Assembly: GCA_963805085.1 (NCBI GenBank) | Contig: CAWDTA010000004.1 | Coordinates: forward strand, 256,001 to 320,000 | Direction: 5' to 3' | Source: an uncultured Veillonellaceae bacterium | Lineage (GTDB): Bacteria; Bacillota; Negativicutes; JARBTT01 | Length of the DNA: 64,000 nt | In this document: positions 1 through 64,000 of the stretch, piece after piece | Layout of the letters: each line of letters begins with the position of its first letter | How positions within the stretch are numbered: position 1 is the first letter of the stretch | Made by a program: the position numbers and the translations under genes | The notes under the pieces: model-generated | Told to the model about the DNA's origin: nothing | Seen by the model: the letters and a program-made list of their open reading frames with translations, nothing else | The model's database searches: none

Positions 1-819
1 ATCGGCTCCGGCTCGGTCAAAAAGTTTACCAACAATCGGTCGAGTCAATACGATACTACAGGCAAATACGGCGAAAAATATGCTGGTATAGGTTGATAGA
101 CCTAATGCTTTAGTATATAAGGGAATAAACACCAACACTCCAGCATAAGCAAAGAACACAAAACCTCCGATTAGTGCCATTGGCAAAGCTTTTGGTTCGA
201 TGAAATTTACTATTTTAAAAGAAGAAGTCGTTTTAGTAACTGGCTGAATGATGGAATCTGGAAGAGGTTTTCGATTGCTACACCAAAAAGATAAGATAGC
301 TAAGGTGATACATCCTAAAAACAAGGGGCTGAATTCATTTTGTGAAATGATAAATAAGCCAAAAAACGGTCCAACTACCATGGCTAAATTAGAAAACACA
401 GCAAAATAGCCAATGCCTTCTCCTTTTCGCTCCATAGGCAGAATCAAGGCAGCTAAAGTGGCTACTGTAGTTGTTCCCACAGCAAATACCGCTCCATGAA
501 GCAAGCGAATAGCTAGTAAAAAAGATAAACTGTCCGCAACTAAATATAAGATGCTGATCAGAAGAAATATTAAAGAAGAAATAAAAAGCATTCTTTTCTT
601 ATTATATGTATCGTTCCATTTTCCAGCAAATGGGCGACAGCTAACTGCACCAATTTGGAAAAACGTCATAGCTAGTCCCGCTTGCCATTCATTACCATAA
701 AGATTTTCCATAACAAAAATTGGGAGCGTAGTAACAAGTGCATAATGCGTCATATATTGAAAAAAATTACTGAAACTCATTCCTAAAAATTCTGGTGTCC
801 ATAAAGATGGTTTTGTCAT
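1..819 (-). CDS. MFS transporter (3' end outside window)
   Basis: Manual translation from ATG at 819 (RBS AAGGGA): MTKPSLWTPEFLGMSFSNFF...RPFAGKWNDTYNKKR...IRLLHGAVFAVGTT...PMERKGEGIGYF; multiple TM helices and MFS motif A-like loop. Confidence 0.9.
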   Translation of the reverse strand, partial: MTKPSLWTPEFLGMSFSNFFQYMTHYALVTTLPIFVMENLYGNEWQAGLAMTFFQIGAVSCRPFAGKWNDTYNKKRMLFISSLIFLLISILYLVADSLSFLLAIRLLHGAVFAVGTTTVATLAALILPMERKGEGIGYFAVFSNLAMVVGPFFGLFIISQNEFSPLFLGCITLAILSFWCSNRKPLPDSIIQPVTKTTSSFKIVNFIEPKALPMALIGGFVFFAYAGVLVFIPLYTKALGLSTYTSIFFAVFACSIVLTRPIVGKLFDRAGAD

Positions 820-1022
820 AAAGATCCCTTCGATTCTATAAAAGCTAAGTTGATTTTACGTAATAAAGAAGTCAATGCATCAAAATTTTGCACACGCTAT
901 TCTTAAGGAATGTAGAGTCCTTTATCAAATGCAAGCAAAGACCATAGCATGATATAAATAGGTAAAGGGGTCTGTTTATTACTACAGCCCCCTCATCTAT
1001 AAAATATATTATATATTATATT

Positions 1023-2774
1023 TTATTTTTTATCTAAATAAGAAAAGTCATATTGCTTTTTAATCTTTTTATAACTGGTATGAAGTAATTTATGCGCTTT
1101 ATGGCTAAGTGGCGCTTCAAGATAATTTTTATATAGCGCGGTTACATCTGGATTTTCATGTGATTTTCTAATGATATGTGTTTGGTCGATATCATAAAGG
1201 GCATCCATACGTAATTTTTTAATGTCTGTTGTCGATTGAATCGGTTGTCCACCACCACCAATGCAGCCACCTGGGCAAGCCATAATTTCTACGAAAGTAT
1301 AATCACACTCGCCAGCTTTAATTGCTTCCATGATTTTCTGAGCATTTCTAAGACCATGCGCAATGGCAACTTTTACACTGGTATTACCAAGGCTAATTTC
1401 TGCTTCTTTTATGCCTTCCCAGCCACGAACTTCTTTGAAATCAAGGTCTTTTAATTCTGTACCTGTATACACTTCTGCTACAGTTCTTAGCGCAGCTTCC
1501 ATAACACCACCGCTGGTACCAAAAATAGCACCAGCACCACTGCCAAGACCAAGTGGGCTATCAAAAGAACCTTCATCAAGATTAACAAAATCAAGGCCAA
1601 CATATTTAATTAATTTACTTAATTCACGAGTCGTAAGAACAATATCCACATCTTTGATACCATCACGTCCCATTTCTGGACGGTCAGCTTCAAATTTTTT
1701 CGCAACACATGGCATAATAGAAACCGTCACGATATCCTTGATATCAATACCAGAAACTTCCGGATAATACGATTTTGAAATTGCACCAAAGATTTGTTGT
1801 GGTGATTTTGCACTAGAAAGATGATCAATATAATCGCCATAATGTTTTTCCATATAGTTTACCCACCCAGAACTACACGACGTAATCATTGGCAATTTAC
1901 CATTATTTTTAATACGATCCAATAACTCACTGCCTTCTTCCATAATGGTAACATCAGCAGCAAAGTTTGTATCAAACACTTTATCGAAGCCAAGCATTTT
2001 AAGAGCCGTCACCATTTTTCCAGTAACGATTGCGCCTTTTGGTAAACCAAATTCATCACCAATCGCCACGCGAACAGATGGCGCCACTTGTACGATAACA
2101 TGCTTACTTGGATTCTGCAGTACGTTTAAGACTTTTTGCGTATTATCACGTTCAACGATTGCCCCTACTGGGCACACCGAACTACATTGCCCACAAAGAA
2201 TACAGTCTGTTTCTAGTAGTGGTTTATTATAAGCAGTCGTTACTGCAAAATCTTCCGAACGCCCAGAGTAAGTCAAGGCATTAACGCCTTGCACCTCATT
2301 ACAGACTTTTACGCAACGACCGCATTTTACACATTTGGCCAAATCACGCACAATGCTTGGATTTTTATCATTTATAACACATGGTTCGCTAACTCTTTCT
2401 AGTTGAGGTTTTAACACATTAAAGCGACTACATAAATTTTGTAAATCACAATTCTGATTTCTCGCACAAGACAAACAGTTTTGCTCGTGGTTTGCTAAGA
2501 TAAGTTCTAAAATCCCCACTTGCGTATCACGAACCAGTTTGGTATCGGTATGAATTTCCATGCCTTCCCACACTTCGGTAGAACAGGCTGCGAGGAGTCG
2601 TCTACTACCAACAACTTCAACAGTACAAATTCTACAATGAGCTTTGATTGTTTGATCAGGATGATAACAAAGATGAGGAATATCGATATGTATTTTTTTA
2701 GCCGCTTCTAGTATTTTTGTACCTTGCTCTACTTGAAGGGGAATATTATTGATTTTTATATTAACTGTACTCAA
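1023..2774 (-). CDS. hydA: [FeFe]-hydrogenase catalytic subunit, group A3 type
   Basis: N-terminal 2Fe-2S, His-ligated and 2x[4Fe-4S] Cys motifs; H-cluster motifs TSCSSGW, MPCVAKKFE, EIMACPGGCIGGGGQP. Confidence 0.95.
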   Translation of the reverse strand: MSTVNIKINNIPLQVEQGTKILEAAKKIHIDIPHLCYHPDQTIKAHCRICTVEVVGSRRLLAACSTEVWEGMEIHTDTKLVRDTQVGILELILANHEQNCLSCARNQNCDLQNLCSRFNVLKPQLERVSEPCVINDKNPSIVRDLAKCVKCGRCVKVCNEVQGVNALTYSGRSEDFAVTTAYNKPLLETDCILCGQCSSVCPVGAIVERDNTQKVLNVLQNPSKHVIVQVAPSVRVAIGDEFGLPKGAIVTGKMVTALKMLGFDKVFDTNFAADVTIMEEGSELLDRIKNNGKLPMITSCSSGWVNYMEKHYGDYIDHLSSAKSPQQIFGAISKSYYPEVSGIDIKDIVTVSIMPCVAKKFEADRPEMGRDGIKDVDIVLTTRELSKLIKYVGLDFVNLDEGSFDSPLGLGSGAGAIFGTSGGVMEAALRTVAEVYTGTELKDLDFKEVRGWEGIKEAEISLGNTSVKVAIAHGLRNAQKIMEAIKAGECDYTFVEIMACPGGCIGGGGQPIQSTTDIKKLRMDALYDIDQTHIIRKSHENPDVTALYKNYLEAPLSHKAHKLLHTSYKKIKKQYDFSYLDKK

Positions 2775-2789
2775 AATCTACACCTCATT

Positions 2790-4031
2790 TTATTTAATTT
2801 GAAAATCTTCTTCAAAATTTTTCATAGCGGAAACCAATGCACTTTGGGCAGTTTCACCTAAACCACATAAAGAAGACATCGCCATAATTTTCGCAATTTT
2901 ATGCATAGAACCTAAATCAGCTGTCGTATGCGTACCTTCTGCGACTTTTTTTAGTAACAATTTTATATGACGATTTCCCTCTCTACAAGGAGTACATTGT
3001 CCACAACTTTCATGAGAGAAAAATTCCTGTGTAGTTTTTAAGAAATCAATCACACTCGTGCGGTCATCTACTACTAGAATCGCACCTGAGCCTACACCTA
3101 CACCAGCTTTTCGTAAATCTTCATACGTGTAAGGCGTATCTAAAATGCTTTTTGGTGCTATTTTACCAGACGCACCACCGAATTGAATCAATTTGATTTC
3201 ATTATCGTCCACGATACCACCAGCTAAACCATAAACAATATCACGAACCGTAACCCCAAATGGAATTTCAAAAACACCTGGATTTTTTACATTACCACCA
3301 ACGCTAACTAATTTCGTTCCTACCGAGCCTTCTGTGCCATATGTTAAATATTTTTTTTCATCATCTAATAAAATGCTGCTTACTAGTGATAGACTTTCCA
3401 CATTATTTACACAAGTAGGCAAATTAAACAAACCACATTGTTTGATAAATGGCGGTTTCATCCTAGGACGACCACTTTTTCCTTCTATGGATTCCACGAG
3501 TGCAGTACCTTCACCACATACATAAGCACCAGCACCAGAATAAAGATGAATATTATAGTTAAAGCCTTTACCTAAGATGTTCTCACCTAAGAAGCCATAG
3601 GTTTTTGCTTGTTTTATTGCATCTAAAATAAGTGGTCTAAGATGGCTATATTCTTCGCGTAAATAGATGTAACCGTTTTGCGCATCAACTGTATAACCAG
3701 CAATAATCATCCCTTCGATTAGATTAAAAGGATCGTTTTCAATTAAGGTACGATCTTTAAATGTACAAGGCTCTCCTTCGTCGGCATTACAAACTACCAC
3801 TTTATTATCGGCAATAACCGATTTTGCCTGTGCCCATTTTCTTCCCATATCATAGCCTGCACCACCACGACCTTTGATTTGTGCCATTGCAAGCATCGAT
3901 GCTATTTCTTCCCCTGTCATATTAACCGCTTTTTTCAAAGCGTTAAATCCGCCAATTGCCATATAAGAACCAATGGATTTGACGTCATATTTACCAAAGT
4001 TTTTTGTCATAAAACACACAGCTTTACTCAT
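2790..4031 (-). CDS. hydB: NuoF-like NADH/FMN-binding hydrogenase subunit (short form)
   Basis: GRGGAG, CNADEGEPCTFKDR, GAGAYVCGEGTAL, ESCGQCTPCREG...SLCGLG. Confidence 0.93.
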   Translation of the reverse strand: MSKAVCFMTKNFGKYDVKSIGSYMAIGGFNALKKAVNMTGEEIASMLAMAQIKGRGGAGYDMGRKWAQAKSVIADNKVVVCNADEGEPCTFKDRTLIENDPFNLIEGMIIAGYTVDAQNGYIYLREEYSHLRPLILDAIKQAKTYGFLGENILGKGFNYNIHLYSGAGAYVCGEGTALVESIEGKSGRPRMKPPFIKQCGLFNLPTCVNNVESLSLVSSILLDDEKKYLTYGTEGSVGTKLVSVGGNVKNPGVFEIPFGVTVRDIVYGLAGGIVDDNEIKLIQFGGASGKIAPKSILDTPYTYEDLRKAGVGVGSGAILVVDDRTSVIDFLKTTQEFFSHESCGQCTPCREGNRHIKLLLKKVAEGTHTTADLGSMHKIAKIMAMSSLCGLGETAQSALVSAMKNFEEDFQIK

Positions 4032-4047
4032 TGGGCTCTTCTCTCCT

Positions 4048-4545
4048 TTAAATCAATTCATTTAACATATCAGCAATTTTTTCTTTTGTGGTCAGATGGC
4101 CATACACTTTGCCATTTACCCTTACCGCTGGTGCGACATCACATGCACCAAAGCATGCTACACTCTCTAATGTAAACCGACCATCATAAGTAACCTCGTT
4201 TAATTCAATGTTTAACAGTTCTTTTAACGTTTCAAATAAATTATCATTATGATTAATTTTACAAACAATACTATTGCAAACTTGAATCGGATATTTTGCT
4301 CTAGGCTTATCTGATATAGATGAATAAAATGTAATACAATCATAAATTGTCGTAATTTTAACATCTAATTTATCTGCCAAATAATAAGCTACTTCTGTTG
4401 GAATGTAGTGATTAGGAACCACTTCTTGAATATCGAGTAAGATACCAACCAGTTTAGAACCGTCAGTGTCATGCGCAAATAAGATAAGATCAATTTGCTT
4501 TGCAAGTTCTTTTGTTAAAACTTTGTCATTTGTAGCGAATGCCAT
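4048..4545 (-). CDS. hydC: NuoE-like 2Fe-2S hydrogenase subunit
   Basis: VCNSIVC and ACFGACDVAP motifs; start moved to ATG 4545 after RBS GAGGGGG. Confidence 0.92.
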   Translation of the reverse strand: MAFATNDKVLTKELAKQIDLILFAHDTDGSKLVGILLDIQEVVPNHYIPTEVAYYLADKLDVKITTIYDCITFYSSISDKPRAKYPIQVCNSIVCKINHNDNLFETLKELLNIELNEVTYDGRFTLESVACFGACDVAPAVRVNGKVYGHLTTKEKIADMLNELI

Positions 4546-5084
4546 AATAAAAAAATACCCCCTCATTATAATGAAATTAACTATAACCGATAAATCAACG
4601 GATACTGTATACGTATTTACCTAAAAAAAAATTTTTTCTAAATTGTCACACAATGAAGATACACATCAATCAATTATAAAATTCTTAGCTCTATGATAGA
4701 TAATTAAAGTAATTAATTTACAATATTCGTCAATTAAATTGTGACATTGATACTTATTCTATATGATAGGTACTAAATCCTTTTCAGAATATCTATAAAT
4801 AAAAAGTTGTAATTTTATGAAAATTTAAAACCGCAATTTTCTTGGAAACACAAGAAATACGTGGTTTTTTTCACATTATTCTTCATGTATAAAAATTCAC
4901 AAAAACAAGTATTTATCCAAATATACTTCCCCTAGGAAACATTCACGGAATAAATTACCAATTCAAATGAACTTCAAAAAATTAGTGTTTATGATTGAAC
5001 TTATAACAAAGCAAGAACAGCATACTTGTCATACATACTTTAAAGTACGATTTATATTTATCAATTGAAGGGATATGATCTTCC

Positions 5085-6740
5085 ATGAAAAAAAAAATTT
5101 TAACCAACTGCATCGTTACTGTTTTGGCCTGTAGTTTTTCAGCAACTGCATTTGCCAGCACTCTGAACTTTGTTCCACAGATGCCACCAGAAGGCTTTGC
5201 TCAGCCGCCACAAATGACCGGACAAAATCAACCACAAAATCCTGAACAAGAAATCAAAAACATTCTTACTAACTTAGTTAACGAGGGTACTATCACGCAA
5301 GAGCAATCAGATAGTATCTCTAAAACCTTTAAAAATAAAATGGAACCACATCAACCAGCTGGTCAACCGCCTCAAATGGACGGTCAACATCAGCCACCGA
5401 ATCCTGAACAAGATGTCAAAAATATTCTCGCTGATCTTGTCAAAGATGACACCATCACACAAGATCAAGCAGAAACAATCGCTAAAGCCTTTAAAAATAA
5501 AATGGGTCCACATCAATCAATTGATCACCAACAACAATCAGATAAAATAGCGACCCTTGGTGCTTATACACAAAAAAATAAAAATATTACACAAAAAAAT
5601 AAAATCTATGCTGCAGCAAAACAAAATCAATCGGCAATCAAAGTAACCGATGGTGGTAAATTGACAATAGTGCAAGCAACCATCAATAAAACAGGTAATA
5701 GCACCTCTGAAGAAGATAGTAATTTCTATGGGTTAAATGCCGGAGTCCTTGCCGAATCTGCTGCTACAATTTATATTACCGATGCAAAAATAACAACCAA
5801 CGCTGAAGGTTCAAATGCAATTTTTGCAACTGGCAAAAACTCTGTCATTAACCTATCTAATGTTAAAATTAATACCGATGCAAGTTCTTCGCGGGGTCTT
5901 GATGCTACGTTAACAGGTACAGTAAATGCAACGAATGTTGATATCACAACGCAAGGTGCTCATTGTGCTGCACTTGCAACTGACCGAGGCAACGGTACAA
6001 TCAATGTAATCGGTGGTACTATGCATACTGCTGGTGATGGCTCCCCTGGTATCTATTCCACTGGTGACATCAATGTATCGGATGCGACACTTACTGCTAC
6101 AGGGTCAGAAGCCGCAGTCGTTGAAGGAAAAAATACGATTACATTAAATAACACCACATTGTCTGGGACAAAGAATCAAGGCGTTATGCTTTATCAAAGT
6201 TTCTCCGGTGATGCTGAGTTAGGAACAAGTAAATTCACGATGAATGGCGGCTCACTTACAGCTGAAGAAGGTCCTCTATTCTACGTGACAAATACTGAAT
6301 CCATCATTAAATTAAACAACGCGAATTTACAGCAAAACTCTGGCATTCTCTTAAATGTCGGTGCTGGTAAATGGGGTAATCAAGGATCAAATGGTGCAAC
6401 CGTTGAATTTAACGCGCAAAATCAACTCTTAGATGGTGATATCATCTGCGATACTATCAGTACTGTACAATTAAACTTACAGGAAAATTCTAAATTAAAT
6501 GGTTCTATAAACAAAGAAAACACAGCAAAATCGTTATCCTTAACATTGGATAAAACAAGTTCTTGGAATGTAACTGCCAACAGTTATCTAAACACCTTAA
6601 CCACTGCTGATTCTACGTTATCCAATATAGCTGATAATGGCTTCACGATTTACTACGACGCAAACAATCTAGCCAACCAATGGTTAGGTAGTAATACTTA
6701 TATACTAAAAGATGGTGGTAAATTAACCCCAAAGAGCTAA
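5085..6740 (+). CDS. Secreted protein with duplicated N-terminal helical domain and C-terminal right-handed beta-helix-like region
   Basis: Sec signal (MKKKIL...AFA); Q/P-rich repeats; T/N/G-rich strand repeats (ITT.G..S.A(I/L)...). Confidence 0.7.
   Translation: MKKKILTNCIVTVLACSFSATAFASTLNFVPQMPPEGFAQPPQMTGQNQPQNPEQEIKNILTNLVNEGTITQEQSDSISKTFKNKMEPHQPAGQPPQMDGQHQPPNPEQDVKNILADLVKDDTITQDQAETIAKAFKNKMGPHQSIDHQQQSDKIATLGAYTQKNKNITQKNKIYAAAKQNQSAIKVTDGGKLTIVQATINKTGNSTSEEDSNFYGLNAGVLAESAATIYITDAKITTNAEGSNAIFATGKNSVINLSNVKINTDASSSRGLDATLTGTVNATNVDITTQGAHCAALATDRGNGTINVIGGTMHTAGDGSPGIYSTGDINVSDATLTATGSEAAVVEGKNTITLNNTTLSGTKNQGVMLYQSFSGDAELGTSKFTMNGGSLTAEEGPLFYVTNTESIIKLNNANLQQNSGILLNVGAGKWGNQGSNGATVEFNAQNQLLDGDIICDTISTVQLNLQENSKLNGSINKENTAKSLSLTLDKTSSWNVTANSYLNTLTTADSTLSNIADNGFTIYYDANNLANQWLGSNTYILKDGGKLTPKS
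5205..5516 (+). repeat. Two-copy 162-nt (54-aa) intragenic tandem duplication
   Basis: PPQMTGQNQPQNPEQEIKNILTNLVNEGTITQEQSDSISKTFKNKM vs PPQMDGQHQPPNPEQDVKNILADLVKDDTITQDQAETIAKAFKNKM, starting at 5205 and 5367. Confidence 0.9.
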
Positions 6741-6749
6741 ATAATCAGC

Positions 6750-6795
6750 AAAATACCGTATTGATCGATTTAATTTTGATCAATACGGTATTTTT
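6750..6795. terminator. Bidirectional intrinsic terminator
   Basis: AAAATACCGTATTGATC...GATCAATACGGTATTTTT between convergent genes. Confidence 0.85.
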
Positions 6796-6860
6796 AATGA
6801 AAGATGATGTTAAAAACATACTTGAACAATTTTTGCAATCTGGTAAATCAATTGTTTACT

Positions 6861-7400
6861 TTAAAACAAAGGTGGAATGAGTCGATAAATAATATCATGC
6901 AGCAAATTATCATCATTACTTACACCGATGATATCTGCGACTTTTTTCACCTCTGGCTCTGCATTGGCTGGAGCGACACCTAAATACGCTAGTTTTATCA
7001 TTTCGATATCATTTTGAAAATCACCAGTCGCAACAACGACTTTATTTTTATATTCTTCCATTTTTAAAATTTTTCACCAAGCATACTGCCTTTTGATATC
7101 GCTTTACCAACAAGTTCTAGATAAATTGGAGCAGAAAAGAAGTAGTTCATCGCCTCATCCAGCTGGAATTTTACTAATACTTCACGAACGGTAAGTAAAT
7201 TCTCATTTGTATCACACAAAAGAATATTGATCCATTCTTCACCTAAAATTTCATCTAGCTTTGCATAAACAAATGCTTCTTTTTCACGTTCCATATGCTC
7301 ATCAACATTTTAGGCTCGGTAACTTATCGCCACCACCGCAACCAGCTAATAGCGTAGTAGCTAAGACTAGCATCATCAATAACGACATCATCTTTTTCAT
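6861..7400 (-). pseudogene. Frameshifted lipoprotein gene in three pieces (7400-7302, 7294-7064, 7061-6861)
   Basis: RBS GGAGG then MKKMMSLLMMLVLATTLLAGC lipobox, stopping after 32 codons; frames can be joined by single-base changes in A-runs at 7308-7311 and 7070-7074. Confidence 0.55.
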
Positions 7401-7690
7401 AAGACTTTCCTCCATTTCTATAATTTCTATTTGTATTCATTGTATATAATGAATATTCTAAACAATCACAAAATTAATTTAAATGCCCCAAATACTGAAC
7501 TTCGTGATTTTTTTATTTAAAACTTCCAATTTGTTTTATTCTCTCACTTGCTAAAGAACAGAATAAGGCGTATTTAACAATTCTCTCTTGTCAAATACAC
7601 CTTATTCTCATCATTTATTTTCTTTTTAAAATATCTTAGCAATTCTCAATATAAAACTCCTATAATCCGCCTTGCGCAATGTTTTATAGA

Positions 7691-9418
7691 TTAAATATAG
7701 TATTCCAGATTCTCTGCCGTAAGTTTTTCTAAATAGCGCACTGCTTTAAATTGCCCGAATTGAAACCATTGATTGCTAAACTTTGCATTCACAGAATCTG
7801 TTTCTAACGAATCAACCGCCTGCATAAAATTCTGAAATTCTTTTTCTGAATGTACCTTGATTCCTGCACCGCCGATTTCAACCAAAGTTTCTCCCAAATA
7901 GCGATATGCAGCTAGATCGACAATACTGCGTAGTTTAGCATTTCTTACTTGTGCAATTCTTTTATGCTGTAGATCAACGAGTGAGAAATCAACCGGGTAT
8001 TCGTAGGTTTGCCCCGTTACCGGCAAAACATCACCAGTTTTAAAATCACGTAGCTTACCAGAAATCTTTTTCACTGTATTTTCTGCTAACACATAATAGA
8101 ATTCATCAAAACAACTGATCTCTATGTGTTTTTCTTGATCACTGAGCGTGCTTTTACTGGTAACTTTTTCGGCAAGCCCGGAAACAATGCCACCACCACA
8201 GACATCATAGCCATCCACAATGACAAACCGCCCCGTATGCTGATTGTTTTTAAATGCATCCAGACAGATTTTTATCTTGGTTTTGATAATAACTTCCGCA
8301 ACATCATTGAGTTTTACCTGTTTTGCTTGCTCAACACTGTCCAAAGTTGTCGCATCAATTACTTGGGTAATATCAACGATTTCACAGCTCACCTCTTGCG
8401 TAGCTAGCTTCAATATATATTCTTTATGCTTCACAAGCTCTTTTTTACCTAACCAAAAAAGATTGACCTTAAACGTATCCGTCACCAAAGGCTGATCCTC
8501 TAAATGACTGATAAATTCACCCCGTTGGTTGAAAAATTCATCAGCCACCGTAATGCCAACCGACATCCCTGCTGTTACCTTGTCTTGCTCATCTTTATCT
8601 ACCCAATGTTCAATACTTTTTACCGTCGTCACTTTCTGACTTGGCGAAATTAAAATTTTATCACCCACCCGCAACGTACCGGCTTCGATCCGCCCCGCAA
8701 TAATCCGACGATGATCAAATTTATATACATCTTGTATCGGAAACCGCAATGGCTTTCCTTCTAAACTATTATCTTTTTCAAAAAGGTCAATCGCCTTAAG
8801 CAGTGGTTCCCCTTGATACCATGGCATCTTATCGGAAGTCGCTGTAATATTTTCACCATAAAAGCCTGAAATAGGGATATATTTAAGTGGATATACCTGT
8901 AAATCATGCAGAAAAACATTCATCTCTTGACGAATCTGGTTAAACTGCTCTTCTGAATAATCGATTAAATCCATCTTGTTCATGAGTACATAGACTTTTT
9001 GAATGCCTAGTAATGACAATATATAACCATGACGACGCGACTGCTCTTGAATCCCTTCATTGGCATCAATAATAAGCAATGCCGCTTCCGCATTTGCCGC
9101 TCCTGAAATCATGTTTTTCAAGAATTCTTTATGACCAGGGGCATCAATAATAACATAGTCGCGCGCCTCGGTGCAAAATTGCAGCTGCGTTGTATCAATG
9201 GTAATCCCTTGCTTTTGCTCTTCTTCAAACGCATCTAATAAATAGGCATATTCAAAAGGTTTCCCCTTTTCCTTTGCAATTCTTTTTACTTTTTCCACTG
9301 CACCTTCCGTTAAGGAATGGGTATCATATAATAAACGGCCAATTACCGTTGATTTTCCATGATCTACATGACCTACGACGACAATATTTAATACTTCTCT
9401 ATCTACATTTGTACTCAC
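7691..9418 (-). CDS. cysN: Sulfate adenylyltransferase large (GTPase) subunit with C-terminal extension
   Basis: [27 protein letters not shown]; next to cysD. Confidence 0.92.
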
Positions 9419-9481
9419 AGGATTACCTCCATCTTCTCTTTAATCTTTAACATGGCATTATTACTCTTTAACTTTCTCTTT

Positions 9482-10282
9482 TTACATGTAACCATCTTTG
9501 CGAAGTTTTTGCATAGCATAAGAATCTTCCTGATCCTGCGCACGACCAGCGCGTTCGCTCACCTTGGTATTTTTCAATTCTTCAATAATCTCAGGAATCG
9601 TAATTGCCTCTGAATCAATTTGTCCTGTACAAGGCGCACAACCTAAACTGCGATAACGTTTCCCATTTTTCGCAAAATATAAATCGACAACTGGAATTTG
9701 TTCACGTTCGATATATGCCCAGATATCAAGTTCATTCCAATGTAAAATTGGATGTACCCGAATATGATTTCCTTTCGGAAAATCTGTTTTGAATTGATCC
9801 CATAATTCTGGTGGTTGATTGGTATAGTCCCATTCTGAATCTTTGTTGCGTTCACTAAATACTCTTTCTTTAGAACGCGAGCCTTCTTCATCACGCCGAA
9901 TCCCCAAAATTAATCCTTCAAATTCATATTGTGTTACCACCTGCTGCAACCCGTCAGTTTTCAAAGCTTTACAGCAGACCAAGCGTCCCTTTTCCGGGCC
10001 CATCCCAGCTTTTAACGCTGCTTCATTTGAATGCACGATTAAATCCAATCCATATTCTTTCGCCATCTGATCGCGAAAAGCAATCATTTCAGGAATTTTA
10101 TACTTTGTATCCACATGAATAAACGGAAACGGACAGTGACCAAAAAAAGCCTTTTTTGCTAGCCACAATAATACCGTAGAATCTTTGCCTATTGACCACA
10201 ACATGCCTAGCTTACCAAATTTTTTATAAGCTTCGCGTAATATATAAATACTTTGTGCTTCTAATCTATCTAAATGATCCAT
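9482..10282 (-). CDS. cysD: Sulfate adenylyltransferase small subunit
   Basis: SIGKDS PP-loop, [25 protein letters not shown]. Confidence 0.95.
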
Positions 10283-10315
10283 TTTACCTACTCCTTTACT
10301 CTCTATAACTTTTAA

Positions 10316-10630
10316 TTAATAGGCATTGGCCTTTTGCTGATCAATGGTAATCACCGTTTCTTTTCCTTCAGGAGAAATGACGTGCCAATGCAAAAAACCA
10401 TTTTCTTTCTTCGTAAATAACAAACTACCCCGACCGCCAATATCAGCACCTAAATAATAATAAATGGCCTGATATGCACATTCTTTTACACAGGAAGTGC
10501 AGCCCCAGCAATCTTTGGGCTGCTGGATACAAGCTTTACCTTTATCATTTTGGGTTAATAGATTGCCAGGACACACCTGCTGACATTTTCCACACCCACG
10601 ACATTTTTTCTGATCAATTGTTATGCTCAT
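10316..10630 (-). CDS. aprB: Adenylylsulfate reductase beta subunit (2x[4Fe-4S])
   Basis: CRGCGKC...CP and CWGCTSCVKEC; overlaps aprA. Confidence 0.85.
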   Translation of the reverse strand: MSITIDQKKCRGCGKCQQVCPGNLLTQNDKGKACIQQPKDCWGCTSCVKECAYQAIYYYLGADIGGRGSLLFTKKENGFLHWHVISPEGKETVITIDQQKANAY

Positions 10631-12305
10631 AAACCTCACCCTTTTTCACCAGATCACGCAAGATAATTTTTACTTGGCCTTCTTGCATCACTGAATTTAC
10701 AAATTTCAGCCAATGTTCATCATCTTTTTCTGGATAGTCGGCATTTTCTTGAAACGAATGCCACCTAGTTTCTTTTCTTGCTTCCAGGTGGTAAATTAGC
10801 ACTTTGCATACTTCTAGGCGATCAATTACTTCATAAATTTTTAACAACTCCATCATACTATCGGCTTTTAACGCTAAACTAAGTTTACGCAACTCATCAA
10901 TATGGATTTTTGCCTGCTGTAATTTTGCCGTGTTAAACATGTATCCTGAAGAAATTCCCCCAGCATAATCATCCATTATTTTTTGCATAGCCTCTTCGAT
11001 ATCTTCACTATAATAGATACTTGGTTTATCTCTCAAAAAGGATTCCACAGATTCTACTGCCAATTGGATTTGCTCAGCATCGACTTCACTAGCTACAAAC
11101 GGTTGGTTTAGATACTCCATCGCTGCCTGCCCAGCGATTTTTCCTTCAACAAAGCAACCAGTTACATACTTTTGCGGACTACCACCCGCTACATCACCAG
11201 CAGCATACAAACCTTGAATGGTAGTCGCTCTATTGGTATCCACCCAATACCCACTTCCAGTATGCCCGCCTACGATATAGGGCTCCGTTCCTTCGATTTC
11301 AACGTTTTCGTTAGCAGGGCCCACTCCATTCTCTAGCCAACGCAGCGCTTGGGCTGGCGCCATATTTAAATAGGCTTTATAGAGATCATCTTCCTGCTTT
11401 TCTGTAATGCCAGCGGTATTTAAATAACAGGGTCCAGCACCGCGCTGGTTTTCCTGCACCGTCGAATATAACCTAATCGAGGTTTTAGGCTTACCATATT
11501 TTCTCTCGTACAGTTCACCACAGCTATTGATTTGCTCTGCACCGATTCCCTGCGCAATCGTTCCCGTAGGCGCAATCGTATCTTTACACCGCAAAGCAAT
11601 GAACCGCATTTCAAAGGTTGTCATTTCTGCCCCAGCACGGATGCCCATTGCATACCCAGCACCAGTGTTAAACGGACTATACCACATTTTATGGCGTGAA
11701 AAGCCTGGATTATTGGGTCGATATAGACCAGAAGCTCCGCCGGTAGCACAGATCACAGCTTTTGCTAAGATGACATAAAAAATCGGCTGATCTAAAGAAA
11801 AACCGTAAGCGCCAACGACTCGCCCATCGCTCACAATATAATCGGTAATATTCACACGATTCAAAACGGTAACATGATCAGCCTTCTCTACAGCACTTGC
11901 CAATAATGGTTTGATATTTTCGCCATTGATTTTAATGTTGCGATTGCCGCGCGTTACATACTCACCCTGACTGTCTTTTTGAATCACCAGACCTAAATCT
12001 TCCATCGTCTTTGTCACCTGATTTAGCTCCGCTGCCATGCTAGCTACCAAGTCTTCTCTGATAATAGCTTCAGCATCACTCCTGACATAATCGACATAAT
12101 CTTCAGGTGTCTGACCTTGAACAATATAAGCATTTAATGCATTCACGCCCGCCGCTAAACAACCGCTTCGTTTGATATTGGCCTTTTCAACAATGAGCAC
12201 CTTCGTCGCTTTCTGCTCCGCCACCGTAAGAGCGGCAAAACATCCGGCTGTACCGCCACCGATAATTAAAATATCTGTTTCTAATTTCACCGTTTCTAAA
12301 TTCAT
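10614..12305 (-). CDS. aprA: Adenylylsulfate reductase alpha subunit (FAD)
   Basis: GGGTAG, EKANIKRSGCLAAG, IKINGE, ETRW; in an operon with cysDN. Confidence 0.9.
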   Translation of the reverse strand: MNLETVKLETDILIIGGGTAGCFAALTVAEQKATKVLIVEKANIKRSGCLAAGVNALNAYIVQGQTPEDYVDYVRSDAEAIIREDLVASMAAELNQVTKTMEDLGLVIQKDSQGEYVTRGNRNIKINGENIKPLLASAVEKADHVTVLNRVNITDYIVSDGRVVGAYGFSLDQPIFYVILAKAVICATGGASGLYRPNNPGFSRHKMWYSPFNTGAGYAMGIRAGAEMTTFEMRFIALRCKDTIAPTGTIAQGIGAEQINSCGELYERKYGKPKTSIRLYSTVQENQRGAGPCYLNTAGITEKQEDDLYKAYLNMAPAQALRWLENGVGPANENVEIEGTEPYIVGGHTGSGYWVDTNRATTIQGLYAAGDVAGGSPQKYVTGCFVEGKIAGQAAMEYLNQPFVASEVDAEQIQLAVESVESFLRDKPSIYYSEDIEEAMQKIMDDYAGGISSGYMFNTAKLQQAKIHIDELRKLSLALKADSMMELLKIYEVIDRLEVCKVLIYHLEARKETRWHSFQENADYPEKDDEHWLKFVNSVMQEGQVKIILRDLVKKGEVYEHNN

Positions 12306-12339
12306 CTATCTAATTCCTTTCTTCCAGCATTGAACTACC

Positions 12340-13113
12340 TCACGCGCGATCTAGTCCCCAACGTTGTCGAATATTTTGTTCTATTTGCCCAAAAATTAAC
12401 TTATCTACCACCACGCCCAATACGATAATCACAATCATCACTGCCATAACCTGACTGATATCGGCTAAATCGCGACCGACCATTAAGACTTGCCCGAGGC
12501 CTTTTGTCGCCGACATCATTTCACCAGCCATAAGAGCCCGCCAAGCAAAAGACCAGCCTTGTTTTAAACCCGATACAATCGCAGGCAAACTCGCTGGAAG
12601 AATTACATTCCAATAAATTTTAAAACCACTAGCGCCCATCGTCCTTGCCGCTCTAATATAAAGTGGATTGATATTTTTTATTCCAGCTTCGAGGGCAATG
12701 GCTACAGCAAACGTCGAGCCAATGGCAATTACAAACATAATGGCACTTTCATTTAGTCCATACCACAAAATCGCAAAAGGGAGCCAGCAAATACTAGGTA
12801 ATGTTTGCAAGCCTAAAATCAAAGGACTGGCATTTTCATCCAACCACTTAAATTTGACGATAATAAGTCCAATGATCAAGCCCAATATCACCGATACGAA
12901 ATATCCCAAAATGATTCGCTTTGCACTTGACAATATGGCAATAACAAGCGTTTGATCAGCAAATAAACTATATAAAGTTTTAAAGACATCAATGGGGGAA
13001 GGAAAAACATACGCCTTCCAAAGCCTTAAATAATCTACGCCAAGTTCATACGCCACTTCCCAAATTATCATTAATACTAGGTAAAACAGGATTTTTTTGA
13101 ATATTCCAGTCAT
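12340..13113 (-). CDS. ABC transporter permease, SsuC/TauC family
   Basis: LQTLPSICWLP; EAA-like loop RAARTMGA; start uncertain (13113 vs 13143). Confidence 0.88.
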   Translation of the reverse strand: MTGIFKKILFYLVLMIIWEVAYELGVDYLRLWKAYVFPSPIDVFKTLYSLFADQTLVIAILSSAKRIILGYFVSVILGLIIGLIIVKFKWLDENASPLILGLQTLPSICWLPFAILWYGLNESAIMFVIAIGSTFAVAIALEAGIKNINPLYIRAARTMGASGFKIYWNVILPASLPAIVSGLKQGWSFAWRALMAGEMMSATKGLGQVLMVGRDLADISQVMAVMIVIIVLGVVVDKLIFGQIEQNIRQRWGLDRA

Positions 13114-13885
13114 TATCGTATTCAGCTTTTGCAACCTTCTCAACCTCCGTCTTCAATTCTTGCATAATATTATTCATTAAATAAGCCAAATCAACATTAC
13201 CTGGTTGACGTGGTCTTGCGACTTGAATCTGAAATTCTTTTTTGATTCCACCAGGATTCGCTGACATAACCACAACACGATCTGCTAATATGGTTGCTTC
13301 TTCTACATTATGGGTAACAAATAAAATCGTTTTTTTCGTTTCTAGCCAAATCTGCTGCAATTCAATTTGTAGTAGCATCTTGGTCTGACTATCTAGTGCG
13401 GCAAATGGTTCATCCATAAGAAGCACTTCTGAATCAAAGGTTAGCGCTCGCGCGAGTGCTACGCGCTGGCGCATCCCTCCTGATAATTCATGAATAAAGG
13501 CATGTTGGAACTTCGTTAAATGCACCATTTTTAAGTATTTCAACGCGCGCTCACGCCGCTGTGCTGGCGCTACCCCCGCCATTTTCATACCAAATTCTAC
13601 ATTGTCGATCACATTGAGCCAAGGAAACAATGCTGCTTCTTGAAACATCACGACTCTGTCCGGTCCAGGCCCCGTTACTTGCTTGCCATTCAGAGTCACC
13701 CTACCGGACGTCGCTTCTTCAAGCCCAGCGATGATATTAAGCAACGTAGATTTACCACAACCAGACGGGCCTAGGATACAAATAAATTCGCCCGGCTTAA
13801 ATTCAATATTTACCTTTGATAATGTTTCGGTATCACTGTGCTTGGTGATAAACCGCTTACTAACATCTTCAACTTTAATACTCAT
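13046..13885 (-). CDS. ABC transporter ATPase, SsuB/TauB family
   Basis: GPSGCGKST, LSGGMRQR, LMDEPFAALD. Confidence 0.92.
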   Translation of the reverse strand: MSIKVEDVSKRFITKHSDTETLSKVNIEFKPGEFICILGPSGCGKSTLLNIIAGLEEATSGRVTLNGKQVTGPGPDRVVMFQEAALFPWLNVIDNVEFGMKMAGVAPAQRRERALKYLKMVHLTKFQHAFIHELSGGMRQRVALARALTFDSEVLLMDEPFAALDSQTKMLLQIELQQIWLETKKTILFVTHNVEEATILADRVVVMSANPGGIKKEFQIQVARPRQPGNVDLAYLMNNIMQELKTEVEKVAKAEYDNDWNIQKNPVLPSINDNLGSGV

Positions 13886-13898
13886 CTTCAACTCCACC

Positions 13899-14933
13899 TT
13901 ACTCTATTTCTGGCAAGCCCTTATCTTTTAACACTTTATTTAAGATTTTTAGATTAAACAAAGTTTTTGTATCAGGTTTTTCTTTTAAGAAACCTGCTTT
14001 TTGTGATAAATCGACAAAATCAAGCACTGCTTCTTTTTCTGGGTCATTTGTTACGGTTACGCGAGCAAAAGCTGATGTCAATACATCTTCTGCCAATGGC
14101 TTCCCCGTAAGCTCCTTAATTTGTGCATTGATAATGCTACTAGCCTCGTTTTGATTTTTTTGGATATACGCAGTTAACTCCACATGTTTCTTTAAAAATT
14201 TCTCTACTAAATCTGGATGTTCTTCAATGAATTTTGTTCTAGCAACGACTACTGCGGTACTATATTTGCCTTCGCGCCAAACTTTATCATAATCTAATAC
14301 CACTTTTGCATTAACTTCTTTTATCAATCTTGCTCCCCAAGGTTCTGGTACCAAAGCTGCATCTATTTCACCTTTATCTAAGAGTGTCTTAATATCTGGG
14401 TTATTCGCTTGCACAATCTCTACTGTACCGCCCTTAGTCGTATCCTTTAACCCTTGCGCTGATAAAAGATAACGCAAGGATAAATCTTGTGTATTACCAA
14501 ATTGCGGTATGGCAATTTTCTTCCCACTTAATTCTGCTAAATTGTTGATTGTCACATCTTTTCGCGAAACTAAGATTGCCCCAGCATCGGTAGCGCCAGC
14601 AATAATCTGAATATCACCCTTTGATTTTGCATAACCACTAATCGCTGGTCCTGGTCCAATATATCCAATATCAACTTCACCAGCAAACAATGCTTCAATT
14701 TCGGATGGCCCCGCATTAAAAGCTTCCCATTCTACAGGATTACTTTCGCCTAGTGCTTGTTGGAATTCTCCTTTTGCTTTGCCGACCAAAGCTTGCGAAT
14801 GCGTAATATTCGGGAAAAATCCAATACGGACTTTGGTATTATCACTACTGGCTTTTTCAGTGCCACAACCGGCTAACACCGCTCCTAACGTAGTAAAGAT
14901 AAATAATATCACTGCCATTTTTTTTATATTCAT
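13899..14933 (-). CDS. ABC substrate-binding lipoprotein, SsuA-like (probably sulfate or sulfonate)
   Basis: LAGC lipobox; FPNITHSQAL, NAGP, GNTQD, PEPWG motifs. Confidence 0.88.
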   Translation of the reverse strand: MNIKKMAVILFIFTTLGAVLAGCGTEKASSDNTKVRIGFFPNITHSQALVGKAKGEFQQALGESNPVEWEAFNAGPSEIEALFAGEVDIGYIGPGPAISGYAKSKGDIQIIAGATDAGAILVSRKDVTINNLAELSGKKIAIPQFGNTQDLSLRYLLSAQGLKDTTKGGTVEIVQANNPDIKTLLDKGEIDAALVPEPWGARLIKEVNAKVVLDYDKVWREGKYSTAVVVARTKFIEEHPDLVEKFLKKHVELTAYIQKNQNEASSIINAQIKELTGKPLAEDVLTSAFARVTVTNDPEKEAVLDFVDLSQKAGFLKEKPDTKTLFNLKILNKVLKDKGLPEIE

Positions 14934-14983
14934 GTAAGCCATCTCCTTTATCATTTCCCTCATTTCAGCCTTTTCGGCAATAG

Positions 14984-15060
14984 AAAAAGACCAAGAAGCA
15001 CTCTTCTTTAGAAATTTTCTAAGAAAAGTACTTCTTGGCCTTCGGTTTTCCGATCAGCCT
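14984..15060 (-). promoter_or_regulatory. Leader attenuator: small hairpin plus long intrinsic terminator upstream of the sulfate operon
   Basis: Minus strand AGGCTGA-TCGG(AAAA)CCGA-AGGCCAAGAAGTACTTTTCTT...AAGAAGAGTGCTTCTTGGTC-TTTTT. Confidence 0.75.
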
Positions 15061-15076
15061 TATATGATTTTGTTAT

Positions 15077-15105
15077 ATGATACCACCAAAAAAAGGTAGT
15101 GTCAA
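15077..15105 (-). promoter_or_regulatory. SigA promoter of the sulfate operon
   Basis: TTGACA-N17-TATCAT with TG extension. Confidence 0.8.
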
Positions 15106-15122
15106 TACAAACCTCTCACGGT

Positions 15123-17144
15123 TTAAATTTTAAACTTTTTCACTTCTTGTTGTAATTGCTCTGCCATTTTCGCTAAGTTTTGGCTTGAAAAGGCAATTTC
15201 CTGCATAGATGCTGATTGCTCTTCAGTCGCTGCCGATACATTTTGCGCTTCATCGGCACCTTTTATGCTTAAGTCATCCATTTTCTTCACAATTGTTACG
15301 ATATGCTGACTGTTATCCGCCATATGTTGAATAGCACTCGAAATATCTTTTACCTGTGCTGATACTTCCATGACAAATTGCATGATTTGTTTAAAGGAAT
15401 CGCCGGTAGCGCCTACAACTTCAGCACCAATTTTTACTTGTTCGCTGCCCGCATGCATGGTTACAACTGCAGTATTGGTATCCTTTTGAATTTCAGAAAT
15501 CAAATCTGAAATTTGCTTCGCAGCTCCTTGCGATTGCTCTGCCAATTTACGTACTTCCTCGGCGACAACAGCGAAACCTCTACCAGTTTCCCCAGCCCTA
15601 GCCGCTTCGATTGCGGCATTCAGTGCCAAAAGATTCGTTTGTCCTGCTATTCCCGAAATCGTATCAACAATTTGGCCGATCTCTTTTGACCGTTCTCCCA
15701 GTACCGTTACGACTTCCACGGAAGCGTTCGTCGTTTCTTCTATTTTATTCATTTGCGTGATCGCCTGTGCCACTGAATCACTACCAGTTTTCGCCGTATT
15801 AGCAGCATCCACACTCTTATTAGCAGCCAAGCTAGCATTTGCTGCAACCTCTTCAATACCTGCCGACAGCTGTTCTACCACATTTGTCGTATCTTTTACC
15901 GCCGCTAACTGCTCAGCCATTCCGCCAGCCACTGTAGTAATCGAATTTGCAACCTGACTAGAAGCCTGCGCAGATTGCTCAGAAGTTGCAGTCAATTCTT
16001 CCGAAGAAGCTGCCAGTGTTTCTGACGATTCCGTAACCTTTTGCATCAACTTTCGGATATTATCTCTCATTTGACGCAGTGCATCCGCCAACCGACCAAA
16101 TTCATCATTGGTGTTTATTTGCGCTGCTTTATCTCTAAAGTCACCTTGTGCCATCTCATCAACGGTTGCTACCATAATGCCAAGCGGCTTAACCAGACGA
16201 CTAGCTGCCCAAATGATAATAACGGATAATAGGCAAATAACCACAAATGAAATAGCCGTAAGAATCCATAAAATTTGTTTTGCTGGTGCTAGCAATTCAT
16301 CTTCATCAATCACTGCAACAATGCTCCAACCAGCAGTTTTTATAGGATCATAAAAAGCAATTTTATTACTGCCTTGATCCTTAAAACGATAAATTCCTTT
16401 TTGTCCTTCTAACATCAATTTACCAAGTGCCTGTATTTGAGGATTTTCCGCTTCTGTAATTTTTTTCTTCATTACATAGTCGTTATCAGGATGCACCACG
16501 AATGTACCATCTTGCGCAACTAACATCCCATACCCTTTTTCCCCAACATTTAATTCTTTTACTTTTGCCTCTACAGCCTGTACATAAACCGCTGCCAAAA
16601 CCATACCAATATTTTCATTGTTATCATCTTGAATTAAAGAGATACAATTGACAATTGTTTTCCCCGTTGCTTGTGAAATAACTGGCGAAGACATAAACGA
16701 TTTTTTCTTTCCGGTCATCGTTTCGGCATACCAAGCCTTTGTTTTTACTTCCATCATCTTAGGGCCAGTAACCGCCATTCCCGATAATACACCCGAATTA
16801 TCAAAATAACCCCAGCTTACACTATCATATGTATTTGGTACTTTCTCAGACATAAATTTCAAACGATATTCATTCGCCTTATTCGCGGTTGCAGGATCAT
16901 TTTTTATATTTTTTGCAGTTGGATTGATCGCTACCATTTGTGTTTCTAGTAACCGCGCATCCAACCACCCATCTATATTTTCTGAAACTTCGGTAACATT
17001 TTTATCCGTTTGATTTACCAATTCTTTATCTAATACAGACTGGAAAAAATAATACGAAACCAAAGATAATGTCACCAATCCCAAAATAGTAATCGGTAAA
17101 ATAAATATTAACATCTTGCCCTTGAATGATAAGTTTTTTAACAT
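15123..17144 (-). CDS. Methyl-accepting chemotaxis protein (dCache-HAMP-MA)
   Basis: Two TMs, [41 protein letters not shown]; RBS AGGAGG before 17144. Confidence 0.95.
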
Positions 17145-17368
17145 CGCTATCCTCCTACCTTCTGAAACTGCAACTACAAAAACACAAAAATTTCTTTTGT
17201 TTGACAAGAACATGCACGTTTCATTTTATTACCATTATAGCATGATTCATCAAAAATAAGAATAATTGAAAATCATTCTTAATACAAAATTAATAATCAT
17301 AAAAAATACCTATTTACTTTTTATCGTAAATAGGTATTTTGATTTGCTATTATAATTGTTTTGAGTGA

Positions 17369-18265
17369 TTACTTTGTATTTTTTGTTTTGCCATCATCAA
17401 CCGCTACGAAATAATCTTCATTTAAGCCGAAATCTTTTAAGATTTTTAATAAAGTTCCATCTGCTTTCATCTCATTTAACGTCTTGTTTACTTCGCCTAA
17501 GAATTCTTTATCCTCAAAACGTAAACCAGCGCCAATTTTCCCTGCGGCTTCAGCTTCATATGGAGTTAAAACTCTTAAGCTTAAACTAGAATCTTGTTTT
17601 AAGGTATAAGATGCTACGATACCATCGGTAACACATGCATCAATCTTCCCTGTATTCACTGCCATCATAAGTTCGGACTGGCTGTTAAATATTTTTAAAT
17701 CTTTTGCCTTTCCTTCATTCAACCATTTTTGTGCTACTTCAAGGAAAGCGGTACCCTTTTGTCCACCAAGGACTTTATCTTTTAAGTCCTCTTTGGTTTG
17801 AATCGTAGAATCTTTTTTCACAACAACAGCTTCGCCTTCTTTGTACCAAACATCAGTAAATAAAGCTTTATCAAGGCGTTCTTGTTTGATATACATTGCA
17901 TCAGTTACCATATCAATACTATTTTTGTTTAATTCAATTAGAAGATTTTCAAAAGGTATTTGTTTCATTTCTACTTTATTAATGCCCAAGCGTTTACAAA
18001 CTTCATTAATAATCGCCGCATCTACACCGGAAAATTTATTACTCGAAGCATCCATATAAGCAAATGGAGCATCATTCGAGGAACCTACTACCAAAACACC
18101 TTTTTCTCTTAAAGCATTTAATTTTGCACTAGCATTTGGATCTTTTTTTGTTGTTTCGCTACTAGTTTTCGCTGGTTGATCAGTAGAACCACAACCTGTT
18201 AAGATCATTGAAAATACAAACATAACAATTGCTAAAAATGTAAACTTTTTAAATACGCTTTTCAT
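17369..18265 (-). CDS. Polar amino acid ABC substrate-binding lipoprotein
   Basis: LTGC lipobox; SBP family 3 features (DAPFAY, GVD, GGQKGT). Confidence 0.9.
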   Translation of the reverse strand: MKSVFKKFTFLAIVMFVFSMILTGCGSTDQPAKTSSETTKKDPNASAKLNALREKGVLVVGSSNDAPFAYMDASSNKFSGVDAAIINEVCKRLGINKVEMKQIPFENLLIELNKNSIDMVTDAMYIKQERLDKALFTDVWYKEGEAVVVKKDSTIQTKEDLKDKVLGGQKGTAFLEVAQKWLNEGKAKDLKIFNSQSELMMAVNTGKIDACVTDGIVASYTLKQDSSLSLRVLTPYEAEAAGKIGAGLRFEDKEFLGEVNKTLNEMKADGTLLKILKDFGLNEDYFVAVDDGKTKNTK

Positions 18266-18396
18266 AATGAACATCCCCTCTTTTTATTAAAATAACTTTA
18301 TAAAAACGATGGAAGCTTCTAAATAAATCTCCATTAAACTTTTGTTATCAGACATCCTTTCCTATATTCCATATATAGAATCTTAAATAATAAGAT

Positions 18397-19101
18397 TTAT
18401 TTATTATTTAATTTATATTCAATAAATTTGACAAGATGGGATAGCGGTATACTAATCACTAGATATGCTATCGCTAAATACGTATAGGACTCAATTGTCA
18501 AAAAAGTCTGTGATGCAAAATTTTGGGTACGGAGTAACAATTCGCTTACTGCAACATAGGCAAGCAATGAAGTATCTTTGACCATCATGACCAAATAATT
18601 ACCAAGTGATGGTACAATACTGCGCAACGCCTGCGGAATAACAATCCGAAATAACGCCTGATATTTACCAAACCCCAGAACCAACGCTGCCTCTGTCTGC
18701 CCTTTATCAACAGAAAGTATAGAAGCGCGAATTACCTCTGACATATAACAACCATAATTGATACCTAACCCGAAAATACCAGCGGTCAAAGACGCTATTT
18801 GCACGTCAGTTTTCACTCCAAACATACTGGCAATTAGATTAAATAACAACGGAACTACATAATAAATATATACTAGCTGCACCAATAATGGTGTGCCACG
18901 AATCAATTCTAAAAAAACGTAGAGAAAACCTCTGATGATTTTGATATTAGAAAGCCTGCCTATCGCAATAACCATCCCTAGAATCGTTGCCAACAGAAAG
19001 CCAAAGATCGTTGCTTGAATAACGACACTAAATCCCTGAATAAGAGAAGGAACTAAAAATTCCGCTGCTTTGGCAAACTGTAGTTGACTGAAAGCATTCA
19101 T
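18397..19101 (-). CDS. Polar amino acid ABC permease
   Basis: RGTPLLVQL, SEVIRASILSVDKGQTEAA. Confidence 0.92.
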   Translation of the reverse strand: MNAFSQLQFAKAAEFLVPSLIQGFSVVIQATIFGFLLATILGMVIAIGRLSNIKIIRGFLYVFLELIRGTPLLVQLVYIYYVVPLLFNLIASMFGVKTDVQIASLTAGIFGLGINYGCYMSEVIRASILSVDKGQTEAALVLGFGKYQALFRIVIPQALRSIVPSLGNYLVMMVKDTSLLAYVAVSELLLRTQNFASQTFLTIESYTYLAIAYLVISIPLSHLVKFIEYKLNNK

Positions 19102-19115
19102 TGTATACCCCTCCC

Positions 19116-19835
19116 TTATAAAACTCTTGCAAGAAATTCTTTAGTTCTTTGATTTCTGGGCTGATTAAATATCTCTCCCGGCGTGCCTTCTTCTACAACA
19201 TACCCTTTATCCATAAAAACAACGCGATCGGCAACATCTCTTGCAAAGCCCATTTCATGCGTTACTACAACCATTGTCATCCCGTCAGCGGCCAATTGCT
19301 TCATAACCTCTAAGACATCGCCAACCAACTCCGGATCAAGTGCTGAAGTCGGCTCATCAAACAGTAGCATTTTCGGCTGCATTGCTAAAGCCCGTGCAAT
19401 GGCAACACGTTGCTGCTGCCCACCTGAAAGAGTTGAAGGATAAACATTTGCTTTGTCGGCTAAGCCAACCTTTCTTAGCAAATCCATTGCTAATTCCTCA
19501 GCATCTTCTTTTTTCATCTTTTTGATATTGATTGGTGCATACGTTATATTTTTTAGCACGGTAAACATTGGAAACAAGTTGAACTTTTGAAATACCATGC
19601 CAACTTCTTGCCTAAGCTTTTTACTATCTAGATCAGCATCCAGAATAGTTCCGTTATAATACATTTTCCCACTGGTCGGAACTTCAAGAAGATTTAAACA
19701 ACGAAGAAATGTACTTTTCCCTGAACCGGATGGACCAATAATACAAACAACCTCTCCGTCCTCGATATACATACTGATGCTTTTTAGCACTTCCAAATCG
19801 CCGAACTTTTTCTCCAACTCAAATATGTTAAACAT
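19116..19835 (-). CDS. Polar amino acid ABC ATPase (GlnQ-like)
   Basis: [28 protein letters not shown]. Confidence 0.94.
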
Positions 19836-19909
19836 TGTTTACGCCTCCTGTCTTCCGTTTAAAATTGGTATTTATAGAAGTATGGAACAAAAAGCAAAGA
19901 ACCTTAACC

Positions 19910-20069
19910 AGCATCTTTGCTTTCATCATAAAAAAGATGCTAAACGACATAAGATATTTCTATCCTATCCATTTAGCATCTTTGCTCAGCCTATTTTTTT
20001 AACAGTTTATCTGCTTTCTTTGCTTATTGGTTATAGCTTTATGATAACAGAGTCCACGCACACTGTCTA
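19910..20069 (-). promoter_or_regulatory. Promoter plus terminator-containing leader with ANTAR-like hairpins
   Basis: TAGACA-N17-TATCAT (20069-20041); AGC-AAAGAT-GCT at 19986-19975 overlaps the 5' arm of terminator AAAGATGCTAAA...TTTAGCATCTTTTTT; identical copy at 19921-19910. Confidence 0.6.
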
Positions 20070-20167
20070 TAGGTATATTTAACAGTAAGGAGCCCAGACC
20101 TTTGTGCAAATTGTATAATCAAAATCTGATATTTCAACTATTTCCTACTAACTATGAAGAAATCTAA

Positions 20168-20923
20168 CTATTTATATTGCCAATGGCAAATTTTCTTCTC
20201 CAAAATATCGATGATACCAAACAAGATCATTCCAATCATACTGAGTACAACGATTCCCGAATACATCTCTAAGTAATTGACCCGTAGCCATGCATCCATA
20301 ATGAAATACCCCATGCCATATTGGGTACCAAAAGTTTCCGTGAAAAATAGCACGGAAATCGAAGTAGCCATCGCTACGCGAATAGAACTAAGAAACTTCG
20401 GCATCGAAGCCGCTAACAGGATCTCACAAAAAACATCCCAAAAGCTAGCCCCCAATGAATATAAAGGATAATAAGTTTCCTTTGGTATACTTTTCACGCC
20501 ATCCCGTACTGACACAATCACTTGAAATACAATAATCAAGAAAATCATCAACACTTTTGCCAGTTCACCGAGTCCACAAAGTAGCATAAGTATCGGCAAT
20601 AAAGCAATTTTAGGAATTGGATAGGTTAAGTATACGAGTGGCGCTAAGATCCGGTCACATTTCGGAAAATACCCCATACACATGCCAATCGGTACCCCAA
20701 CGATAATCGCAAATGTAAGTCCAGCAACCATCCGCCCTAAACTATAGAAGCCATGAATTGCGATATATTTCATGAAAATATCAACTAAATTTTCAAGCAC
20801 AAGGAATGGCGAAGGAACAATTGGTAAATGAATGATTCTTGCCATGACATACCACCCTGCAAAAAAAAGAAAAAGTCCTAAAATATACCACAGGAAAGTT
20901 CGTTTTTCTAACAATTTGACCAA
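20168..20923 (-). CDS. ABC permease, NitT/TauT family
   Basis: YPIPKIALLP; six TMs. Confidence 0.88.
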   Translation of the reverse strand: MVKLLEKRTFLWYILGLFLFFAGWYVMARIIHLPIVPSPFLVLENLVDIFMKYIAIHGFYSLGRMVAGLTFAIIVGVPIGMCMGYFPKCDRILAPLVYLTYPIPKIALLPILMLLCGLGELAKVLMIFLIIVFQVIVSVRDGVKSIPKETYYPLYSLGASFWDVFCEILLAASMPKFLSSIRVAMATSISVLFFTETFGTQYGMGYFIMDAWLRVNYLEMYSGIVVLSMIGMILFGIIDILEKKICHWQYK

Positions 20924-21663
20924 TCCTCTTTAATAAAATTTCGTAGCTGTAAACTCAACTCAAAAAATTCTCGTTTATTGCGAATATCGACTACACCAAA
21001 CAGTGGATTATCAATAATCTTACTGATTCTCCCCGGCTCTGTAGATAAAATAACAATTTTCTGACCTAAGTAAACCGCTTCCTCTACATAGTGGGTCACT
21101 AAAACGGTAGAAACTGCATTATTTTTCCAGACCTCTAAAAATAAATCTTGAATTTCTTCCCTTGTAATCGCATCCAAAGCGGAAAATGGTTCGTCCATAA
21201 GTAGTAAATCTGGCTTGAGCAAAAATGCGCGCGCTAAACTCACACGTTGTTGCTGACCACCACTCAGTTCGCCTGGATAGCGCTGCCCTAAGCCATCAAT
21301 TCCCAGTTGTTTCATAATAAAATCAACAGGATTCTTATCTATTTTTTCTTGTTTATTTTTTATCTTTAGCCCTAAACAAATATTTTCGTAAACGTTTTTC
21401 CAAGGTAGTAAGCCATAATTCTGCGGAATAAAACCAATTTTCTGCCGTGTTGGCGAAACTGCCTGACCATCAATTTCTACGGTTCCCGTAAAATTGGTAA
21501 TAATGCCAGCCATGACCTTTAATAAAGTTGATTTTCCCGAACCCGATGGACCAATAATCGCACAGGTTCCCCCCATCGGAATCGATAACTGAATATCTTT
21601 TAGTGCCGTATAAGTTTCCTGAGAAGATTGATATACAACGGATAAATCTTTTATTTCAATCAT
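20908..21663 (-). CDS. ABC ATPase, NitT/TauT family
   Basis: [26 protein letters not shown]. Confidence 0.92.
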   Translation of the reverse strand: MIEIKDLSVVYQSSQETYTALKDIQLSIPMGGTCAIIGPSGSGKSTLLKVMAGIITNFTGTVEIDGQAVSPTRQKIGFIPQNYGLLPWKNVYENICLGLKIKNKQEKIDKNPVDFIMKQLGIDGLGQRYPGELSGGQQQRVSLARAFLLKPDLLLMDEPFSALDAITREEIQDLFLEVWKNNAVSTVLVTHYVEEAVYLGQKIVILSTEPGRISKIIDNPLFGVVDIRNKREFFELSLQLRNFIKEDWSNC

Positions 21664-21669
21664 AGTGCA

Positions 21670-22611
21670 TCACTTAACAAACCGATCTAAGACTAGATCT
21701 TGATATGAATAAATCTTTTTGATTAGGTTTTTCTCTTTTAACCAACTGATGCAATCATTTACATCTTTCTCAGTTGGAATTGCAGCCTTGTTATATTTTG
21801 GTAATACCAAAGAACCTTTGACCGAAGGAGGAAAGCCACCCTTTTCAATCAATAAATCAATATAATTTTCTTGTGGTTCTTTTTCTAAATAAGCAATTGC
21901 CTTATTATATGCCCGATACATGGCTTGCAATTCTTTTTCTTTTTCTGTTGTCGCTTGATTCGTAAACATCATTACGCCAGGATTGATTCCTAATTTATCA
22001 GAGCTATTTATGAGTTTAGCACCATTGCTAATCGCGATACTCGCCATTGGTTCAGGTAAAGTCACCGCCGCAATTTTACCGTTTTGTAACATTTCTAAAC
22101 GAGTTGGAATTTGAGGAATAACCACTTTGTTCAGATCCGTATCACTCATACTCGCTTCGGTTAAAATTTTATCGGTCACATACTCAATAATTGTATTCTT
22201 AGAAATGGCAACATCTTTACCCTTTAAGTCAGCGACACTCATTGCTGACTCATCCTTACCAGCGACCAATTTATAACTGCCACTTGTCAAAGAAGTAATT
22301 TTTACATCAAAACCACCTTCTTTGGCAAATGCCACCGCTAGCATATCTGAAATTGCACCATCTAGATTACCACTCTGCAATGCACTATCCCGATCCATTG
22401 CGCTTTTAAATGACTTTAAGGTAACATTCACTTTTTCTTCTTTAAAATACCCCTTTTCCTGGGCAATAATAAATGGAATCGAATCAACATCTGGCATCAC
22501 ACCAATCGTTAATTCTTGCATTTTTTCTGCTTTTGGTGCGTTTTTTTCCCCGCATCCACTTAACGTAAACAGCATAACTCCCATAAGTATGACTACTAGA
22601 AATTTTTTCAT
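21670..22611 (-). CDS. ABC substrate-binding lipoprotein, NitT/TauT (NMT1-like)
   Basis: LSGC lipobox; AQEKGYF, LPEP motifs. Confidence 0.85.
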   Translation of the reverse strand: MKKFLVVILMGVMLFTLSGCGEKNAPKAEKMQELTIGVMPDVDSIPFIIAQEKGYFKEEKVNVTLKSFKSAMDRDSALQSGNLDGAISDMLAVAFAKEGGFDVKITSLTSGSYKLVAGKDESAMSVADLKGKDVAISKNTIIEYVTDKILTEASMSDTDLNKVVIPQIPTRLEMLQNGKIAAVTLPEPMASIAISNGAKLINSSDKLGINPGVMMFTNQATTEKEKELQAMYRAYNKAIAYLEKEPQENYIDLLIEKGGFPPSVKGSLVLPKYNKAAIPTEKDVNDCISWLKEKNLIKKIYSYQDLVLDRFVK

Positions 22612-22717
22612 ATGATGTATCCTCCGTTTTTCATTAAATTATCTCTAAAAATTTTTCACTCTAATTATTTATCATACACCAAAATTATGCACTTGCCAAT
22701 TCTCCTTGCTATACGAG

Positions 22718-22882
22718 AAACTATAGACAGATAGGCCGCAGGCCGGCGATAAGCACTCATCTGCAGCGTTGAAATAAGGGACTGTTCGTCGACGTACACA
22801 AGTACGACTCCTTCACAGCCCCTTATTTCGCCTTGCATCTAAGCACTTCTCACCAACCGGCGACCTATCTTCGTACTAGTTT
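22718..22882. repeat. GC-rich ~165-bp imperfect palindrome (MITE/REP-like element)
   Basis: Nested arms AAACTA/TAGTTT, AGATAGG/CCTATCT, TGCA/TGCA, GAAATAAGGG/CCCTTATTTC, CTGT/ACAG, CGTAC-ACAA-GTACG. Confidence 0.65.
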
Positions 22883-22937
22883 ACAAGTGGAACGATTTTT
22901 TTATTTTTTCGTTTTTTAATTCATTCGAGCCGCAGGA

Positions 22938-23585
22938 TTACGCGCGTGCATTTATTATTGCTTCGATAAAGGTTGCAGCTGCCTTGCTTACCTTGCCATA
23001 GTCTCCATCTTTTTTATGCGCTTTCGTGATATAACTACCAACGCCAACAGCAACACAACCAGCCGCTAACCACTCACCAACATTCTCCGGCGTTACTCCG
23101 CCAAAAGGCACGATTGGTGCGGTCGGCATCGGAGCCTTTAAGGTTTTTACATATTTCGGTCCATAAAACTCTGCTGGGAATAATTTTATAATGTCAGCTC
23201 CCGCAGCCATGGAATCTGCGATTTCTGTAGGCGACATTGCTCCCGATACCGTAATTGCCTGATAGCGGTTCGCCATACGAATCATATCGACATTAAAACT
23301 CGAACTTACCAGCATTTCCGCTCCAGCCAAAAGCGCTGCACTGGCATTTTCGGCATCTAAAACTGTACCAACACCAATCACAATCCCTTGACTGCTGTAT
23401 TTACTTGTTAATTTTCTAATGATATTAAGCACATCTGGAACTGCAAAAGGAACTTCCAAAGCTCTTGCCCCGCCAGCAATCGCCGCTTCAGCAATCTTAT
23501 AGGCATCTTGTGCATCATCAGACCGAATAATCGCGATCATCCCACATTCATGAATTGCTTTTAAATTTTCTAATTTTTTCCACAC
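22938..23585 (-). CDS. eda: KDPG/KHG aldolase family protein
   Basis: ALEV, GVGTV, IKLFPA (Schiff-base Lys), GGV. Confidence 0.85.
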   Translation of the reverse strand: MWKKLENLKAIHECGMIAIIRSDDAQDAYKIAEAAIAGGARALEVPFAVPDVLNIIRKLTSKYSSQGIVIGVGTVLDAENASAALLAGAEMLVSSSFNVDMIRMANRYQAITVSGAMSPTEIADSMAAGADIIKLFPAEFYGPKYVKTLKAPMPTAPIVPFGGVTPENVGEWLAAGCVAVGVGSYITKAHKKDGDYGKVSKAAATFIEAIINARA

Positions 23586-23835
23586 GATACATCTCTCCTT
23601 GTAACTTTCATAAAATTTATTGTAACCTTCCCCACTAACCCACGTTTAATCATCCACGAAAAAATGCAGGTAGAAATGTTTAAATCGTTTCCACCTGCAT
23701 TTTGCAGCGATACTGCATGAACTTCTTCTCGCTGTCTAATCTTAACGAATTAAACTACAACTTATTTCAAAAAAACAATCACCGATACAAAATTTTGAAA
23801 AAGAGACACTGCTTACTGCTTATAGAAAGCGCATT

Positions 23836-24714
23836 TTATAGACCGTAATATTCGAGCATTTCTTTTATTTTGGGTATTGCTTCTGCCTTTGGTTCTGTAA
23901 CTGGAAGTCTACAAGGACCAACAGGCATATTGGATAATACCAAAGATTTTTTTAATATTGATGGAACAGTTGCCAATTTTAAAACACTACGCAGCATTTC
24001 GATCTTTTGTTGCGCTGCCTCAGCTTCTTCCACCCGGTTGTTGATAAAGTTCTCATAGATGGCAACATCATTTCTGGTCAAAAGGTTTGCCGTTGCGGCA
24101 ATGGCTCCTTTTGCGCCGACTTTAAGCGCTTTTAAAATCAAAGAATCTGAGCCAGAAAGTACCGCAAACTTTTGATCTTTTGACGCATTGATATAACCTT
24201 CTATATTGTCAATATTACCGCTGCTATCTTTAATACCAATAATATTCTTTACCTTTGCTAATTCAGCAACCGTTTCGATAGCAATGTTAATTCCCGTGTT
24301 TTTAGGAATATTGTATAAAACAATCGGAATCTTTACTGCTGCCGCAACAGCTTTATAATGACAAATCAATTCTTCTTGAGATGGTACTAAGAAATATGGG
24401 GTGATAACCGACAATGCATCAGCACCAAGTGCTTCCATTTGTTTAGATAATTCAATGACTTCTGTTGTGCTATTTCCACCGGTACCAACATAAACTGGAA
24501 CTCTTTTACGAGTTTCATCGATCACACATTTCGCGAATTCTACTTTTTCTTGATTGTTTAACAGATGAAATTCACCGTTTGTCCCAAGAATAAAAATTCC
24601 ATAAACGCCATCCGCAATTAATTTGTTAACCAATTGTTTTGTCGCCTGAAAATCAATTTTCTGATTTTCATCAAAAGGAGTGACCATCGCCACGATAATC
24701 CCTTTTACGTCCAT
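23836..24714 (-). CDS. DapA/NanA-family class I aldolase
   Basis: GTNGE, LYNIP, GIKDSSG; catabolic operon context suggests it is not a true DapA. Confidence 0.85.
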   Translation of the reverse strand: MDVKGIIVAMVTPFDENQKIDFQATKQLVNKLIADGVYGIFILGTNGEFHLLNNQEKVEFAKCVIDETRKRVPVYVGTGGNSTTEVIELSKQMEALGADALSVITPYFLVPSQEELICHYKAVAAAVKIPIVLYNIPKNTGINIAIETVAELAKVKNIIGIKDSSGNIDNIEGYINASKDQKFAVLSGSDSLILKALKVGAKGAIAATANLLTRNDVAIYENFINNRVEEAEAAQQKIEMLRSVLKLATVPSILKKSLVLSNMPVGPCRLPVTEPKAEAIPKIKEMLEYYGL

Positions 24715-24740
24715 TTTAAGCCCTCCCTTTTTAACAAATC

Positions 24741-25367
24741 TCAAGATACGACTTGTTTTAATTCCTCTTTAATCCCTTGACCTAGCGATCCCCCCGGGTG
24801 CCACTTTACATACTGCTCTTTCGTCAAACCTTTTTCTGTTTGCAGTGCAATACTCAAGGCTTGTAAAATTATCATTTCTGCTAATATAGATACACGAGGT
24901 GCTTTATCTAGCACATCGCCTTCCGCATGCACACCAGCAAAAAGAGATACATCACTTATATTTGCTAACCAAGAATCTGCATTACCACTCACGGCAATAA
25001 TCTTTGCACCATTTCTTCTTAACGTTTCTACGGTAGCTTTTAATTCATTTGTTTCACCACTATTTGATATAGCAATCACAACATCGCCTGGTAAAACTTG
25101 ACCGGCTGAGCCATGCACCGCTTCAGTACCATGTAATTCATAAGTCGGTGTTCCTGTAGATGAAAATAGCGATGCAACATATCCAGCAACATGACCCGGT
25201 TTACCAATCCCTGTTACATGAACTCTGTTCTTATTTCTTTCTGCATCTAAAATTAGATCTTTTGCTTCTTCAATACTTTTTAGCTCCAGTTGTTCAACAA
25301 AATTATCAATTTCTGCAATAAAAGTTACAACATAATTTTGCAAAGCTTCTTTATTGCGTAAACTCAT
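24741..25367 (-). CDS. SIS-only sugar-phosphate isomerase, KpsF/GutQ-like (no CBS domains)
   Basis: TGIGKPGH, STGTP, EAVHG, AISNSGET, HPGGSLG. Confidence 0.85.
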   Translation of the reverse strand: MSLRNKEALQNYVVTFIAEIDNFVEQLELKSIEEAKDLILDAERNKNRVHVTGIGKPGHVAGYVASLFSSTGTPTYELHGTEAVHGSAGQVLPGDVVIAISNSGETNELKATVETLRRNGAKIIAVSGNADSWLANISDVSLFAGVHAEGDVLDKAPRVSILAEMIILQALSIALQTEKGLTKEQYVKWHPGGSLGQGIKEELKQVVS

Positions 25368-25440
25368 TATAAATTCTCCTTACCTATTCTTAAATTATTC
25401 TTAGCAGTTTTTTCACTTTATTTTAATGTAACCTGTACTA

Positions 25441-26703
25441 TCATTTGAAAATACTTAACAGGCTATTAACTATCATACCAACAACATTATAGTCGACATT
25501 TGGGAATGTTGATCCAAGTACACCCATTTCGCCATACAATGGATATAATACCACTGGCAAGAAGGCTAATAGTAATCCAACCGTAAAGGAACCTACTACA
25601 GCACCTCTCCAACCACCAAATGCATTTCCAAATACCCCTGCAGTACCGCCAGAGAAGAAGCAGATATGTGCTGCTGGAATAATTACGACTGGGGATTTTA
25701 AAAGAACCATTGTGATAATCCCAAATAAACCTGCTGCATAAGAACAAAGGAAACCGACGATAACAGCCGTTGGTGCGTATGGGAATACGGTTGGTACGTC
25801 TAATGCAGGACGAGATCCAGGAATAAATCTTTCAGAAATCGCAACGAACGCTTCTGTAATTTCTCCTAAGAACATACGTACACCAGTCATTAATACGGAC
25901 ATACCAGCTGTAAACATGAATGCTTGTAAACCAGGGAATACCAACCAATGTGCTGAACCAGCTAATGTTTTAACAAAATCTGGGCCTGATGCCAAAGCTG
26001 AAACATACATTAATAACATCATAACGAATGCACAACCCATTAAGAAATCACGGAAGAAAGACAACCATTTAGGAAAACTGATATCTTCTGTTGTTTTGTC
26101 GCCCCACTTTGAAAAAAACAATTTTCCGATATAACCAGATAATGCATAACCAAGCATGTTAAAATGGCCAATCGCTTGGTCATCACTACCAGTCATTTTA
26201 CGCATGAAAGGTTGGCAAATCTGTGGCAAAAATGCCGAACAGAAGCCTAGGATCGTACCCCCTGTAAAAATTGCTACAGCATCGCTAAATCCGTGAAACT
26301 TTAAAATCAAGCCTAGTACACAAGCAAAAAACAAGCTATGTCCACCTGTGAAGAATACATTTTTAAACGGTGTAATCCGTGCAAAAACGAGGTTCATAAT
26401 AAATCCTAAAATCAAAATAGAAGAGGTTACAAAGCCATACTTACTTTGCGCTAAAGCTGTTGCAGCCTCTGGCGATGTAATTACCCCTGAAATATGGAAC
26501 CCAGCTTGGAACATCTTATTAAAATTCTGTAATGCTCCTGTCATTGTTCCTGCTCCGATACCAAATATCAAAAAGCCGATCGCTGTCTTAGAAGCTCCAG
26601 TAATGATTTCTGTTCCTGATTTCTTCTGTGCCAAAAGTCCAATAAAGGCAACTAAGCCTAACAGGATCGCAGGATTACTCAATAAACTAACTATAAAATC
26701 CAT
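25441..26703 (-). CDS. PTS EIIC, ascorbate (UlaA/SgaT) family
   Basis: ARITPFKNVFFTGGH, AIGH, PALDVP, FFSGGTAGVFGNAFGG.RG. Confidence 0.9.
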   Translation of the reverse strand: MDFIVSLLSNPAILLGLVAFIGLLAQKKSGTEIITGASKTAIGFLIFGIGAGTMTGALQNFNKMFQAGFHISGVITSPEAATALAQSKYGFVTSSILILGFIMNLVFARITPFKNVFFTGGHSLFFACVLGLILKFHGFSDAVAIFTGGTILGFCSAFLPQICQPFMRKMTGSDDQAIGHFNMLGYALSGYIGKLFFSKWGDKTTEDISFPKWLSFFRDFLMGCAFVMMLLMYVSALASGPDFVKTLAGSAHWLVFPGLQAFMFTAGMSVLMTGVRMFLGEITEAFVAISERFIPGSRPALDVPTVFPYAPTAVIVGFLCSYAAGLFGIITMVLLKSPVVIIPAAHICFFSGGTAGVFGNAFGGWRGAVVGSFTVGLLLAFLPVVLYPLYGEMGVLGSTFPNVDYNVVGMIVNSLLSIFK

Positions 26704-26980
26704 GATTTCTGCCTCCAATATATATAATATTTTTGCCAAACCACCACTTTACATGGTGGTTTATCTTATCTTTATAAGTTCTTGATTGCTTGCTACGCCC
26801 CAAAACTCGTATTACAAGTAAGGGACCTTTAGCTTAAAAATTATTCAATAAATTCTGATATTTTTAATTTTGACAAAATACGCATACATTTTCATCTGCC
26901 CACACAATATTTCTTCTATATTTTGGAGTATAAATTGTATGTTACTGGCATTTTTATCTTGTATATGCTAGACTTAATTT

Positions 26981-27054
26981 GTGTATTTTACACGCCTTCT
27001 ATAATGATATTGGTTTGCGACACCAATACCGCTTGATTATAGGAGGTTTTTTTT
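26981..27054 (+). ncRNA. Candidate small RNA antisense to the PTS operon
   Basis: Extended -10 TGcTAGACT (26966-26974); hairpin CCTTCTATAAT..TATTGGT(TTGCGAC)ACCAATA..ATTATAGGAGG followed by T8. Confidence 0.4.
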
Positions 27055-27103
27055 ACCTATTAGCACTATCGTCGCAATGCTTTTGAAAGTTTTGTTTTTT
27101 TTA

Positions 27104-27388
27104 TTAAGCTTCAGCTATGAAAGCGTTTAACTTCGTCAGAATTTCAGTCTTATCCATGATATTGTCAATACCAATGATCTTCTGCGATAATTTTTTTGCT
27201 TCTAATTCTTTTGCAACATCACTCAATGTAATAATTAAAGCGCCATTGTACCCAGCAATCGAATCTAGTGAACCATGTTCAATTTTGATTGGCAGCTTAT
27301 TTTCATTAATTACTTGATTTAATTTGATTTTCAACATCAAACTCGATCCTACACCTGCGCGGCAGGCAACTAATCCTTTAAATTCCAT
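27104..27388 (-). CDS. PTS EIIB, ascorbate/galactitol family
   Basis: ACRAGVGSS phosphorylation loop. Confidence 0.9.
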   Translation of the reverse strand: MEFKGLVACRAGVGSSLMLKIKLNQVINENKLPIKIEHGSLDSIAGYNGALIITLSDVAKELEAKKLSQKIIGIDNIMDKTEILTKLNAFIAEA

Positions 27389-27404
27389 TTTAATCATCCC
27401 TCTT

Positions 27405-27848
27405 TTATAAATTTTTTATATATTGTATTACTTCAGACGCATCTTTAGCTTGATCCAAAAGCTTGTAGAAATCTTCACATTCTAACAGCCCCGTCAAATC
27501 TGATAGAGCATTGATATGACTTTCACTATCCTTGGCACTTAAGCAGAACAAGTATTTGACTGGATCATTTTCTTTATTTCCAAATACAACCGGCTGCTTC
27601 AATGTTGCAATACCGATAGCACTTTCAATTGCCCCAGCCTCAGACCGAGCATGTGGTAAGGCAACGTGCTTCGTAATGACGATATATGGACCAACTTCTT
27701 TCACGGTACTTATAATTGCCTCGATATAGGATGGCTTTATCTTTCCATTTTGCAATAGCGCATCTGCTGCTTGGCGGATTGCATCTTCCCAATCTTTCGC
27801 ATCGATATTTAAGCGAACAAGCGCTTCACTAGTTAAATCCTTTAACAT
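27405..27848 (-). CDS. PTS EIIA (Fru/Mtl/Ntr type)
   Basis: GPYIVI, VALPHAR. Confidence 0.92.
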   Translation of the reverse strand: MLKDLTSEALVRLNIDAKDWEDAIRQAADALLQNGKIKPSYIEAIISTVKEVGPYIVITKHVALPHARSEAGAIESAIGIATLKQPVVFGNKENDPVKYLFCLSAKDSESHINALSDLTGLLECEDFYKLLDQAKDASEVIQYIKNL

Positions 27849-27870
27849 TCTCCCCTAGCCCCTCTTTCTA

Positions 27871-29817
27871 CTACTCTTCAAGTTTTTCTATTAAAACTTC
27901 AAATTTGGCATTTTTAATCAATGTATTTACGCCAAAATCACTAATAAAGTAACGATACAATCTTTCAAAAACAGGCTCCCATACCCGGCATTTGCTTCTC
28001 GGGATACTGAGCAAAAATACAACTTGTACCTTCTCTTTATCCCAAAGAATCGGCTTGTCTAAAACTGCTACAGCAATCGCCGCTTCTTTGCCTTGATTTT
28101 CTAAAGCATGCGGAATCGCAATTAAACTGCCTAATTCCGTTGATGCCATCTCTTCTCTGGCAAATACCGATTTTTTTCCCGCTTGATCAATATATCCTTT
28201 TTTTAACATGAGATCTGTCATTTTCTCTAAAACATCCATTTTAGAATTTGCTTTTAACCCTGCAAAAAACAAATCTTCTCTAAAAAAGTGCTCCTTTGAT
28301 TCTGCTTCATCCCCATGAATAATCATTTCTATTCTGCCTAAATCTTCTTCGGTCAGAATTGGCTCTACCTGAATAATTTTTTCCGAATGAATGCCTCGAA
28401 TCGGCACGGTTGTAAATACAAAATCAACACTTTTTATCGTTTCTTCTGTGATCTCATAAAGCGGGCTTACTTTTAAAATCTGTAGCTGCTTGCCAAACTT
28501 TCTTTGCAGCTTACTTTTTACAAACATTGCAGTTGAAAGACCTGTTCCACAGACAATCAAGGCTGTCAACGCCGTCTTCGTATTGCATTTTCGCCTTTCT
28601 AAGGCCGCTCCGAAATGAATGGCTAAAAACCCCATTTCATTTTCATTGGTTCGCAATTTTTCCTGATTTGTTAACACTTTACTAGAAATAACTGCCATTT
28701 CAAATGCCAACGGATAATTTTTTTTAATCGGAGCTAAAATTTCATTACGAATGTTCATATTAAATTTTAACCGGTTGATGGCTGCTCCTAAATGAATCAT
28801 TAACCCAGAAATCAATTCTTCATCGCCAGATAAATCAATCCCAATATCCATTTGAATTTTTGATAGAATGCTATCAACCAAACTCCGACATTCCTCTTTA
28901 ACCTGAGTGTTTTCTTCATTCCCCATCAACTTCTTGCTAGAGACGAAATGTTGTGTTAAATAATAAACTTCATTCGTGATGTCAACATGCAACTGAGTTA
29001 AGATGATGTCGATAATTTCTTGCGCTACCGAAAAATATATAGATTCTTCTAAAATTATTATTTCTTCTTTACTATATTCAGTCGTATTTTTCCCATCGGC
29101 TCGTTTCAGTGTAATAATCACATGCACCAATAAATTCTTAAAAGCAATATCTGTTAGATGTAGATCATAATTTAAAATAACCTTCAATATGATTTGTTTT
29201 ACTTTTTCAATTTCTTCAAGTGAAAAAAGCTGTTGATAAAATTCATTTTGAGCCAAATCCACCAAATCATTGCTATTAAAAATATATTCTGAAATACAAT
29301 AGCGAATTTGTGCTTCATCGCCTTTAATGCCGATGCCATTCATTCGGTCAGCTGTAATTTCAACACCGAAGCGGTTCAAACTTTTTTTGATGTCTTTCAT
29401 GTATTTTTTCAAGGTCGAAAGACTAATAAAAAGTTCATCCGCCAACTCCGACTCTGTAACGACTTTTTTGTGTAAAGAATTTAGCAGAAGCTCAGCAATA
29501 ATAAAGGAAATTCTATCATTGTGGTCTGAAGGAATAATATGTTTTTTTAACCAATCCTTCCGCCCTTCATTGCTCTGTGCGTCTTTAAATACCCCATAGC
29601 GATTCTCATCATAAATTTTTAGCATATACCCGACACCAGTTTCTGCCTGAAGCTCTGCCCCATGTTCCTGAAGTAAGGCATTACATTCCTTGACGTCATT
29701 ACGAATCGTTCTGGAACTTACCCCAATTAAAGCAGCCATACTAGCACTATCAAGTACTTTTTTTTCACTATCAAACAGTTCCAGTATTTTTAGAATTCTT
29801 TTGCTTTGAATCTCCAA
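27871..29817 (-). CDS. PRD-containing transcription regulator (MtlR/LicR/ManR-like)
   Basis: HTH VSSRTIRND, Mga-like HTH, two PRDs, EIIB (VCGTGLST) and EIIA (IAIPH) domains. Confidence 0.92.
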   Translation of the reverse strand: MEIQSKRILKILELFDSEKKVLDSASMAALIGVSSRTIRNDVKECNALLQEHGAELQAETGVGYMLKIYDENRYGVFKDAQSNEGRKDWLKKHIIPSDHNDRISFIIAELLLNSLHKKVVTESELADELFISLSTLKKYMKDIKKSLNRFGVEITADRMNGIGIKGDEAQIRYCISEYIFNSNDLVDLAQNEFYQQLFSLEEIEKVKQIILKVILNYDLHLTDIAFKNLLVHVIITLKRADGKNTTEYSKEEIIILEESIYFSVAQEIIDIILTQLHVDITNEVYYLTQHFVSSKKLMGNEENTQVKEECRSLVDSILSKIQMDIGIDLSGDEELISGLMIHLGAAINRLKFNMNIRNEILAPIKKNYPLAFEMAVISSKVLTNQEKLRTNENEMGFLAIHFGAALERRKCNTKTALTALIVCGTGLSTAMFVKSKLQRKFGKQLQILKVSPLYEITEETIKSVDFVFTTVPIRGIHSEKIIQVEPILTEEDLGRIEMIIHGDEAESKEHFFREDLFFAGLKANSKMDVLEKMTDLMLKKGYIDQAGKKSVFAREEMASTELGSLIAIPHALENQGKEAAIAVAVLDKPILWDKEKVQVVFLLSIPRSKCRVWEPVFERLYRYFISDFGVNTLIKNAKFEVLIEKLEE

Positions 29818-29881
29818 TACCTTACACCTCGCTTGCTACAATTTCATTATAACCGCCCCTTGCGGCTTCACCTAGACATTT

Positions 29882-29904
29882 AACTTCCACAGCCTGTGGA
29901 AGTT
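29882..29904. promoter_or_regulatory. Perfect palindromic operator, likely bound by the PRD activator
   Basis: AACTTCCACAG-C-CTGTGGAAGTT just upstream of a promoter with TATAAT (29851-29846) and a poor -35. Confidence 0.7.
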
Positions 29905-29978
29905 TCCCCAAAAAACCGCATATTTCCTCAATTTAAGACATTTTACGCATCATAAAATGAAATGTAATAGATAAAAAT

Positions 29979-30051
29979 ATACAGCCATAAAAAGAACTGT
30001 GTATGATTCAAAAAAAAAACCTCACACAGAGGTTTCAATTTATGGCTGTAT
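29979..30051. repeat. 13-bp inverted repeat enclosing an inner stem
   Basis: ATACAGCCATAAA...CTGTGT...ACACAG...TTTATGGCTGTAT. Confidence 0.7.
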
Positions 30052-30187
30052 TACCACAGGATATCATATGTGTGAGAAAATTCAAACATTTATTAATATA
30101 ACAAAGCCTCCTATTATAGTTATCCTACGTACACTAATGTACCCTCACTCACAAATTCCCCATACAAAAAAGCACAACTGGCAGGTA

Positions 30188-30520
30188 TCAGCTGCTAGTT
30201 GTGCCTTCTGGATCGAAATATCTTCGATCGAATCTTAGAAAATCCCGCCTCTTTGGTTTGATTCCCATCTCTAATAGTTCCTTGTCTAATCTTGCATAGG
30301 TAATGTCTCTATACTCTTCAAAAGAAAAACCGTTAATTATTCCGGTGACATAACCAACCAGTGAAAGATCATATATCGCAATTTTCTCTTGTCGTCTGAC
30401 CAGCGCATATTCTTTGCTATTCAAATCTGTAATCAATTCAACTGTAATTTTAGCATTCTCTAGTTCCGTAGCCGGAGCAGCTATAATTGTGTCTTTCGTT
30501 GTTCTGTAGGTTCTATACAT
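30188..30520 (-). CDS. Hypothetical protein (110 aa)
   Basis: RBS GAGGT before ATG 30520; overlaps a terminator at ~30166-30205. Confidence 0.6.
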   Translation of the reverse strand: MYRTYRTTKDTIIAAPATELENAKITVELITDLNSKEYALVRRQEKIAIYDLSLVGYVTGIINGFSFEEYRDITYARLDKELLEMGIKPKRRDFLRFDRRYFDPEGTTSS

Positions 30521-30668
30521 TAATGAAACCTCTATTTCCCAAGAAAACAAATCTTGTCCCTTGTAAATAGAACGAACCTCTCCCCTTGGTCGTGGCGAAG
30601 ATGGCTCCCCGCCACATGCTCATGCGCTGCCTTGACCACAACTTTTTACTAGCTTGTACTGTTACCAA
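30513..30668 (-). CDS. Small basic hypothetical peptide (51 aa)
   Basis: Strong RBS GAAGGGGG 7 nt before TTG; the stop overlaps the next ATG (ATGTATAG), suggesting translational coupling. Confidence 0.45.
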   Translation of the reverse strand: MVTVQASKKLWSRQRMSMWRGAIFATTKGRGSFYLQGTRFVFLGNRGFINV

Positions 30669-30696
30669 TTTATATCCCCCTTCATCATTCTGCATG

Positions 30697-30734
30697 TGGT
30701 TTCTTCTATCTGCTGATGCAGATAGAAGAAACCA
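30697..30734. repeat. Perfect 17-bp hairpin
   Basis: TGGTTTCTTCTATCTGC-TGAT-GCAGATAGAAGAAACCA. Confidence 0.85.
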
Positions 30735-30760
30735 ACATACAGTTTGTTTCAGGGGAAATC

Positions 30761-30802
30761 AAAAAAGCGCATGCGAGGGTTTATCCAACCTACACATGCG
30801 CT
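30761..30802 (-). terminator. Intrinsic terminator
   Basis: AGCGCATG...CATGCGCT followed by a T-run on the minus strand. Confidence 0.7.
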
Positions 30803-30920
30803 ATGCTTCATCTTGATTGCATGCAGACGCTAAGCCTTCTGCTAAAACTTCAATCGTATTATACCAAGCGAACGGACTTATCTCCCTTGTAATCAAGGGA
30901 AAAGCACGGTATAATAAATT

Positions 30921-31014
30921 GTCGTCGTAGACAGCTAGCTGTTACGTGTAGGTGCTGACTCACCTGCTCGTGCCTGAGGGTGCTGGAACACTCTTAGGAC
31001 ACGGCGACTTTTTT
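30921..31014 (+). ncRNA. Candidate ~95-nt multi-stem antisense small RNA
   Basis: TTGTAA-N17-TATAAT promoter (30887-30915); closing stem GTCGTCGT/ACGGCGAC plus T6; internal stems CGTAGACAGC/GCTGTTACG, AGGTG/CACCT, GAGGGTG(CTGGAA)CACTCTT. Confidence 0.6.
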
Positions 31015-31171
31015 AATTTCCACCTATTATTAGTATATTACATTTCTTGGGGATTGCAAGCAAAAATAGGCCAAAACATGATTTTTTATGATGAAAATCA
31101 TGTTTTTTTATTGTGGTTTTTTAAATTATTGTAAGCGTGATAGGCTTTTTTTTGTTTGACCGCAAGAAATT

Positions 31172-31423
31172 TTAAAACAGGGGACAGGGATGGTGTTTTC
31201 TAAAAAAGAAATGAAACGCTATCCCTGTCCCCCTGTTTTCAGAAGCTTGGTTTTGTGCCAAAACCACTTGATTACCATAACCAGCGGCTTTAAAAGAGGC
31301 TAACGTTGCACAAACTGCAAACAATAAGGTACTAGCAGCAACCAATACATTTATCTTCTCTGTCCATTGCCTTACACGCTTATCAGCTTTTGTTTCTGTA
31401 GATAATTCAGTTTCTTTCTCCAT
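31172..31423 (-). pseudogene. Truncated DUF4337-like membrane protein
   Basis: VAASTLLFAVCATLASFKAAGYGNQVVLAQNQAS resembles the DUF4337 N-terminus; the last 22 codons are simply the translated palindrome. Confidence 0.6.
31174..31239. repeat. REP-like palindrome (GGGGACAG...CTGTCCCC type)
   Basis: AAAACAGGGGACAGGGATGGTGTTT...AAACGCTATCCCTGTCCCCCTGTTTT. Confidence 0.75.
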
Positions 31424-31659
31424 GAAAAGATCCTCCATAAATAATATAAATATCATTTTACTATCGAAGCTGAATTTGTCAATCAATCTTACTTATTTTT
31501 TCTATTATAAGTATTTACTTAGGTATTTTCATGCTACACAAATGCCAATAGAATAAACTATAAAATGAAAAGCCTCTTATCATTAAACAAAAATAGTCTA
31601 ATGATAAGAGGCTTTTCTAGTATATAGGATACAGTCTCAACTATGGTTATTTTTTATGA

Positions 31660-32151
31660 TTAGAATTTTACAGTAGCACCAACACCGAAGCCATTTTCGT
31701 TATGACCATGGTCTGGACTAAAGGAATGATAGTTTAAATTTAATTCAACATTGGATACTAAACCAACATTTGCACCAATTTGCGTTTCATTAAAATCACT
31801 GCCAGTAACAAAAGAAGCATAACCAGTTGCACTTGGTGTTAATGGTACATTTGCGGCAAGTCCTGCATAATAATTGGATTTGTAATTTAAATCTCTGTGA
31901 CCAACAATTGCACGTACATGATCTACTAGACGAATTTGTCCATAGATATCATCTTGGTTACCATACTCATCACGATCAGCCTTTTGATATCCTATAGTAA
32001 GGTTATCGGAAAATTGATGTTCTATATAATTTTCATTCGTGCCAACACCAATTGCAGTTTCTCCACTTGATAAATTATTGATAGGTGCAGCTGAAGCAAC
32101 CCCTGTAGTAAGCGTTAAAATAGCTGCAAATGTTAATATACTTTTTTTCAA
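31660..32151 (-). CDS. Small outer-membrane beta-barrel protein
   Basis: Signal peptide, alternating amphipathic strands, C-terminal GVGATVKF. Confidence 0.75.
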   Translation of the reverse strand: MKKSILTFAAILTLTTGVASAAPINNLSSGETAIGVGTNENYIEHQFSDNLTIGYQKADRDEYGNQDDIYGQIRLVDHVRAIVGHRDLNYKSNYYAGLAANVPLTPSATGYASFVTGSDFNETQIGANVGLVSNVELNLNYHSFSPDHGHNENGFGVGATVKF

Positions 32152-32441
32152 AATGAAATCCTCCTAAGTAGTTTTTATTCTATGACTAATCTGTTCTCAA
32201 CTTTCCATTTTAGAATATAAAGTTGATCGATTATACAAAAATAATACTATACCAAATATTATTTTTGTACAATGGGAATAATGGCCAAGTAATATTTAAG
32301 ACCGCTATTTACCGCAGTGTAGTATGTACCCTATAAAAATTATAGTATACAACTATTCTTTGAATTTTATAGGAGACCCGGCAGGACTTTTTTCCTATTT
32401 TTAGTTGATCAATAAATTCTATTATACCACATAAATAAGAT

Positions 32442-33566
32442 TTATACGATTTTCTTTTGAAATTTAATTACACTGATTGCTAAAGTAGCGATAATAAATG
32501 CAATCAGTGCCAAAGTCTGTGACCACAAGAAATTGATGCCGATTCCTTTTAAGACAATACCTCGCATAATTTCAAGATAAAACGTCAAAGGCAACAAATC
32601 ACCTAGCAAATAAAAAAATGTCGGCATAGCTTCTCTCGGAAACATAAAACCCGAGAGTAAGACACTTGGCATAAAGATAAAGAAAGACAGCTGCATTGCC
32701 TGCATTTGCGTTTGAGAAATTGTAGAAATCAATACACCTAACGTCAATGAAGCAACAATAAATAAAGAGGTCAAACCATAAAGCAAAGCAATACTTCCCT
32801 GTATTGGCAAATCAAAAACTAGAATACCAACAATTAATGCTAATGTAGCTTGCACATAGCCAACAAAAATATAAGGGATGATTTTTCCTAACATTAATTC
32901 ATATGATTTCATTGGCGTAACAATCAATTGCTCCAAAGTGCCACGCTCACGTTCCCGTACAATTGCCATTGAAGTAATCATTACCATCGTCATCGTCAAT
33001 ACAATCCCTAAAATTCCCGGAACCATATAAAAAGCCGATACAAAGTCTGGATTATACCATGGGCGAATGCGAATATCATACGGAGTGACCGTCGATTGCA
33101 CACCACTGTTTTGCATTTTTTTGACGATGATTTCCTGCGATTTGATCTGCCCGATCATTTGAGCAGTACTAATCGCTGAGGAAGCCGCTAATGAATCGGA
33201 TGCATCGACAATCACCTGCACCGTAGCACTACGTCCATGCTTAATATTTTCAGTAAAATCGGGTGGAATGATAATTCCTACTTTACTTTTGCCGCTTTCA
33301 ATCGCCTCTGTTACTTGTTGATAGTTCTGCGCAATATTTTTTACATCAAAATAACCACTTGCTGTAAATGAGTCTAATAAATCTCTGCTTTCCTGCTGCA
33401 AAGATTGGTCAAAGACAACCGTCGGCAGGTGTTTCACATCTGTATTGATTGCAAAACCAAACACCAAAAGTTGGATAATTGGCAATACTACCATCATACC
33501 AAAGGTCATACGATCCCGCTTCATTTGGATAAACTCTTTGATTAAAAGTGCTCTAAGTCGTCTCAT
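32442..33566 (-). CDS. ABC-2 type permease (YbhR/S-like)
   Basis: KEFIQMKRD, RERERGTLEQL, LLSGFMFP. Confidence 0.92.
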   Translation of the reverse strand: MRRLRALLIKEFIQMKRDRMTFGMMVVLPIIQLLVFGFAINTDVKHLPTVVFDQSLQQESRDLLDSFTASGYFDVKNIAQNYQQVTEAIESGKSKVGIIIPPDFTENIKHGRSATVQVIVDASDSLAASSAISTAQMIGQIKSQEIIVKKMQNSGVQSTVTPYDIRIRPWYNPDFVSAFYMVPGILGIVLTMTMVMITSMAIVRERERGTLEQLIVTPMKSYELMLGKIIPYIFVGYVQATLALIVGILVFDLPIQGSIALLYGLTSLFIVASLTLGVLISTISQTQMQAMQLSFFIFMPSVLLSGFMFPREAMPTFFYLLGDLLPLTFYLEIMRGIVLKGIGINFLWSQTLALIAFIIATLAISVIKFQKKIV

Positions 33567-34468
33567 TTGCTTAGCTCCTTTCGCTTGGATTTTACATAAT
33601 GAACAAAGACATCTTCTAGGGACGGAGCAATGATCTTATAGTTGTAATGAGCGAATTCTTCTAATTGTTCAACAAGAATCAATACATGAATACTTGTGCC
33701 ATAAGGATAGATATCTAATACAGAAATCTTTTTTTCCATAAAACTCTGAAGCATTTCCATCGGGTCGTCAGCGGGAATTTCTAATAAAACTCCAGTAATT
33801 TTCTTTTTCAAGTTGGCGGGAGTATCATTGGCAATCAGATTCCCATTATAAATAAAACCAATCTCATCGCAATGTTCAGCCTCATCCATGAAATGCGTTG
33901 TTACCATCACCGTCGTTCCAGCTACTGCTAGCTGATAAATGATATCCCAAAATAGCCGACGCGATTTTGGATCAACACCGCCTGTGGGTTCATCAAGAAA
34001 CAAAATTGGTGGTTTATGCAAAATCGAGCACCCCAATGCCAAACGTTGCTTCCAACCACCAGATAAATTTACAGTTAGTTCATTACGCCTGTTTTGTAAA
34101 CCTGCCATTTCGAGCATTTCTTCCATACGAATTTTTTTCTCCGCAGTATGTAGTTCATACATTCCCGCATAAAATTCTAAATTTTCCTGTACCGTCAAAT
34201 CATCATATAAACTAAATTTTTGGGACATATAGCCAATTTTTCTTTTAATAGCCTCTGCATCTCGCGCTAAATCAAGTCCCAAAATACTACCACTGCCAGA
34301 GGTCAGTTCCAAAATACCGCACAACATCTTAATCGTTGTGGATTTACCAGAACCATTAGGCCCGAGAAAGCCGTAGATACTGCCGGGTTTAATGGCTAAG
34401 CTAACATTGTTAACAGCAATAAATGAACCAAACTTTCTCGTCAAATTTTTCGTTTCTACTGCGTACAT
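33563..34468 (-). CDS. ABC-2 ATPase
   Basis: GPNGSGKST, LSGGWKQR, LDEPTGGVDP. Confidence 0.93.
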   Translation of the reverse strand: MYAVETKNLTRKFGSFIAVNNVSLAIKPGSIYGFLGPNGSGKSTTIKMLCGILELTSGSGSILGLDLARDAEAIKRKIGYMSQKFSLYDDLTVQENLEFYAGMYELHTAEKKIRMEEMLEMAGLQNRRNELTVNLSGGWKQRLALGCSILHKPPILFLDEPTGGVDPKSRRLFWDIIYQLAVAGTTVMVTTHFMDEAEHCDEIGFIYNGNLIANDTPANLKKKITGVLLEIPADDPMEMLQSFMEKKISVLDIYPYGTSIHVLILVEQLEEFAHYNYKIIAPSLEDVFVHYVKSKRKELSK

Positions 34469-34470
34469 TA

Positions 34471-35370
34471 TCAGCCCTCCTCATTAGCCATCGCCACAAA
34501 AGCATCTTCCAGTGTCGGGGAAATTTCTTCTAACGAGAAAATATCAATTTCTTGTGCTGCAAGCGCGCTCCTCACTGCTAAAATTGCTTCTAGCGGGTCA
34601 TCCACAATCAAATGATATTTATCACCAAACGCATTCATATCTCGCAAATTGCAGTTTTGTAAATATTTTTTTATATCTTTACGATTGGTTTGCAATTCCA
34701 AAACTTTATATGGATACTGATCACGCAACCCCTGTGGTGACTGACACGATACAATCTTACCATTATGCATAAACGCAATTCTATTGCATAATTCAGCTTC
34801 ATCCATATAAGGGGTTGAAACAAACACCGTCATTCCTTCTTTGTTTAAACTATACAGCATCTGCCAAAACTCCCGCCTGGATACTGGATCTACCCCTGTT
34901 GTCGGTTCGTCGAGAAAAAATAGTTTAGGTCGATGCATCAGACCTGCTGCCAAGGCTAATTTTTGTTTCATACCACCTGACAAATTATCTGCCAAACGAT
35001 CTTTAAATGGCAACAAACTTGTAAAAGTTAAAATTTCATTAGCAAGCTTTTCCACTTGGTTTGGTACTGATCCATATAAAGCCCCCATTAGACGAATATT
35101 CTCAATCACTGTAAGATCCCCATACAAACTAAATTTTTGCGGTACATAACCAATGTACTGCTTGATTGTTTCCAAGGATTGATTGCCCATTACGATAATG
35201 CGTCCAGTATTTGCCGCCAAAATACCAGTAATCATACGAATTACGGTCGTTTTACCTGCCCCATCAGGCCCTACCAGTCCGAATATTTCCCCTTCCTTTA
35301 CGGTCAGTGAAATATGATCTACGGCAACTGTCTGACCAAACTGTTTGGTTACGCCTTGCAGCTGAATCAT
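34471..35370 (-). CDS. ABC-2 ATPase
   Basis: GPDGAGKTT, LSGGMKQK, LDEPTTGVDP. Confidence 0.93.
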   Translation of the reverse strand: MIQLQGVTKQFGQTVAVDHISLTVKEGEIFGLVGPDGAGKTTVIRMITGILAANTGRIIVMGNQSLETIKQYIGYVPQKFSLYGDLTVIENIRLMGALYGSVPNQVEKLANEILTFTSLLPFKDRLADNLSGGMKQKLALAAGLMHRPKLFFLDEPTTGVDPVSRREFWQMLYSLNKEGMTVFVSTPYMDEAELCNRIAFMHNGKIVSCQSPQGLRDQYPYKVLELQTNRKDIKKYLQNCNLRDMNAFGDKYHLIVDDPLEAILAVRSALAAQEIDIFSLEEISPTLEDAFVAMANEEG

Positions 35371-36341
35371 TTTATCACCACATCTGCTGGCATACCTGGT
35401 TTTAAAATGCCCTCTGCATTATCAATTTGTACTTTAACCGCAAAGACCAAATTAGCGCGTTCACGCTGGGTAATACTTTGGCGTGGCGTAAATTCAGCAT
35501 TTTGACTAATTTCTTTTATTGTTCCCATAAATACTTTATCCGGAAAAGAATCAATAACAACATCTGCCTGCTGGCCAACTTTGATTTGTCCAAGTTGTGT
35601 GGACGATATATGTACCTTAACCCAACAATCATTCATGTCACCAACTGTAGCAATCGCTGCTCCAGCATTTACATATTCACCATCTTCAAAATTTTTTGTC
35701 AGAACCAAACCAGCGAGTGGGCTAGCAATCACCGTATCATCAACCTGTGTATGGCTCGCTTCGACAATTGCTTTATTCCGCTCTACTTCTATTCTTTGCG
35801 CTTCAATTTTATCTGGGCGATTTCCTTCTTTCACTAAGGCTTCATTTTCCTTAGCTGAATCCAAGGAATGATAAGCTACCTCATAGCTAGAACGGGCATT
35901 GTCAAGCTGCTGGGTTGCAATCGCACCTTGGGCATATAAAGCTTGATACCGCGCTAAATCAGCTTCTGCTTTTTCAAAAACTGACTCTGCTGATCCAACC
36001 GCCGCACTTGCTTGGCTCATCTCTTGACTACGTGCGCCTTTTTCCAAATCTCTTAGTTCTGCCTGGGCTTTCGTTAAAGCGGCTTCATCACGGAGCAATT
36101 GTGCCTTTAAATCGGGTCTAGCGATATAAAGTACAACTTGTCCAGCTTGCAACGCATCGCCTTCTTTCATTTTGAGTTGTGTAATATAACCACTCACCTT
36201 AGGCGTAATATCGACTCTCGTCACTTCGATTGTTCCAGTAGCATTGATTCCTGTTGGCTCACGATTATATAATTTATAACCTGCCGCACCGATAGCGATA
36301 ACTAAAATAACGACTAGCACAATGATTTTCGATTTACTCAT
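35367..36341 (-). CDS. HlyD-family membrane fusion protein (YbhG-like)
   Basis: N-terminal TM, lipoyl halves, coiled coil, AEFTP, LKPGMPADV. Confidence 0.9.
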   Translation of the reverse strand: MSKSKIIVLVVILVIAIGAAGYKLYNREPTGINATGTIEVTRVDITPKVSGYITQLKMKEGDALQAGQVVLYIARPDLKAQLLRDEAALTKAQAELRDLEKGARSQEMSQASAAVGSAESVFEKAEADLARYQALYAQGAIATQQLDNARSSYEVAYHSLDSAKENEALVKEGNRPDKIEAQRIEVERNKAIVEASHTQVDDTVIASPLAGLVLTKNFEDGEYVNAGAAIATVGDMNDCWVKVHISSTQLGQIKVGQQADVVIDSFPDKVFMGTIKEISQNAEFTPRQSITQRERANLVFAVKVQIDNAEGILKPGMPADVVIK

Positions 36342-36936
36342 AATTAATCCTCCTCACGCCATTTAAATAGATATTCACTGCCTGGATGACATATTTTTCA
36401 TCATGATCGACATTGTCAACTAAAAATTCTTTGGTTATTGGTCGCGCAATAAAATAAAAATTCATAATTCCTGCCAATGAAATACTAGCATAGGTCGGGT
36501 CAAGATCAGAGTTAAAATAACCTTCTTTTACTCCATCGGTAAATGCTTGAGAAATAAACTTAAAAAACCGCGAAATATATTTTTCGACAATGATTTTTAA
36601 AGCAAACGTAGGGTTCGTCAATTCACTATGCATAAATCGCATCAAATATGGTTTTTTTTTATGAACTGATAATATCATTTTTGCATAATACTGAATTCGT
36701 TCGGGTGGGGTTGCTTCTAGTTTTTCAAAAGCCTCCACCAACGTATCTGCTGGTGAAAATAGCTCTTCTAATACCCCTAAATACAAGCCATCTTTTCCAC
36801 CAAAGTAATAAGAAATAAGTGCACTATTGACATTTGCGGCTTCTGCTAATTCCCGAATTGAAACACCTGCTAATCCTTTTTCCGCCAACAAAGGAATCGC
36901 TGCTTCAATTAATTTTGTGCGAGAATTTTTCTCCAA
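36334..36936 (-). CDS. TetR-family regulator (CecR-like)
   Basis: SIRELAEAANVNSALISYYFGGK. Confidence 0.92.
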   Translation of the reverse strand: MEKNSRTKLIEAAIPLLAEKGLAGVSIRELAEAANVNSALISYYFGGKDGLYLGVLEELFSPADTLVEAFEKLEATPPERIQYYAKMILSVHKKKPYLMRFMHSELTNPTFALKIIVEKYISRFFKFISQAFTDGVKEGYFNSDLDPTYASISLAGIMNFYFIARPITKEFLVDNVDHDEKYVIQAVNIYLNGVRRINYE

Positions 36937-36960
36937 ATTAACCCCTCCTCTTAACTTTAA

Positions 36961-37005
36961 TTAATCGATTGATTAAATTGTAATACTAATTTATGGAATA
37001 GTCTA
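36961..37005 (-). promoter_or_regulatory. Promoter and TetR operator
   Basis: TAGACT-N17-TACAAT followed by the near-palindrome TTAATCGATTGATTAA over the start site. Confidence 0.65.
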
Positions 37006-37095
37006 GACTTTTTTACTAAAATAAACAGCTCCATTTATAATCCATTACAAACGGAGCTGTTAGAAGTTTATATTATTTTTATAAAAGCAAGTATC

Positions 37096-38517
37096 CTACT
37101 CTTTACTTTTTGCCGGAAATGCATACATCATAGCAATCATAAGAATGATTGTTAATAAAATCGCTGTTGATTGCGCGTTAAGAATCCCCAATCCTCTACC
37201 AGCATTACCAAACTGCAATACCACCGTGGTAATAATCCCAGTAATAGCGCAAAGGAATGCCGCGGTTGTACTAGGTCTCTTAGAAAAAAGTCCAAACAAC
37301 ATTGGTGCCGTTAAGGAAACCGACATTAAAGAATAAAAAATAGATAACGCTGAAATTACATTCGGCAGTATAATCGCCATAACGACCCCAATGATTCCGG
37401 CTACAATAGTAACAATTCGACTACTTTTCAAAAGTTCTTCATCCGAAATATCTGGCTTGATAAAAGATTTATAGAGATCTTTAGTAAAAGAAGAAGTAAT
37501 CATATATAATACAGCATCTGCCGCACTGATTTCAGCCGAAAAAATAGCCGCTAGAGCTAGTGCCGATGCCCAAAAAGGCATACACTCTTTCATGACAATC
37601 GGCAATGCCAAATCACGCTCTGTCAAATTAGGCACGACTACTGAAGCTGCCATTCCCAAAATTACTGGAATCACGGAAAAAGCCAGCATAACAAGACCAC
37701 AAAGCAATGTACTAATCAAGACAGTTTTCTCATTTTTGGCACCATATACCTTGCCGATAAGCCCTGGAGAAATAAAAAAAGATGGTGTCAACATCAAAAA
37801 GAACCCCATAATCGTCGTTAATCCCACACCATCAGTGCTAAAATAACTAGTAGTTTTCACCGCATCACCTAGATTTATGGCAACCTGCGCTTCTAAACCA
37901 CCCCAACCACCAACAAAATTCAAGACAAACGGCACAGCAATAAAAAAGCCGACCAACTTTACGGTCGCTTCAATAACATTGACATAAGCTGCCGCTAACA
38001 GACCACCAGCACAAAAATATAATACCACGACAACTGCACCAATCAAAATCCCAACGGGTTTTGTTACACCTGCAACAACGGATAAAATCCAAGCAATCCC
38101 CATTAGCTGTCCAGCAAAAATCGCAATTGTACCAATGGCCATCATCAGCGAAATCAAACCACGAAAATTTCGATTATACCGAAAATCTAGGTAATCACCT
38201 AATGTATAAAAATTATGTTTTTTCGCCAATCGCCAAATAGCTGGGCCAACAAAAATGGCCAATATAAACGTCCCTATTGCTGATGCAATAATCCACCAAA
38301 TTGCTGATATTCCTAGTTGATAGCCTAGCCCAGCTACACCAACGGTAGAACCAGCTCCAATATTCGGTGCAACCAAAGTGATAAATAAAAGTATCGGGCC
38401 AAACTTTCTGCCCCCTACAAAAAAGTCATCTGCGCCTTTCACACGTTTTCTCATAACCATCCCAACAGCGATCAAAAACAATGCATAAAGCGCAATGACC
38501 CAAACATATCCATTCAT
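37096..38517 (-). CDS. Sodium:solute symporter family protein
   Basis: DFFVGGR, TLGDYLDFRY, about 13 TMs. Confidence 0.9.
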   Translation of the reverse strand: MNGYVWVIALYALFLIAVGMVMRKRVKGADDFFVGGRKFGPILLFITLVAPNIGAGSTVGVAGLGYQLGISAIWWIIASAIGTFILAIFVGPAIWRLAKKHNFYTLGDYLDFRYNRNFRGLISLMMAIGTIAIFAGQLMGIAWILSVVAGVTKPVGILIGAVVVVLYFCAGGLLAAAYVNVIEATVKLVGFFIAVPFVLNFVGGWGGLEAQVAINLGDAVKTTSYFSTDGVGLTTIMGFFLMLTPSFFISPGLIGKVYGAKNEKTVLISTLLCGLVMLAFSVIPVILGMAASVVVPNLTERDLALPIVMKECMPFWASALALAAIFSAEISAADAVLYMITSSFTKDLYKSFIKPDISDEELLKSSRIVTIVAGIIGVVMAIILPNVISALSIFYSLMSVSLTAPMLFGLFSKRPSTTAAFLCAITGIITTVVLQFGNAGRGLGILNAQSTAILLTIILMIAMMYAFPAKSKE

Positions 38518-38545
38518 TGCCTATTCCTCCCCTACGACAAAACGA

Positions 38546-39157
38546 CTACATCGTGATTAAACTTACTATCCCAAAGCTGGCAATAATAAAACCAGAAAAC
38601 TGATTTACATATTTAAGCTTTTTCGTATCAAAGCTTGCTCGAAGTGCATTTACCGTTCCACTTAATAGTAGCCACCAAAGCATCGAACCGAGAAAAACGC
38701 CAAAAACTAAGAATCCAGCGAGTGTATAGCTTTCCCCAGTCGTACCTATCCCGAGTCCGGCAAAAACCGCCGCAAAAGACATGATCGTCATCGGGTTCGT
38801 CAAGGTTAGGAAAAATGCTGAAGTATAAGCACCGAAAATGCCTTTACCACTCGTTTGCGCCGCTGTTTCCGCGGGAATTGACCGATATGTGGTATAGCCC
38901 AAATAAAGTAAAAACAAACCACCAAGAAAACGTAGATAAAATTGATGATCGAATAAAAAATCAGAAATAATCGTAACCCCAAACGCTGCGATGCAGCCAT
39001 ACATCGCATCAGCAGTTGCTGTTCCTAGCCCCGAAAGCACACCAGTGAACATGCCCTTTGCTAAAGTGCGCCGAATACATAGGACGCCAATTGGACCTAC
39101 TGGAGCCGCAATAGAAGATCCTAGAATTATTCCTTTCATAAAAAAGATCAATTCCAT
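38546..39157 (-). CDS. LysE/RhtB-family exporter
   Basis: IAAPVGP, LTLTNP. Confidence 0.9.
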   Translation of the reverse strand: MELIFFMKGIILGSSIAAPVGPIGVLCIRRTLAKGMFTGVLSGLGTATADAMYGCIAAFGVTIISDFLFDHQFYLRFLGGLFLLYLGYTTYRSIPAETAAQTSGKGIFGAYTSAFFLTLTNPMTIMSFAAVFAGLGIGTTGESYTLAGFLVFGVFLGSMLWWLLLSGTVNALRASFDTKKLKYVNQFSGFIIASFGIVSLITM

Positions 39158-39164
39158 CTTAAAA

Positions 39165-39623
39165 TTACCCTCTTTCAACTTTGATCGGTAATACTGGAGT
39201 TTCCTTAACCGTGGATAAAATGATCGTAGTCCGAGTTTTCATCCCTGATAAAGATTTAATTTTTTCACTTATTAAAAGTTCAAGATCACGAGTACCTGAA
39301 CAACGCACTTTAAGAATATAGTCTTCTTCACCTGCTATGTGATGACACTCTAATATTTCTGGCAGGTTATTTACCATAGTTAAAAACTCTTTTCTCTGCT
39401 CGGTTCGTTCTAATGTTACAGAAATTAAAGCAGCTAATCCACAGCCAACCTCGTCTGGATTGATTAATGCTGCATAACCTTTGATAATCCCCATTTCTTC
39501 CATCTTATGTACCCTATCAGCCGCAGCAGGAGCTGATAGCCCGAGAAGTGCTCCTAATTCGGCCCAACTTGTACGAGCCTTTTCCATAAGGTGTTTAATC
39601 GCTTTCAAATCGTTACTATTCAT
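39165..39623 (-). CDS. Lrp/AsnC-family regulator
   Basis: HTH plus ECHHIAGEEDY RAM domain. Confidence 0.93.
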   Translation of the reverse strand: MNSNDLKAIKHLMEKARTSWAELGALLGLSAPAAADRVHKMEEMGIIKGYAALINPDEVGCGLAALISVTLERTEQRKEFLTMVNNLPEILECHHIAGEEDYILKVRCSGTRDLELLISEKIKSLSGMKTRTTIILSTVKETPVLPIKVERG

Positions 39624-39719
39624 GTTAAATAACCACCTTTTGCAAAGTTATATACAAATAATACATTCGTTTTAAATCATTGTCAATATTTCTTTGTAAA
39701 ATAAAGTTAATTATAGAGA

Positions 39720-39790
39720 TAATAAAATCCGTACCAATCTGCTTCATACATTGCGTATTCCAGCGGATTTTGGTACGGATTTTTATTATC
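39720..39790. terminator. Long stem-loop after the aminotransferase gene
   Basis: AATAAAATCCGTACCAATCTGC...GCGGATTTTGGTACGGATTTTTATT. Confidence 0.7.
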
Positions 39791-39838
39791 TCATAACCAT
39801 TCTTGCCTCATTTAATAAACCGAATACTTCTTACATAG

Positions 39839-41032
39839 TTATCGGGTGCTATATTCCTTGATTGCTTTTGATAATCGCCTGATACCTTCACGGATTTTTT
39901 CTTCTGGCATATTGGAGTAATTTAACCGCAAGGTGTTTGTAACTCCACCATTAGGGAAAAATGAATCACCAGGAATAAACGCCACATTATTTTCTAAGCA
40001 ATCCTCTAATAATTGAATGGCCTTCATCTGTTTTGGAAGCTCTAGCCAAAGAAATAAACCTCCTTCGGGATGGGTAAAAGTCACACCCTCAGGCAATGTT
40101 GCTTGTAGCATTTCAATCATAACATCTCGCCGTGATCGGTATAACGCTACCAACTCCCCAATATGCGCTTCGAAATCGTATACGTCCATAAACTTAGCAA
40201 TCTCCATCTGACTTCTTATCGATGTACACAAATCTGCCCCTTGCTTTATTAGAATATATTTTTCAAGGATATCCGTATCAGCCGCTAGCCAGCCGATACG
40301 CAATCCCGGACAGAACGTTTTTGAAAAAGTACTCGTAAAAATGACCAGACCTTTTGTATCCATGGATTTTAAGGAAGGAAGTATCTTATTTTCAAACCGC
40401 AATTCGCCATAGGGATCATCCTCAATAACTGGGATTTCGTATTTACTTACCAGCCTCATAAACTCAATCCTACGTTCTAGAGACCAAGTTTTGCCTGTTG
40501 GGTTTTGAAAATCAGGTATTACATAAATTAGTTTTATTCTTTTTTGGCTAGTTAATACTTTTTCTAGCTCTTCGAGGATCATACCTTCATCATTCGTTTT
40601 TACGGCAATGAATTTAGGGGCATAAGCATTAAAAGCACTGATTGCTGCTAAATACGTGGGACTTTCACAAAGGACAATATCATCCTCATCTAAAAAAAGT
40701 TTACCAGAAAAATCCAACCCCTGCTGAGAACCGCAGGTAATTAAAATATGTTCCTTCCTGACAGTTGTTTGAAATTTCCGATTCATTCGCTCCGCTATTT
40801 TTTCTCTTAGCGGTTCATAGCCTTCCGTGGTTGAATATTGCAAAGCTTCATTGCCTTGCTCTTCTAAAACACTGACGGCAATTTTCTTCATCTTTTCTAC
40901 GGGAAATAGTTCCGGTGCCGGTAAACCACCGGCAAAGGATATCATTTCTTTTTTTTGCGTCAGCTTTAATATCTCGCGTATTTCAGATCTACGCAATAAA
41001 TTCATTCGTCTTGCAAAACTAATCGGCATCAT
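39839..41032 (-). CDS. PLP-dependent aminotransferase class I (LysN-like)
   Basis: ISFAGGLP, PDFQNPTG, EDDPY, STFSK.FCPGLRIGW. Confidence 0.92.
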   Translation of the reverse strand: MMPISFARRMNLLRRSEIREILKLTQKKEMISFAGGLPAPELFPVEKMKKIAVSVLEEQGNEALQYSTTEGYEPLREKIAERMNRKFQTTVRKEHILITCGSQQGLDFSGKLFLDEDDIVLCESPTYLAAISAFNAYAPKFIAVKTNDEGMILEELEKVLTSQKRIKLIYVIPDFQNPTGKTWSLERRIEFMRLVSKYEIPVIEDDPYGELRFENKILPSLKSMDTKGLVIFTSTFSKTFCPGLRIGWLAADTDILEKYILIKQGADLCTSIRSQMEIAKFMDVYDFEAHIGELVALYRSRRDVMIEMLQATLPEGVTFTHPEGGLFLWLELPKQMKAIQLLEDCLENNVAFIPGDSFFPNGGVTNTLRLNYSNMPEEKIREGIRRLSKAIKEYSTR

Positions 41033-41093
41033 TTGTCCACTCCTCAACTTCTTTTATATTACAGTTTTTTTATTTATATTAACTTGCAGGAAT

Positions 41094-41137
41094 TAAATTG
41101 TAAATATCCAATTTAATATAATTAAAATACCAATTTA
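41094..41137. promoter_or_regulatory. Putative MocR operator (one inverted plus two direct CCAATTT)
   Basis: AAATTG at 41095, CCAATTT at 41108 and 41130, between divergent genes. Confidence 0.55.
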
Positions 41138-41160
41138 TTAAATTTAGGAGAAAATCATAA

Positions 41161-42672
41161 ATGGATATTACCAAAATAATCATGGATCTACGCGTTACAT
41201 CCTCACAAAACGCGCCACTCTACCTACAGCTAGCCAATGGCTTAGCAACAAAAATTCAAAATTTCACACTTGCTATTGGTACTAAACTTCCCCCAGAAAG
41301 AGAGCTTGCAAAATTACTGAATGTAAGCCGTACCACAGTAATTAATGCATACCGTTTGCTAGAAGATCAAGGCTTGATCAGTACCAAAATTGGCAGCGGA
41401 TCCTATGTAAATGAAGTATCGCAAGCCACCCAACCAAACGGGGCGATGCCTTGGGAACAGCTCTTCACCCCACAATATAACTCACCCCTCTCTTCCATAT
41501 TGCGTACATTAATTGATCCCCATACGATTGATGAAACAATATCTTTTGCTGCTGGTATGCCCGATCCAACGTTTTATCCGCTTTCCATCATGGAAAAAAC
41601 ACTTAATTCTAGCAAATATCACTTAGCCGCGGCTGACTTTGGCTACATTTCAACGGAAGGCTATCTTCCTTTGAAGCAATCATTAGCCACTTGGCAAGCT
41701 GAATTTGGAATTCATGCCACCCCTGAACAATTTCTTATTGTCTCTGGATCACAACAAGGTCTATACCTAATCGTAAAAGCTTTTATTGCCCCCAGAGACT
41801 ACATTATTCTAGAATCACCTACTTATCTAGGTGCTATTCAAGCCTTCGAAAATTCTGGCGCTCACATTTTAACTTTACCACCATCGGACCAGCTTAATTT
41901 TGAGCTACTTGAGGACTACCTTATCCGCTATCGCCCCAAATTAATGTATACAATTCCTACATTTCAAAATCCAACAGGACGCATTATGTCACTACAAGAC
42001 CGCCAGAAGCTAATCCAATTGGCCGGAAAATATCGTCTGGTAATCGTCGAGGATGATCCTTACAGCTTGCTATATTACGAACAAGAACCACCCGCATCGT
42101 TAAAAAGCCTTGATACTTACGGTGGTGTTATCTCTATAGGTACATTTTCCAAAACCGTTTTTCCCGGACTACGTACAGGCTGGATCACTGCTGCTGAGCA
42201 AGTGATTGATCGTCTGGCACAAGAAAAGCAGCATATTGATTTGCATAGCAATAACGTATCACAAATCATTCTTCATATCTGTCTAGAAGAAGGCTATCTA
42301 GAGAATCATTTATCCTTAATTCGCTTAGAATATAAAAAACGTCGCGATGCTATGGTTCACGCAATCAGACGTTATTGTAATGAATATCTTGAATTTACAA
42401 TTCCAACAGGAGGCTTTTATATCTGGTGCAAAGTGAAAGCACCTATATCAGTTACAGAACTAATTCGTCAAGCAGCGGTTGTCGGTGTTACTTTTGTTCC
42501 TGGTATTGCTTTTTATACCAATGGAACACGCAGTAATGAAATACGTCTTTGCTTTGTTACTCACCATGAAGATTTAATTAGGGAAGGAATACGAAAACTA
42601 GGGAAAATCCTTACATCTGGTGTAGCCAATAGCCTACACTCATCTCGCATGGCAGGTCGCCCTATCATTTAA
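41161..42672 (+). CDS. MocR/GabR-family regulator
   Basis: GntR wHTH (LPPERELA...VSRTTV) plus aminotransferase domain. Confidence 0.93.
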   Translation: MDITKIIMDLRVTSSQNAPLYLQLANGLATKIQNFTLAIGTKLPPERELAKLLNVSRTTVINAYRLLEDQGLISTKIGSGSYVNEVSQATQPNGAMPWEQLFTPQYNSPLSSILRTLIDPHTIDETISFAAGMPDPTFYPLSIMEKTLNSSKYHLAAADFGYISTEGYLPLKQSLATWQAEFGIHATPEQFLIVSGSQQGLYLIVKAFIAPRDYIILESPTYLGAIQAFENSGAHILTLPPSDQLNFELLEDYLIRYRPKLMYTIPTFQNPTGRIMSLQDRQKLIQLAGKYRLVIVEDDPYSLLYYEQEPPASLKSLDTYGGVISIGTFSKTVFPGLRTGWITAAEQVIDRLAQEKQHIDLHSNNVSQIILHICLEEGYLENHLSLIRLEYKKRRDAMVHAIRRYCNEYLEFTIPTGGFYIWCKVKAPISVTELIRQAAVVGVTFVPGIAFYTNGTRSNEIRLCFVTHHEDLIREGIRKLGKILTSGVANSLHSSRMAGRPII

Positions 42673-42695
42673 AGTTATGGGAAATTCGTTCGAAT

Positions 42696-42743
42696 AAAAA
42701 GAGCAACCGGGTACGAATTCATTTCGTACCCGGTTGCTCTTTT
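42696..42743. terminator. Bidirectional intrinsic terminator
   Basis: AAAAAGAGCAACCGGGTACGAA...TTCGTACCCGGTTGCTCTTTT. Confidence 0.9.
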
Positions 42744-42887
42744 AATCTAACAATAATTTAGTATTATAATCTTATATAAAATTATTTTGCAAAAATACTT
42801 TAGCAGCGGCTTGGATATACCCCTCCTGCTAACAATAAAAACCTTCGAAATTCAGCATAATTACGGGTCTGATTAAGCTGACCTAGA

Positions 42888-43304
42888 TCAAGATGTCATA
42901 GTGGTACTAGCAGCCACCGTAGGCCATGTAACATTATCTAAATCTGTAATACTAGATGGTAAATCTCTTAATGCCTGTCTATATGTTGCCCATGCAGATT
43001 TAAGAGTATCTGTCATAACTACATCTGATAATTGCGTCCAATCACATGCTGATAATAAAGCATCTCTTTTTGTTCTTATATTTGCTAATTTTTCTTCATC
43101 TGTTAATGTAGTTATTGCAGGGGCTGTAAATATCGTACCATCATAAGTCCAACCAACTTCTGGTTGTGTTGTTAATGCTGTTATATCTACAAATGTTACA
43201 TCATTTTGATTAAATTTTTGTGCATACAATTTTGTTAAAGTTAAATCATCTTCCATAATCCAGTGTACTGAATTGTTTAATATTTGTGCGTATTTATATG
43301 ACAT
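42888..43304 (-). CDS. Phage tail-fibre assembly chaperone-like protein
   Basis: PEVGWTYDG.IFTAP and IRTKRDALLSACDWTQLSD...WATYRQALRDLP...WP. Confidence 0.85.
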   Translation of the reverse strand: MSYKYAQILNNSVHWIMEDDLTLTKLYAQKFNQNDVTFVDITALTTQPEVGWTYDGTIFTAPAITTLTDEEKLANIRTKRDALLSACDWTQLSDVVMTDTLKSAWATYRQALRDLPSSITDLDNVTWPTVAASTTMTS

Positions 43305-43450
43305 TATAAATCATCCTCCTATATATGTGTTATTAAAATTTGTTTAGAATAAGCTCAAATGTTTTATTTAACCAACCAGAAATACCATAATATATTGTTA
43401 TAGTATTAAGTTAATTGTTACATTATAAGTTTATCTATATTTATAAAATA

Positions 43451-44716
43451 TCACCATTGAATTAATACGAATCCTGCAGCTCCAGAGCCACCAGTAGCGT
43501 TATAACTACTACCTCCATAACCACTACCTCCTCCAGCTCCATATCCTGAACCTGCAACGCCAGTTGATGAACCTGTAACTCCACCACTATGACCACCACA
43601 GCCAAAAATACTATCTCCACCATTGCCTATGTAATAGTCTGTATTACCGCTACCACCACTCATACCACCAAAACCGCCAGCTGAGCCACCTGAACTAGAA
43701 GATCCCCCTCCACCTCCAGCACACGAAAGAAGTGTACCAACTGATGATGAACCTCCTGAACATCCAGCTGAACCGCCTGCTCCTACCGTAATAGTATAAG
43801 ATGCACCTGCAGTTACATTTAATGTTTTACCTATAACAGCGGCTGCACCGCCACCACTGCCACCATAATAGTAATTCATATTACCATCAGTATCAGTACC
43901 GGTATCATATCCACTATGACCACCACCACCGCCACCTGACATGTTTACATATACAGTAGTTACTCCAGCAGGAACTGTAAAAGTTCCACTTGATGTAAAC
44001 ATCTGCTGACCATGTATACCACTAGCAAGTAATTGTGCAGCTGTATATCCACCAAGTGTAGTAGCCGCCGTAGCTGTTGCTGCATTACCCGTACAAGTGG
44101 CTGCAGTATTCGCACTAGTCACATCTACAGCAATAGACACACCTGCCGAACCGTCAAATGTTGCACTTCCCGTGGCATCACCAGTTAAACTAATCGTTCT
44201 GGCAGTAGCTAGTTTAGTAGCTGTTGCCGCATTACCGGAGCAGCTATCCGCATTGGTCACATCTACAGTAATAGCAACATCCGCTGAACCGTCAAATGTT
44301 GTACTGCCTGTAGCATCACCAGAAAGCGAGATTGTCCGAGCTGTTGTCAATGACGTAGCAGTAGCCGCATTACCTGTTATATCTACTGCTAAACTTGTCG
44401 GAGTTGTCCCTGCTGTAACCCTTCCTTTTGCGTCAACGGTAACAGATGTATATGTACCTTCGGTTACCCCACTGTCAGCTAATGTAGCTGGTATAGAAAT
44501 ATCCGCACTACCATCAAATGAGATTGCCGTTCCTACAACATCACCTGTAATTGCGATATTCCTAGCAGTAGCCAACTTAGTAGCCGTTGTCGCTGAATCC
44601 GCAGTTACAGCAGTTGCAGCATCAACAATTTTGTCTTCCTTTAACGCTCTAAAATTCTCTCTGATTGTTTCTGTTGATACAGTAATATCTACTGGTGAAT
44701 CTGAATTGTAAGACAT
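43451..44716 (-). CDS. Phage tail-fibre-like protein with glycine-rich C-terminal domain
   Basis: Three ATKLATAR.I...GD..G...FDGSA repeats, GTYTSVTVDAKGRVTAG, and GQQMFTSSGTFTVPAGVT...GGGGG...GFVLIQW. Confidence 0.82.
   Translation of the reverse strand: MSYNSDSPVDITVSTETIRENFRALKEDKIVDAATAVTADSATTATKLATARNIAITGDVVGTAISFDGSADISIPATLADSGVTEGTYTSVTVDAKGRVTAGTTPTSLAVDITGNAATATSLTTARTISLSGDATGSTTFDGSADVAITVDVTNADSCSGNAATATKLATARTISLTGDATGSATFDGSAGVSIAVDVTSANTAATCTGNAATATAATTLGGYTAAQLLASGIHGQQMFTSSGTFTVPAGVTTVYVNMSGGGGGGHSGYDTGTDTDGNMNYYYGGSGGGAAAVIGKTLNVTAGASYTITVGAGGSAGCSGGSSSVGTLLSCAGGGGGSSSSGGSAGGFGGMSGGSGNTDYYIGNGGDSIFGCGGHSGGVTGSSTGVAGSGYGAGGGSGYGGSSYNATGGSGAAGFVLIQW
44090..44590 (-). repeat. 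Tail-fibre shaft repeats (3 copies, ~46 aa)
   Basis: TKLATARNIAITGDVVG..FDGSA / SLTTARTISLSGDATG..FDGSA / TKLATARTISLTGDATG..FDGSA. Confidence 0.8.
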
Positions 44717-44876
44717 GTAAATTCCTCCCTAAATTAAAATATTATTTTGAAACTTGATATAGCCAAGGATCTCTTATTCATAATTGTGTTTATCCTGTAT
44801 ATCCCCCTTCACTTATATACATTCTTGCAGTTGCAACTTTTAAACTATAAATCTAAAAAAGTCGTCAAAAATTAGC

Positions 44877-44977
44877 AAAAATGGCGTCTGCATCAACAAT
44901 GAGATAGACGCCATTTTTCATTAAAACAATCCAAAAATGCTGGTTTTCCTTATTTTTAAGTGAAAACCAGCATTTTC
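44877..44977. terminator. Two tandem intrinsic terminators between the pectin cluster and the tail-fibre cassette
   Basis: AAAAATGGCGTCT...AGACGCCATTTTT and AAAATGCTGGTTTTC...GAAAACCAGCATTTT. Confidence 0.8.
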
Positions 44978-45021
44978 ATTTTACTAATTATCATAAATAA
45001 AAAACTGTATGATGCAAAACT

Positions 45022-45951
45022 TTAATAACTATCAGCATTTGCTTTTTCACCAGCAATGCAGCATGGCATTAGGCTTATATTAAGGACTTGAACCGCTATA
45101 AAATATTTGTCTAAATATTTTTTAAGCGGTAAATTTGACTTACTAATACCTTCAGTAACAAGTCCAGCAACTTTTAATGAACCTACACGATTGAGATGCG
45201 TGTTATCGATTTTCACACCATTCTGCGTATTCTCTGCATTGTATACGGCATGTAATTTGCCGGCCCCATCATTGCCTAATTGGTTGTAAAGGGCGACGGT
45301 TGCTTTGTTTAAATCAATCAAAGTAACATTCTGTTTTCTAGCGAGTGCTCTCATGGAATTATCATAAGAGATAGTATTTTCACCTTCAACTTCAGAATAA
45401 TGACTGTCTATAACTTTACCGTTACTATCGAAAAGTCTTCTTGCAATCGGCGTAACGAGAACTGGAATTGCACCTTCTTCTCTTGCCAATTTGATATAAT
45501 ATTCATATAGATAGTACTGATAGGAACCTTTTAGCGTTTCATCACCGAGTGGCGAAGCATGACGGTAAAGCTTACTTGTGTCCGTTAAGTTTGCGATGTC
45601 TTGCTTTTCGTCATTATGGCCGAACTGGATGAAGAGATAGTCACCATTTTTCAGATTATCTTTCAGTTCCTGATAGTTATTTTCATAAATAAAGCTTCTT
45701 GCGCTTCTGCCAGAAATAGCTAAATTATTGACTTTAACTTCATTTATGAAGTACTTGTCTATATTCTCACCCCAACCGGAACGAGCTACATCATATTTTG
45801 CTGTATCATCACCGTATTTGCATACTGTGGAATCACCAACTAAATAAATGGTAGTAACTGATGCCTTATTGTTTACGGCTGCAAAAACGGAACCTGCAAA
45901 TAAACAGAATACTACACTGGTTAATACTAACTTTAAGCCTATATATTTCAT
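45022..45951 (-). CDS. Rhamnogalacturonan/pectin acetylesterase (SGNH, CE12-like), secreted
   Basis: GDST, GWG, SGRS, QFGHND, DNTH. Confidence 0.9.
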   Translation of the reverse strand: MKYIGLKLVLTSVVFCLFAGSVFAAVNNKASVTTIYLVGDSTVCKYGDDTAKYDVARSGWGENIDKYFINEVKVNNLAISGRSARSFIYENNYQELKDNLKNGDYLFIQFGHNDEKQDIANLTDTSKLYRHASPLGDETLKGSYQYYLYEYYIKLAREEGAIPVLVTPIARRLFDSNGKVIDSHYSEVEGENTISYDNSMRALARKQNVTLIDLNKATVALYNQLGNDGAGKLHAVYNAENTQNGVKIDNTHLNRVGSLKVAGLVTEGISKSNLPLKKYLDKYFIAVQVLNISLMPCCIAGEKANADSY

Positions 45952-46019
45952 ATGCATCTTTCCTCTTCATATATATTCTTATAATATTTTCCTCTAGGCG
46001 ACCTATAAGGTCAGTCCAT

Positions 46020-47198
46020 TTATATGACACTTTTAGCCTTAATAAAAACTTTCGCTTTTAATAATTTCTTAACCATACTATCTGGATTCCAGTCTCCCAA
46101 ATATGTTTTTGGGGTGCATTCTTTAGCCTGTTCTTCGGTAAGTGTTCTTCTATTGGTACTCGTTAGCGCCCCAGGTCCTGTGCTGGCGTATTCAAACAGA
46201 CTATTATCTTCTGGGAAATGATCACCATATTTATTCATCATATGATCCCAACCAATTTCTGAAATATGTGCACCCATTTCACAGTTTTTAAATATTGCAC
46301 TAGAATTTACCGGACGTTGTTCAAAAGATGGATGCCATGGTCTACCGAGCTTTACCGAACCTTCTTCTTTAATATTACTTGTCAACTTACAATCAAGAAA
46401 CAGATATCCCTTATCCGGTATCAGCGTACTCGGAGCTGTAATATAACCTTTCGTGTCACCTTCTCTATCCAATGATTTAATCTCGCATTTTTCATATACT
46501 GCTGTCGCCGCGCCAAAAATAAAGTCTATATCTCCTTCAATATAACACTGATAATAATACTGTCTATTTTTATTGGCAAACAGCGTATCCTGGTTGCCTA
46601 GAAATCTGCAATGAACAAATGTACTCCGATCCGCTTCATTTTTAATTGCGAATGCCTGCCGGCTATCCATCGTCTGCATATTTGCCACTTCATCAAAGTC
46701 ATTGTTAAACGTAATATTTATCGCGGAAAACCCCGTAGCCGTATATTCTACCGTTACCGATGCACAATCCATACGATACATTTTCTTTCCATCGCCACCA
46801 TCTTCAGGTCTTACAACTGTACCTTCGGCATCATTATAAACAATCTGTGTGTTCTCTGCATTTTCGCCAACCAATATAATGTTGGGTTTTGTAATCTTTA
46901 CTTTTTCTCTATATGTACCACTCGTAACCAAAATTTTTACTGGTTTCTCATTTTTTTCAGCAACGGCATCAATTGCAGCACCTATAGTCTTATAGATACG
47001 GTTACCCTTGACTTTTTCTCCATCTTTTCCAGTAAAATTACAATCTACAATCATATTAAACGGTTCTGCTTTTATTAGCTGTTCAATCGGATCTTGATCC
47101 TTTGCCGCTGCTTGCACAATGTTGATATTTAAAGCTGTACCGATAAACGAAGTAATTGCCGTACAAATCAGAACTGACAGCATCTTTTTTATATTCAT
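46020..47198 (-). CDS. Pectin methylesterase (CE8), secreted
   Basis: GTYRE, QAFA, QDTL, DFIFG, LGRPW. Confidence 0.93.
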   Translation of the reverse strand: MNIKKMLSVLICTAITSFIGTALNINIVQAAAKDQDPIEQLIKAEPFNMIVDCNFTGKDGEKVKGNRIYKTIGAAIDAVAEKNEKPVKILVTSGTYREKVKITKPNIILVGENAENTQIVYNDAEGTVVRPEDGGDGKKMYRMDCASVTVEYTATGFSAINITFNNDFDEVANMQTMDSRQAFAIKNEADRSTFVHCRFLGNQDTLFANKNRQYYYQCYIEGDIDFIFGAATAVYEKCEIKSLDREGDTKGYITAPSTLIPDKGYLFLDCKLTSNIKEEGSVKLGRPWHPSFEQRPVNSSAIFKNCEMGAHISEIGWDHMMNKYGDHFPEDNSLFEYASTGPGALTSTNRRTLTEEQAKECTPKTYLGDWNPDSMVKKLLKAKVFIKAKSVI

Positions 47199-47457
47199 CT
47201 TTAATCCCTCATTTATGAAATAAAATATCCCAATTGTTTACTTTAAAATTAAGGCTGTATCAACCTATTTTTAAAGAATATTGTAAATATCTTCTGCTGC
47301 AATAAATTATGCATAATAGGCACCATTTATGTAAAATTATTTTCTTCGAAAATTACGATTCTAGAGAAACGATACCTAATTACAATTGTTTTATTGTTGT
47401 TTTATAGAAATCAATATATATGAAACAAAGACTGCATATTACAAAACCTAATGGCTA

Positions 47458-49170
47458 TTAGCCTTTATTTTTATCATTCTGAAAAACAAGGTTTTCAAAA
47501 AAACCATTTTTCAAATAATTGATTTTCATTGGTTTTGCATTGTAGAACATAATATTTGAAAAATATAAATTTTCGTGAAATCCATTTTGCGTTCCCTGTA
47601 CTTCAATCGCTGCTCCACCAGTGGTGTCTACAGTACAGTTTTCAATCCGGATATTTTTGAATAGGCCTGGAACTTTAGACTTTTCATATTCAACCACCGC
47701 ATTGGGATCAGAATATCCTGAAGTAAAGATAAATGCTTGATTTTTAATATTTTTCAGTGCATTATCACGGAAGATGATATTTCTTGCCCCGCCGCCGATT
47801 TGTGGCGCAGTTTTTGCCCGAAAACCGACATCGGTATTTTCAATTACATTATCTTCCGCGAGGATATTTTCAATCCAGGCTGCGGTATGGCTGCCTGTTA
47901 CCACTGCACCATGCCCATGATAAAAATAATTATTAAAGATCCAGATATTTTTAGTTGAAGGATCTTTTTGACCTAAAGCACCTAAGCCAGCAGCAAAGTT
48001 TACACAGTCATCGCCTGTATCAAAATAATTATTGATTACAGTCAATCCATTGCCATGGATAAATTCAATGCCATCTCCATTATTGCAGTCAAACGTATGG
48101 AACGTAACATCATTCACCGTTACATCATCACACTTAATATTTACGATTGTATGATTTGCTGGATTACTTACTGTGATTGCACCATAATAAACTTCTTTTA
48201 CTCCTCGCAAGGTAATGAGATTAGACCGCCTTGGATATGCAGATTTAAACGTTTGACCAGCCTGCATCAAATTTTCAACTTGTGCTTTCGCCAAGATTCC
48301 AATATTCAATACATGATTTTGATCCATCACTCCAGCCTTATCTATGGTATTATGTGCATATAGATAAGCTGTTTGCTCGCTATTTTTCTGCCACCCATTT
48401 CCATCAATCGTTCCTTCACCGACAATACGGATTTTTTCAACTACTGGCTCTTTTTCAGTGGGGCCAGCATTGATTAAGGCAAAGAAGCGTTCATCACTAG
48501 AATAAGGATACATTTTAAAATGATAGTCATAATCCTTAGCATTTTCTGAGCCAAGCAAAGTTGCGCCTTTGGCTACTTCCAAAGTCATATTGCTCTTGAG
48601 CCAAATTTGACCTGTCTTAAATACACCAGCTGGAACCAACACTTTATCGCCAGGTGTACAAGCATCAATTGCTTTCTGGATTGCTTTAGTATTTATTGTT
48701 GTGCCATCGCCGACAGCTCCATAAGCTTGGATGTTAAATATTCTAGGAATTGCTGTCGTTTTTTGCTCTATGACGTTGCTGTCGAGCGATTCGTTACCTT
48801 TTGCATCGACGGCCCGTACGGTAAATTTATATTTTGTTGAAGGCTCTAGCCCCGTGATAATATAAGAATGTTTGATCGTCATTTGCGCTTTGGGATTTTC
48901 CGCATAAAATTTATCTATACTTGGTTTCGCAACAGACACTTTATCTGATTGAACATTACCAAGCAGTTTACCATTCATATAAATATGATAATTCACTATG
49001 CCAGTCTGGTTGTCCGTTTTTTCCCAAATTAGGGTGATGCTCTGCTCATCTACAGCCAATGCTGGAACCTTTAAGTGCTGCGGTGCTGATATTGTCGCAG
49101 CCAGTGCCATTGAACTCATTAATAAACCCAAGAGAAGTACCAATAAAATTTGTATTGCATATTTTTTCAT
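47458..49170 (-). CDS. Exo-poly-alpha-galacturonosidase (FN3 plus GH28, PehX-like)
   Basis: Signal peptide, FN3 domain, NGDG, GDD, GHG, RAKT. Confidence 0.9.
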   Translation of the reverse strand: MKKYAIQILLVLLLGLLMSSMALAATISAPQHLKVPALAVDEQSITLIWEKTDNQTGIVNYHIYMNGKLLGNVQSDKVSVAKPSIDKFYAENPKAQMTIKHSYIITGLEPSTKYKFTVRAVDAKGNESLDSNVIEQKTTAIPRIFNIQAYGAVGDGTTINTKAIQKAIDACTPGDKVLVPAGVFKTGQIWLKSNMTLEVAKGATLLGSENAKDYDYHFKMYPYSSDERFFALINAGPTEKEPVVEKIRIVGEGTIDGNGWQKNSEQTAYLYAHNTIDKAGVMDQNHVLNIGILAKAQVENLMQAGQTFKSAYPRRSNLITLRGVKEVYYGAITVSNPANHTIVNIKCDDVTVNDVTFHTFDCNNGDGIEFIHGNGLTVINNYFDTGDDCVNFAAGLGALGQKDPSTKNIWIFNNYFYHGHGAVVTGSHTAAWIENILAEDNVIENTDVGFRAKTAPQIGGGARNIIFRDNALKNIKNQAFIFTSGYSDPNAVVEYEKSKVPGLFKNIRIENCTVDTTGGAAIEVQGTQNGFHENLYFSNIMFYNAKPMKINYLKNGFFENLVFQNDKNKG

Positions 49171-49223
49171 CGTTATTTTCACTCCTTCAATATCGCCTGT
49201 CAACTTAAACGCAAGCTATTCCA

Positions 49224-50633
49224 TCAGAAGAAGAATTCAAACTGTGAACGTAACCATTTTTCACTTGCTTTATCCGTTCCGGTAAGATCCTTCTTCTGCA
49301 ACCAACGAGTTGTCCAAAGTACATTTTTAGTTGGAACGTATTTGTAAATCAACTGCCAACCTCTAGCACCCACTGCATTATCTTTAATATCAAAAGTTGA
49401 TTTGATATAAGCAGCAGCTTCTAAATGTACATAATCAAGTTCTGTTGACCAAGAATGAGGAATCACTTTATTAGCTTTCCGATATTCTAGCGAGAAATTA
49501 TAGGCTACATTATTTTCATCCCGATCTGATCTTGCATAGTCTGCACCAAAATTCAGATTTTTGGCAATATCGCGATCAAAGGCAAGTTCCCAAATATTAG
49601 TATCTTTATAACTGGCAACTGTATTCTTCCCTACATCTGTATAATTGCTACCTTTACTCATTGTATGCCAGAGACCTGCATAGAGATTTGTTTTTTCATC
49701 CAATGGATATTTCATATCTAACTGTACATAATTGATACCAACATTTTTTGGATTCACATAAGTTTCGTTGACGCCACGATCATCCTTGTCACCCGCGCGT
49801 AGTGGCACGCCTGTTGTATTACGAGTTGTCGAGTTATAATCCGGTTTAGCATAGGTAAAATTGAATTTTGTTTTATTGCCAAAGCTATAAACGGCACCTG
49901 TATAATATTCATTCATAACCATCCCATTTATGGCTCCGGCTTTGTCACGACCAACCTTTAAGGTTCCGTTGCCGACTGGTCCATAGAAATACAATCTTGA
50001 CATATCAAATTGACCATTTGTATTTTCCTGACCGCCTCTATCTTGCCCATCACGATCTCTAGCACCTAACAAACGAATCAGGCCATTCCACCCACCGCCA
50101 ATCGCTGTAGTTCCTGTCAATTCATAATAATATGATGTGTCTTTTACTCCCGTCGCTGTTGTATCACCTTTAGAATCACTATCTGTTTTATGATCATAAC
50201 GCACTCTGATATTCCCACTCCATTTGATTCCATCCGTTTTAGGTACTGCTGGGGTAGTTGCCACCGGCTCAGCTACTGCTGGTGCCGGAACGCTAACACC
50301 TGGAATCCGAACATTGAGTTGCACTAACTCTTCCTTAAATTCCTTTTCTAATTGTTCAATTTCTACCTTGCTTGCTTGATCCGCTTTATCCATATTAAAC
50401 ATTGCTTTTGCCGTTAACACTGCCATCTCATAGCGCGTTGCTGGTTTGTCACTGCGAAAATCACCATCAACATATCCATCAATTAATCCAGCATGTACAA
50501 GTTTTTCAATCGATTGATAGCCCCAATGTGTAGATGGAACTGTACCAAAAGGATTATCAGACGCTGCAAAAGCAGCATTTTGCATACTAAAAATAAATGA
50601 TGTGGCTAACCCTAAAATAAGACCTTTTTTCAT
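49224..50633 (-). CDS. SLH-domain outer-membrane porin (OmpM paralogue)
   Basis: Signal peptide, SLH (HWGY...GLIDGY.DG.F...ATRYEMA), short coiled coil, beta-barrel ending RSQFEFFF. Confidence 0.85.
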   Translation of the reverse strand: MKKGLILGLATSFIFSMQNAAFAASDNPFGTVPSTHWGYQSIEKLVHAGLIDGYVDGDFRSDKPATRYEMAVLTAKAMFNMDKADQASKVEIEQLEKEFKEELVQLNVRIPGVSVPAPAVAEPVATTPAVPKTDGIKWSGNIRVRYDHKTDSDSKGDTTATGVKDTSYYYELTGTTAIGGGWNGLIRLLGARDRDGQDRGGQENTNGQFDMSRLYFYGPVGNGTLKVGRDKAGAINGMVMNEYYTGAVYSFGNKTKFNFTYAKPDYNSTTRNTTGVPLRAGDKDDRGVNETYVNPKNVGINYVQLDMKYPLDEKTNLYAGLWHTMSKGSNYTDVGKNTVASYKDTNIWELAFDRDIAKNLNFGADYARSDRDENNVAYNFSLEYRKANKVIPHSWSTELDYVHLEAAAYIKSTFDIKDNAVGARGWQLIYKYVPTKNVLWTTRWLQKKDLTGTDKASEKWLRSQFEFFF

Positions 50634-50933
50634 TTTTTTGTCCCCTCTCCCATAATAACACTTCTTTTCTAAGTGATAATTAACGAACAATTATAATATT
50701 CCGACTAAACAAAAAATTCTGACATTAGTAACCTCTCCCATTTGCCCTACTTCTAACGCTTAATTCATCTTAGTTCACCCCATTGACTTAGTTAATTCAA
50801 TTAATTAATTTAATGATATAATAATTATATATTTTCCTGTCGTTCACCTTCCATATTTGAGTTTTTTTATGTATTTTCGTTCGACACTTCTTGACGATTT
50901 TCTAAATAATATTCCAATTCATTCGATTTAGGC

Positions 50934-50962
50934 AAAAAAAAGCCCGCAAAATGCGGGCTTTT
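50934..50962. terminator. Intrinsic terminator
   Basis: AAAAAAAAGCCCGCA-AAA-TGCGGGCTTTT. Confidence 0.85.
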
Positions 50963-50997
50963 AACGATTTATACTCTTAAGAATCCTATGTAAATAA

Positions 50998-51141
50998 TCA
51001 CTCAGCTCTTACCTAACTCGCAATCGCTCGTATATCATCCGTTGTTGTACGATAGCAGCCACCAATTAAGTAAGCCCCGACCTCATCACAGGAATCAAAG
51101 GAGCTTTAATCTGATGGACCATACCAAGCTATAATATCATC
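50998..51141 (-). pseudogene. mmuM: 3' remnant of a homocysteine S-methyltransferase gene
   Basis: Manual translation DDIIAWYGPSD*SSFDSCDEVGAYLIGGCYRTTTDDIRAIAS*VRAE* matches the MmuM C-terminal GA.LIGGCCRTTP.DI motif, with two internal stops. Confidence 0.6.
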
Positions 51142-51210
51142 ATTTTTTTATTTGACAGCGTTCTTCAGTACTATTTTGTCGCTTTTTTTCCTTCAACTGT
51201 ATAATAAAGC

Positions 51211-52035
51211 TCAAAATAAGTCTTTATGACTTAGCTCTTTTAATAGCCCATCCTGCCCTTTCAAAACTTTGCGATGATTATTTTGCGTGTTACCAAACTC
51301 CGTCATGTATTTCCAGTAACGCTTTGGCATTAGGTTCATCCGACATTTTGGATTGTGCCGACCTTTTATTTCTATGGTATTGTAAAAAACTTTCCACAGC
51401 TCTCGATAAGCTTCTTCAGCTTCATCTGGCTCTGGTAATACTAGCTCCTCAATCGGAATAATCGCGGATTGATAAGGCTGATACACGAGTGCCATTCCAT
51501 GTGTTTTATCATAGATAAGAAAACGCTCCTCGGGATATCGTTCGCAAAAATGTTGCAGCAAAAGGGGCAACACATAATTTTTCGGTTCTATCTCCGCCAC
51601 TAAGATATGATTAAAAATAGAAAACCTGATAAACCCTTTGAACAAATGACTTTCTCTATCTAAATGGCGAACAGCTTTAACCATCGTATGCACTACATCA
51701 TCTGCTAACATCTCCATCACATTAGCACCATGACGATACCCTAGACGTAAAAAAAGCAAGATATACAATTCTTTTTGCGTAAAACAAGTCAAAAAGGCGT
51801 GCTGTACAAAGTCCAAGGCTAAAAAACCTATTTTCGCTGGAATAGACGCCAATACTCGTTTCGCTTTGTCTAAATCAGTAGGAATATTTTTTATTGGTAC
51901 TAGCATCATCTGCGTAGCATCTGGTAGAACAATATCTAGAGGAATTTCTTTTTTATCATAACTTTCAAATACAGAGCAAAGCAGACCATCAAAACTTCCA
52001 TCATACTGATAAACTACATTTGCTGTTGTAGGCAT
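51211..52035 (-). CDS. TIGR03915/DUF4130 putative DNA repair protein
   Basis: YDGSFDGLL, E.HLFKGFIRF, HF..RYP, MPKRYW. Confidence 0.9.
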   Translation of the reverse strand: MPTTANVVYQYDGSFDGLLCSVFESYDKKEIPLDIVLPDATQMMLVPIKNIPTDLDKAKRVLASIPAKIGFLALDFVQHAFLTCFTQKELYILLFLRLGYRHGANVMEMLADDVVHTMVKAVRHLDRESHLFKGFIRFSIFNHILVAEIEPKNYVLPLLLQHFCERYPEERFLIYDKTHGMALVYQPYQSAIIPIEELVLPEPDEAEEAYRELWKVFYNTIEIKGRHNPKCRMNLMPKRYWKYMTEFGNTQNNHRKVLKGQDGLLKELSHKDLF

Positions 52036-53360
52036 TTTACGATATCCTCCTGCAAGAACTCCGGTTGTACTTTGAAAGGCATATCAAACAGAGAAAGCTG
52101 GTCTATTGCTTCCCGCTGGGAGAACTTCATTTGATACTCTTTTCGCGTTTTCTCTGACATTAACGATTGTAATATTGCATTTTCCGTGATTTTGAAGGAT
52201 TCATCTTTTTTACCTTTACAAGTAATAAAATATTGCGCCCGTTTAAGAACAATCCCGAGCTTTTTGAGACTTTCAAAGCTGAGTGTAGTCATACGCCTAG
52301 CAGTGACAATTCGCTTGGCACTATTTACACCGATTCCTGGAACCCGTAGTAAATCACTGTAAGGAGCCCGATTTACATCCATCGGAAAAAAGTCCAAATG
52401 ATGAAGTGCCCAATTACACTTAGGATCTACATAAGGGTTAAAACTTTGATTCTGTTCATCTAATAGTTCATTTGCCGCAAAACCATAAAACCGCAGTAGC
52501 CAGTCCGCCTGATACAGTCGATGTTCACGCCAAAGCGGCGGCTCAGTATCAATCGTTGGCAAAAAAGAATTTTCTATCACTGGCATATAGGCAGAAAAGA
52601 AAACACGTTTCAGCTTATATTTCTTATAGAGTCCTTCTGTTAAGTTTAAAATTTGCAAATCTGTATCTGGTGTTGCGCCGATAATCATTTGCGTACTTTG
52701 TCCCGCCGGAACAAACTTAGGCGCATGCTTGTACTTTACGAGATCCATGGAGTTTTCTTGGATACGATTTTGAATATAGCGCATTGGTGTCAAAATCGAA
52801 TGCTTTGATTTATCGGGAGCCAGTAGTTTTAAACTATCTTGCGATGGCAGTTCAATATTTACGCTCATACGATCGGCGAGCATTCCCAATCTTGAGACGA
52901 GTGCACTATCCGCCCCAGGAATGGCTTTCGCATGAATATAACCAAAAAATCGATACTCTTCTCTCAAGATACGCAGCGTTTCAATCATTTGTTCACAGGT
53001 ATAATCAGGATTTTTCAACACACCAGAACTTAAAAATAAACCTTCAATATAATTTCGCCTGTAAAAATTGATCGTCAAATCAGCCAATTCACGTGGAGTA
53101 AAAGCAGCGCGCGGGGTGTCATTAGAGTGACGATTTACACAATATTTACAATCATAGGCACAAACATTGGTCATGAGCACTTTTAATAAAGAAATACACC
53201 GTCCATCTGCTGCAAAGCTATGACAGATTCCACAAGCTGCTGCACTGCCGATCCCCCCGATTGGTGTCTTTTTATTTACACCACTAGAAGTGCAAGCCAC
53301 ATCATATTTCGCCGCGTCCGTCAAGATTTTTAACTTTTCGAAGACATCCACCTTCATCAA
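52014..53360 (-). CDS. TIGR03916 radical SAM/helix-hairpin-helix putative DNA modification/repair protein
   Basis: AKYDVACTSSG, ICHSFAADGRC, CAYDCKYC, REHRLYQADWL, LLRVPGIG. Confidence 0.93.
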   Translation of the reverse strand: MMKVDVFEKLKILTDAAKYDVACTSSGVNKKTPIGGIGSAAACGICHSFAADGRCISLLKVLMTNVCAYDCKYCVNRHSNDTPRAAFTPRELADLTINFYRRNYIEGLFLSSGVLKNPDYTCEQMIETLRILREEYRFFGYIHAKAIPGADSALVSRLGMLADRMSVNIELPSQDSLKLLAPDKSKHSILTPMRYIQNRIQENSMDLVKYKHAPKFVPAGQSTQMIIGATPDTDLQILNLTEGLYKKYKLKRVFFSAYMPVIENSFLPTIDTEPPLWREHRLYQADWLLRFYGFAANELLDEQNQSFNPYVDPKCNWALHHLDFFPMDVNRAPYSDLLRVPGIGVNSAKRIVTARRMTTLSFESLKKLGIVLKRAQYFITCKGKKDESFKITENAILQSLMSEKTRKEYQMKFSQREAIDQLSLFDMPFKVQPEFLQEDIVKCLQQQM

Positions 53361-53379
53361 CTCCCCTTACTCTGTCCTT

Positions 53380-53409
53380 ATTATATTTCAGAACACACGT
53401 TCTTGTAAA
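53380..53409 (-). promoter_or_regulatory. Promoter with LexA (SOS) box between -35 and -10
   Basis: TTTACA-N18-TATAAT containing AGAAC-ACAC-GTTCT (53390-53403), the Firmicutes GAAC-N4-GTTC consensus. Confidence 0.8.
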
Positions 53410-53502
53410 GAGGGGTAAAAAAAACTTATTCACCAATAAAAATGAATGATAAATAAGTCTTTATACACAACATTATTTTAATATAACCAAATAGATATTT
53501 GG

Positions 53503-54171
53503 TTACGCTTGATAAATTTCACAAGATTCTACAACTATGTTCGGGGCAAATAATCGAATGTTCGCAATAATTTCATTAAAATGTTCTTCTATCAAATATT
53601 TCTTAATGCCCGCAGGAGCATACACGACAAACATACACGTCTTTGTATTTTCTGTTATTCTTGTCCTATTATCGGGGCCGCATAAAATACTTGAAATAAT
53701 CCCTTGACCATCCTGTATCATCATATCATGAACTTTTGTTACCTGCTCTTTGCCACCAATTCCAATATACCTTTCATCGCTTTTTGCAATGTCGATTTTT
53801 AGTGGCACTTTTAATTTGTCTACATCAAGACCAGCCGTTAAAAGTCCATTTTTCAGTTCAGCCATAAACATTGCCTCTACCAACGCCGCAACACAAGGAA
53901 CTGTCTTTCCTTTAAAAATGATTGATTCCATCTGCGCTACTACATGATATGTTTTTTTATAGTGCTTATAATATGTACTATACCTTTGTATGGAATCATC
54001 AGCTAATAAATCAGCCTTCGTTGTGAATTTTGACTGAAGAAAACTGATTAGCTCAGCTTTTTTTCTTTGCAACGCGTCACTATGTTTAGGATTACTAACT
54101 TTATTTACTATCATTATGCCTACACTTGCGCCAGGATACTGTATTCTCCAGTTATCTTCTATTATTACCAT
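53503..54171 (-). CDS. B3/B4 (PheT-like) domain protein
   Basis: KKTYHV..Q.ES, LVEAMFMAEL..GLLTAG.D, GPD.RTRIT. Confidence 0.8.
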   Translation of the reverse strand: MVIIEDNWRIQYPGASVGIMIVNKVSNPKHSDALQRKKAELISFLQSKFTTKADLLADDSIQRYSTYYKHYKKTYHVVAQMESIIFKGKTVPCVAALVEAMFMAELKNGLLTAGLDVDKLKVPLKIDIAKSDERYIGIGGKEQVTKVHDMMIQDGQGIISSILCGPDNRTRITENTKTCMFVVYAPAGIKKYLIEEHFNEIIANIRLFAPNIVVESCEIYQA

Positions 54172-54205
54172 AAAAAAGCCCTCCATAAAACTACATTTAA
54201 CAAGC

Positions 54206-54769
54206 TTATTCTTTCTTAACCATCTTCTGTCCAATCAAAAAAGCATGATCCAACAAGTCTTTTCGCTCAGAAATTTCACCTTTCTTACTTATTCCTTTTG
54301 CTATCACCTTATCTGATAAATTCATCTCTAAATACTTCAAACTTCTTTCAAAAAACTCTACTACTGGAATAACCGTTTCCATCGTTTTATCTTCAAAAGG
54401 AATAGCAATTACTACATTTTTTCCTTTCACCTTTACTCGATTCTGTTCACAATTATAATAAACAAAGCGATCTATAAATCCTTTCATCAATGCGCTTACA
54501 TTGTACCAATATACAGGCGTCCCCAAGACCAAAGTATCTGCTTGATTAATCTTTTGATAAATCTTGTTCATATCATCACGCTTACTACATTCACTGCCAT
54601 GCCAGCAAGCATAACAGCCATCACATTGTCTGATTGATAGTTCTCCTAAAAAAATAGTTTCTACTGTAGCCCCCTGTTGTTTGGCACCTTCTAAAATCTT
54701 AGAAACCAGAATATGCGTATTCCCATTTTTACGAGGACTTCCTACAATTCCTACTACGTTACTCATCAT
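54206..54769 (-). CDS. Iron-sulfur flavoprotein / NADPH-dependent FMN reductase
   Basis: GSPRKNGNT, CDGCYAC...C, GTPVYW. Confidence 0.9.
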   Translation of the reverse strand: MMSNVVGIVGSPRKNGNTHILVSKILEGAKQQGATVETIFLGELSIRQCDGCYACWHGSECSKRDDMNKIYQKINQADTLVLGTPVYWYNVSALMKGFIDRFVYYNCEQNRVKVKGKNVVIAIPFEDKTMETVIPVVEFFERSLKYLEMNLSDKVIAKGISKKGEISERKDLLDHAFLIGQKMVKKE

Positions 54770-54820
54770 GCACCTCATCCTATTTACTTACCATGCTTTT
54801 TATATTAAAATTAGCATGAA

Positions 54821-54871
54821 AAATTGATTCTGTGTAGTACCAATTTAGAGCGATATTTTTAGTACCAATTT
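54821..54871. promoter_or_regulatory. Putative MocR operator
   Basis: Direct repeats TAGTACCAATTT at 54835 and 54860, plus inverted AAATTGAT at 54821. Confidence 0.65.
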
Positions 54872-54890
54872 TATTGAGGTGTAATATGCG

Positions 54891-56300
54891 ATGTGTGGTA
54901 TAAAAATTAATAGAACATCTGATTTATCGATTACCAAACAGCTTTATCGACAAATTCGAAAAAACATACTTGAAGAGCACCTCCACGAAGGTGATCGACT
55001 CCCAGCGACTAGAAAGTTTGCTTCAGCTCTTGGTATATCGAGAAATATCGTATTAGAAGCTTATGAACAACTAAAAATGGAAGGATTTGTCCAAAGTCAT
55101 CAGGGTTCCTATACGTCTGTAGCTTCTGGTGCAGCCCTAAAACAACCGATATTAGAACTACCTTCAGAAAACAATTTTATTGAAACTGCAATAGCTGAGG
55201 ATATCATTGATTTTCGCCATGGCATTCCTGCTTTAGATTTATTTCCCAGAAAAGCATGGAACAAAGCCATTACGCAGGTACTATTAGATATTCCTGCTTC
55301 AAATTTTGACTATAACGATTTAGCTGGCTGCCCTAAATTACGAACTTCAATAGCCACTTATTTATTTAAAACAAGAGGAATTTTATGCACGCCTAAGCAA
55401 ATTATCATCACCTCAGGATCAACACAGGCCTTTACATTAATTACGCAATTACTACTTTCAAACAACCGTAAGGTCATTGTTGAAGATCCTCTGAATGATC
55501 AACTGCAAAAATATTTAGGCAAATTAGGTTGTGACTTACATGCAATTCCGGTTGATGAGCAAGGATTGCAAACTAGCTTTCTAATAAAGCAAACTCCTCC
55601 TAGTTTCACTCTAATTACACCTTCTCAACAATTTCCTACGGGTGGAATACTGCCTATTCAACGTCGGATTGAACTGATACACTTTGCAAGAAAAACAAAA
55701 TCTTATATTGTAGAAGATGACTATGAAAATGAATTTACTTATGAAGGAAGCTATATTAGCTCACTCCAAGAACTTGCCCCAGAAGAGGTTATTTATGTAG
55801 GTACCTTTAGCAAAACATTAATTCCCACATTAAGACTAGGATACATTGTTTTGCCAAGTCACCTTATCGAAAAATTTTATCAACTTGATTGGCACGCTAC
55901 CCAACAGCCATCCGCCATTGAACAATTAGCCTTAGCAGCTTTTATTGATACTGGTCAATTGCAACGTCACATCAATAGAATGAAGAAAATTTATCAAAAA
56001 AGGCGTTGCAAAGTCATCCTTGAACTAAAGCGTCATTTTTCAGACGACGTAAACTTCATGAGCACGCCATCGGGGCTACATCTAACGGTTCAATTTAAAA
56101 ATATAAATTTTTCTCCTGAGCTCTTAGAAACTATTAAAAGCTATCGCGTTCATATATATTCTGTCCAACAGCACGTCATTGATAAAAATAATAAAGATTT
56201 ATTAAATCAAGTTATTTTCGGTTATGGAAACCTCAATGAAGCTGAAATTGCCGAAGGAATACAACGATTGAAAGTAGCACTTAATCAAATTGATTCATGA
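54891..56300 (+). CDS. MocR/PdxR-family regulator
   Basis: LPATRKFA..LGISRN, VEDDYE, GTFSK. Confidence 0.93.
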   Translation: MCGIKINRTSDLSITKQLYRQIRKNILEEHLHEGDRLPATRKFASALGISRNIVLEAYEQLKMEGFVQSHQGSYTSVASGAALKQPILELPSENNFIETAIAEDIIDFRHGIPALDLFPRKAWNKAITQVLLDIPASNFDYNDLAGCPKLRTSIATYLFKTRGILCTPKQIIITSGSTQAFTLITQLLLSNNRKVIVEDPLNDQLQKYLGKLGCDLHAIPVDEQGLQTSFLIKQTPPSFTLITPSQQFPTGGILPIQRRIELIHFARKTKSYIVEDDYENEFTYEGSYISSLQELAPEEVIYVGTFSKTLIPTLRLGYIVLPSHLIEKFYQLDWHATQQPSAIEQLALAAFIDTGQLQRHINRMKKIYQKRRCKVILELKRHFSDDVNFMSTPSGLHLTVQFKNINFSPELLETIKSYRVHIYSVQQHVIDKNNKDLLNQVIFGYGNLNEAEIAEGIQRLKVALNQIDS

Positions 56301-56414
56301 TGCTCACTAGCTTACACAAATCATCAAACATAAATTTTATTTCTCTATGTAAAACAAAAAAATCTCTATCACCGGAAGTTAACGCATTTCCGATAATAGA
56401 GACTTTTTATTGTT

Positions 56415-56678
56415 TTACTTTTTTTTCTCAATTCGAATGGCACAATCGGGACAAACCATTTGACACATCCCACAAACAATACAACCTTCCATTCTAGGTT
56501 CAACTCGCGGCGTTCCGTATACGCCAAGTTCACTCGACCATTGAATTACTTTGGTAGGACATTTTTGTATGCATAGGCCACAACCTTTACATAAGCCGGG
56601 GAATCCTAGCCAAATTCCTTTATCATTATCATAACGTACCGATTTCCATTCAGTTTTAACTGCTTCTGCTTTACCCAT
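56415..56678 (-). CDS. 2-oxoacid:ferredoxin oxidoreductase delta subunit
   Basis: CKGCGLC...CP, CIVCGMC..VCPD. Confidence 0.9.
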   Translation of the reverse strand: MGKAEAVKTEWKSVRYDNDKGIWLGFPGLCKGCGLCIQKCPTKVIQWSSELGVYGTPRVEPRMEGCIVCGMCQMVCPDCAIRIEKKK

Positions 56679-57405
56679 TTTTTTCTCCTTTTAACAAACC
56701 TTCCACCAATTGATAGCCCCGCATAAGAGCTTTTTTGTTTAACTCTCTGAGTTTAGGGTCTTTCTTGAATTTGTCCTTAAGCTTTTCTTCTAATGCTTTT
56801 TCAATCGCTGCAAGCGGCAATATTTGCGTAACCGCAATAACTGCACCAAGGATCATAATATTAAATACGCGGGGGCTCAGCTCATTTTTTGCAATATCAT
56901 TGGCTGGAATCGCTACTATTTTTTTCACATTTTGAGGAATGTCTTTGACATTGGCCTCATTTTTTTTATAATATCCAGCACTTTTGTTATCACCGACATC
57001 TTCTTCTTCTATTTTTACTTCTGGCTGATCAGTAGGACAAGGAGGTGTGCTTTCGAAATACTGCAGACCAATAATTTGGTCATTCACATGCGAAGCTTCA
57101 ATTAAAGAGTTATCATAAACATAAATCGTATTCTCTCCAGCATGATGCTTTGTTTTCGCTATCGCCCTCGAACTTAGGGCAATTAAAATATCGGCCAATT
57201 CAAACTTAGGCGCACCGATTTTATTTCCACTTTCTGTTATCTGCAAATAAGCCATTGAGATACCGCCGCGTTGCTCAACACCAAAGTTTGGAATATACAA
57301 TGCTTCTTTTCCTTCTTCATTGGCGGCTTCAGCAAGGATTTCAGCAATCGACTGAATACCTTGCCCGCCTTCGCCAGCAAGTAATATTTTAAGTATGGTG
57401 TGCAT
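56671..57405 (-). CDS. 2-oxoacid:ferredoxin oxidoreductase gamma subunit
   Basis: AGEGGQG, FGVEQRGG, NIMILGA. Confidence 0.92.
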   Translation of the reverse strand: MHTILKILLAGEGGQGIQSIAEILAEAANEEGKEALYIPNFGVEQRGGISMAYLQITESGNKIGAPKFELADILIALSSRAIAKTKHHAGENTIYVYDNSLIEASHVNDQIIGLQYFESTPPCPTDQPEVKIEEEDVGDNKSAGYYKKNEANVKDIPQNVKKIVAIPANDIAKNELSPRVFNIMILGAVIAVTQILPLAAIEKALEEKLKDKFKKDPKLRELNKKALMRGYQLVEGLLKGEKNG

Positions 57406-58177
57406 TTTCTTCCTCCTTAGCTGTTGGAACCTTAATTTCTCCTACTTTAAAATAAGAGGCCATGTCTTTCTCAATAAACTGCCAAGTCTTTTCTGCATTG
57501 GTTCGCCAATTGGTAGGGCAAGAAGATAGTGCTTCAATAAAAGATATCCCTCGTCCAGCCATTTGATTTTCAATTCCCTTACGGATAAATTTTGTTAACT
57601 GTTTTATATTCGCGATAGTTCCTCTTGCTATATAGGCTCCCTCCTGGCTGATCGCCGCAACCATCTCTGGTCCAAGGATTGGTTTACCAACCGACTCAAC
57701 ATCTTTTCCATAGGGGCTAGTTTCGGTAATTTGCCCTGCAAGTGTCGTTGGTGCCATTTGTCCACCCGTCATGGCATAATTTACATTGTTAACCAATATG
57801 ATTGTAACTTTTTCATTACGAACGGCGGCATTGACTAAATGCTGGCTACCAATCGCATACCCACCGCCATCCCCCATATAAGCAATTCCGATAATTTCAG
57901 GAGTTGCCCGCTTAGCTCCAGCGATAAATGGTGTTGTTCTGCCATGATGCGTTTGCACACAATCTGCATTGAAGAAATTCCAGCTTAGTAGACTACAACC
58001 AATATCACAGCCGTAAACAACTTGATCTGCGATCTTGAGTTCATCAATTGCCTGTCCAAGACATTTTAGCACGATGCCGTGACCACAGCCTGGACAAAAA
58101 TTGTGTGGTTTTGTCGTTTCTAACCAAGAGCTAGGAAACGCTGGTTGAAAATATTCTCCTACTTTTAAATTTTGCAT
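57389..58177 (-). CDS. 2-oxoacid:ferredoxin oxidoreductase beta (TPP-binding) subunit
   Basis: FCPGCGH, IGC, HGR, GDG...NN..YAMTGGQ. Confidence 0.93.
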   Translation of the reverse strand: MQNLKVGEYFQPAFPSSWLETTKPHNFCPGCGHGIVLKCLGQAIDELKIADQVVYGCDIGCSLLSWNFFNADCVQTHHGRTTPFIAGAKRATPEIIGIAYMGDGGGYAIGSQHLVNAAVRNEKVTIILVNNVNYAMTGGQMAPTTLAGQITETSPYGKDVESVGKPILGPEMVAAISQEGAYIARGTIANIKQLTKFIRKGIENQMAGRGISFIEALSSCPTNWRTNAEKTWQFIEKDMASYFKVGEIKVPTAKEEENAHHT

Positions 58178-58181
58178 GTGA

Positions 58182-59264
58182 TCACCCTTTCTTCGGAAGT
58201 ATTTTTGCTGTTTCTCGATATACTTCTTCCGTTGTTATGCCGAGTCCCGGTCGAAATACAGTTGTAATTGGTATTGTAAGACCATATAAAGCCTCTGTTA
58301 CCATTTTGTAAAGCTGTCCTTGCGCTGATTCAAAAAGAATTAGTTGCTTCGCCTTAGCTACAGCTTTACGAATTTGTTCTACTGGAAAAGGACGAACTGT
58401 AATTGGTCGAAAATATCCCACTTTTTTTCCTTCTTCTTGAAACATCGTACAAGCAGACATACAAGAACGACTAACGATTCCATGACTGATTACAATCGTA
58501 TCAGCAGTTTCACACCATTGTGCATCCCATTCCACGATCTGAAGCGCCATACTTTCATAATCTTTGATATGTTCTTGCAGCAGTTCATATAATTCTTCTT
58601 CCGTATTATAAGTATTTCGGTAATGTTTGTAGCCTTCGGTAGCAGCCTGCCCTACAAGTGGATAGGCTGGCACAAATTCCATTTGTTCTTGCTCGGGATC
58701 GTAAACCATCAGTGATTCACGCATTTTACCTTGATAGCCATCACCAAGAACATAGGTAGGAAAACGATATTTCCATGCAACGTTAAAAGATTTGATCGTG
58801 TAATCAAAAAGCTCTTGGTGACTTGCCGTTGAATATACCACACGAAATCCTTCGCCATTGCCACCAAAGGCTGTTAATGTTGTTTCTTGTTGTCCATAAA
58901 TAACCGTGGCTGTAGAAGGTCCACCCCGTTGCTGAATGATAAATACAATCGGAATTCTCATCATTTCCGCCATGGCCATTGGTTCCTGCATCAATACATT
59001 ACCAGGTCCAGCTGTACTGGTAAAAGCTCTTTTTCCTGTCATTGCTGCACCTAAAGTATAATAGCCAGCTGAAAGTTCATCTTCCGTTTGTAAAAATAAT
59101 TTGTGATGTTCACTAGCAAACTTTACCCAATACTGCATAACTTCTGTCTGGGGGGTAATGGGATAACCAAATAAAGCATCCGCTTTTGCCGCAATTGCAG
59201 CACGAGCGATCGCTTCATTGCCAGTGATAAACATTCGTTTTCTCGCTAACATTGTATCAGACAT
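58182..59264 (-). CDS. 2-oxoacid:ferredoxin oxidoreductase alpha subunit (VorB-like)
   Basis: TGNEA, GYPITPQTE, EDE, RGGPST. Confidence 0.93.
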   Translation of the reverse strand: MSDTMLARKRMFITGNEAIARAAIAAKADALFGYPITPQTEVMQYWVKFASEHHKLFLQTEDELSAGYYTLGAAMTGKRAFTSTAGPGNVLMQEPMAMAEMMRIPIVFIIQQRGGPSTATVIYGQQETTLTAFGGNGEGFRVVYSTASHQELFDYTIKSFNVAWKYRFPTYVLGDGYQGKMRESLMVYDPEQEQMEFVPAYPLVGQAATEGYKHYRNTYNTEEELYELLQEHIKDYESMALQIVEWDAQWCETADTIVISHGIVSRSCMSACTMFQEEGKKVGYFRPITVRPFPVEQIRKAVAKAKQLILFESAQGQLYKMVTEALYGLTIPITTVFRPGLGITTEEVYRETAKILPKKG

Positions 59265-59449
59265 ATTTTGCCTCCCTCTAGTAATTCGCTTTTCAAAAGC
59301 ACCGCTTCATCTTATTGTTCCTAAAAATTGTTACTATATTCTAGGATCAACAAGCTTTTGCCATTGTTTTGTCATTGCTAGAATAAAAAAAGCGTTATCT
59401 ATCTTCGCAAAGATAAACAACGCTTTTTACCATACTTTTACTGAGTATA

Positions 59450-59833
59450 CTATTTTTTTATCGAAAGATGATCTTTTTGAATCGTTTTGCACAGACGTGA
59501 AAACGTCCAAAACATATTATAAGGGGTCACTATCGCTTTTAAGGCAATCTTTTCAATATTCTCTGCCTTAAAATTTAATAGTATCTCATTCATGCGCTTA
59601 TTGTTAATTCCCTGCATCACCATCACTTCTTGATCAAACAGCTCAGCAGGTTCTTCACCTACCGTTTCTTTAAAACTAGGCATTTCTACTAAGTAGCCGA
59701 CTTTTTGCGACATCATTTCCCCGGAAATACTTTTGGTTTTAATCTTCATACGCTTTAAGATTGTTTTTATTCTAGCTTCTCTTTCTTCATCGGTAAAATG
59801 ATACAAAAGAATTAATTCTTCTACTTTTTTCAT
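59450..59833 (-). CDS. DUF3783-like protein
   Basis: QKVGYL, LKAIVTPYN..WTF..L. Confidence 0.75.
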   Translation of the reverse strand: MKKVEELILLYHFTDEEREARIKTILKRMKIKTKSISGEMMSQKVGYLVEMPSFKETVGEEPAELFDQEVMVMQGINNKRMNEILLNFKAENIEKIALKAIVTPYNMFWTFSRLCKTIQKDHLSIKK

Positions 59834-59938
59834 TTTTAAAATGCCTCTATTCTTTATTTTCATTATATATACTTCAACAAATGTAAAAAAAAAGCACCCG
59901 CCTTTCCAGCCAAGTGCTATATATTGATTTTTATCATC

Positions 59939-60511
59939 CTAACGTTTCTTATCTGCATTAGATTTTGCTGTTTGTTCAGAGATAAATTGCATGAAACGAT
60001 TTTTTTGCACCTGAATAAATTGCGTAACATTCTCTATGATTGGTGCATTTTCAGTAAGTATAGCTTGTAATTTACCTTCCCCGCTTGCTTTCATACTTTC
60101 CGTAGTTGAAGTAACCTTTTTGATTCCTTTTTCTGCGTTATCCAATGATTGTGTGACAACTTCTTTCTTCACTGCTACTTCATTCAGATAATTTTCTACT
60201 TTGGTTTTTACCTCACCTAGTTCTAGTAAGTCCGTCTTAGCAGTTTCTTTCTGCTGCACTACCATCTGCTTTTTATGCATTCGTTCATTTTCAGCGATAT
60301 CTTGTTTATCATGATAGTAGGACAATGTAAAATAGCCAATCACGAATGCAAGAATAAATACGCCCCCCATAATCGCCAACCATTTCTTCTTCGCTCTTGG
60401 GTTTAACGCTTTGCCTCGTTCTTTTCTCATAAAAGCATCCAGTTCCGGATTTCTCTGCGTGATCTCCAGTTTTTCCATTTTTACCGTTTTATCATCCACC
60501 ATCAACATCAC
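59939..60511 (-). CDS. Hypothetical single-TM coiled-coil protein
   Basis: One TM followed by a long helical region. Confidence 0.7.
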   Translation of the reverse strand: MMLMVDDKTVKMEKLEITQRNPELDAFMRKERGKALNPRAKKKWLAIMGGVFILAFVIGYFTLSYYHDKQDIAENERMHKKQMVVQQKETAKTDLLELGEVKTKVENYLNEVAVKKEVVTQSLDNAEKGIKKVTSTTESMKASGEGKLQAILTENAPIIENVTQFIQVQKNRFMQFISEQTAKSNADKKR

Positions 60512-60669
60512 AAATCACTCCAAAACAATTCTGTACCTATTAACAAGCTATATTTTACACTAAAAAAGCCCCGCTTGCCAAACTTTCCTGACAAAAATCT
60601 ATCGCCTATCTAACTCATTACATTCTCGATGAATAACTACGTTTACTTGCTAATGCAAATACCTGAATT

Positions 60670-61221
60670 TTAAATCAAGTAGTAGTTGATTATGGTCATC
60701 CTTAATAAAGTGTCCTTTTGATTAAAATAAACATGTTTTTGCATAGAATCAAATACGATAGAATCACCTGCATTCAAAACATATTGTGTCATACCAATGG
60801 TCAATGTCAACTGTCCCTCATCAATCAAAATATATTCTTGGGCTTTTTCTCCATGCGGAACTGATTCATAAACCGTATGGGGATCTACCTCCACACTAAA
60901 AAGTTCAAAATTGCGATTGGTATGATTGGTAAAATAACAAAGAAGCCGATATTTTCCGTCTACCGCACTTTGCAGTTTTGCATCTTCTTTTCTAATGCAA
61001 ATATTCGTTTCCATCGGTTCATCGATCAGTGCCGTATAAGGAACTTTTAGTCCAGCAGCTATTTTCCAAATCGTATTGATCGTGGGGTTCGATTCACCAC
61101 GTTCAATTTGTCCTAGCATAACTTTGCTAACTCCGCATAGGTCTGAAAGTTTTCCCAAACTGAACTTTCGATCTGATCTCAGTCTTTTTAAATTAGCCGC
61201 AATAATCGTATTTAAATTCAT
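60670..61221 (-). CDS. XRE-family HTH-cupin regulator
   Basis: GVSKVMLGQIERGESNPT plus C-terminal cupin; divergent from azlCD. Confidence 0.92.
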   Translation of the reverse strand: MNLNTIIAANLKRLRSDRKFSLGKLSDLCGVSKVMLGQIERGESNPTINTIWKIAAGLKVPYTALIDEPMETNICIRKEDAKLQSAVDGKYRLLCYFTNHTNRNFELFSVEVDPHTVYESVPHGEKAQEYILIDEGQLTLTIGMTQYVLNAGDSIVFDSMQKHVYFNQKDTLLRMTIINYYLI

Positions 61222-61357
61222 AAAAATCTCCTTGACAACTATAAAGTACAAAAGTAAAATATAACTTACGAAGATACTCTATAATACTACCATTTTACAT
61301 TATAAAGTACGCTTTTATTTTACAACGCTACTTATAACTTAGCAAGGGGGACGAAGT

Positions 61358-62092
61358 ATGGAAGCACAAAGACAATACATAACTTCTAACAAAAAACAAA
61401 ACAAATCCACTTACAATGATTTTTTTCAAGGTGTACAGGATTGCGTACCAACTATTTTCGGTTATTTAAGTATCGGTTTTACTTGTGGCGTGGTAAGTAA
61501 GTCTTGCGGTTTAACCTTTTGGGAAACGATTGGCATGAGCACCTTTATCTATGCAGGTTCTTCGCAATTTATTGCCGCCAGTATGATTTTATCTGCGATC
61601 TCAGCACCGAGCATTATTTTCACCATTTTTTTAGTGAATTTACGACATTTATTTATGAGTGCGGCCTTGGCACCTTATTTTCAAAGAAATTCATTCTGGC
61701 GGAATTTCTTTATAGGAACTCTATTGACGGATGAAACCTTTGTAGTTGCATCTTCAGAAGGCACGAAAAATAATCAGCTAAATTATGCTTGGATGATGGG
61801 ATTAAATATTACCGCCTATCTTAATTGGATTTTAGCAACGGGATTTGGTGTTTTATTTGGAAACCTAATACCAAATTACGAAGTCTTTGGTTTAGACTTT
61901 GCTCTCACAGCGATGTTTATTGGATTATTAGCTTCCTCAATAAAAACTAATATTGTGTTAAGGAAAAGTTTAATGATCATTTTTTCTGCCATTCTCATTT
62001 TGTTGATAAGTACACCTTTCGTATCCTCTAATACAGGTGTACTTTTGGCAGCAATAGGCGGAGCCTTCATCGGGACGGTGATAAAAAAATGA
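61358..62092 (+). CDS. azlC: AzlC-family exporter
   Basis: YAGSSQF, VNLRH, LTDETF. Confidence 0.92.
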   Translation: MEAQRQYITSNKKQNKSTYNDFFQGVQDCVPTIFGYLSIGFTCGVVSKSCGLTFWETIGMSTFIYAGSSQFIAASMILSAISAPSIIFTIFLVNLRHLFMSAALAPYFQRNSFWRNFFIGTLLTDETFVVASSEGTKNNQLNYAWMMGLNITAYLNWILATGFGVLFGNLIPNYEVFGLDFALTAMFIGLLASSIKTNIVLRKSLMIIFSAILILLISTPFVSSNTGVLLAAIGGAFIGTVIKK

Positions 62093-62412
62093 ATATCTAT
62101 GTATGGACGATTATTCTAGGTGGTTGTCTCGTGACAATAATACCAAGGGTGTTACCTATTACTTTATTATCTAAAGTGACACTAAACGAAAAGCTCGCTG
62201 ATTTTTTAACATATTTACCTATATCCATATTATCTGCTTTAATCGCAGTAGAATTATTGATCGTTGATAATCACATCGCATTTTTTGAAAATGCAATAAA
62301 ACTATTAGCTACACTGCCAACATTGTTTATCGCTATTAAAAAAAATAATTTACTATTGACTGTCTTAACTGGAATCATAACGCTGGCTGTATTAAGATTT
62401 ATATCTTGTTAA
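62089..62412 (+). CDS. azlD: AzlD-family protein
   Basis: T.IPRVLP, LP.SILSAL; coupled to azlC. Confidence 0.88.
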   Translation: MNIYVWTIILGGCLVTIIPRVLPITLLSKVTLNEKLADFLTYLPISILSALIAVELLIVDNHIAFFENAIKLLATLPTLFIAIKKNNLLLTVLTGIITLAVLRFISC

Positions 62413-63286
62413 CATCTACAATCGGTTGATAAATATCTAACTCACAATAATTATCTTTACATAAGTGATTATTGATATATTCAAATCTAAAAGTATCCGC
62501 AAATTTATAGCCTGAATTAAAAATCCATTTGGAATACATATGAACAAGCAGCCGACCTATTTGTCTCCCATTGATATCATCCGGACGAAAAAATCCTACA
62601 AAATGAAAAACAACATAATTATGTGCTGGTATGACTATTCCTTCCATATTGCTTGGTATCTGTTTGAGATCATGAACTTGCAATGAAGGCATATAATAAA
62701 TGCAGCCATTATCAGTATCACTCCAGTCTGTATAACCAAAATATACTTGTGAATCAACTGGATTTTTAATTTGCTGACTTTGCTGATAAAAAAATTCTCT
62801 GCCATAAGCATTCGCAATTCGATCACCCGATTTGCTAAGAATTTTATGTTTTACACCTGTTAAAAAGAACTTTTGTTTGAACATAAAGGAAGGTTTATAG
62901 ATCACAGAATTATTAACAGACATAATATCATCTACATTTAATTTTTCCTGTATGACAAGTGACATTGGCTCAGATCTTATCTTCAGTGGCGTAAATCCAA
63001 ACTTTTTGCGAAAAGCTCTAATATAAGATTGTTCATAATCAAATCCATAATCCATTGCAATATCAATAATTCTTCTACCTGTATCTTTTAGTTCTGAAAT
63101 ACTTGATGAAAGCTTGCGTGATTGAACATATTCCATTAAAGATTCACCAGTCAATGATTTAAACATTCTATGCAAGTGATATTTTGACATACCACACTGT
63201 AGGGCTATATCATCTAAACTAATTTTTTTATAGAGATTAGCTTCTATATATCGAAGACATACAGCAATCGTTTCTTTTAAATCCAT
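62399..63286 (-). CDS. AraC-family regulator with GyrI-like effector domain
   Basis: SKYHLHRMF, YGFDYEQSYIRAF. Confidence 0.9.
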   Translation of the reverse strand: MDLKETIAVCLRYIEANLYKKISLDDIALQCGMSKYHLHRMFKSLTGESLMEYVQSRKLSSSISELKDTGRRIIDIAMDYGFDYEQSYIRAFRKKFGFTPLKIRSEPMSLVIQEKLNVDDIMSVNNSVIYKPSFMFKQKFFLTGVKHKILSKSGDRIANAYGREFFYQQSQQIKNPVDSQVYFGYTDWSDTDNGCIYYMPSLQVHDLKQIPSNMEGIVIPAHNYVVFHFVGFFRPDDINGRQIGRLLVHMYSKWIFNSGYKFADTFRFEYINNHLCKDNYCELDIYQPIVDVNKI

Positions 63287-63355
63287 TATGATATAGCCCT
63301 CCTTCAAATACAATTATCGTGAATTAATAAAATTACCCAACAAACTATCTGAACT

Positions 63356-64000
63356 TTACTTAATGTATCTTTCATATGCTTTGAAAATCAACGTAGCATT
63401 ATGCCCACCAAAACCAAAAGAATTACTCAATGCATGTGTAACTTTGCTTTGTCGTCCCTGATTAGGTACATAATCCAAATCACACACTGGATCCAAATTT
63501 TTATAATGAATCGTCGGTGGTAGAAATCCCTCTTTCACTACTAAGGAAGAAATAATTGATTCAATAGCTCCAGCAGCGCCCAACAAATGACCGGTCATGG
63601 ATTTCGTTGAACTTACGGCAAGTTTATATGCCTGCTCACCAAAAAGAGTTTTTATCGCTGTCGTCTCGGTCTCATCATTTAACTTAGTCGAAGTTCCATG
63701 TGCATTGATATATTGAATATCATATTTCGTTAAATTTGCATCTTCTAGAGCTAGTTTCATACAGGCAGCGCCACCTTCTCCGTTTGGATCAATTGCTGTA
63801 ATATGGTATGCATCATTTGTACAACCATACCCAACAATTTCAGCAATAATATTTGCGCCGCGATTTAAAGCATGGCTAAGTTCTTCTACAATCACTATGC
63901 CAGCTCCTTCACCCATAACAAATCCATCTCGTTCTAAATCAAAAGGTCTACAAGCTGTATTTACATCTAAATTCGTTGTCATTGCTTTATTTGCACAAAA
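63356..64000 (-). CDS. fabF: 3-oxoacyl-ACP synthase II (5' end outside window)
   Basis: [43 protein letters not shown]. Confidence 0.93.

Follow-up and report, generated by a model that had tools for sequence, protein, structure and literature searches.

A tail-fibre gene and its chaperone between host genes

The window, the whole 64,000-nt stretch of DNA analysed here, comes from an uncultured Veillonellaceae bacterium and contains two intact open reading frames (ORFs) on the minus strand, flanked by genes for MocR and a GDSL esterase. The ORF at 43451-44716 encodes a tail fibre of 421 residues (window translation), and the ORF at 42888..43304, which starts 146 nt past the fibre stop codon and directly downstream, encodes a tail-fibre assembly chaperone of 138 residues. 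Strong ribosome-binding sites were read from the sequence before both (GGGAGG for the fibre, AGGAGG for the chaperone), and the two genes are probably co-transcribed. An earlier annotation made from the letters alone (the sequence-only reading) had described two intact ORFs with strong ribosome-binding sites, a tail-fibre-like protein with three shaft repeats and a glycine-rich tip, a tail-fibre chaperone, tandem terminators upstream with a bidirectional one downstream, and no prophage around the pair. This description held.

The fibre consists of an N-terminal module (residues 1-35, 44612..44716, minus strand; MSYNS..P.D....IRENFRALKEDKIVDA), a shaft of three repeats of the type ATKLATARxIxLTGDATGSxxFDGSAD (residues 41-224, 44045..44596, minus strand) and a glycine-rich, receptor-binding tip (residues 225-421, 43454..44044, minus strand). 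It matched 22 PHROG families at E<=0.01 (best 4e-37), 16 of them classed as tail, four of unknown function and two as head and packaging, and the shaft repeats are typical of tail fibres (phrog_7389, 8e-33; phrog_863, 1e-32; phrog_11011, 2e-21). Matches were found in 34 phage records; the best 12 of these 34 all lie inside fibre residues 47-155 and fall under tail fibre, tail protein, hypothetical or unannotated features. The Pfam family Gly_rich_2 scored 23.7 bits, slightly below its cut-off of 24.3, and NCBIfam gave no match for either the fibre or the chaperone. The structure predicted for residues 225-421 (pLDDT 79.7, pTM 0.79) was matched to the fibre of cyanophage Pam3 (7ypx; Foldseek E 4.6e-7, VIA Z 19.2, rmsd 2.8 over 182 aa), to the Bxb1 tail tip (9d93; VIA Z 12.6) and to the ALK glycine-rich domain (Z about 7). 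As modelled, the C-terminal domain has a fold that is found in virion fibres.

The chaperone belongs to PF16778 (Phage_tail_APC), which covers its residues 74-129 (77 bits versus a cut-off of 26.6, E 1e-21), and it also matched phrog_8716 and phrog_4912, both at 6e-20. No other protein of this genome exceeds the PF16778 cut-off, and a search of genome contigs with the chaperone returned distant relatives only. Its orthologue in the metagenome contig L059 is 94% identical, and a BLAST search of 10 neighbouring loci of relatives found no second copy. Among 88 loci with a relative of the chaperone, a glycine-rich tip of the Pam3/Bxb1 type adjoins it only in L059. The predicted complex of three fibre tips and one chaperone had a score of 0.00, which speaks neither for nor against binding.

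Three strong hairpins enclose the pair. The hairpin at 42697..42743 is bidirectional (-40.4 kcal/mol on the minus strand and -38.9 kcal/mol on the plus strand; z -11.2 and -11.5) and terminates both the fibre-chaperone unit and the convergent MocR gene. On the upstream side, a terminator-like hairpin at 44877..44918 (minus strand, -20.0 kcal/mol, z -5.0) insulates the unit against transcription from upstream, and another lies at 44933-44977 (minus strand, -24.2 kcal/mol, z -7.3). A simple terminator scan detected none of the three, and a simple promoter scan found no sigma-70 promoter before the fibre. The hairpin at 44877..44918 opens a repeated unit, with related hairpins at the head of at least four other copies; in the alignment, a GGCGTyTA..CGCC hairpin is seen in the copies before genes of 290, 342, 331 and 295 aa. 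Rather than inside a tail gene cluster or prophage, the fibre is encoded in a host intergenic region: Pfam found no phage family in any of the 57 other ORFs of the window, and by the same search no decayed phage DNA lies beside the cassette.

A repeated promoter and structured leader

A repeated element, made up of a two-box promoter and a stem-loop leader, takes up the roughly 130 nt that precede the fibre's ATG. The promoter-like motif, here called P*, reads GTTTAAA-N14-GAATGTA and lies at 44818..44845 on the minus strand; the leader, at 44717..44811 on the same strand, would form a 5' untranslated region of roughly 95 nt with a stem-loop at 44754-44805 and the GGGAGG ribosome-binding site. 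The upper limit that the sequence-only reading gave for the cassette, 44830, includes promoter and leader. In the genome, 14 of the 15 strict P* matches stand before genes of the leader family. A further scan for the boxes, whose counts are lower bounds, has perfect copies also at C3:293263 and C2:122231 among the matches listed. The motif is conserved in other genera. It also occurs without the long leader, 5-25 nt before the lysis cassette of a tail cluster on contig C3 described below, and in genome G027 it precedes a cassette of a small ORF and an endolysin. Because the ORF at C3:293263 begins 5-25 nt past the GAATGTA box, the promoter role has to fall to the two boxes upstream, and P* itself probably has promoter activity.

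As read from the leader alignment (A1), the boxes are unlike those of sigma-A, and they are also unlike what we take to be the SigK, SigE, SigF and SigG consensus sequences. Assignment by eye to SigK, SigE, SigF, SigG, SigH, sigma-54 or sigma-A was attempted, and none was assigned. SigD was rejected, also by eye: the GCCGATAT-like block sits in the transcribed stem, and the flagellin promoter differs.

Alignment A1 holds 32 leader copies. At the stem, 92.8% of its cells are paired, as compared to 36-45% with slid partners, and the covariation score of 0.307 (versus 0.05-0.11) was reached by 0 of 500 shuffles. RNAalifold returned the same helices, and the cassette's own copy forms 11 of the 13 consensus pairs, as read by eye from A1. 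The predicted stem-loop is therefore supported by covariation. Searching the genome with nhmmer gave 23 leader matches, 14 of which are training copies, and a covariance model gave 19; by the same model, 12 of 41 genomes of the class are positive, and the element is also present in two viral contigs. Rfam gave no leader match at E<=1 other than one chance overlap with a yeast snoRNA family (RF01441; opposite strand, 44805-44916 on the plus strand, E 0.28, 24.9 bits versus a gathering score of 60); its remaining matches fall on the terminator hairpins. A blastn search of 50,697 phage records with the leader found no match.

In its own genome, the leader precedes about twenty other genes, which is the size of the regulon that the shared element suggests. 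Their products include GH53, GH51, GH30, PL9-like and CE4 enzymes, a C1-peptidase, CE2_N/fn3 proteins and esterases; the glycoside hydrolases, esterases and peptidase are not tail parts. The N-termini were inspected by eye, and with the single exception of GH43 the leader-driven proteins of the family show no signal peptide. At C2:1774741, leader units flank an Amidase_3 gene. None of 23 genes downstream of the leader is a recognisable coat or sporulation gene. Enzyme cargo of this kind was found in this genome only, the genes behind the leader in other genera and in viral contigs being fibre-like or structural-like. There, in viral contigs and prophages, the units stand at the lysis end, behind endolysins, and relatives of the unit in L017, L018, L139 and L140 have phage contexts.

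A candidate sigma factor beside the leader

A gene for a small phage-type sigma factor abuts leader copies at eight loci, the end of the sigma gene being the exact start of the leader copy: one in the genome studied here, one in G001, five in G034 and one in the viral contig L139. The copy in the genome studied here has P* before it. Two proteins are candidates for reading P*: P0121 (168 aa; C2:1891172-1891678) and its paralogue of 189 aa (C2:1808953-1809522). The region 4.2 of P0121 is GVTPQAIFNLRNRGLARL. The account of TcdR-group (group 5) sigma factors in PMC4031146 gives the SRQ motif as their marker and, for their promoters, a -35 box TTTACA and a -10 box GTTATA or GTATAT. The boxes GTTTAAA and GAATGTAT found here are similar, by resemblance only, whereas P0121, unlike the TcdR group, has no SRQ motif. 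In TcdR-group systems, cargo without signal peptides is released through holin-like proteins.

A headless tail cluster and a shared fibre N-terminus

The sequence-only reading had suggested that the genome be searched for fibres sharing the N-terminus and for tailocin or prophage baseplate loci; one such fibre and a headless tail cluster were found. A lambda-like tail cluster lies at 273.5-297.8 kb of contig C3 and encodes a tube protein and M-, L-, K- and J-like proteins, together with a fibre, a 92-aa protein after the fibre, and an amidase. It contains no head gene, and across the assembly (83% complete) no match to capsid, portal, TerL, sheath or baseplate-J families and no complete prophage were found. 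The same cluster, with host genes on either side, is present in G006, G031 and G040, its components being mostly 64-88% identical in amino acids, with a few at 33-45%. The C3 copy is rearranged: its M-like gene is duplicated, it has two tape-measure-like ORFs, and a DDE transposase is present. It may for this reason not make particles. The promoter of its lysis cassette, which comprises a membrane-protein and an amidase gene, is of the P* type; before its structural genes P* was not seen, either among the matches listed or on reading the sequence. Pfam gave no match for the small ORFs before amidases, which supports neither an XhlA-like nor a holin identity for them.

The fibre encoded after the C3 J-like protein aligns with the orphan fibre over residues 1-33 (MSYNS..IRENxRALKEDxIVDA), and these two are the only fibres of the genome with this motif. 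Across genomes, the N-terminal module is common to 11 fibres, namely the orphan, the C3 fibre and nine others, and a twelfth is found in a viral contig. Besides the orphan, three of the 11 are encoded directly after J-like proteins (C3, G006 and G031) and seven stand alone. The sequence-only reading had seen a short N-terminus with no obvious anchor, a view that does not fit a conserved module found in 10 further fibres, of which three are encoded directly behind a J-like tail-tip protein. Since the orphan's module is that of the fibres after J, attachment to a virion is suggested, and the N-terminal roughly 35 residues may well be the attachment domain.

Fibres with this N-terminus stand directly behind the leader in G027 and G031 (two each), in G006 and G038 (one each) and in a 67.5-kb viral contig. 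The leader and the J-like protein do not always occur together: in five of the 12 leader-positive genomes (G004, G010, G019, G027 and G038) no J-like protein reaches E<=1e-10, and four genomes have a J-like protein and no leader. In G027, a leader-driven fibre adjoins a contractile-tail cluster.

Presence, absence and selection in relatives

The only same-genus genome, G001, is collinear at the cassette site except that a segment of 2.26 kb (42673..44933) is replaced by about 27 nt. The bidirectional terminator is part of this inserted segment and is absent from the empty site. Reading the two sequences against each other showed neither a direct repeat nor a target-site duplication at the junctions. 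In contig L059 the segment occupies the same site, with 91-93% nucleotide identity. The two lineages with an intact cassette differ in about 8% of nucleotides.

Between these lineages, the fibre has a dN/dS of 0.39 (49.3 non-synonymous and 43.7 synonymous changes; N:S sites 911:333), where neutrality predicts about 68 to 25 rather than the 49 to 44 observed, and the tip alone has 0.37 (44.3 and 38.7). The fibre is thus under purifying selection. The value for the chaperone, 0.73, comes from 11 substitutions only. All coding indels are in frame, both in L059 (30, 3, 3 and 12 nt) and in the sequencing run X1 (12, 9 and 363 nt). The repeat number of the fibre differs among relatives, as seen in a 10-aa indel in L059 and the 363-nt skip in X1.

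In public sequencing runs, the best share of the stretch's sampled words was 0.16, i.e. below one fifth. The contigs that match the cassette are short (151-486 nt, 90-99% likeness), so that start site, strand and expression level cannot be read from them. The expression signal consists of such contigs from one metatranscriptome, possibly with DNA. One RNA contig ends at 44799, which, coming from one study, is a faint hint to the start site; a contig from a probable DNA run extends to 44844.

Discussion

Pairs of fibre and chaperone determine the target range of phages and tailocins. The pair described here most likely supplies a spare targeting fibre to a headless phage tail encoded at another place in the genome, because its promoter and leader are common to a lysis module and about twenty other genes. 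We propose that it is a phage-derived, self-contained fibre unit that is co-regulated with lysis and provides an alternative side fibre in trans, with a probability of about 0.45. The unit is ordered as insulating hairpin, alternative-sigma promoter, leader with stem-loop, ribosome-binding site, fibre, chaperone and terminator. In phages of this bacterial class, units of the kind are found behind lysis genes, and one would have become fixed in a host intergenic site. The small phage-type sigma factor (P0121 or its 189-aa paralogue) would then activate every unit of the family together with the membrane-protein and amidase lysis cassette of the C3 cluster. The chaperone would fold the glycine-rich tip of a trimeric fibre, and the fibre would dock through its N-terminal roughly 35 residues on the tail tip that bears the cluster's own fibre. 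The particle would thereby acquire a second receptor specificity, and lysis would release it. The co-regulation with lysis is suggested by the common promoter; docking on a tail and the production of particles are presumed steps. The spare-fibre option of the sequence-only reading is thus the one we favour, given the headless C3 cluster, the common N-terminal module and the promoter at the lysis genes, although no such cluster is present in five of the 12 leader-positive genomes. With an assembly completeness of 83%, the actual partner could also be a different phage.

A rather doubtful alternative is that the trimer is mounted on no tail, is freed by the co-regulated lysis and binds plant or neighbour-cell polysaccharide. 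It would then be one among many signal-peptide-less cargo proteins of the regulon, which include CBM-like proteins, glycoside hydrolases and other fibre-like proteins. The proteins without signal peptides behind the same leader (GH53, GH51, GH30, PL9-like, CE4, C1-peptidase and CE2_N/fn3), the Amidase_3 gene between leader units and the leader-driven fibres in genomes without a J-like cluster are all compatible with it. On the other hand, the N-terminal module is that of fibres directly after J, the tip fold matches virion fibres, and cargo outside this genome is fibre-like or structural-like. It is also unlikely that the cassette is a young prophage remnant, a phage end piece that was left behind or recombined in and is functionless and so far undecayed. 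As the sequence-only reading expected of a remnant, the cassette is missing from G001; in viral contigs and prophages, units of the same type stand at the lysis end, the assembly has no complete prophage, and the chaperone dN/dS of 0.73 would fit as well. Against this stand its presence in L059 and intactness in both lineages, the fibre dN/dS of 0.39 with its departure from the neutral ratio, the in-frame indels, the intact promoter, leader, ribosome-binding sites and terminators, and the lack of adjoining decayed phage DNA.

Still less probable is a decoy or exclusion fibre, for which the sigma factor of an infecting or induced phage of the same family would activate the cassette, and competition for the attachment site would mis-target the progeny. 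An N-terminal module common to phage-borne and chromosomal fibres would serve such a role, as would a promoter that apparently depends on a phage-type sigma factor, itself also encoded in a viral contig. A decoy, however, has no need of a working chaperone or of a tip under purifying selection, and expression need not await an infecting phage because the genome has its own candidate sigma gene with P* before it. The spore or surface fibre that the sequence-only reading also listed gained no support, and a spore-surface or exosporium fibre made by the mother cell is very improbable. While the missing signal peptide and the glycine-rich tip would suit one, and the co-regulated amidases could, as an idea only, resemble mother-cell lysins, P* is unlike the sporulation sigma consensus sequences as we presume them to be, 0 of 23 downstream genes are recognisably coat or sporulation genes, and the element occurs in viral contigs behind endolysins.

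A wider reading, which we regard as speculative and put forward with considerable doubt, is a 'release regulon' to which the cassette would belong, marked by one promoter and one structured leader, controlled by the phage sigma factor and coupled to lysis, in which a lysing sub-population would export particles, lectin-like fibres and polysaccharide-degrading enzymes together. We hold it equally doubtful that the module was copied in this genus before plant-cell-wall enzymes without signal peptides (GH53, GH51, GH30, PL9-like and CE4), CBM-like proteins and several fibres. If the 'release regulon' were true, a diderm Firmicute would secrete public goods by way of programmed lysis.

The cassette is an insulated, separately promoted fibre unit that lies distant from tail genes and has the same promoter type as a lysis cassette. 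If its fibre is mounted in trans, a domesticated tail would gain specificities through the capture of small phage units, in parallel to the multilocus gene transfer agent RcGTA and in a diderm Firmicute. RcGTA requires recognition genes at separate loci, and its recognition and lysis genes are described as lying at separate co-regulated loci, with the recognition loci evolving fastest (PMC5026251). The resemblance lies in a domesticated phage-like element with separate recognition and lysis loci, co-regulation here being suggested by the promoter; unlike RcGTA, no head or packaging genes were found here, and the regulator is a sigma-type candidate rather than GafA/CckA. F-type tailocins (F-pyocins and monocin) likewise have a headless siphovirus-like tail cluster with side fibre, lysis genes and host flanks, of which genes alone are seen here. 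For the F2 pyocin, PMC13455828 describes a cluster with a second fibre and helper gene set, and side fibres that attach to the central fibre. In contrast, the second fibre set here lies on another contig with its own promoter and in a diderm Firmicute host. A full-text literature search for tailocin and Negativicutes together found nothing.

New here are the presence and absence of the segment, the repeated promoter-leader element, its promoter at the C3 lysis genes, the common N-terminal module and the adjacency of sigma gene and leader. The shared element combines a promoter for a candidate small sigma factor with a covariation-backed leader stem-loop that has no Rfam counterpart, and offers a directly testable regulon of about 20 genes.

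Phage morons are promoter-gene-terminator units. The cassette is similarly an independent transcription unit between terminators, if P* acts as its promoter, and its relatives lie between or behind late genes of prophages and viral contigs. It differs from morons in that its promoter is not sigma-A-like and recurs with the roughly 95-nt structured leader before unrelated genes, in that it carries a fibre of virion type and no lysogenic-conversion gene, and in its position outside any prophage in a host intergenic region. PBSX of Bacillus subtilis, a defective phage element, has its late and lysis genes under a small phage sigma-like factor, Xpf, and its late operon ends in xhlA-xhlB-xlyA. The arrangement here is alike in its candidate sigma factor, whereas heads are present in PBSX and its fibre genes lie inside the operon, and the small ORF before the amidase here, with no Pfam match, gives no support to a relationship with XhlA.

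In gene order, the pair resembles lambda Stf/Tfa (as well as P2 H/G and Mu S/U), with a shaft-repeat fibre followed by a small assembly chaperone gene. It differs from Stf/Tfa in standing alone among host genes, under a promoter and leader of its own and between its own terminators, and in its glycine-rich tip of the Pam3/Bxb1 type. As stf follows J in lambda, a paralogous fibre follows the J-like protein in this genome and in two others, and the orphan's shaft repeats match fibres of the P2-like phage phiCTX at 40-42%.

Cassette boundaries and predicted proteins

Both genes of the cassette lie on the minus strand and encode a fibre of 421 aa (window 43451-44716) and a chaperone of 138 aa (window 42888-43304). 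They are bounded by hairpins at window 44933-44977 (-24.2 kcal/mol, z -7.3) and 44877-44918 (-20.0 kcal/mol, z -5.0) and by a bidirectional hairpin at 42697-42743 (-40.4 and -38.9 kcal/mol, z about -11), none of which was detected by a simple terminator scan. Pfam searches of the 57 other ORFs in the window returned metabolic, transport and regulatory families only, with no phage family. The isolated, terminator-fenced fibre-chaperone cassette described in the sequence-only reading is thus borne out.

Of the 22 PHROG families that the fibre matched (best 4e-37), 16 belong to the tail category; its score for Pfam Gly_rich_2 fell slightly under the cut-off (23.7 bits; cut-off 24.3). In the chaperone, Pfam recognised the phage tail assembly chaperone domain PF16778 (77 bits; cut-off 26.6), and an NCBIfam search named neither protein. 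For a model of the fibre tip (residues 225-421, from a 10-row alignment; pLDDT 79.7, pTM 0.79), superposition gave VIA Z 19.2 with the cyanophage Pam3 fibre (rmsd 2.8 across 182 residues; Foldseek E 4.6e-7) and Z 12.6 with a chain of the Bxb1 tail tip; next after these phage chains came the glycine-rich domain of ALK (Z about 7). The superpositions on the Pam3 fibre and the Bxb1 tail tip identify the tip as a virion-type receptor-binding domain. By tblastn, no second chaperone was found in the assembly, which is 83% complete. At C3:233812-233919, a 6415-aa open frame encoding a giant protein includes a stretch weakly similar to PF16778 (17 bits, under the cut-off).

A shared N-terminus and a headless tail cluster

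The whole assembly contains one relative of the fibre (tblastn), a 438-aa protein encoded on contig C3 after a 1647-aa J-like protein. Over the orphan's residues 1-33 the two fibres align, their C-termini are unrelated, and the motif R[ED]N.xA.K[ED] is found in the genome only in this pair. The module, MSYNS.LP.D...IRENFRALKED.IV.A, begins three fibres whose genes come straight after J (on own C3, and in G006 and G031, two other genomes of the class), eight stand-alone fibres including the orphan, and one more fibre in a viral contig. The short N-terminus had been described as having no obvious anchor; this was mistaken, since it is conserved among after-J, stand-alone and viral-contig fibres, and we infer that it is an attachment domain.

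The C3 fibre belongs to a headless lambda-like tail cluster (C3:273554-297778; L001, L002 and L003) that encodes a tail tube protein (PF18906), two M-like proteins, L-like, K-like (NlpC/P60) and J-like proteins, a regulator, a tape-measure-like protein, two DUF6734 proteins and an amidase. Head genes are absent from it, and capsid, portal, TerL, sheath and baseplate-J families had no match in the 83% complete assembly. It is rearranged, with a duplicated M-like gene, two tape-measure-like ORFs and an internal DDE transposase. G006, G031 and G040 (L019+L046, L047+L048 and L049+L050), which represent three other families, or four with our own, have counterparts flanked by host genes; the components of these counterparts are mostly 64-88% identical in amino acids to those of the C3 cluster, with a few at 33-45%. 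The J-like protein recurs at 68% identity or more in 5 of 40 other genomes. The cluster resembles the F-type tailocins and is put forward as a candidate of that type for Negativicutes; a full-text literature search pairing tailocin with Negativicutes gave no paper.

A promoter and leader element shared with other genes

The sequence 5' of the orphan fibre ATG is a repeat, recognised as a family because the upstream portion of the query matched six more places in G001, the only same-genus genome compared. An nhmmer model found 23 copies in the own genome, including 14 training copies, and every copy ends at or shortly before a gene start. Across 32 aligned copies from eight genomes, the order is GTTTAAA-N14-GAATGTA, conserved block, ribosome-binding site, ATG; of the 15 places in the genome that match the strict two-box form, 14 precede family genes. 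Copies include window 44754-44845 (minus strand), C2:1770807-1770946, C2:1776582-1776726, C5:42928-43074 and those at L014, L017, L018, L023, L139 and L140.

The leader forms a stem-loop, pairing alignment columns 44-51 with 95-102 and 53-57 with 86-90, in which 92.8% of cells pair as compared to 36-45% with slid partners. Its covariation score was 0.307 versus 0.05-0.11, a value reached by none of 500 shuffles, and RNAalifold independently gave the same helices. In the orphan's copy 11 of 13 pairs form, counted by hand from its alignment row; folded by itself, this copy is unexceptional (z 0.25). At E<=1 the leader matched no Rfam family, and blastn found no match among phage records. The sole overlapping Rfam match was dismissed as chance, being on the opposite strand and far under the gathering score. 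Twelve of the 41 class genomes gave hits with a covariance model: 19 in the own genome, 8 in G001, 7 in G034, 6 each in G027 and G031, 5 in G004, 3 each in G006 and G010, 2 (partial) in G039, and 1 each in G019 (weak), G038 and G040. In the C3 cluster, a small membrane-anchored ORF and the amidase are preceded at 5-25 nt by perfect boxes that lack the long leader, and in G027 one-mismatch boxes precede a small ORF and an endolysin. Because these ORFs start almost directly after the boxes, the two boxes are the predicted promoter and the block 3' of them is predicted to be transcribed. Together, boxes and ∼95-nt leader constitute a putative, undescribed cis-regulatory element with 19-23 own copies, shared by those 12 class genomes and by two viral contigs.

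In other genera the genes after the element encode tail-collar and phrog_3545-type proteins and fibres bearing the shared N-terminus, often with endolysins adjoining. In the two viral contigs it lies 3' of holin and endolysin genes, its cargo being members of phrog_3545 and phrog_10059 plus a fibre of 273 aa that also has this N-terminus. Own-genome cargo besides the orphan comprises three fibre-like genes, four CE2_N/fn3 proteins, a GH43 enzyme and, at C2:1887993-1895777, C5:37507-46744 and C2:477889-480165, GH53, GH51, GH30, two PL9-like proteins, a CE4 esterase and a C1 peptidase; on visual inspection, GH43 alone has a signal peptide. The leader seems, from its cargo's first codons, to have moved along with the start of a fibre gene.

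A candidate sigma factor

Located among leader genes, P0121 (C2:1891172-1891678; L035:7172-7678) is a 168-aa sigma-70-family protein with regions 2 and 4, and boxes stand 5' of its gene and again at its 3' end. Sigma genes of this type end exactly at the leader start at eight loci: the own genome, G001, five in G034 (contigs C14, C15, C28, C1 and C21) and viral contig L139 (5617-5976). These junction genes are small and phage-type (phrog_1740/351), P0121 and the L139 protein matching the same sigma family, phrog_1740. At E<1e-30, P0121 has matches in 9 of the 11 other genomes with the leader and in 5 of the 29 without it, which is not an independent test because the genomes are kin. A P0121-type protein is a candidate sigma for the GTTTAAA-N14-GAATGTA promoter. 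The boxes are similar to TcdR-group promoters, given as TTTACA and GTTATA or GTATAT (PMC4031146), but P0121 is without the SRQ motif that marks that group, so this is a resemblance only. A 189-aa paralogue is encoded upstream of the comF-flgM-flgK-fliW-csrA-hag region.

The site in relatives and selection

The suggested synteny comparison gave a divided answer, the cassette being missing from G001 and present at the same site in L059, a 106-kb metagenome contig. In G001 (84% complete), contig C88 is collinear with the window at 88-90% nucleotide identity either side of the cassette. Window 42673-44933 is absent, and the sequence reads across from the MocR stop through about 27 nt to the GDSL-gene terminator. 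L059 is collinear at 91-93% identity, with 288 extra bases beside the cassette.

Between window and L059, dN/dS was 0.39 for the fibre (49.3 non-synonymous and 43.7 synonymous changes over 911 and 333 sites) and 0.37 for its tip alone, with just 10 changes in N-terminus and shaft; the chaperone value of 0.73 is based on 11 changes only. Eight flanking genes gave 0.06-0.36. As dS varies 30-fold among neighbours (window 34574-50731), from 0.03 in the GDSL and chaperone genes to 0.98 in the aminotransferase gene, the divergence bears signs of a recombination mosaic between lineages. Every coding-sequence indel is a multiple of three, as are those of 12, 9 and 363 nt in short peat metatranscriptome contigs, which serve as a hint only because the RNA library may contain DNA and the contigs carry no expression level. 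In one of these, window 44198 is joined to 44562, an in-frame 363-nt skip that drops shaft repeats. Shaft length thus appears to differ among strains.

Role of the cassette

We read the cassette as a self-contained unit of phage type that has come to lie between host genes, is kept by selection and probably belongs to a regulon that includes lysis. Its most likely role, with a probability of about 0.45, is that of a second side fibre, which would be folded by the chaperone and mounted on the C3 tail through the shared N-terminus. On this proposal the C3 cluster would produce particles on which the fibre would dock. Two precedents fit such a role: the F2 pyocin cluster with a second fibre and helper gene set, its side fibres attaching to a central fibre (PMC13455828), and RcGTA, with recognition genes at separate loci (PMC5026251). 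Against a second side fibre stand the rearranged C3 cluster, the five of 12 leader-positive genomes without a J-like protein, the four J-positive genomes without the leader, the leader's service to enzymes and the lack of the cassette in G001. It also counts against it that no promoter boxes were found before C3 structural genes, among the motif-scan matches listed or on reading the sequence.

The chief rival is a free lectin-like fibre, released together with the other leader cargo; the enzyme cargo speaks for it, and we consider it fairly unlikely. A young remnant is somewhat less probable still; the absence of the cassette from G001 speaks for it, the constraint on the fibre against it. A decoy against related phages is improbable and a spore fibre scarcely credible.

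Further features beside leader units

At locus L015 (G004:C7:1653001-1673000), one leader copy is followed by a tandem array of tail-collar fibre genes, three in all (159, 269 and 197 aa; 9288-11341), which adjoin a Doc-like toxin gene, with no phage structural genes seen in the 20 kb. An Amidase_3 gene and two small ORFs lie between leader units at C2:1774741-1776218. A recurrent small ORF of 74-107 aa, starting MYRTYRTTGDTIMAEEV, adjoins leader units at C2:1774025-1774300 (a copy with no Pfam or NCBIfam match), C5:20231-20554 and C2:480569-480793. The GH51 enzyme (C2:1893267) starts MSYNQDLSAD and the G006 stand-alone fibre (L023) MSYNQDLPAD; two short remnant ORFs (C2:1890987 and C5:43075) start MVYNQDLS and MAYNSRIDL, the MVYNQDLS one, of 66 aa, preceding the own sigma gene.
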